A model generated the notes under the pieces. That model had not been told where the DNA came from. It saw only the letters and a program-made list of their open reading frames with translations, and searched no databases. A stretch of 32,000 nt of DNA from Niabella pedocola (GTDB lineage: Bacteria; Bacteroidota; Bacteroidia; Chitinophagales; Chitinophagaceae), in assembly GCF_021044425.1 (NCBI RefSeq), contig NZ_JAJNEC010000005.1, positions 2,685,291 to 2,717,290 on the forward strand, in the 5' to 3' direction. Each line of letters opens with the position of its first letter. Position 1 is the stretch's first letter. This document shows positions 1-32,000 of the stretch, piece after piece. Made by a program: the position numbers and the translations under genes.

Positions 1-1
1 T

Positions 2-868
2 TATGCCTTTGGACATGTTACAGCAACTTTTGATGGGGTCCGGATCGATAACGAGCAACGGTTAAGAGAAATTGCTTCGCTCAAAACGGCCAATCCGCAT
101 TTGAAAATTCTGCTTTCAATAGGCGGCTGGGGAAGCGGAGGGTTTAGCGAAATGGCGGCCGATGCGGGCAACCGGGAAAAGTTTTCCAATGACTGCGCCC
201 GCATTGTAAAGCAATTTGAGCTGGATGGTATCGACATCGATTGGGAGTATCCCACCAGCAAAGCCGGTGGGATTTCAGCTACACAGGAAGACACCCGGAA
301 CTTTACATTGCTGATGAAACAGATCCGTAAATCTATCGGAAGGAAAAAACTGCTGACACTGGCCTCCGTGATCAGCGGGCAGTATATTGATTTTGCGGCC
401 ATAAAAAACCTGGTAAATTTTGTTAATATCATGGCTTACGATGCCGGAAGGCCACCGAAACACCATGCAGCACTTTACCGGTCGGCAATGACCGGCTGGG
501 CATCCGGCGAGGAAGCTGTTAACGCACATAAACTGGCTGGCATGCCATCTGCCAAACTGGTGCTGGGCATTCCCCTGTATGGAAGAGGAAATAAAACAGA
601 CATTAAAGAGTTTGTACATTACCGCGATCTGGTAAAGCTGGAAGGCTTTATCAGCAAATGGGACTCTGTAGCGCAGGTGCCTTACCTGGTGAATGCCGCC
701 GGCGAATTTGTGTGTTCGTTTGAATCGCCCGAATCCATTGCCATAAAAGGAAGTTTTATACGGGAAAAAGGATTACTGGGTGCTATGTATTGGGAGCACG
801 CCGGAGATACGGAGGACAATGTGTTGGGAAAGGCGATTTTCAGTTCGGTTGTAACGGGTGCGGATTAA
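2..868 (+). CDS. Glycoside hydrolase family 18 (chitinase-like), 5'-truncated by the window edge
   Basis: The reading frame is open from nt 2 (YAFGHVTATFDGVRIDNEQRL...), upstream of the first Met at 101, so the gene starts outside the window. It carries SIGGWG and the GH18 catalytic motif DGIDIDWEYP (DxxDxDxE) at nt 224-253, plus MAYD and YWE motifs typical of the GH18 TIM barrel. The stop is at 866-868. Confidence 0.9.
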   Translation, partial: YAFGHVTATFDGVRIDNEQRLREIASLKTANPHLKILLSIGGWGSGGFSEMAADAGNREKFSNDCARIVKQFELDGIDIDWEYPTSKAGGISATQEDTRNFTLLMKQIRKSIGRKKLLTLASVISGQYIDFAAIKNLVNFVNIMAYDAGRPPKHHAALYRSAMTGWASGEEAVNAHKLAGMPSAKLVLGIPLYGRGNKTDIKEFVHYRDLVKLEGFISKWDSVAQVPYLVNAAGEFVCSFESPESIAIKGSFIREKGLLGAMYWEHAGDTEDNVLGKAIFSSVVTGAD

Positions 869-927
869 CCCCGGTCACCTGCGTTTGAAGGGCGCTGCTT
901 TTAAACGGCCGGTGTTCCTGAAGCGTT

Positions 928-1929
928 TTATACCCTTGCCTTCCGGATGGCCTTCGGTGTTACGTTCGTCCAGGATTTAAAGGCCTTTCTAAATGCCGTA
1001 AGATCGGAGTAGCCCAGGATATCGGAAATTTCGGATAATTTGATGGCCGGGTTTTGCATCAGTTGGAAGGCGATCTCTTTTCGTATGCTTCCGGCAATAA
1101 CACGGAACGTGGTTTGCTCCTCCAGCAACCTGCGTTGCAAATGGCGAACGGTCATATTTAACGCAGCGGCTGCCTCTTCAACAGTGGGGATTCTTCCCTT
1201 GAACTGCATGAATAAAACCTGTTTTAAATTTTCTGTCGTGCTGTTAGAGGCCAGCAGTGCCTGTTTATCGGCCATAATGGAATTGAACAGCTCAAACATA
1301 GATTGATCGCTGGTAAGCAGCGGTGTTGCGATTGCCTCCTTACTAAGAATAATGCGGTTGGCCTCTTTATTAAAAAGCACCTCGCAGCCAAAGAACTCCC
1401 GGTATTCGGAAATATTCCGCATTTTATAGGCCAGCTCGATGCGCAACGGCACGATCCGTTTTCCAGCCAACGCGCTACAGGTATTCGTAACTGCGGCAAA
1501 TAAAAAATCATTGGCATGCCGGGCCGGTTCCGGATATTTCATCAGCCACATCTGGTGCTGTGCAATCTCCAGGGTGGCCACGTCATGAACAGTGTACCGG
1601 TATTCAACCATCGGCGAAGCCATGGGACCGTAGCGGCATAACATCCGGATACACTGGTCAATGTCTTTACAGCTTTGGATCAGAAAACCAATCATCCCAT
1701 GCAGCAGTTTGTCGGTACCCATGCCTACATGCAGGCCAATCAACGGGTCTTCCGACAGCTTGAACAGCGGTACCCATATAAGCGCTGCTTTCTCCCATTC
1801 AACCATATGTTCTGAGTCGCTGATCTCTTCGGGACGGATACCCGACAGCTGGCAAAGAGTGTCAAAAGCAGCTCCGAATGAAGCAGCCGTTTGAAAAATA
1901 GTGCGAATAACCGTTCCCTGTAAGGCCAT
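928..1929 (-). CDS. AraC-family transcriptional regulator (N-terminal AraC-binding-like domain, C-terminal HTH)
   Basis: The ORF is 333 aa with an ATG start (cat at 1927-1929). The C-terminal ~100 aa (PTVEEAAAALNMTVRHLQRRLLEE...LSEISDILGYSDLTAFRKAFKSWTNVTP) is a classic double AraC/XylS HTH. It is convergent with the GH18 gene and divergent from the membrane-protein gene. Confidence 0.85.
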   Translation of the reverse strand: MALQGTVIRTIFQTAASFGAAFDTLCQLSGIRPEEISDSEHMVEWEKAALIWVPLFKLSEDPLIGLHVGMGTDKLLHGMIGFLIQSCKDIDQCIRMLCRYGPMASPMVEYRYTVHDVATLEIAQHQMWLMKYPEPARHANDFLFAAVTNTCSALAGKRIVPLRIELAYKMRNISEYREFFGCEVLFNKEANRIILSKEAIATPLLTSDQSMFELFNSIMADKQALLASNSTTENLKQVLFMQFKGRIPTVEEAAAALNMTVRHLQRRLLEEQTTFRVIAGSIRKEIAFQLMQNPAIKLSEISDILGYSDLTAFRKAFKSWTNVTPKAIRKARV

Positions 1930-1984
1930 GGCGTAAAATATATCATTTCAGGCAGAAAATATCCTTTTTTCCGCCTGTGCAACG

Positions 1985-2665
1985 ATGGTACTTTGTGGTA
2001 TCAATTACAAAATTATGAAATCAGTTAAAAACAAGTTTTTAAAAAAGTGGGTAGCAGGCAATATCGCCGTTTATACCGGTGCGCTGGGGTTACTGCATCC
2101 GCTTATTGCGCACGGGCTTACCGGCGATCATGACCGGTTGTTAAGCACACCGCAGTTCATCATGCATACCCTGTCTTTATTTGTATTTGTAGCCTTTCTG
2201 GCAAGGATGCAGCGCAGCACGTTCCAGGTGGTCGGGAAACAGCAGCCGCCCGCCGGCATCTGGCCGTTTTTATTGATTGCGCCCTGGGCATTCTGGCTGG
2301 GCTATTATACCCTGTTTGTGCCCTTCGACATATTGTTTATGTTCCTGTCCATCGGAATGATCAACGCCCTGCAATTGAAACCACTGGTTAAGGCTCCGGC
2401 AAAATGGGTATGGCAATGTATGCTGGGCTATCTGCTGGCAGCAGTAGCGGGTATTGTTGTAGGCCTGGGCGGTTATCTGCTTTATTATAAACAGCTTCCG
2501 GGCATTGCGAGGGATTTGGCTACCTGGCTCTCCATCAGCATTCCTGCGGGGCTCGTAGTGGCGTATTATTTCAGGTATATATGGTCCCTCCAGCTTCTGC
2601 TTCCCGGTGAGGAAGAGCCTGGCAGGCGCCCTGATCCAAAAGTAACATGCGCAGAAATGGCGTAG
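1985..2665 (+). CDS. Hypothetical integral membrane protein (about 6 predicted hydrophobic helices)
   Basis: The ORF is 226 aa with an ATG at 1985 and an alternative ATG at 2015 (MKSVKNK...). It has several hydrophobic stretches of ~20 aa (IAVYTGALGLLHPLI, TLSLFVFVAFLA, WPFLLIAPWAFWLGYY, ILFMFLSIGMINAL, CMLGYLLAAVAGIVVGLGGYLLYY). I recognise no family. Confidence 0.5.
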   Translation: MVLCGINYKIMKSVKNKFLKKWVAGNIAVYTGALGLLHPLIAHGLTGDHDRLLSTPQFIMHTLSLFVFVAFLARMQRSTFQVVGKQQPPAGIWPFLLIAPWAFWLGYYTLFVPFDILFMFLSIGMINALQLKPLVKAPAKWVWQCMLGYLLAAVAGIVVGLGGYLLYYKQLPGIARDLATWLSISIPAGLVVAYYFRYIWSLQLLLPGEEEPGRRPDPKVTCAEMA

Positions 2666-2701
2666 GTCTCCCGGCGCCATGCACATTAAAAAACAACATC
2701 A

Positions 2702-3463
2702 ATGAAACAAACTATATATGGAGTATTGCTGCTATTTATCTGCAGCACTGTTTTTGCCGCCTGTAGCAAAGATGATCCGGGAAAAAATATACCGGAAGTA
2801 CCCGGAGCCAAAGGTGGGGTGAGCGGGGTTGTTACCGACAACCGGAACGTTCCGGTAAAAGACGCCCGCATCACCGTTGAACATACGGTATGGTATAACA
2901 GCTATTTATTGAGCAGCAGCAACAACGAAGGGAAATACCAGGTGTCGTTGCCCGATGACCCAGCGGGCGACTGGACGGCCAAGGCCCAGCTCACCAGAAC
3001 GGCTTACGGACAAACTTATACGTTTGACCTGGCGCCGGATAAAACCGGAGCCTTTAATAAAACAAACGGCGCTATACGCAACTTTACATGGAAACTCAGT
3101 GGCCTGCGACCCGGTGGTACGGGTTATTATGGCGCACATGTGGACCTGTACACGTTTGGTACAGATGTGGATCTTACAAAAGTAACATTATCCTTCACCC
3201 CCTTTCCGGGTGAACCCCGGTTGATTGACGGAACCACCGCCACCGCGTTTGAACGACCGGTAGAAGACGTGGCCGGAACTTTTATGGTAAAAGATGTGCC
3301 GGTTGGAAAATATACCGTCAAGGCCGTTTACGCCGGCAAAAAACTATTACTCAATAACCGCCATACCGATGATAATAATGAAGAAAACAAGACCGTCGTT
3401 TTTGGCAAGAACGGCTACCTGGGTGAAACCGAATACAATATTGCATTTTATGTGACCGAATAG
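2702..3463 (+). CDS. Hypothetical lipoprotein with a carboxypeptidase-regulatory-like (CarboxypepD_reg) beta-sandwich segment
   Basis: The ORF is 253 aa. It has a signal peptide plus lipobox (LLLFICSTVFAAC-SKDD). VSGVVTDNRNVPVKDARITVEH resembles the CarboxypepD_reg fold motif. The function is unknown. Confidence 0.55.
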   Translation: MKQTIYGVLLLFICSTVFAACSKDDPGKNIPEVPGAKGGVSGVVTDNRNVPVKDARITVEHTVWYNSYLLSSSNNEGKYQVSLPDDPAGDWTAKAQLTRTAYGQTYTFDLAPDKTGAFNKTNGAIRNFTWKLSGLRPGGTGYYGAHVDLYTFGTDVDLTKVTLSFTPFPGEPRLIDGTTATAFERPVEDVAGTFMVKDVPVGKYTVKAVYAGKKLLLNNRHTDDNNEENKTVVFGKNGYLGETEYNIAFYVTE

Positions 3464-3524
3464 ACATCGCAGCAACAGATCGTATTTGCCGCCGGTGTTG
3501 GGGCTGCCGCAACTATTCGCATAT

Positions 3525-3604
3525 GAGGCTGTATCCACAATTTGGATTCATTTAGAAGTTCCGGGACCGAATGGCAATGAAAATGGTGGATACAGCCTCT
3601 TTTT
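3525..3604 (+). terminator. Long-loop stem-loop followed by a T-run (possible intrinsic terminator of the 2702-3463 gene, or a structured RNA element)
   Basis: There is a perfect 14-nt inverted repeat, GAGGCTGTATCCAC (3525-3538) and GTGGATACAGCCTC (3586-3599). TTTTT follows immediately at 3600-3604. The 47-nt loop contains an inner 6-bp pair, TTCATT (3547-3552) with AATGAA (3576-3581). The element lies 62 nt after the upstream stop codon. Confidence 0.4.
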
Positions 3605-3930
3605 GTTACAGGTGGGTGGCCGACATTGAATTTTGCATTGTCCTGTTTATGTTCAGCTCTCCGAAGCAGTCGAACCCGGGTGCGGCCGTTTTTTGAAACC
3701 CGGCCTGTACATAAAGCCCGGGATCGGTTTTGCTTTATTTCCTAAATTTACCGTAGCTAAAGGGTTGATTTTCCTGGTTCCGGTGACCAAAACAGCGGTT
3801 TGTGAACGGCTGGGGAGCGGGAAATTTTTAAGAAGGGCGTTCGTCAGCGGCTCCGCGAACGCGCTATTCTGTAAAATTAAATGCTTAACCAGGTTCTTTA
3901 TGTATTTTTCCCGAAAATTGAAAGCGTTCA

Positions 3931-5619
3931 ATGACGATTGTATACCTGAAGCGATGTGCTGCATACTATAAACGGGCCTGCTTGATACTACTGTTTTTGG
4001 GGTGTGGTACTCCCATGCTTTTAAGCCAGTCAAAAAAAAACAAAGCGGCCTATGACCGAATCCAGGTACTAAATCGAACCGCAAAAAAACTTAACAGCGA
4101 CTCCACCGCCCAGGCGCTGATCCTGGCGCATGAAGCCTACCTGCTGGCCGTAAAGGAAAACGACCGGTTCTGGCAGGCGCAAACCATGTTAACGCTTTCC
4201 GAGGGCTATTTATATGACGACAGTTACGACATGGCCCTGCAATATGCTTATGATGCATTGGATATCTTTCAGTCATTAAAGCATGAAACAGGTATTGCAG
4301 ACACATACACATTGCTGGGCTGGATCTTCTACGATACGGAAAACGCCATTTTGTCGATGGACTTTCATCAAAAAGCCGCGAAACTGATCGCTGCCGGTAC
4401 CGATGAAAAAAAGAAAGCGGTCGCATTAAATGCCATCGGGCTGGTGTACCAGATGATGAACAACAGCGACTCTGCCAAGATCTATTTTCAGAAAACCATT
4501 GCGATCTCCGAGGCACACAAAATAACGATTATCCAGGGCGCAGCATTGAATAACCTGGGTATCAGCGAAAACGCACTGGGGCAATACCCGCAGGCCATTA
4601 TCCATTTTGAAAAGGCCATGGAAATAGAACAGATGGAGCATCTCCATAGTAAATTACCCCTGGCTGAAGTACAAAACCAGCTGGCCTATGCATACCTCAA
4701 ACTCAACAACTATGACAAGGCTGATTCGTTATTAAAAAGTGCGCGCAGTATTATTGATGCCTCCACCTCCAATACGCGGAAGGAGAAATTGTTAGACAAC
4801 CTGCATACCTATGCCCTGCTACACCAGGCCACCGGCAACTACCAGCGTGCTTTTGAATGCCTGCAGCAATATATTGCCATTAATAACGAAATCGTTTCCC
4901 GTAATAAAACGGAAATGGTAGATGCCCTGCACCTGAGCCGGGAAACCCAAAACCGCGAAAAGCAGATCAATGAGCTGAGCGCCCAAAAAGAGCTGCGTTC
5001 CTTCCAGCGCAATGCACTGGCCGCCGGACTGGTGCTATTGGGGATCATCGGGTTTTTATTGTACAGCCGGCTACGCCGGAAACAGCAGCGCGATAAAGAA
5101 CTGGAAGCCATGAAACGGCTGCTGATCGAAAAAGAACTGGACAACACCCTGCACGAAAAAGAAGCACTCAACGATAAACTGGGATTTAAAGACCAGAACA
5201 TAAAAAAATATGCCCTGCTGCTGACCCGCAACGATGAATTGCTGAAAAACTTCATCCGGGAAACCGGCCACCTGATGACCACCGAGGAGGCTGATCTCAA
5301 AACCATGCCCAATGCTTACAGCAAGCTGGTAAAAAAATTCTTACAGGACCTGGAGCAACAGGCGAACGACAAAACACTGCATTTATCTTCGGACGATGCC
5401 CATGCCGATTTCTTCTTCAACCTGCTGCAAAAATACCCCGACCTTACCGAAAGCGAACGGAAGCTTTGCGCTCAGATCCGGCTGAATTTATCCTCAAAAG
5501 AGATTGCCGCGCTCAATAATATCTCCGTAAAATCGGTTGAAATGGCACGCTACCGGCTCAGAAAACATTTCGGATTGCAAAAAAATGAAGACCTCAATGC
5601 CTTTATAAGCTCATTTTAA
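3931..5619 (+). CDS. Membrane-anchored one-component regulator: N-terminal signal/anchor, TPR repeat domain, transmembrane helix, coiled-coil, C-terminal LuxR/GerE-type HTH
   Basis: The ORF is 562 aa. The N-terminus is hydrophobic (ACLILLFLGCGTPMLL). Repeated TPR-like units occur through aa ~60-330 (AQTMLTLSEGYLYDDSYDMALQYAYDALDIF..., ALNAIGLVYQMMNNSDSAKIYFQKTI..., ALNNLGISENALGQYPQAIIHFEKAM...). A transmembrane helix ALAAGLVLLGIIGFLLYS lies at about nt 5014-5068 and is followed by RLRRKQQR. The C-terminus LTESERKLCAQIRLNLSSKEIAALNNISVKSVEMARYRLRKHFGL is a LuxR-type HTH. Confidence 0.8.
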   Translation: MTIVYLKRCAAYYKRACLILLFLGCGTPMLLSQSKKNKAAYDRIQVLNRTAKKLNSDSTAQALILAHEAYLLAVKENDRFWQAQTMLTLSEGYLYDDSYDMALQYAYDALDIFQSLKHETGIADTYTLLGWIFYDTENAILSMDFHQKAAKLIAAGTDEKKKAVALNAIGLVYQMMNNSDSAKIYFQKTIAISEAHKITIIQGAALNNLGISENALGQYPQAIIHFEKAMEIEQMEHLHSKLPLAEVQNQLAYAYLKLNNYDKADSLLKSARSIIDASTSNTRKEKLLDNLHTYALLHQATGNYQRAFECLQQYIAINNEIVSRNKTEMVDALHLSRETQNREKQINELSAQKELRSFQRNALAAGLVLLGIIGFLLYSRLRRKQQRDKELEAMKRLLIEKELDNTLHEKEALNDKLGFKDQNIKKYALLLTRNDELLKNFIRETGHLMTTEEADLKTMPNAYSKLVKKFLQDLEQQANDKTLHLSSDDAHADFFFNLLQKYPDLTESERKLCAQIRLNLSSKEIAALNNISVKSVEMARYRLRKHFGLQKNEDLNAFISSF

Positions 5620-5649
5620 AGGCATGATAACCAATTTGTTGAAATTGGT

Positions 5650-5689
5650 GTAGAGGCGATGTAGAGGTGCGTAGAGGGTCATGTAGATG
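5650..5689 (+). promoter_or_regulatory. Four direct repeats GTAGAGG / GTAGAGG / GTAGAGG / GTAGATG with 11-, 10- and 12-nt spacing, a candidate regulator-binding array upstream of susC
   Basis: Read directly from the sequence, the copies sit at 5650-5656, 5661-5667, 5671-5677 and 5683-5689. The array is 31 nt downstream of the regulator stop and 134-173 nt upstream of the SusC ATG (5823). The period is close to one helical turn. Confidence 0.5.
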
Positions 5690-5822
5690 TTAAAAATAAT
5701 GGAAGGGCTTGCGTAAGCGCTAAGTTTAGCCTACGCTAAAATGCACGGATTTTTGTTGGCCATAACAAAAGCAATGCATAGCCGCGTTTTTTAAAACCAT
5801 TTTTAAAAAACTATTATTTTTT

Positions 5823-8800
5823 ATGTTTATGACAAGATTGTTTGCCCGGCACAAAAGGCCATTCGCCCTTTGTTTGCTCTGTTTTTTATGCTCCTTTTTA
5901 CATACGGTTGGGTATGCCCAATCTGGTCCCGTATCGGGTGTGGTACTGGATCCTGCCGGTGCGCCGGTGGCCGGAGCCAGTATCGTTGTAAAAGATGGTT
6001 TGGGTACCGCCGTTGCCGATGAGGGCGGACACTTCACCATTCAAACCACTGCAGCCAATGCCGTACTAGTGGTTACGGCTGTGGGATATACTTCCAGGGA
6101 AGTGGCTGCCACAGGAAACCGCGCGGTTGAAATCACATTGGAGCTGGCTGCCAAGCAAATTGATGAAGTGGTGGTTATTGGTTACGGCACCCAGAAACGG
6201 GGCAACCTTACCAGTGCTGTTTCTTCTGTAAAAGGAGACGTGATCAGCAAAATGGCCACCAACAACCCCATTAACGCTTTACAGGGAAGGGTAGCCGGCT
6301 TATCCGTTACCAGCCCGGGCGGTAACCCGGGGCAGATGTCGGATGTGCGGTTAAGAGGCATCGGTACTTTTGGCGGTCATCAGCCCCTGTATATTATCGA
6401 TGGGGTACCCGGTGATCCATATTATTTAAACAATAACGACATTGAGTCGATAGAAGTATTAAAAGACGGTGCTGCTGCATCCATTTATGGATCCAACAGT
6501 GCCAATGGAGTGGTGATCGTCACCACTAAAAAAGGAAAAAAAGGCGAACCGGTGATCGACTTCAGCAGTTATTACGGTCAGGTAAAACCCACGAATAAAT
6601 ATAAGCTGCTGGATGCCGAGGGCTATAAAAGTGTACACCGTATGATGTATGAAAATGCCGGCAATACCCAGTTACCTGCTTATATTACCACCAATACCGG
6701 GGTAAATACCAATTGGCAGGACCAGATCCAGCAAACGGGTACCGCACAAAATTATAATGTGGGTATCAGAGGCGGCGGTGAATTTATAAAATATGGGATC
6801 AGTGGTGATCTTACCGACGAAAAGGGTACGTTGATCGGCTCCAGTTTTGATAAAAAAACGATCCGTTCTACCAATGAGATCAAAAAGGGGATACTGACAC
6901 TGGAAAATAACCTGCTTTTTTCCAATACCAGATCCGAAGCCTATAAGTTTGATATCCGGGATGCCTATTTTCAATCGCCCCTGCTACCGGTAACGGACCC
7001 CGGCGAACCTTACGGGTATGGATTAACGGTGAACGGGTTGCCCAAGTTTCAAAACCCGGTGGGCTATGCGCATTATGTAGACGGGTATACCAAAACGCAA
7101 TACTTTGCAGATAACCTGAGGCTCCGGTTGCAATTGTTCAAAGGATTTAGCTATACCGCACAGCTGAATTATATCAGCGCCAACAGCTTTGATTATTCGC
7201 ACCATCCGCCGTTCCGGGCCAATGCCAACGATCCGGCGGTATCTTATTCATATGTATACAACAGCCGCTCCAATTATAAAGAACAGCAAATGGAGCATTT
7301 GCTCAACTATGACTGGAAAAAGGGCGATCACAGCCTCAAAGTACTGGCCGGTTATTCGGCGCAGCAAAAAACAAACGAATACCTGAGCGTAACGGCCGAT
7401 GGCAAAACCATTGTACGGTCGGTGGTAAACGGTTCCATCGTGGAAAAAGAAGTGGCGGGCGGTTTCTCCAACCCGGATTTTAATACCATCAATGCTGGTT
7501 TGGGCGGCACATTCGGCGCTTCCGGTTCCAATAATAAATATGTACGCCTTTCTACTTTCGGAAGGATTAACTATGACTATGCCGGTAAATACCTGGTACA
7601 GGCAAGTGTGCGGCGGGACGGTTCTTCCGTTTTTGGACAGAACAACCAGTTTGGAACCTTCCCTTCGGCCTCTGTGGGCTGGAACATGCACCAGGAATCC
7701 TTTTTAAAAAACAGCCGGTGGCTGAATGTTTTAAAGCTCAGGGCCAGTTATGGCGAGTTGGGTAACGAAGGCGCCCTGGGGTATTACGATCACCAGGCCC
7801 TGATATCCACGCTCAATACCTGGGCCGGCGGGTATGTACAGGGATCCGGAGCCACACCCTGGCCGGGATCTGCCAGCTACACCCTGCAAAACCGCGACCT
7901 GAAATGGGAAACCAGCAAATCGACCAATATCGGCGCCGACTTTGCATTTCTGAACAATAAGCTTACCGGTTCTGTAAACTATTTCAATAACAAAACCGAA
8001 GGCCTGCTGATCACCAAGGAGGTACCGCCATCTGCCGGTGTAAATGACCCCATCTTAAACGTGGGTACCATCTCCAATAAAGGTATTGAGCTGGAGCTAA
8101 CCTACAATTACGCGAAAAACGACTGGAATGTGGCTGTTACCGGATCGGTAACGCGTATTAAAAATGAAGTGATCAAACTGGCGCAATCCGATCAGACCTT
8201 ATACGGAACAGGGCTGAAATTCGGAACTGACCATATTCCCACACAAACCAAAGAAGGCAACGAAATAGGCGCTTTTTATCTATACACGGCTGATGGCATT
8301 TTTCAATCCGATGCAGAAGCGGCTGCTTACGTAAATAAAGATGGTGAACGATTACAGGCCGATGCAAAAGCGGGGGATGTAAAATTCCTGGATACCAATG
8401 GCGATGGCGTTATTGATGAAAAGGATAAAACCTACCAGGGATCCGGGTTTCCGAAAATGGAATATGGATTAAACCTGTCTGTTGGTTATAAGAGCTTTGA
8501 TCTTACCGCCTTTTTCCAGGGCGTAAGCGGCAACAAGATCTACAACGGTTACCGTTTTGAGCTGGAAGGCATGGATGCCGGGCGTAACTTCCTTACCACT
8601 GCGTTAAATGCCTGGACGCCGCAAAACACCCATACTACGGTACCGCGTGCCGTACTGGGAGATCCTAATGGCAATAACCGCGAATCGACCCGCTTTTTGG
8701 AAAACGGGTCTTACCTGCGGATGAAGTTACTGCAGCTGGGATATTCGCTGCCCGCCACTGCGGCTCGTTTTGCCCGGTTGAACCGGTTGCGGATCTATGT

Positions 8801-8945
8801 AGCGGCACAAAACCTCTTTACCATTACGAAATACAGCGCCCTCGATCCGGAAGTGGGGGTGTTTAACCCGCTGAATACAGGAGTAGACCGTGCGCTGTAT
8901 CCGCAAAATAAACGGTGGCTGGTAGGGCTCCAGATCGGTTTATAA
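5823..8945 (+). CDS. SusC/RagA-family TonB-dependent outer-membrane transporter
   Basis: The ORF is 1040 aa with a signal peptide. It has an N-terminal CarboxypepD_reg segment (VSGVVLDPAGAPVAGASIVVKDG) and the SusC signature IDEVVVIGYGTQKRGNLTSAVSSV. The plug motifs are ALQGRVAGL, IRGIGT-like LRGIGTF and PLYIIDGVP...IESIEVLKDAAASIYGS. The C-terminus is a beta-barrel ending in F/L-rich strands. A SusD gene follows directly. Confidence 0.95.
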   Translation: MFMTRLFARHKRPFALCLLCFLCSFLHTVGYAQSGPVSGVVLDPAGAPVAGASIVVKDGLGTAVADEGGHFTIQTTAANAVLVVTAVGYTSREVAATGNRAVEITLELAAKQIDEVVVIGYGTQKRGNLTSAVSSVKGDVISKMATNNPINALQGRVAGLSVTSPGGNPGQMSDVRLRGIGTFGGHQPLYIIDGVPGDPYYLNNNDIESIEVLKDGAAASIYGSNSANGVVIVTTKKGKKGEPVIDFSSYYGQVKPTNKYKLLDAEGYKSVHRMMYENAGNTQLPAYITTNTGVNTNWQDQIQQTGTAQNYNVGIRGGGEFIKYGISGDLTDEKGTLIGSSFDKKTIRSTNEIKKGILTLENNLLFSNTRSEAYKFDIRDAYFQSPLLPVTDPGEPYGYGLTVNGLPKFQNPVGYAHYVDGYTKTQYFADNLRLRLQLFKGFSYTAQLNYISANSFDYSHHPPFRANANDPAVSYSYVYNSRSNYKEQQMEHLLNYDWKKGDHSLKVLAGYSAQQKTNEYLSVTADGKTIVRSVVNGSIVEKEVAGGFSNPDFNTINAGLGGTFGASGSNNKYVRLSTFGRINYDYAGKYLVQASVRRDGSSVFGQNNQFGTFPSASVGWNMHQESFLKNSRWLNVLKLRASYGELGNEGALGYYDHQALISTLNTWAGGYVQGSGATPWPGSASYTLQNRDLKWETSKSTNIGADFAFLNNKLTGSVNYFNNKTEGLLITKEVPPSAGVNDPILNVGTISNKGIELELTYNYAKNDWNVAVTGSVTRIKNEVIKLAQSDQTLYGTGLKFGTDHIPTQTKEGNEIGAFYLYTADGIFQSDAEAAAYVNKDGERLQADAKAGDVKFLDTNGDGVIDEKDKTYQGSGFPKMEYGLNLSVGYKSFDLTAFFQGVSGNKIYNGYRFELEGMDAGRNFLTTALNAWTPQNTHTTVPRAVLGDPNGNNRESTRFLENGSYLRMKLLQLGYSLPATAARFARLNRLRIYVAAQNLFTITKYSALDPEVGVFNPLNTGVDRALYPQNKRWLVGLQIGL

Positions 8946-8990
8946 AGCAGCAATCTTTTAATAGCAGAAAATCAACGTAAAAATATTCAG

Positions 8991-10520
8991 ATGAAAAAGA
9001 ACATATTCCCGGTATTGGCTTTCACGTTAGCAACAGGGCTGTTGTCCTGCAGTAAGAGCAACCTGACCCAATTGGCGCCGGACCAATTGACCACCGACAA
9101 TTATTGGATATCAAAAGATAAAGCGCTGTCAGGGCTGGCTGCCGCCTATTCACAGCTGGAAAGTTTTACCGGCTGGGATAATTATGTGGAAGCAAGATCC
9201 GTACGCGAGTTTTACCGCGAGGATTATATCGCACCCGGTGAAGATGCCTATAACTACTCCTGGTGGATGGACCATTACAATTTTTCGTTCACATCGGGCA
9301 ACTATGCCATCGATCTTTTATGGCGGGATAATTACAGGGGTTTAAACCTTACCAACCAGGTACTGGAAGGCATTGAAAGGATCCCGGCCGGCAGCATTGA
9401 CGATGCCGGTAAAAAACAGATCATTGCCGAGGCAAAATTTTTGCGAGCCTATTATCATTTTAAATTACTGACCAATTTTGATAAAATTATCCTGCGGGAT
9501 AAAGTGCCGGTATCCGAGGCCGACCTGGCCAAAGGGCTTTCCGAAAGAAAGGATGCGTATGATATGATCCTGGCCGACCTCAGCGCCGCAGTACCGGACC
9601 TGCCGTTGAAAAGCGAAAGGCCTGCTGCAGAGCAGGGCCGGATCACAAAAGGTGCGGCGCAGGCGTATATCGGTAAAGTAAACCTGTACCGGGCATCGGA
9701 AGACGCGGCCAATGCCGCTACGTATTATACCAATGCGGCCAACAGTCTGAAAACAGTGATCAATTCCAACGAGTACCAGATCGATCCGGATTTTCTTTCC
9801 ATGTTCAACGGAACCACAAAAAACGGAGTGGAGTCCATTTTCGAATTGCAGCAAACCGCCGATGCTTCCAATGGCGCCTATTACCGGTCCTTCCTCTCGG
9901 ATTGGGTGGCGGCTTCAGATCTGGGCGGCTATGGAGAGATCTATGGCACCCAGCGCCTGCTTACGGAAATGAAAAAAGAAGGTAAGGTAGCCACCGGTGG
10001 TCTGTACGATCCCCGGAGTTATGGTACGGTTTATTTTGAAGACAGCTATTTTAATGATGCCACCAATCCAAGGGTGTATGGCGACACCTATAACAATGTA
10101 TTTGGCAACGGCAAAAACATTATCGCCTTCCGGAAGTGGATCCCTCCAACGCCGGATCGCATTGGCCGTTCCAATGCCATCAATGTACCGCTGATGCGTT
10201 ACGCGGATGTGATGCTGCTTTATGCAGAGGCCCTGAACGAAAGCGGCAAACCGGCGGAGGCGGTACCCGTAATCAATAGTTTAAGAAAGCAGCGCAGCAA
10301 TATGCCGGCGTTAAATATCAGCAGTAAACAGGAGGTATTCAATGCGATCGTACACGAGCGGGTGATGGAGTTTACGCTGGAGAGCAGCCGGTTTTACGAT
10401 TTGAGAAGATGGGGGCTGTTAGCGAAAAATATGCAGGAAGCCGGCCGCACCTTCAGTGCAGATAAAGCGTATTACCCGCTTCCGTTAAAAGAAACATTGA
10501 ATAATCCGCAAACAAAATAA
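8991..10520 (+). CDS. SusD/RagB-family outer-membrane lipoprotein (glycan-binding partner of the SusC)
   Basis: The ORF is 509 aa with a lipobox (ATGLLSC-SKSN). SusD-type TPR-like helices are present (AEAKFLRAYYHFKLLTNFDKIIL, YADVMLLYAEALNE, ERVMEFTLESSRFYDLRRWG). It starts 45 nt after the SusC stop. Confidence 0.9.
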   Translation: MKKNIFPVLAFTLATGLLSCSKSNLTQLAPDQLTTDNYWISKDKALSGLAAAYSQLESFTGWDNYVEARSVREFYREDYIAPGEDAYNYSWWMDHYNFSFTSGNYAIDLLWRDNYRGLNLTNQVLEGIERIPAGSIDDAGKKQIIAEAKFLRAYYHFKLLTNFDKIILRDKVPVSEADLAKGLSERKDAYDMILADLSAAVPDLPLKSERPAAEQGRITKGAAQAYIGKVNLYRASEDAANAATYYTNAANSLKTVINSNEYQIDPDFLSMFNGTTKNGVESIFELQQTADASNGAYYRSFLSDWVAASDLGGYGEIYGTQRLLTEMKKEGKVATGGLYDPRSYGTVYFEDSYFNDATNPRVYGDTYNNVFGNGKNIIAFRKWIPPTPDRIGRSNAINVPLMRYADVMLLYAEALNESGKPAEAVPVINSLRKQRSNMPALNISSKQEVFNAIVHERVMEFTLESSRFYDLRRWGLLAKNMQEAGRTFSADKAYYPLPLKETLNNPQTK

Positions 10521-10548
10521 AGACGCGCCTTAATCATCTTAGATTTTA

Positions 10549-15797
<5,249 letters not shown>

Positions 15798-15799
15798 TT

Positions 15800-18109
15800 A
15801 TGTCACTTCATCCGGAAACCGTACAACAAATAGCAAAAAACCATTACCAGCTGGACGCCGTAGCCACCGTTTTAAACGGCTATGAGGAGCAAAATTTTTT
15901 ATTGCAAACAGCCGGTGGCGGGCAGTATATTTTCAAAGCAGCCCCGGGCAATGTCAATCCGGCATTTATCCAGGCACAGGTAACGGTTTTGCAACAACTG
16001 GCCCAAACGCCCGTAAGGGACTACTTTCAGCATTGCCTGCTCAACGGGGAAGGCGCCGCCGTTACCTTTTATGCCCAGGGTGACGCAGGGTATTATGTGC
16101 GCATATTGAGTTTCCTGGAGGGGCATTTCTGGGTGGAGGAAAAGGAAAAATCGCCGGCACTTTATGAAAGCCTGGGACGCTTCCTGGGCGCAATGGATCG
16201 GGCGCTTGAAGGGCAATATTATACGGCGGCTGAGCGTACCTACGAATGGGATATCAGCCGGGCGGCCGACGCTGAAAAAAACCTGCATCATATTCATGAT
16301 CCCGAAAAAAGAAGGATAGCCGCTTATTTCCTGCTGCAGTTTCAGACGGAAGTAGCACCGCAGCTTTCATCGTTAAGAAAAGCCTGCATCCATAACGATG
16401 CCAATGATTATAACGTTCTGATACAGGATGGGCGGGTAAGCGGGCTGATCGACTTTGGGGATATGGTTTGGTCGGCTCTGATCAATAACCTGGCGGTGGC
16501 CTGCACCTACGCTATGTTGCATACGGATGATCCTGTTGCCGTAGCGGCACCTATTGTAAAGGCCTATCATCGGCAGTGCCCCTTAACGCCGGCAGAAACA
16601 GATCTGATCTATTACCTGGTGGCGGCAAGGCTTTGCATCAGTGTAACACAATCGGCAGAGAAGGCATCGCACCACAGTGATAATACGCATCATTTTTTAA
16701 CCGAGCAGCCCGCATGGACATTGTTATTTCAACTGCTGCAAACCAACCCCATAAAGGCTGCTGATGCGTTCCGGAACGCCTGTGGGTTTAACCCGCTGAT
16801 TGATGCAAACGATGATTATGCCGCTTTATTATCCGGGCGGAAAGCCCATATAGGCCGCAACCTCAGCATCAGCTATAAAAAACCATTGAAAATTATAAAA
16901 GGTGCCTTGCAGTACCTGTATGATGACAAGGGGCATACCTTTATCGACTGCGTAAACAATGTAAGTCATGTTGGACATTGTCACCCGGTAGTGGTAAAAG
17001 CCATGCAGCGGCAGATCGCCACGCTCAATACCAATACCCGTTATCTCAATGATGCGATGATGGACTATGCAAAGGCACTTACGGCAAAACTGCCTTCCCG
17101 GCTTTCGGTTTGTTATTTTACCAATTCGGGCAGTGAGGCCAATGACCTGGCGATACGAATGGCCCGGCACTTTACCGGCAATAAGGATGTGATCGTGCTG
17201 GATCATGCCTATCATGGTACGTCGACCCTGGCTATTGAAATGAGTCCCTACAAATTTGACGGCAAGGGTGGCGGCGGACAGCAACCCTATATTCATAAAG
17301 CCGTATCACCGGATCTGTACCGCGGTGCCTGGCAATACGGGGATGCCGATGCCGGTGAAAAATATGCAGCAGCGATTCTGAAGCTGCTGCATGAACTGAA
17401 ACAGGAACATAAAGGCCCTGCAGCGTTTATTTGTGAAACCTTACTGGGTGTAGGTGGACAGATTCCCCTGCCGGAGGGGTACCTGGAGAACGTATATGCG
17501 CATATCCGTGCCTTTGGAGGGCTGTGTATTGCAGATGAAGTACAGGTAGGCTTCGGGCGGGTAGGGGATGCGTTCTGGGGCTTTGAATTACAGGGGGTGG
17601 AACCCGATATGGTGGTATTGGGCAAACCGATTGGTAACGGACATCCGTTGGCCGCCGTAGTGGTAACGGAGGCCATTGCAGATGCATTTAATAACGGCAT
17701 GGAGTATTTTAATACCTATGGGGGCAACCCGGTGTCGATGGTTACGGGCCAGGCGGTATTGAAAGTGATTGAGGAAGAGGCGATGCAGCAGCATGCGCAG
17801 CAGGTGGGTGCCGTGCTGTTAGAAGAACTGAAGGCCCTGATGGATAAATATGAGATCATTGGGGATGTGCGGGGGCATGGACTGTTTGTGGGGGCCGAGT
17901 TTGTAAAAAGCCGCTCTACCAGGGAGCCCGCGGTAACAGAGATCAACCACGTGGTGGAGCAAATGAAAGAGCGCGGGTTTTTGCTCAGCACCGACGGGCC
18001 TTTATACAATGTGCTAAAAATAAAACCGCCGTTGGTATTCAGCGAGCAGAACGCAAGAGACATGGTAGCAGCGCTGGATGCAGTGTTGCGGGCGGAAGCG
18101 TTTGGATAG
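15800..18109 (+). CDS. Bifunctional fusion: N-terminal APH-fold kinase resembling hydroxylysine kinase (HYKK/AGPHD1) + C-terminal class-III PLP enzyme resembling AGXT2L-type phospho-lyases (PHYKPL/ETNPPL)
   Basis: The ORF is 769 aa with no signal peptide and starts 2 nt after the GH63-like stop. The kinase half has [16 protein letters not shown], the Brenner motif [12 protein letters not shown] (His at 16391-16393, Asp at 16397-16399) and LIDFGDM (16448-16468). The PLP half has [35 protein letters not shown] and [22 protein letters not shown], with the Schiff-base Lys at 17624-17626. That last motif closely matches the human ETNPPL/PHYKPL motif DIVTMGKPMGNGHP as I recall it. Confidence 0.85.
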
Positions 18110-18183
18110 TTCCCGCTCATCATCGCAGACCTGCGAGATCATACCTGAAATATTACACAACTATTTTTAAAACCAGTTCATAA

Positions 18184-19071
18184 ATGTTAAACAGTATACT
18201 AAATGGATTAATGGTACGCTACAGGGAGCGCGTACCGGATGTAGGTGCCATCCTCGATGCCATGATCACTGAAGGCATCATTCAGCGCGCGGATGCTATT
18301 GAAAACGATCATATCGCCTTTCGCACCATGGGGGTTGAAAAGCTGGGTATCCAATCGCTGGAGCGGGTATTTTTACATTATGGCTATCAGAAAAAGGAAC
18401 ACCTGTTCTTTAAGGAGAAAAAACTGGATGCCTATTGGTATGCACCTCCGGAAGCGCATTATCCACGCATTTTTATCAGTGAACTCCGGGTGGGTGACCT
18501 CAGTGCCAATGCGCAGCGGATCATCCGCAGCTATACGGATGAGGTGAAAGCCGATCCTGTTGCGGAGCTTGATCTGAACGATGCGGTTGCCGTAGACCAT
18601 TACCTGCACAGCGGGCGCTGGCGTACGCCTACACTGGAAGATTATAATGCCTTGCTTGCAGAAACGGAGTATGCGGCCTGGGTTATTTTCAATCATTATT
18701 ACCTGAATCATTTTACAGTAAGTGTACACAATCTTCCGGCTGGATTCAATACCCTGGAGACGTTTAATGCATTCCTTAAACGTAGAGGATTTAAGCTGAA
18801 TACGGCCGGCGGCGAGATCAAAAAGAGTCCCGACGGGAAGTTGCTGCAAAGTGCCACTGTGGCGGAAATGATTGAAGCCACTTTTGCCAATGGTGAAAAA
18901 AAGCAGATCGCCGGCTCCTATGTAGAGTTTGCCGAACGGAAAGTGCTGGATCAGTTTGCACACCTGCCTCCGGAGCAGGTGCGTCGCGAACACCGCCGCG
19001 AGGGTTTTGAAACCGGCAATGCCGACAAGATTTTTGAAAGTACGTATACCTCGCAGACGAAGGGCAGCTGA
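18184..19071 (+). CDS. hglS: DUF1338 / HglS-family protein (2-oxoadipate dioxygenase/decarboxylase-like, VOC-fold Fe(II) enzyme)
   Basis: The ORF is 295 aa. It has the N-terminal DHIAFRT motif (metal-ligand His at 18310-18312), YLNHFTVSV and the C-terminal SYVEFAERK, which are characteristic of DUF1338 as I recall the family profile. It is shorter than the ~450-aa YdcJ/HglS forms and comparable to the short DUF1338 subgroup. It is adjacent to an aminoadipate-semialdehyde dehydrogenase, as in the Pseudomonas putida lysine catabolic region. Confidence 0.7.
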   Translation: MLNSILNGLMVRYRERVPDVGAILDAMITEGIIQRADAIENDHIAFRTMGVEKLGIQSLERVFLHYGYQKKEHLFFKEKKLDAYWYAPPEAHYPRIFISELRVGDLSANAQRIIRSYTDEVKADPVAELDLNDAVAVDHYLHSGRWRTPTLEDYNALLAETEYAAWVIFNHYYLNHFTVSVHNLPAGFNTLETFNAFLKRRGFKLNTAGGEIKKSPDGKLLQSATVAEMIEATFANGEKKQIAGSYVEFAERKVLDQFAHLPPEQVRREHRREGFETGNADKIFESTYTSQTKGS

Positions 19072-19290
19072 ACGGTGGTTTAACCGCGGGGAACGCGGGG
19101 TTCGCAAGTTACTTATCAGGCTGCTCCATTGCGTACGTTGCGTTAAAAACTTTAAACCGCAGAAATGCAAAATTTCAGCGCTTCTGTGTCAATAGTTAAC
19201 CGGGAAGATTGCAGGCGTATGTATCGCAGTGTTCTTTCCGGATTTTCATTGCAACTCTTTTTACGGTAAAACAAAAAATAATTCCAAATC

Positions 19291-20820
19291 ATGATCAACG
19301 ATATCTTAAATACATTTTCAATCAGCGAACAAAATCCCGGAGCCTCCGATGGGGTTCAATTCATCTCCACCTCCGGTGCAGGCATCAATTCCTGGTCGCC
19401 GGTGGATGGCCATAAAATAGCCGGTGTACAAACCGTAACCAAAGCGGAATATGACCAGGTGATCACTAAGGCACAAGCCGCATTCCGCTACTGGCGAACG
19501 GTTCCGGCGCCTGCACGTGGCGAGATCGTGCGCCAGATCGGCGAAGCATTACGGGTACATAAGGATGCTCTTGGAAAGCTGGTTTCCTATGAAATGGGCA
19601 AAAGCCTGCAGGAAGGCCGGGGCGAAGTACAGGAGATGATCGATATCTGCGACTTCGCCGTGGGCCTGTCGCGCCAGTTATACGGGCTCACCATGCATTC
19701 GGAGCGGCCGGCTCACCGGATGTATGAGCAATGGCATCCATTAGGTATAGTAGGCATCATTTCGGCGTTCAATTTTCCTGTAGCGGTATGGAGCTGGAAT
19801 GCCATGATTGCCCTGGTTTGCGGAGATGTATGTGTATGGAAGCCGTCGGAAAAAACACCGTTATCGGCGCTGGCCTGTTTCCGGATCCTTACGGAAGTAT
19901 TTAACAAAAACCAGTTGCCGGAGGGGCTTTGCAGCCTGGTACAGGGCGGTAAGGATCTGGGTGAATGGATGGCGGAAGACCCGCGCGTGGCCCTGGTTTC
20001 GGCCACCGGATCTACCCGCATGGGTAAGGCGGTGAATATTACCGTGGCGGCACGGCTGGGCAAATGCCTGCTGGAACTGGGCGGTAATAATGCCATTATT
20101 GTTTCGGGCGATGCTGATCTGGATATGACCCTGATGGGGGTGGTATTTGGTGCGGTAGGCACGGCCGGGCAACGGTGTACCACCACCCGCAGGCTGATCA
20201 TTCACGAAAGTGTTTTTGGCCAGCTCACAGAGAAATTGAAAAATGCATATGCGCAACTAAGGATCGGCGATCCTTTAGATGCCAGAAATCATGTAGGGCC
20301 GTTGATTGATAAAGATGCCGTTGCGCAGTATCTGCAGGCGCTGGATGCGATCCAAAACGAAGGGGGGACTTTTATCGTGGAAGGCGGCGTCCTGGAAGGA
20401 GCGGAGTACGCTTCGGGGTGTTATGTAAAGCCCTGCATTGCAGTTGTAGAAAACCATTTTGCGATCGTGCAAACCGAAACCTTTGCCCCCATCCTGTATG
20501 TGATGCAATACCGGGATATGGAAGAGGCCATTGCAATGCAGAACGATGTGCCGCAGGGATTATCTTCCGCTATCATGACCCTGAACCTGCGGGAAGCCGA
20601 ATTATTCCTTTCTGTCGCGGGTTCGGATTGTGGTATCGCCAATGTGAATATCGGTACTTCCGGTGCGGAGATCGGCGGGGCATTTGGCGGGGAAAAAGAA
20701 ACCGGTGGCGGCCGCGAAAGTGGCTCCGATGCCTGGAAAGCCTATATGCGCCGTCAAACCAATACGATCAATTACGGGAAAGAGCTGCCGCTGGCACAGG
20801 GGATCGCATTCAATATCTGA
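19291..20820 (+). CDS. amaB: ALDH7A1 (antiquitin)-type L-2-aminoadipate-6-semialdehyde / piperideine-6-carboxylate dehydrogenase
   Basis: The ORF is 509 aa and is nearly collinear with human ALDH7A1 motifs. These include GEIVRQIGEALR, GEVQEMIDICDFAVGLSR, FNFPVAVWSWNA, CLLELGGNNAIIV and GTAGQRCTTTRRLIIHESV (catalytic Cys at 20176-20178). TETFAPILYV and SDCGIANVNIGTSGAEIGGAFGGEKETGGGRESGSDAWKAYMRRQTNTINYGKELPLAQGI also match. Confidence 0.95.
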   Translation: MINDILNTFSISEQNPGASDGVQFISTSGAGINSWSPVDGHKIAGVQTVTKAEYDQVITKAQAAFRYWRTVPAPARGEIVRQIGEALRVHKDALGKLVSYEMGKSLQEGRGEVQEMIDICDFAVGLSRQLYGLTMHSERPAHRMYEQWHPLGIVGIISAFNFPVAVWSWNAMIALVCGDVCVWKPSEKTPLSALACFRILTEVFNKNQLPEGLCSLVQGGKDLGEWMAEDPRVALVSATGSTRMGKAVNITVAARLGKCLLELGGNNAIIVSGDADLDMTLMGVVFGAVGTAGQRCTTTRRLIIHESVFGQLTEKLKNAYAQLRIGDPLDARNHVGPLIDKDAVAQYLQALDAIQNEGGTFIVEGGVLEGAEYASGCYVKPCIAVVENHFAIVQTETFAPILYVMQYRDMEEAIAMQNDVPQGLSSAIMTLNLREAELFLSVAGSDCGIANVNIGTSGAEIGGAFGGEKETGGGRESGSDAWKAYMRRQTNTINYGKELPLAQGIAFNI

Positions 20821-20969
20821 CAGGATCACCGAATGTCAACCTGTTCCGATGAGGCGGAATATTTCCGGAGCACTTCCTGTTTCAGGATCCGCTTCATCGT
20901 TAAACCGGGATGATGTCTTTACGGATAGGATTATAGAAAAAGGCAGGGCATTATCGCCGGCTGGCAGCA

Positions 20970-21695
20970 CTATGCATCTTTTGCTGCTGCTGAAGGACCA
21001 GCATCCAGACTAAGCCGTATAAAGTGGTTCTCCAGGTGGTTGCGCATTCCGTTCCGGAATTCTTCCGGTGTTCCATTTTCCAGAATGCCGATCAGTTGCT
21101 TGTGGGAAACAAATTTTTTGGGATTCAGTACTGGCGCCAGTAAAGAGCTTTTTTCGACATAATCGAAGACGGGCAGCAGCAATTTCTGAAATTTCATCAG
21201 GGTTTCATTATGGCTGATCTGGTAAAGCTTTCCGTGAAAGGCGATTTCATAAGAGGCCTCAAACATCCGGTTACGGGCGGCGGCGGGCTCGTTCTTTACG
21301 ATCTGCTTCAATTCTTTAATATCTTCTGCAGTAATGTGCCTGAAGAGCAGATCGGCCATCCCGATTTCCAGTACCAGCCGTATCTCAAAAATCTCCTTTA
21401 ATGTATCATTACTAAGAATATAGGGGTTCATGCTTTTGGCCAGGGTTCCAAAAATATCGGGACTGGTGATCACGGCGCCCTTTTTCTTACGGCTTTCGAT
21501 AAGCCCCATCAAGCGGAGCCGCATAAGGGCTTCCCGGATTACCGTGCGGCTTACGCCGAGTGCGGTGGAAAGCTCCAGCTCCTTCGGAATGCTATCCCCT
21601 ACCTTCAGCTTGTGTTGATGCAATAATTCAATGAGGTTAGCTTCCACCTTGTCCACGAGGCTTCTGTTTTCTATTGCTTTGAATATACGTTCCAT
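20970..21695 (-). CDS. GntR-family (FadR subfamily, FCD C-terminal domain) transcriptional regulator, probable regulator of the adjacent sialic-acid locus
   Basis: The ORF-track start at 21800 adds 35 aa encoded by AT-rich promoter-like DNA. The ATG at 21693-21695 (MERIFKAIENRSLVDKV...) gives a typical 241-aa FadR-like protein. Its winged HTH is GDSIPKELELSTALGVSRTVIREALMRLRLMGLIESRKKKG, followed by an all-helical FCD-like C-terminus. It is divergent from the SusC gene. Confidence 0.85.
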   Translation of the reverse strand: MERIFKAIENRSLVDKVEANLIELLHQHKLKVGDSIPKELELSTALGVSRTVIREALMRLRLMGLIESRKKKGAVITSPDIFGTLAKSMNPYILSNDTLKEIFEIRLVLEIGMADLLFRHITAEDIKELKQIVKNEPAAARNRMFEASYEIAFHGKLYQISHNETLMKFQKLLLPVFDYVEKSSLLAPVLNPKKFVSHKQLIGILENGTPEEFRNGMRNHLENHFIRLSLDAGPSAAAKDA

Positions 21696-21786
21696 TGTAA
21701 TAATAATGCCGTAAAGTAATTTATTTACACGGATACCAGGAAAATTTTTTAAAAAATTTGGAAATCTAAAATTTGTTCCTAATTTT

Positions 21787-21803
21787 ATTATGTTATACAT
21801 AAT
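21787..21803. promoter_or_regulatory. Perfect 7-3-7 palindrome ATTATGT-TAT-ACATAAT, a candidate GntR-type operator in the divergent promoter region
   Basis: Read directly from the sequence, ATTATGT (21787-21793) is the reverse complement of ACATAAT (21797-21803). The core TGT-N3-ACA fits the general GntR/FadR operator pattern. The site lies 24 nt upstream of the SusC ATG (21827) and 92 nt upstream of the regulator ATG (21695). Confidence 0.4.
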
Positions 21804-21826
21804 GCTAAAACGATAAATTGTTTGTT

Positions 21827-24800
21827 ATGCAGCAAATCTGCTCAAAATGTGGCCTGCTTGTCCTGCTTTTTTTAATGACCCTGCCGGGACTTTCGCAGGT
21901 GAAAACATTGACCGGCCTGGTGCGCGACGAAGCGACCGGCACCGCACTGGCCGGGGCCACCATTACGATTAAGGGAAAGACCACTACCGTGGTTGCCAAC
22001 GACGAAGGCGCTTTTTCTATTGCCGCCGCACCGGGTGATGTACTTTTAATATCCTATACGGGCTACGACCCCAAACAGGTTACCGTAGACAGCCAGTCGG
22101 GGATTACGGTTGCTTTATCTGCGCAGCTTAGTTCCAAAATGGATGAGGTAATTGTAGTGGGTTATGGTACGCAAAAACGAAGGGATTTTAATGGTGCCGC
22201 CTCCAAAGTAAATCCCCTGGCGCTGGAGCACAATCCCAATACCAATGTTGCCGCCGCACTGCAGGGTACGGTGCCGGGCTTACTGGTGCAGCAAACAACC
22301 GGGCAGCCGGGCACCTCGCCCAAGATCGTATTCCGGGGCGGAACGGGCTTTGACGGAACCGGTGATCCCCTGGTGGTAGTGGATGGAGTGGTGTTGCCCA
22401 GCTTGTACGGGTTAGACATGAACGACATAGAATCCATGGATGTATTAAAGGATGCTGCGTCTACTGCAATCTATGGCGCGCGTGCCGCCAACGGGGTGGT
22501 GCTCATCACCACAAAAAAAGGAAAGAAGGGAAGAACGCAGGTTCAGTACTCCATCCGGCAAACCATCAATTATCCAAGAAGTATAGCGGATGATTATTTA
22601 AGTGCTGCAGATTATATCCGTATGAACCGGCTGGGACTGCGGGCCAGGTATATCGCCGATTCGCTTACCGGCACCGGCGTTACCGGGGATAAAGGCCAGC
22701 TTACCGGTGCATGGGGCTGGGCCCTGGGCGCTACCAATACATCGCCGGTAGGGCTTTACACAACGCAGTTGGTTACCAACGCCAACAGGAAATATCTTAC
22801 AGACCCCAACTGGAAATTACTGGTGGATCCCAATCCATTTTACCCGGCCGCCAGAGATAGCATCCTGTATCGCGAAATATCCACGCAGGAGCGGGAAGCC
22901 ATGCTGATGCAACGGACAAATACCACCGAGCATTCACTGTCGCTTTCCGGGGCCAATGATCAGGGCGGGTTTGCATTAAACCTCAATGCCGTAAAAGATA
23001 ATGGTGTAATCATCGGTTCCTGGCTTAAACGGATCAATATGAACTTTAACGGCTCATTAAATGTAGGAAAGAACCTGAAGGTGGCCTTGAATACATCCGC
23101 TTATAATATTGACCAGGGCGTACCTTACTCAGAGCCCGGTATTGCCGGCAGTACCGGCGCCACCGGTGGTCTTATGCAGCGGTTCCTGGGTGTGGCTCCT
23201 ACCGTACGTTACTATAACGACACATCGGGTGTTGTACTGCCTGGCCCTAATGATGTAAGCCTGGGTAATCCGCAATACTGGGGTAATTTATATATTAACA
23301 GCACCAACCAGCAGCGGTTTATGGGAAGCCTGAACCTTGAATATACCATACTCCCATTCCTTAAGTTTGTGGCCAATGGTTCAGGATATATGCTTTATCA
23401 GAACAATAATAACTTTACAAAGGCCTATCAACAGGGCAATGGTGGCTCCATGAATACTACCCGTTCCGCCTCCTTCAGCAACTATCGCGATATTCAATAT
23501 ACCTATAACGGCTTCTTACAGTTTGATAAAAATATCAATGATCACAATATCAGTTTCATGGCCGGTGGAGAGTTCCTGGATTATAAGCGCTATACCTTCT
23601 CCGGTGCGGCATCCGGCGCGCCTACTGATATTATTCCCTGGCTAACAGCCGCTACGCCGCCGTCTGTGGTAAACGGGGTGATTGTGAACCCGGCCAGCGC
23701 TTCTTCCAATTTTCCTTACTGGGAGCGGTTGGCCTCAGGTATCGGCAAACTCAACTATTCCTACCGGGGTAAATATTTCCTTACCGGTATTCTCCGGCTG
23801 GATGGGTCTACCCGGCTCAATGAAACCAACTATTATGGACTATTTCCGGGGGCATCAGCCGGCTGGAACCTGCACAACGAAAACTTTTTCAAAAACAGCA
23901 AGCTGTCAACATATATCAGTACTGTTAAGCCACGCCTCAGCTACGGGGGAAATGGAAACCTGCAATATTTTGGTACCAGTTACTTCCCTACCGCACAGGT
24001 ATATTCCAATGCCGGGGTGTATAATGGAATGGGGGGCACGTATGCGCCCAATTATATCAATCCCGACCTGAGATGGGAGCGGACCAATTCGCTGAACATG
24101 GGTGCAGACCTTGGCTTCTTCCAGGACCGCATCACCATCATCGGTGATTACTTTATCAGGAATGTATTTGATAAGCTGGCGAACCTGCCAATTTCAGCAC
24201 AGACCGGCTTTACCAGCTATACCACTAATTTATCCCAGCTGCAGAACAGGGGCTGGGAATTGTCGATCAATGCAAAGGCGATCGCTCCTAAAAAAGAAGG
24301 AGGTTTTAGCCTGGACCTGGGAGCTACTTATTATACCGTTAAAAGCTATGCAATCAAACTTCCCTACAACGGACTGCCAGGCAACAGGCAAGGCACCATA
24401 CAGGTTTGGGATCCCCAGAATCCCGAACAGTTAAAGCAGGTAAATGGTTTGATAGAAGGCGAGCGTGTGGGCTATGATGAAGTATGGGCGCCCAAATGGG
24501 CAGGTATTTATACCACACAGGAGATGCTTGCGGCTGATGCCAGTGTGTACAATGCCTTCCTGCCGTATACGGGTGATAATAAAAAATTCAAACAACTGGG
24601 CGATGCCCGGTGGCTGCAGGTAAATAAGAACGATACCATCGACTCGCGGCAATATGTTTTTGTGGGGCGTACCACGCCAAAAGGATCGGGCAGTTTCTTT
24701 TTAAATGCCGGGTTTAAAGGCGTGCGGCTGTATACGGCATTTGATTATGCGTATGGTTTTGTGATCCTGAACAATAATACACTCAGAGGGCTGAGCCAGG

Positions 24801-25183
24801 TGCAGGGATCTCAAAACAGTACAAAAGAAGTGTTGAACACCTGGACGCCTGATAACCCGAATGCATCACTTCCCATGTTCTATTGGGCCAACCAGGGACG
24901 GAATTTTGCAACCGATGCGTCGGGCAATAATCCCCCCGCCAACCTTTGGGAAAAAGGAGATTACCTGATGCTGAGAGAAATGACATTGAGCTACAGCCTC
25001 ACCCGTCAGCTGCTGACAACCTTTCTCAGGAATAAAATTAAAGGGCTCAGTGTATCCGTAACAGGATCCAACCTGGTATACTTTACAAAGTACAGCGGCA
25101 TTTTCCCGGAAGTAGGCGGATTTGATAATGGCCGTTACCCGTTGCCCAAGCGGCTGACATTTGGAGCACAGATCACGTTTTAA
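21827..25183 (+). CDS. SusC/RagA-family TonB-dependent transporter of the sialic-acid locus (NanO-like)
   Basis: The ORF-track start at 21818 is a TTG. The ATG at 21827 gives MQQICSKCGLLVLLFLMTLPGLSQ. It has a CarboxypepD_reg segment (LTGLVRDEATGTALAGATITIKG), the SusC signature MDEVIVVGYGTQKRRDFNGAASKV and plug motifs (ALQGTVPGL, PLVVVDGVV, IESMDVLKDAASTAIYGARAANGVVLITTKKG). A SusD gene and nan genes follow. Confidence 0.95.
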   Translation: MQQICSKCGLLVLLFLMTLPGLSQVKTLTGLVRDEATGTALAGATITIKGKTTTVVANDEGAFSIAAAPGDVLLISYTGYDPKQVTVDSQSGITVALSAQLSSKMDEVIVVGYGTQKRRDFNGAASKVNPLALEHNPNTNVAAALQGTVPGLLVQQTTGQPGTSPKIVFRGGTGFDGTGDPLVVVDGVVLPSLYGLDMNDIESMDVLKDAASTAIYGARAANGVVLITTKKGKKGRTQVQYSIRQTINYPRSIADDYLSAADYIRMNRLGLRARYIADSLTGTGVTGDKGQLTGAWGWALGATNTSPVGLYTTQLVTNANRKYLTDPNWKLLVDPNPFYPAARDSILYREISTQEREAMLMQRTNTTEHSLSLSGANDQGGFALNLNAVKDNGVIIGSWLKRINMNFNGSLNVGKNLKVALNTSAYNIDQGVPYSEPGIAGSTGATGGLMQRFLGVAPTVRYYNDTSGVVLPGPNDVSLGNPQYWGNLYINSTNQQRFMGSLNLEYTILPFLKFVANGSGYMLYQNNNNFTKAYQQGNGGSMNTTRSASFSNYRDIQYTYNGFLQFDKNINDHNISFMAGGEFLDYKRYTFSGAASGAPTDIIPWLTAATPPSVVNGVIVNPASASSNFPYWERLASGIGKLNYSYRGKYFLTGILRLDGSTRLNETNYYGLFPGASAGWNLHNENFFKNSKLSTYISTVKPRLSYGGNGNLQYFGTSYFPTAQVYSNAGVYNGMGGTYAPNYINPDLRWERTNSLNMGADLGFFQDRITIIGDYFIRNVFDKLANLPISAQTGFTSYTTNLSQLQNRGWELSINAKAIAPKKEGGFSLDLGATYYTVKSYAIKLPYNGLPGNRQGTIQVWDPQNPEQLKQVNGLIEGERVGYDEVWAPKWAGIYTTQEMLAADASVYNAFLPYTGDNKKFKQLGDARWLQVNKNDTIDSRQYVFVGRTTPKGSGSFFLNAGFKGVRLYTAFDYAYGFVILNNNTLRGLSQVQGSQNSTKEVLNTWTPDNPNASLPMFYWANQGRNFATDASGNNPPANLWEKGDYLMLREMTLSYSLTRQLLTTFLRNKIKGLSVSVTGSNLVYFTKYSGIFPEVGGFDNGRYPLPKRLTFGAQITF

Positions 25184-25204
25184 CCATCAATAAATTTTAC
25201 AATA

Positions 25205-26731
25205 ATGAAACCGAATATAATATCTCTTATAATGGGCTTCGCGGGGATTGCATTGGTTGCCACATCCTGCAAGCAGCAGCTGAATGAAGTGATCCCGCAG
25301 GACCGGATCAGTAAATCACTGGCGCTAACAGATGCCGGTGCCGCACAAACCCTGTATGCCGGCGCCTACGCTTTGTTCCGCTCCAACGTGGGTACTTTTT
25401 TTAACCTGGGTGAAATGCGTTCAGATATATGGGCCGATGGTATTTTTACAGAATCGGTAGACGGTACCGCCCAGCAATTATATACGCATAATATCAGCGC
25501 CCTGAATGTACCTTATGCAAACTGGGGCGGGTTCTACGGTCTTATATATACGATTAACAATGTTATAGATGTACTGCCTCAAAGCCCGGTGGATGCGGTT
25601 ACCAGCCAGCGGGAAGTGGCCGAGATGTACGGTCTGAGGGCCTATATTTATTACACCATGCTCAAAACCTGGGGCGGCGTACCGTTGTCGACCACACCGG
25701 TTGTTACTATAAACAATGCTGCAGAAACCTATAAGGCCCGGAGCACACCGGATTCAGTAATGCTGCAGATAAAAAGCGATATCGAAAAGTCGCTCCAGTT
25801 ATTTGGAAGCAGCAATACGCTTCCTGCGGGCAACCGCGTTTTCTGGAGCCGCGTAGCATCGCTGGCATTGAAAGGTGATGTGTACCTCTGGTCCGGTACC
25901 CACTTAGGCGGCGGCAATGCCGACCTCACAACAGCCAAAACGGCGCTGCAGGAAATCATAAATTTACAGGGCAGTACAATCAGGCTGCAAACCAATTTCG
26001 CCGATATTTTTGACCCTACAAAAAAAAGCAATAACCCGGAGATCATCTTTGCGGTTAACTATGAACTGGGGCAGGCAACACAGGGTACATTTGGCAATTT
26101 CCTGGTAAATAATATCCAGGCTTCCGGTCTTTCTTTTGCCAAGGCCGCTACACCTACGGTTTCGTCCGTATATCCGTATGTGGGGGGCGCCAACCGGGTA
26201 GGCATGTCGCAGGCCACGATCGACAAGCTAACGGCAAATGCCGCGGACCAGCGGATACCGTATTCATTCAAAGTCATGTATTCCGCCGCCGCACCCTTTG
26301 CCACAAGAGGAGTGATGCTTACAAAATTTATTGGCGCCACTTCCGGTACCACACAGGTGTATAATAATGATTATCCCGTATTCCGCTATGCAGATATATT
26401 GCTGTTGATGGCCGAGGCAAAGGCCAAGTTGGGCGAAGATCCCTCCTCAGAGATCAGCCAGATACGGGCAAGAGCGTATGGCGCCGCGGCTCCTGCTTTT
26501 GTAAACGGATCCGTTTCCGATAATCTGAACGCCATTCTGGAAGAATACCTGAGAGAATATATCGGAGAAGGTAAACGCTGGTGGGCTTTAAGAAGAGCCG
26601 GCGATAATTATGTGTATGCGGCCATTAAACCGGCCTATCTTTCACCCGCCACGGTGGCAAAATTATTGCTGCCCATTTCTCAGTCGATGATGAATAATGA
26701 CCCTCTGTTGGCGCAAACGCCCGGATATTGA
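25205..26731 (+). CDS. SusD/RagB-family lipoprotein of the sialic-acid locus (NanU-like)
   Basis: The ORF is 508 aa with a lipobox (ALVATSC-KQQ). SusD-type motifs are present (AEMYGLRAYIYYTMLKTWGGVPL, FRYADILLLMAEAKAKLG, EGKRWWALRRAG). It starts 21 nt after the SusC stop. Confidence 0.9.
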   Translation: MKPNIISLIMGFAGIALVATSCKQQLNEVIPQDRISKSLALTDAGAAQTLYAGAYALFRSNVGTFFNLGEMRSDIWADGIFTESVDGTAQQLYTHNISALNVPYANWGGFYGLIYTINNVIDVLPQSPVDAVTSQREVAEMYGLRAYIYYTMLKTWGGVPLSTTPVVTINNAAETYKARSTPDSVMLQIKSDIEKSLQLFGSSNTLPAGNRVFWSRVASLALKGDVYLWSGTHLGGGNADLTTAKTALQEIINLQGSTIRLQTNFADIFDPTKKSNNPEIIFAVNYELGQATQGTFGNFLVNNIQASGLSFAKAATPTVSSVYPYVGGANRVGMSQATIDKLTANAADQRIPYSFKVMYSAAAPFATRGVMLTKFIGATSGTTQVYNNDYPVFRYADILLLMAEAKAKLGEDPSSEISQIRARAYGAAAPAFVNGSVSDNLNAILEEYLREYIGEGKRWWALRRAGDNYVYAAIKPAYLSPATVAKLLLPISQSMMNNDPLLAQTPGY

Positions 26732-26808
26732 TGCCATCGGCAAAATAATATAGATTAGCTGCCGTGTATGTGCAAAAAATTGTTTTCATTCAATAGTATA
26801 TAAAATTT

Positions 26809-27741
26809 ATGAGTTATAAAAAATTGACAGGTCTCATCGCTGCCCCTTTTACACCCATGCATCCGGATGGCAGTCTTAACCTGGACCGGATACCCGCTTA
26901 CTACAGCTTTCTAAAGCACAATAAGATGATTGGCGCTTTTATCAATGGTTCTACCGGTGAAGGCGTTTCTCAAACCAAGGAGGAGAAAAAGCAGGTAGCC
27001 GAGGCCTGGGCCGAAGCCACCCATGGCGATGATGCTTTTAAAGTCATCAATCTCGTAGGAGGCACTTCGCTGCGTGATTGCATCGAAATGGCCGAACATA
27101 CCGCCCGGGTAGGCTTGTACGCTGTTTCCTTTACGGCGCCCTATTATTTTAAGCCCTTTACCCCTGCGGCACTTGCCGAGTGTTGCAAGGAGGTTGCGGC
27201 TGCGGCACCCCAAACGGCTTTCTATTATTATCATATCCCGGTGTTAACCGGCTGCCCGGTCAGCATGTATGATTTATTAAAAGCAGTTGACGGATCCATC
27301 CCGAATTTTGCCGGTATCAAATACACTCATGAAGACTTTATGGATTTTCTTTCCTGTATGTATGTAGACGGTGGCCGGTACGACATGCTTTGGGGGCGGG
27401 ATGAAAACATGCTTTCGGCACTGGCCCTGGGGAGCTTTGGTGCGGTAGGCAGTACCTACAATTATGCAGCGCCCCTGTATCATGCGTTGATAGACGCGTT
27501 TAAGAAGGGATCTCTGCAAACGGCAAAGGATCTTCAGTACCGGGCCATCGAAATGATCCGGCTATTGGGCAAATACGGAGGCATCGCTACGGGGAAAGCT
27601 TACATGAAACTGGTGGGAATGGATTGCGGAGCGTTTCGCTTACCTGTGCTCAATATGAATGATGCGGCGTTTGATACCTTTAAACAGGACGTAGCTGCCA
27701 TCGGTTTTGAAGACTTCCGTTCCCGGCTCCCGGTTGAATAA
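26809..27741 (+). CDS. nanA: N-acetylneuraminate lyase (DapA/NAL superfamily)
   Basis: The ORF is 310 aa. It has the GSTGEG motif, YYYHIP, and the Schiff-base lysine in FAGIKYTHEDF (Lys codon at 27319-27321). It sits inside a sialidase/SusCD/MFS cluster. Confidence 0.9.
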   Translation: MSYKKLTGLIAAPFTPMHPDGSLNLDRIPAYYSFLKHNKMIGAFINGSTGEGVSQTKEEKKQVAEAWAEATHGDDAFKVINLVGGTSLRDCIEMAEHTARVGLYAVSFTAPYYFKPFTPAALAECCKEVAAAAPQTAFYYYHIPVLTGCPVSMYDLLKAVDGSIPNFAGIKYTHEDFMDFLSCMYVDGGRYDMLWGRDENMLSALALGSFGAVGSTYNYAAPLYHALIDAFKKGSLQTAKDLQYRAIEMIRLLGKYGGIATGKAYMKLVGMDCGAFRLPVLNMNDAAFDTFKQDVAAIGFEDFRSRLPVE

Positions 27742-27750
27742 ATTGCACAC

Positions 27751-28893
27751 ATGTTTAAATGCATTCGATATCTGTATTATTTATTATTCATTTTAAGTAT
27801 GCAATGGATTGCCTGCCATCCCCGGCACAAAAGTAAACCGGCATTTCAATGGAAGCAGTTTGCACTACTCCCTTCAGCAAATGGAGCGAAGTCGCTGGGA
27901 TACGCCGGTCCGGTTACGGGCATCCTGGGCCATTGGTTATTGATAGGAGGCGGGGCCAATTTTCCGGATGGAATGCCCTGGAAGGGTGGCAAGAAACAGT
28001 ACTATAGTCAGGTATATGTAACGGACCTCAACGAAAAAGTTCCATTCTTCAGGGAATTCCGCTTGCCCTACCCCGTGGCGTACAGCGCAAATTGCAGCAC
28101 ATCCTCTGGGATTGTTTGTGTGGGCGGCGAAGCAGGTAAAGGGCCGCTCAGCCGGGTGCTGCTGATTCAGTTTGATAAAGAGATGCCGGTGTTCAGCTCC
28201 CTTCCCTCATTGCCACTGACGCTTACGAATGCTGCAGGCACGTCCATCGGAAACACGATCTACGTAGCGGGCGGGGAAACAGGAACCACCGTATCTTCCC
28301 GGTTTTTTAAACTGGACCTGGAAGACACGCTTAAAGGCTGGCAGCCCCTGCCGGATATTCCGCACCCGGTATCACATGCCGTATTGGTATCCATGCCGGA
28401 GAGCGGCACCGTTTTCCTTGCCGGCGGCAGAAGCAAAACAGAAAGCGGTGTCAGCAACTTATATAACAGTCTGTTTGCTTATGATATAGCCACCGGGCAA
28501 TGGATGGCAAAGAAAAACCTGCCCTATGCCTTGAGCGCAGGAACGGGCGCAGTCATTGAAAACCGGTATATTGCCTTATTGGGCGGAGACAGGGGAACGG
28601 CGTTTCATAAAACCGAAGTATTGATCAGTGCCATCGGAAAGGAACAGGACCCTGTAAAAAAACAGGCACTTACCGAAGAAAAGAACCGGGTACAGGAAAC
28701 GCATCCCGGCTTTAGCAATGAGATCCTGTTGTATGATATCGAAAACGACCGGTGGATGAGTGCCGGAAGCATTCCTTTCCCCGTTCCGGTAACCACCACC
28801 GCGGTTACAGGCAACAACCGGCTATGGCTCCCGTCCGGCGAGATAAAGGCCGGTGTGCGCAGTCCGTTCATCCTTGAAGCAAGCATCCGATGA
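27751..28893 (+). CDS. nanM: Kelch-repeat beta-propeller, N-acetylneuraminate mutarotase-like (NanM / cyclically permuted mutarotase family)
   Basis: The ORF is 380 aa with an N-terminal signal/lipoprotein-like sequence (LLFILSMQWIAC). Repeated Kelch-like blades are present (LLIGGGANF, IVCVGGEAG, IYVAGGETG, VFLAGGRSK, IALLGGDRG, LWLPSGEIK). The position next to nanA is typical of Bacteroidota nan loci. Confidence 0.75.
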   Translation: MFKCIRYLYYLLFILSMQWIACHPRHKSKPAFQWKQFALLPSANGAKSLGYAGPVTGILGHWLLIGGGANFPDGMPWKGGKKQYYSQVYVTDLNEKVPFFREFRLPYPVAYSANCSTSSGIVCVGGEAGKGPLSRVLLIQFDKEMPVFSSLPSLPLTLTNAAGTSIGNTIYVAGGETGTTVSSRFFKLDLEDTLKGWQPLPDIPHPVSHAVLVSMPESGTVFLAGGRSKTESGVSNLYNSLFAYDIATGQWMAKKNLPYALSAGTGAVIENRYIALLGGDRGTAFHKTEVLISAIGKEQDPVKKQALTEEKNRVQETHPGFSNEILLYDIENDRWMSAGSIPFPVPVTTTAVTGNNRLWLPSGEIKAGVRSPFILEASIR

Positions 28894-30155
28894 AGATGAT
28901 AACAAATACAACAGCTTCCCAAAAACAATCCGCCTTCTATCCATGGATGGTGGTGGCGCTCTTGTGGGGCGTGGCATTGCTCAATTATATGGACCGGCAG
29001 ATGCTCAGCACCATGCGGGAGGCGATGCAGGTCGATATACAGGAACTGGAACGGGCAGAGCGCTTTGGCTTTCTGATGGCGATCTTCCTGTACATCTACG
29101 GTTTTATGAGCCCCGTGGCCGGTGCGGTGGCCGACAGGGTGAACCGGAAATGGCTGATTGTAAGCAGCCTCCTGGTTTGGTCGGCGGTTACCTACGGGAT
29201 GGGTATGGCAACCAGCTTTAACCAGCTGCTGGGACTGCGCGCGCTTATGGGCGTAAGTGAGGCCCTGTATTTACCCGCAGCCCTTGCCATGATCGCCGAT
29301 TATCATACCGGTAAAACGCGGTCGCTGGCTATTGGCATTCATATGACGGGCTTATACGCCGGCCAGGCGCTGGGCGGATTTGGTGCTACAGTGGCCGCAG
29401 CCTACACCTGGCATACGGCATTCCATTGGTTTGGTATTGCAGGCATTGCGTATGCGGCAATCCTGGCACTTTTGTTAAAGGATACAAAACCGAAACCGGC
29501 TGCTGGTACCGGGCCGGGAAAAATACATGTATTCGGCGGGCTGGTAACCCTCTTTTCCAATATTGCTTTTTGGGTGATCCTGTTTTGTTTTGCGGCCCCC
29601 AGTCTTCCGGGTTGGGCAATCAAGAACTGGTTGCCGACATTATTTGCAGATACCCTGCAGCTTCCGATGTCAAAAGCCGGACCAATGGCCACCATTACCA
29701 TAGCCCTCTCTTCTTTTGCAGGCGTTATTTTGGGCGGCCTCCTTTCCGACCGGTGGGTACAAAAAAATGTAAGAGGCCGTATTTATACAAGTGCAATCGG
29801 CCTGGGTTTCACCATTCCTTCACTGGTACTACTGGGGTTTGGCCATAGCCTGCCTGCAGTGATGGGTGCGGCTATTTGCTTTGGAATAGGCTTTGGAATT
29901 TTCGACGCCAATAATATGCCGGTCCTCTGCCAGTTTATTCCGCCCCGGCTAAGGGCTACCGCCTATGGCTTTATGAATATGGTGGGCGTTTTTGCCGGCG
30001 CATTTATTACAAACCTGCTGGGGAAGGCCACGGATGAAGGGCATCTTGGAAGAAACTTTGCCATGATGTCCGGCATCGTTATGGTTGCAATGCTTCTCCA
30101 GTTTATTTTTTTAAAGCCCAGGACTAATAATTATACGGAACAGCATCAATCGTAA
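28890..30155 (+). CDS. MFS transporter (anion:cation symporter-like), probable inner-membrane sialic-acid permease
   Basis: The ORF is 421 aa with ~12 hydrophobic helices. The MFS loop-2/3 motif is GAVADRVNRKW. Its start overlaps the NanM stop (ATGA at 28890-28893). The position is equivalent to the NanT-type MFS of Bacteroides/Tannerella nan operons. The substrate is inferred from context only. Confidence 0.8.
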   Translation: MKMITNTTASQKQSAFYPWMVVALLWGVALLNYMDRQMLSTMREAMQVDIQELERAERFGFLMAIFLYIYGFMSPVAGAVADRVNRKWLIVSSLLVWSAVTYGMGMATSFNQLLGLRALMGVSEALYLPAALAMIADYHTGKTRSLAIGIHMTGLYAGQALGGFGATVAAAYTWHTAFHWFGIAGIAYAAILALLLKDTKPKPAAGTGPGKIHVFGGLVTLFSNIAFWVILFCFAAPSLPGWAIKNWLPTLFADTLQLPMSKAGPMATITIALSSFAGVILGGLLSDRWVQKNVRGRIYTSAIGLGFTIPSLVLLGFGHSLPAVMGAAICFGIGFGIFDANNMPVLCQFIPPRLRATAYGFMNMVGVFAGAFITNLLGKATDEGHLGRNFAMMSGIVMVAMLLQFIFLKPRTNNYTEQHQS

Positions 30156-30161
30156 ATCAGT

Positions 30162-31730
30162 ATGCAGACAACAATCATCAGAACGCGCCTGTATGGCGCC
30201 CTTCATTTGATCTTAATGACCGGCTTGGCCGCCGTAAGCTACGGACAGCAGGCCGCCACTGCCGAAATTGTAAATTATACCATACCGGTTTTAAAAAGAG
30301 CCGGCAGTAATCCCGTGCAGCGGATCAGCGTATATGTACCCGCCACAGCCCCACCGGTAAAAAATATTTCCGTGCGCATCAATCCGCAGGCCATGGCTGC
30401 ATTTGAAAAAATAACGGTATACCATACCGGCAATGAACCCCTGTTCTCCGGCAGGAATATTGCCGGTACAGGCACGGTAACCGGGAGTAACCTGTTGCTG
30501 GCTGTAAATGTTCCGTTGAAGCCCGGCTTTAATTATCTGTGGATGAGTCCTGTTTTAAAAGAACAGGCGCCTGTAGGGGTATCTGTAAAAATGGAGGTAA
30601 CACAGCTGATGCTGGCAGATAACAAAGTGCTGATTCCCCGCAACCGGCAGCCGCAGGAAAAGGGCTGGGCTACGGGCGTGCGCATCCGTATGCCCGGTGA
30701 TGATGCGGTAAACACCTATCGGATACCTGGTTTAACAAGAACCGATAAAAACACGCTGATCGCCGTATATGATATCCGGTATCAAAATGACCGCGACCTG
30801 CCCGCAGATATTGATGTGGGAATGAGTCGCAGCACCGACGGCGGCCAAACCTGGGAACCCATGAAAGTGATCCTGTCAATGGGAAAGACCGGGGAAAACA
30901 GTGGTATCGGCGACCCCGCTATTTTATTTGATCCGGTAACCAAAAAAATATGGGTGGCGGCGCTTTGGAGTAAAGGAAACCGTTCGATAGCAGGTTCAGA
31001 ACCGGGCCTCTCGCCCGATAGCAGCGGGCAGTTTGTACTGGCGTATGGTGCGGATGACGGAAAAACATGGTCGGCGCCCATCAATATCACCGCACAGGTA
31101 AAGAACCCCGCCTGGCATTTGTATTTTCAGGGACCGGGAAATGGTATTGCCATGCAAAACGGCACCCTGGTTTTTCCTTCCCAATACTGGGATGAAACAA
31201 AGAAACCGGGCATCCCTCATTCATCTGTCATTTACAGTACGGATCATGGGCAAAGCTGGAAATCGGGCATTGGCGCGCGATCGAACACAACCGAAAGCCA
31301 GGTGGTGGAAACCCGGCCGGGCGTACTGATGCTGAACATGCGCGATAACCGGGGTAGCTTCCGGAGTATCGCCACTACAAAAGATTATGGAAAAACCTGG
31401 CTGGAGCACCCCAGCTCCTACCATGCGCTGCCGGACCCCGTTTGTATGGGTTCCATTATTAAAGCAAAGGTGCGGGTAAAGGGCGTATTAAAAGAAGTCC
31501 TTTTCTTCAGCAATATGAATAACACTTATGCACGTGATCAATTAACGATTAAGGCGAGCCTTGACCTCGGGGAAACCTGGCTGCCGGCAAACCGTATACT
31601 GATCGATGAGCGGAAAGCATATGGCTACTCATCACTGGTGCAGATCGATGATCACACCTTGGGGCTCTTATACGAAGGGATAAGGGATCTGAATTTTGTA
31701 CGCGTACCGGTTGCGGAAATCATTCCATAA
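30162..31730 (+). CDS. nanH: GH33 exo-alpha-sialidase with an N-terminal BNR-associated carbohydrate-binding-like domain
   Basis: The ORF is 522 aa with a signal peptide. The RIP motif is YRIPGL (Arg codon at 30720-30722). There are five Asp-boxes: SRSTDGGQTW (30825-30854), YGADDGKTW, YSTDHGQSW, TTKDYGKTW and ASLDLGETW. The C-terminal YGYSSL and LYEG motifs are typical of bacterial sialidases. Confidence 0.95.
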   Translation: MQTTIIRTRLYGALHLILMTGLAAVSYGQQAATAEIVNYTIPVLKRAGSNPVQRISVYVPATAPPVKNISVRINPQAMAAFEKITVYHTGNEPLFSGRNIAGTGTVTGSNLLLAVNVPLKPGFNYLWMSPVLKEQAPVGVSVKMEVTQLMLADNKVLIPRNRQPQEKGWATGVRIRMPGDDAVNTYRIPGLTRTDKNTLIAVYDIRYQNDRDLPADIDVGMSRSTDGGQTWEPMKVILSMGKTGENSGIGDPAILFDPVTKKIWVAALWSKGNRSIAGSEPGLSPDSSGQFVLAYGADDGKTWSAPINITAQVKNPAWHLYFQGPGNGIAMQNGTLVFPSQYWDETKKPGIPHSSVIYSTDHGQSWKSGIGARSNTTESQVVETRPGVLMLNMRDNRGSFRSIATTKDYGKTWLEHPSSYHALPDPVCMGSIIKAKVRVKGVLKEVLFFSNMNNTYARDQLTIKASLDLGETWLPANRILIDERKAYGYSSLVQIDDHTLGLLYEGIRDLNFVRVPVAEIIP

Positions 31731-31734
31731 AGCC

Positions 31735-32000
31735 ATGCCGAAGCAAGCCCGTTTGTATTGCTGCTGTATCCTGCTGTGGCTGATGGCCATTGCCGGGCAG
31801 GCGCAACAGCCGGTAAGGGTTGCCTGTATAGGCAATTCGGTTACTTATGGATGGGGGTTAAAAGATCCTCAATCCACATCCTATCCTGCGCAGCTGCAGC
31901 GGATGCTGGGCGCTGGATATGTGGTTAAAAATTTTGGCCACAGCGGCGCCACGGTATTAAAAAACGGGCATAATCCCTATTATAAAAGCAAGGCCTTCGG
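31735..32000 (+). CDS. SGNH/GDSL-family hydrolase, probable sialate O-acetylesterase, 3'-truncated by the window edge
   Basis: This ORF is not in the supplied track because it is open-ended. The ATG at 31735 gives MPKQARLYCCCILLWLMAIAGQAQQ (signal peptide). SGNH block I follows (VACIGNSVTYG, Ser nucleophile), then block II (NFGHSGAT). It starts 4 nt after the sialidase stop. The esterase substrate is inferred from locus context. Confidence 0.65.
   Translation, partial: MPKQARLYCCCILLWLMAIAGQAQQPVRVACIGNSVTYGWGLKDPQSTSYPAQLQRMLGAGYVVKNFGHSGATVLKNGHNPYYKSKAF

What the first reader, a model, noticed from the sequence alone, without database searches (positions are those of the whole stretch)
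15800..18109. Single polypeptide fusing a hydroxylysine-kinase-like APH domain to an AGXT2L-type phospho-lyase domain
In animals the two activities, HYKK/AGPHD1 kinase and PHYKPL/AGXT2L2 phospho-lyase, are separate proteins. Here one 769-aa ORF carries both. The kinase catalytic motifs are intact ([12 protein letters not shown]). The class-III PLP domain is complete, and its lysine motif ([10 protein letters not shown]) resembles the phospho-lyase subgroup rather than ordinary transaminases. A fusion would channel the phospho-intermediate, and it strongly implies consecutive reactions (phosphorylation, then 1,2-elimination of phosphate and ammonia). The start codon is only 2 nt from the stop of a secreted glycosidase gene, an unusual partner for an amino-acid catabolic enzyme.
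Basis: partly seen in the sequence, partly recalled or inferred. Interest (0 to 1): 0.65.

Follow-up and report, generated by a model that had tools for sequence, protein, structure and literature searches.

The report
Hydroxylysine kinase–phospho-lyase fusion in collagen-glycoside operon
One bacterial gene joins the two enzymes animals use to break down hydroxylysine; the fusion type has been known since 2012, but here it sits in a sugar-uptake operon that looks built to consume the glucose-galactose-hydroxylysine units of collagen.

Summary
ORF 15800-18109 (+) encodes 769 aa with an APH-fold kinase domain (aa 25-259) and a class-III PLP domain (aa 363-762). All quoted motifs are present, and the start lies 2 nt after the stop of a GH63 gene.

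The C-domain is 52% identical to human ETNPPL. In a tree it joins the characterised phospho-lyases (100/99 support), away from the genome's seven other class-III enzymes.

The fusion is not new. It is the two-domain form of the PRK06148/PRK06149 family. By my recollection, such bacterial fusions led Veiga-da-Cunha et al. (2012) to the human enzymes. More than 8000 database homologues and at least 589 genomic loci exist.

The "unusual" glycosidase partner has an explanation. The operon runs SusC-SusD, GH2 beta-galactosidase, GH63 YgjK-like alpha-glucosidase, fusion, HglS, then an ALDH7-type aminoadipate-semialdehyde dehydrogenase. This order recurs across Chitinophagaceae, Pedobacter, Flavobacterium and Saprospiraceae. 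Some loci swap in non-orthologous glycosidases (GH42 for GH2, GH31 for GH63), and one carries a kinase-lyase-HglS triple fusion.

Best reading: 5-hydroxylysine is freed from collagen-type Glc-Gal-Hyl, phosphorylated, and eliminated to aminoadipate semialdehyde.

No enzyme was assayed. This scan has noted the same thing in at least 127 other genomes. Verdict: new member of a known kind, moderate interest.

The parts
15800..18109 (+). Fusion gene, 769 aa: N-terminal APH-fold kinase plus C-terminal AGXT2L-type phospho-lyase; no signal peptide, so presumably cytoplasmic
   Evidence: AF2 model pLDDT 87.4, pTM 0.90
15872..16576 (+). Kinase domain core (aa 25-259; the fold runs to about aa 330). Catalytic loop HNDANDYN at 16391-16414, Mg-binding DFGD at 16451-16462, conserved K46
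   Evidence: Pfam APH. Matches PRK06148 profile positions 13-344 at 288 bits. Domain model pLDDT 95.6. Nearest solved folds are AmiN, type II homoserine kinase and aminopropanol kinase at 14-18% identity. Invariant residues.
16886..18085 (+). Class-III PLP domain (aa 363-762) of the phospho-lyase clade; PLP lysine K609 at 17624-17626 within [10 protein letters not shown] (17618-17647)
   Evidence: Pfam. 52% identity to human ETNPPL 6tor and 39% to A1RDF1 5g4i. Foldseek TM 0.93 and 0.91. Clade support 100/99. Clade-specific motifs.
13755..15797 (+). GH63 / YgjK-like alpha-glucosidase gene ending 2 nt before the fusion; proposed to remove the alpha-1,2-glucose
   Evidence: Pfam MGH1-like_GH, YgjK_N, GH63. 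PDB YgjK E about 1e-95. NCBIfam PRK10137 at 437 bits, below the 625 cut-off. Syntenic in 37 of 61 loci, counting GH31 substitutes.
10588..13755 (+). GH2 LacZ-type beta-galactosidase, stop overlapping the GH63 start (TAATG); proposed to remove the beta-galactose from Hyl O5
   Evidence: Pfam. NCBIfam Bga2A at 981 bits, just under the 999 cut-off. A beta-galactosidase (GH2 or GH42) lies next to the fusion in 45 of 61 loci.
5823..10520 (+). SusC-like TonB-dependent transporter (5823-8945) and SusD-like lipoprotein (8991-10520): the uptake pair of the locus
   Evidence: Pfam; present in 40 of 61 loci
18184..19071 (+). HglS / DUF1338 2-oxoadipate dioxygenase-decarboxylase (2-oxoadipate to D-2-hydroxyglutarate)
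   Evidence: Pfam HGLS 1e-66. PDB 6w1k hydroxyglutarate synthase 1.3e-61, with DHIAFRT aligned to DHFAFRT. Function from Thompson et al.. Fused to the kinase-lyase in L051.
19291..20820 (+). ALDH7-type L-piperideine-6-carboxylate / 2-aminoadipate-semialdehyde dehydrogenase: consumes the predicted product of the lyase
   Evidence: NCBIfam pip_6_carb_DH equivalog, 837 bits above the 730 cut-off. PDB antiquitin/ALDH7A1 at 1e-166 to 1e-177. A second copy at 73% identity lies elsewhere in the genome.
3931..5619 (+). TPR-containing protein upstream of susC, a possible regulator; not studied here
   Evidence: Pfam TPR; homologue upstream of susC in L050 and L051

Best explanation
The gene encodes a cytoplasmic two-domain enzyme that performs two consecutive steps of 5-hydroxy-L-lysine catabolism.

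Step 1 (inferred): the N-terminal APH-fold kinase transfers a phosphate from a nucleoside triphosphate to the 5-hydroxyl.

Step 2 (inferred): the C-terminal PLP domain binds the 6-amino group as an external aldimine, eliminates phosphate (1,2-elimination), and releases ammonium and 2-aminoadipate 6-semialdehyde.

The gene is the fifth of a seven-gene operon-like row. SusC/SusD would import collagen-type glycosylated hydroxylysine, as the free glyco-amino acid or in short peptides. The YgjK-like GH63 would remove the alpha-1,2-glucose and the GH2 would remove the beta-galactose, which frees the 5-OH the kinase needs.

After the fusion, the ALDH7-type dehydrogenase makes 2-aminoadipate. An unidentified transaminase makes 2-oxoadipate. 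HglS makes D-2-hydroxyglutarate. A YdiJ-like FAD/Fe-S dehydrogenase encoded elsewhere in the genome would give 2-oxoglutarate.

Shown here: domain identities, clade membership, gene order and its conservation. Inferred: every substrate and every reaction.
For: 1. Domains and catalytic residues are intact and invariant.
2. The PLP domain is 52% identical to human ETNPPL. Its E-value is 2.8e-142, against about 1e-50 for the best transaminase, racemase or decarboxylase. Foldseek gives TM 0.93 to 6tor. It falls in one 100/99 clade with ETNPPL and the Arthrobacter phospho-lyase A1RDF1, separated from the genome's seven other class-III enzymes. It shares clade-only motifs.
3. The downstream ALDH passes the NCBIfam equivalog cut-off for piperideine-6-carboxylate dehydrogenase (837 against 730) and matches ALDH7A1 at 1e-166. 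That enzyme's substrate is exactly the product expected from 5-phosphohydroxylysine.
4. HglS follows. One relative (L051) is a single 1078-aa APH-AT3-HglS polypeptide.
5. Synteny in 61 loci with enough upstream flank: beta-galactosidase in 45, alpha-glucosidase also in 37, SusC/D in 40, spanning several Bacteroidota families.
6. Non-orthologous replacements keep the predicted activities: GH42 replaces GH2 in Flavobacterium, and GH31 replaces GH63 in L025 and L064. GH2-GH63 single-ORF fusions occur in Flavihumibacter.
7. A YdiJ-like FAD/Fe-S dehydrogenase flanks the fusion in six loci and is present at 48% identity in this genome. Its role in D-2HG oxidation and that of HglS come from Thompson et al..
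8. From my own knowledge, not verified here: E. coli YgjK prefers Glc-alpha-1,2-Gal, the collagen disaccharide (Miyazaki et al. 2013).
Against: - Nothing was assayed.
- I could not obtain HYKK or PHYKPL sequences, so orthology of the kinase domain to HYKK, and any preference for hydroxylysine over ethanolamine, were not tested directly.
- The two closest characterised lyases with solved structures (ETNPPL, A1RDF1) act on phosphoethanolamine, not phosphohydroxylysine.
- The operon has no inner-membrane importer for hydroxylysine.
- No 2-aminoadipate transaminase reaches its NCBIfam cut-off anywhere in the genome.
- GH2 and GH63 both score just under their NCBIfam cut-offs, and their specificities are inferred.
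- 14 of 61 loci have the fusion with no glycosidase or SusC/D nearby, so the link is frequent but not obligatory.
- Only about 7 of 400 evenly sampled Bacteroidota genomes carry the full-length fusion.
Confidence: 0.7

Rival explanations
1. Ethanolamine kinase plus phosphoethanolamine phospho-lyase. The fusion would phosphorylate ethanolamine (for example from phosphatidylethanolamine turnover) and cleave it to acetaldehyde, ammonium and phosphate, as human ETNPPL and Arthrobacter A1RDF1 do.
For: The nearest solved and characterised relatives of the PLP domain are phosphoethanolamine lyases. An aldehyde dehydrogenase lies downstream.
Against: The ALDH is a specific ALDH7 / P6C-dehydrogenase equivalog, not an acetaldehyde dehydrogenase. 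HglS, which acts on a C6 2-oxo-diacid, is adjacent and in L051 is physically fused. Conserved beta-galactosidase and alpha-glucosidase partners have no role in ethanolamine use.
Confidence: 0.08
2. Kinase and phospho-lyase for a different vicinal amino alcohol. Candidates are 1-amino-2-propanol, as in the mycobacterial aminoacetone-utilisation microcompartment, or an amino-alcohol aglycone released by the two glycosidases from a non-collagen glycoconjugate.
For: Aminopropanol kinase 6ef6 is among the best structural matches of the kinase domain. The substrate was not determined, and 14 of 61 loci have other contexts.
Against: Identity to 6ef6 is only 16%. There are no microcompartment or propionaldehyde genes nearby. 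ALDH7, HglS and YdiJ-like neighbours all point to the aminoadipate branch.
Confidence: 0.1
3. The fusion does act on hydroxylysine, but free hydroxylysine from any source. Its adjacency to SusC/D, GH2 and GH63 would be an operon of convenience, with the glycosidases serving ordinary beta-galactoside or alpha-glucoside glycans.
For: Flavobacterium genomes carry a second copy of the fusion away from any glycosidase, near saccharopine dehydrogenase. 14 of 61 loci lack glycosidases.
Against: The same pair of activities is kept next to the fusion across families, even when the glycosidase family is swapped (GH42 for GH2, GH31 for GH63). Intergenic gaps here are 2 nt or overlapping. The PUL carries its own extra ALDH7 copy.
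Confidence: 0.1
4. The C-domain is a genuine omega-transaminase, and the kinase is an antibiotic- or sugar-modifying APH. The fusion would then act in aminoglycoside or amino-sugar metabolism.
For: Public annotation reads 'aminotransferase class III-fold PLP-dependent enzyme' and 'RdoA-like kinase'. The kinase fold is shared with APHs.
Against: The PLP domain is deep inside the phospho-lyase clade with clade-only motifs. The best NCBIfam APH(3') match is E 1.8e-4, against 1.6e-85 for PRK06148.
Confidence: 0.02

Closest known systems
Vertebrate hydroxylysine kinase HYKK (AGPHD1) plus 5-phosphohydroxy-L-lysine phospho-lyase PHYKPL (AGXT2L2); Veiga-da-Cunha et al., J Biol Chem 2012 (paper not held here; content from my own knowledge)
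   Same: The same two chemistries in the same order (kinase, then PLP-dependent 1,2-elimination of phosphate and ammonia). The same two protein folds. The product feeds ALDH7A1, whose homologue lies two genes downstream here.
   Different: In animals these are two separate proteins; here they form one 769-aa polypeptide.
Human ETNPPL (AGXT2L1, PDB 6tor) and Arthrobacter aurescens phospho-lyase A1RDF1 (PDB 5g4i)
   Same: 52% and 39% identity over the whole PLP domain, TM 0.93 and 0.91, the same clade, and the same GKPxGNGHP, LNTNTRY and NVLKIKPP motifs.
   Different: Both are stand-alone enzymes characterised on phosphoethanolamine. The genomic context here points to the C6 substrate instead.
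NCBIfam PRK06148 / PRK06149: uncharacterised bacterial APH-M23-class-III 'aminotransferase' tri-domain proteins of about 1000 aa
   Same: The N-domain matches profile positions 13-344 and the C-domain matches 584-1010. A Bacteroidota example, L091, has all three Pfam domains.
   Different: The window protein lacks the central M23 peptidase-like module and scores 948.6, below the 1128 cut-off. It is the two-domain variant.
Pseudomonas putida aminoadipate route (AmaB, HglS/PP_5260, YdiJ/PP_4493; Thompson et al. 2019 and 2020)
   Same: The downstream half of the proposed pathway: ALDH7-type dehydrogenase, HglS and a YdiJ-like dehydrogenase.
   Different: In P. putida the pathway is entered from D-lysine via pipecolate, not from hydroxylysine, and the genes are not in a PUL.
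Animal protein-glucosylgalactosylhydroxylysine glucosidase PGGHG (GH65)
   Same: The same proposed reaction as the neighbouring GH63: removal of alpha-1,2-Glc from Glc-Gal-Hyl.
   Different: A different glycoside hydrolase family (GH63, clan GH-G, against GH65). The activity of the bacterial enzyme is untested.

Membership tests
AGXT2L-type ammonio-phospho-lyases (ETNPPL / PHYKPL / A1RDF1) | Class-III (fold-type I) PLP domain with the Schiff-base lysine | tested here: met
   Pfam Aminotran_3 at 248 bits. K609 aligns with the GKPMGNGHP lysine of 6tor and 5g4i.
AGXT2L-type ammonio-phospho-lyases (ETNPPL / PHYKPL / A1RDF1) | Groups with characterised phospho-lyases and apart from transaminases | tested here: met
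   Clade support 100/99, with a 3.8-unit stem separating it from the genome's seven other class-III enzymes. The PDB E-value drops from 1e-142 and 1e-95 to 1e-50. PHYKPL itself was not in the tree.
AGXT2L-type ammonio-phospho-lyases (ETNPPL / PHYKPL / A1RDF1) | Releases phosphate and ammonia from an O-phospho vicinal amino alcohol without an amino acceptor | not testable with these tools
   Needs an enzyme assay.
HYKK-type / APH-fold small-molecule kinases | APH (eukaryotic-like kinase) fold with the HxDxxxxN catalytic loop and the DFG metal-binding motif | tested here: met
   Pfam APH at 82.6 bits. H198, D200, N205, D218 and D221 are invariant. Foldseek matches to AmiN, homoserine kinase II and aminopropanol kinase at TM about 0.7.
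HYKK-type / APH-fold small-molecule kinases | Orthology to vertebrate HYKK and activity on 5-hydroxylysine | not tested
   No HYKK sequence or structure was available; PDB holds no close relative. The link rests on my recollection of Veiga-da-Cunha et al. 2012.
NCBIfam PRK06148 (APH-M23-class-III tri-domain subfamily) | Whole-protein score above the curated cut-off; central M23 domain present | tested here: not met
   948.6 bits against a cut-off of 1128. Pfam finds no Peptidase_M23, unlike L091. The window protein is a two-domain relative, not a member of the tri-domain subfamily.
Bacteroidota polysaccharide-utilisation locus (PUL) | Adjacent susC/susD-like pair co-oriented with glycoside hydrolase genes | tested here: met
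   SusC, SusD, GH2 and GH63 lie on one strand with short or overlapping gaps, conserved in 40 of 61 loci.

The most novel reading that the evidence does not exclude
The fusion is the committed cytoplasmic step of a Bacteroidota utilisation locus that I could not find described in the literature searched. The locus would be dedicated to collagen's Glc-alpha1,2-Gal-beta-O-hydroxylysine. It would import a glyco-amino acid, remove both sugars with a GH63 (a non-orthologous counterpart of animal GH65 PGGHG) and a GH2, and then burn the aglycone amino acid to 2-oxoglutarate with operon-encoded enzymes. It would also be the first substrate assignment for the large PRK06148-type kinase/phospho-lyase family in bacteria.
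Probability: 0.55. Interest if true: 0.65.

Novelty: new member of a known kind. Interest (0 to 1): 0.4.

Why it matters
The fusion itself adds little, because bacterial kinase/AGXT2L fusions were the clue that identified the human enzymes in 2012. To my knowledge the bacterial proteins have never been assayed, and databases still call them 'aminotransferase class III-fold enzyme'.

This context gives a concrete, testable substrate assignment for a family with thousands of members. It also suggests how soil and freshwater Bacteroidota recycle the protease-resistant glycosylated hydroxylysine left after collagen breakdown. It further offers candidate enzymes, a GH63 Glc-Gal-Hyl glucosidase and a Gal-Hyl galactosidase, of possible use in collagen glyco-analysis.

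Tried and rejected
- The key paper (Veiga-da-Cunha 2012) is not in the held library by PMC id or DOI. Its content is cited from memory. The only support found is its citation in a review's gene-fusion passage, placed by reference order.
- I could not obtain HYKK or PHYKPL sequences. The homologue search returned only bacterial fusions in its top 120.
- A PDB sequence search with the kinase domain gave only catalytic-loop matches to protein kinases.
- Sigma-70 promoter and terminator scans were at background level and say nothing for Bacteroidota.
- The search for a 2-aminoadipate transaminase found only generic class-III enzymes below the cut-off.
- The M9 collagenase search is void, because the control rang nowhere.
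- Inter-domain geometry and channelling could not be examined. No coordinates or PAE are returned, and the physiological unit is probably a dimer. Only pTM 0.90 is available.
- Literature searches for a bacterial Glc-Gal-Hyl or Gal-Hyl pathway or PUL found nothing. This covers only the held open-access library.
- A transaminase or aminoglycoside-kinase reading was considered and rejected.
Full report
**Observation**

The window has an ATG-started ORF at 15800-18109 on the + strand, 769 codons (translation P0001).
- Pfam places an APH phosphotransferase domain at aa 25-259 (E 4.7e-23) and a class-III aminotransferase domain at aa 363-762 (E 1.6e-73), both far above their gathering scores.
- All quoted motifs are present: HNDANDYN (aa 198-205), DFGD (aa 218-221), and [10 protein letters not shown] (aa 607-616) with the lysine at K609.
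- In an alignment of 61 full-length homologues, H198, D200, N205, D218, D221 and G608-K609-P610 are invariant.
- The upstream ORF ends at 15797 and the DNA reads TAG-TT-ATG, so the 2-nt gap is correct.
- The fusion has no N-terminal hydrophobic segment. The two glycosidases upstream do. No signal-peptide predictor was run.

**C-terminal domain**

- Against the PDB by sequence, the best matches are human ethanolamine-phosphate phospho-lyase 6tor (E 2.8e-142) and the Arthrobacter phospho-lyase A1RDF1, 5g4i (2.1e-95). The E-value then drops to about 1e-50 for racemases, dialkylglycine decarboxylase and transaminases.
- Identity is 52% to ETNPPL over 420 columns and 39% to A1RDF1.
- An AlphaFold2 model built on 61 sequences has mean pLDDT 87.4 and pTM 0.90. 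Foldseek ranks 6tor (TM 0.93) and 5g4i (TM 0.91) first.
- I built a maximum-likelihood tree of 29 rows. It held the window's domain, 13 close fusions, six distant, split or tri-domain Bacteroidota forms, ETNPPL, A1RDF1 and the seven other class-III enzymes of the same genome. All kinase-linked domains plus ETNPPL and A1RDF1 fall in one clade (100/99), on a long stem away from the genome's other class-III enzymes.
- Several motifs are shared only inside that clade: NNVxHVGH without the two-residue insertion, LNTNTRY, GKPxGNGHP, [15 protein letters not shown], EYFNT[YF]GGNPVS and NVLKIKPP.
- PHYKPL and AGXT2 were not in the tree because I could not obtain their sequences.

**N-terminal domain**

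- No solved structure is close by sequence.
- A domain model (pLDDT 95.6) matches small-molecule kinases of the APH fold. The best are amicoumacin kinase AmiN, type II homoserine kinase 2ppq and the microcompartment aminopropanol kinase 6ef6, at TM about 0.7 and only 14-18% identity.
- In NCBIfam the domain matches positions 13-344 of PRK06148 at 288 bits (E 1.6e-85). The next best is homoserine kinase at 4.5e-15.

**The architecture is known**

- NCBIfam PRK06148 and PRK06149 are profiles of roughly 1000-aa proteins whose two ends correspond to the two domains here.
- A Bacteroidota example fetched here (L091, 1010 aa) has APH, Peptidase_M23 and Aminotran_3. The window protein lacks the M23 module and scores below the PRK06148 cut-off (948.6 against 1128). 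It is the two-domain variant.
- Split forms, with adjacent 338-aa kinase and 432-aa lyase genes, also exist (L089).
- A database search saturated at 8000 homologues, and all but one (P0095, a 458-aa protein with only the PLP domain) of the top 120 carry both Pfam domains. They are annotated only as 'aminotransferase class III-fold PLP-dependent enzyme'.
- The genome collection returned at least 589 loci.
- From my own knowledge: Veiga-da-Cunha et al. (J Biol Chem 2012) noted bacterial bi- and tri-functional proteins joining an APH-type kinase to AGXT2L homologues. They used this to identify AGPHD1 as hydroxylysine kinase and AGXT2L1/2 as phospho-lyases. That paper is not in the held library.
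[quoted passage not shown] The in-text numbers are stripped, so I place the citation at that sentence from the reference order.
- In an even sample of 400 Bacteroidota genomes, 14 of the 401 searched (G000 included) matched at E <= 1e-150. About seven of these are full-length fusions.

**Context, and why the glycosidase is not an odd partner**

On one strand the window carries, in order:
- a TPR protein (3931-5619);
- SusC (5823-8945) and SusD (8991-10520);
- a LacZ-type GH2 (10588-13755);
- a GH63/YgjK-like enzyme (13755-15797);
- the fusion;
- an HglS/DUF1338 protein (18184-19071);
- an aldehyde dehydrogenase (19291-20820).

Evidence on the downstream genes:
- The dehydrogenase passes the NCBIfam equivalog cut-off for L-piperideine-6-carboxylate dehydrogenase (837 against 730 bits). 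It matches ALDH7A1/antiquitin structures at 1e-166 to 1e-177. Its substrate, 2-aminoadipate semialdehyde, is the product expected from 5-phosphohydroxylysine.
- HglS matches hydroxyglutarate synthase 6w1k at 1.3e-61, with the DH.AFRT motif conserved.
- Thompson et al. showed that this family converts 2-oxoadipate to D-2-hydroxyglutarate. They also showed that the FAD/Fe-S protein YdiJ (PP_4493) oxidises the latter.

Evidence on the GH63:
- It matches E. coli YgjK at about 1e-95.
- By my recollection (Miyazaki et al. 2013, not verified here), YgjK prefers Glc-alpha-1,2-Gal, the collagen disaccharide.

**Comparative test**

I took the 80 best loci, called ORFs and clustered them.
- Among the 61 loci with at least 9 kb upstream, 45 have a beta-galactosidase next to the fusion, 37 also have an alpha-glucosidase, and 40 have SusC/SusD. 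In addition, 15 have HglS, 12 have the ALDH7 type and 6 have a YdiJ-like gene.
- The taxa include Chitinophagaceae, Sphingobacteriaceae (Pedobacter), Flavobacterium and Saprospiraceae.
- In Flavobacterium the GH2 is replaced by a GH42 beta-galactosidase. In L025 and L064 the GH63 is replaced by a GH31. In L037, L041 and L045 GH2 and GH63 form one ORF of about 1650 aa. In L051 the kinase, lyase and HglS form one 1078-aa ORF (Pfam).
- Keeping the predicted activities while the protein families change is hard to explain unless the activities act on one substrate.
- In this genome the fusion, GH63 and HglS are single-copy. A second ALDH7 copy (73% identity), a saccharopine dehydrogenase and a YdiJ-like gene (48% identity) lie elsewhere. 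The locus therefore carries its own dedicated ALDH7.

**Mechanism proposed**

All reactions below are inferred.
1. SusC/D take up Glc-Gal-Hyl or short glycopeptides.
2. The GH63 removes glucose and the GH2 removes galactose. This exposes the 5-OH.
3. An unidentified permease imports hydroxylysine.
4. The fusion phosphorylates it and eliminates phosphate and ammonia, giving aminoadipate semialdehyde.
5. ALDH7, an unidentified transaminase, HglS and a YdiJ-like enzyme take the carbon to 2-oxoglutarate.

Gaps: no importer is encoded in the operon, and no transaminase exceeds its cut-off.

**Rivals**

Ethanolamine or another amino alcohol as substrate, a merely incidental adjacency, and a true transaminase are all listed with their evidence. 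All are weaker, chiefly because of the ALDH7, HglS and YdiJ neighbours and the L051 fusion.

**Literature and earlier notes**

- Searches of the held library found no description of a bacterial pathway or PUL for glycosylated hydroxylysine.
- After reaching this reading I consulted the scan's notes.
- Follow-ups on at least 127 other genomes, including Pedobacter africanus (my L074), reached the same reading. These are not independent evidence.

**Verdict**

It is wrong in treating the fusion as new and the glycosidase neighbour as odd.
- This is a new member of a known kind.
- Interest is moderate (0.4). It rests on the testable substrate assignment and the operon context, not on the fusion.

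Noticed in passing
L051:9971-13207 (Sphingobacteriales bacterium 50-39): A single 1078-aa ORF carries APH, Aminotran_3 and HGLS domains. This kinase-lyase-HglS triple fusion links the phospho-lyase physically to 2-oxoadipate metabolism.
   Followed up: partly
L041:5014-9954; also L037 and L045 (Flavihumibacter): GH2 beta-galactosidase and GH63 YgjK-like glucosidase are fused into one ORF of about 1650 aa, directly upstream of the kinase-lyase gene.
   Followed up: partly
L006:7776-9911 (Flavobacterium); L025:7577-9811: Non-orthologous replacements occur in the same slot. A GH42 beta-galactosidase replaces GH2 in eight Flavobacterium loci, and a GH31 replaces GH63 in L025 and L064.
   Followed up: partly
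L038, L042, L055 (Flavobacterium sp. W1B, F. pygoscelis, F. gillisiae): Flavobacterium sp. W1B (L038) and F. gillisiae (L055) carry a second copy of the fusion outside any PUL, a few genes from a saccharopine dehydrogenase and PEP carboxykinase. The F. pygoscelis locus (L042) has the same context, but no PUL copy was recovered for it. This may be a route for free hydroxylysine.
   Followed up: no
L091:3705-12333 and L089:7978-14998: The tri-domain (APH-M23-AT3) and split forms in other Bacteroidota sit beside galactokinase, a DHDPS-family gene and aminopeptidase P (L091), or beside a DAO-type oxidoreductase and a DHDPS-family gene (L089). These neighbours resemble hydroxyproline or collagen-peptide catabolism.
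   Followed up: partly
G000:C3:149090-150607 and G000:C8:263902-266808: The genome has a second ALDH7-type gene (73% identical to the one in the locus). It also has a YdiJ-like FAD/Fe-S dehydrogenase (48% identical to the Flavobacterium neighbour), a candidate D-2-hydroxyglutarate dehydrogenase that would complete the pathway.
   Followed up: partly
window 20970-31730: Immediately downstream lies a separate sialic-acid-type locus: a GntR/NanR-like regulator, SusC/SusD, a NanA-like lyase, a NanM-like epimerase, an MFS permease and a BNR sialidase. A GH18 gene is at 2-868. This suggests a genomic neighbourhood devoted to animal-type glycoconjugates.
   Followed up: no
window 3931-5619: A TPR-repeat protein lies just upstream of susC. 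It has homologues in the same position in L050 and L051, and weak NCBIfam matches to the BT3442 family and FimS. It is a possible locus regulator.
   Followed up: no
G000:C3:576922-577893: A Pro_racemase-family gene (E 6e-128, 4-hydroxyproline epimerase-like) is present. This is consistent with use of another collagen-specific amino acid.
   Followed up: no
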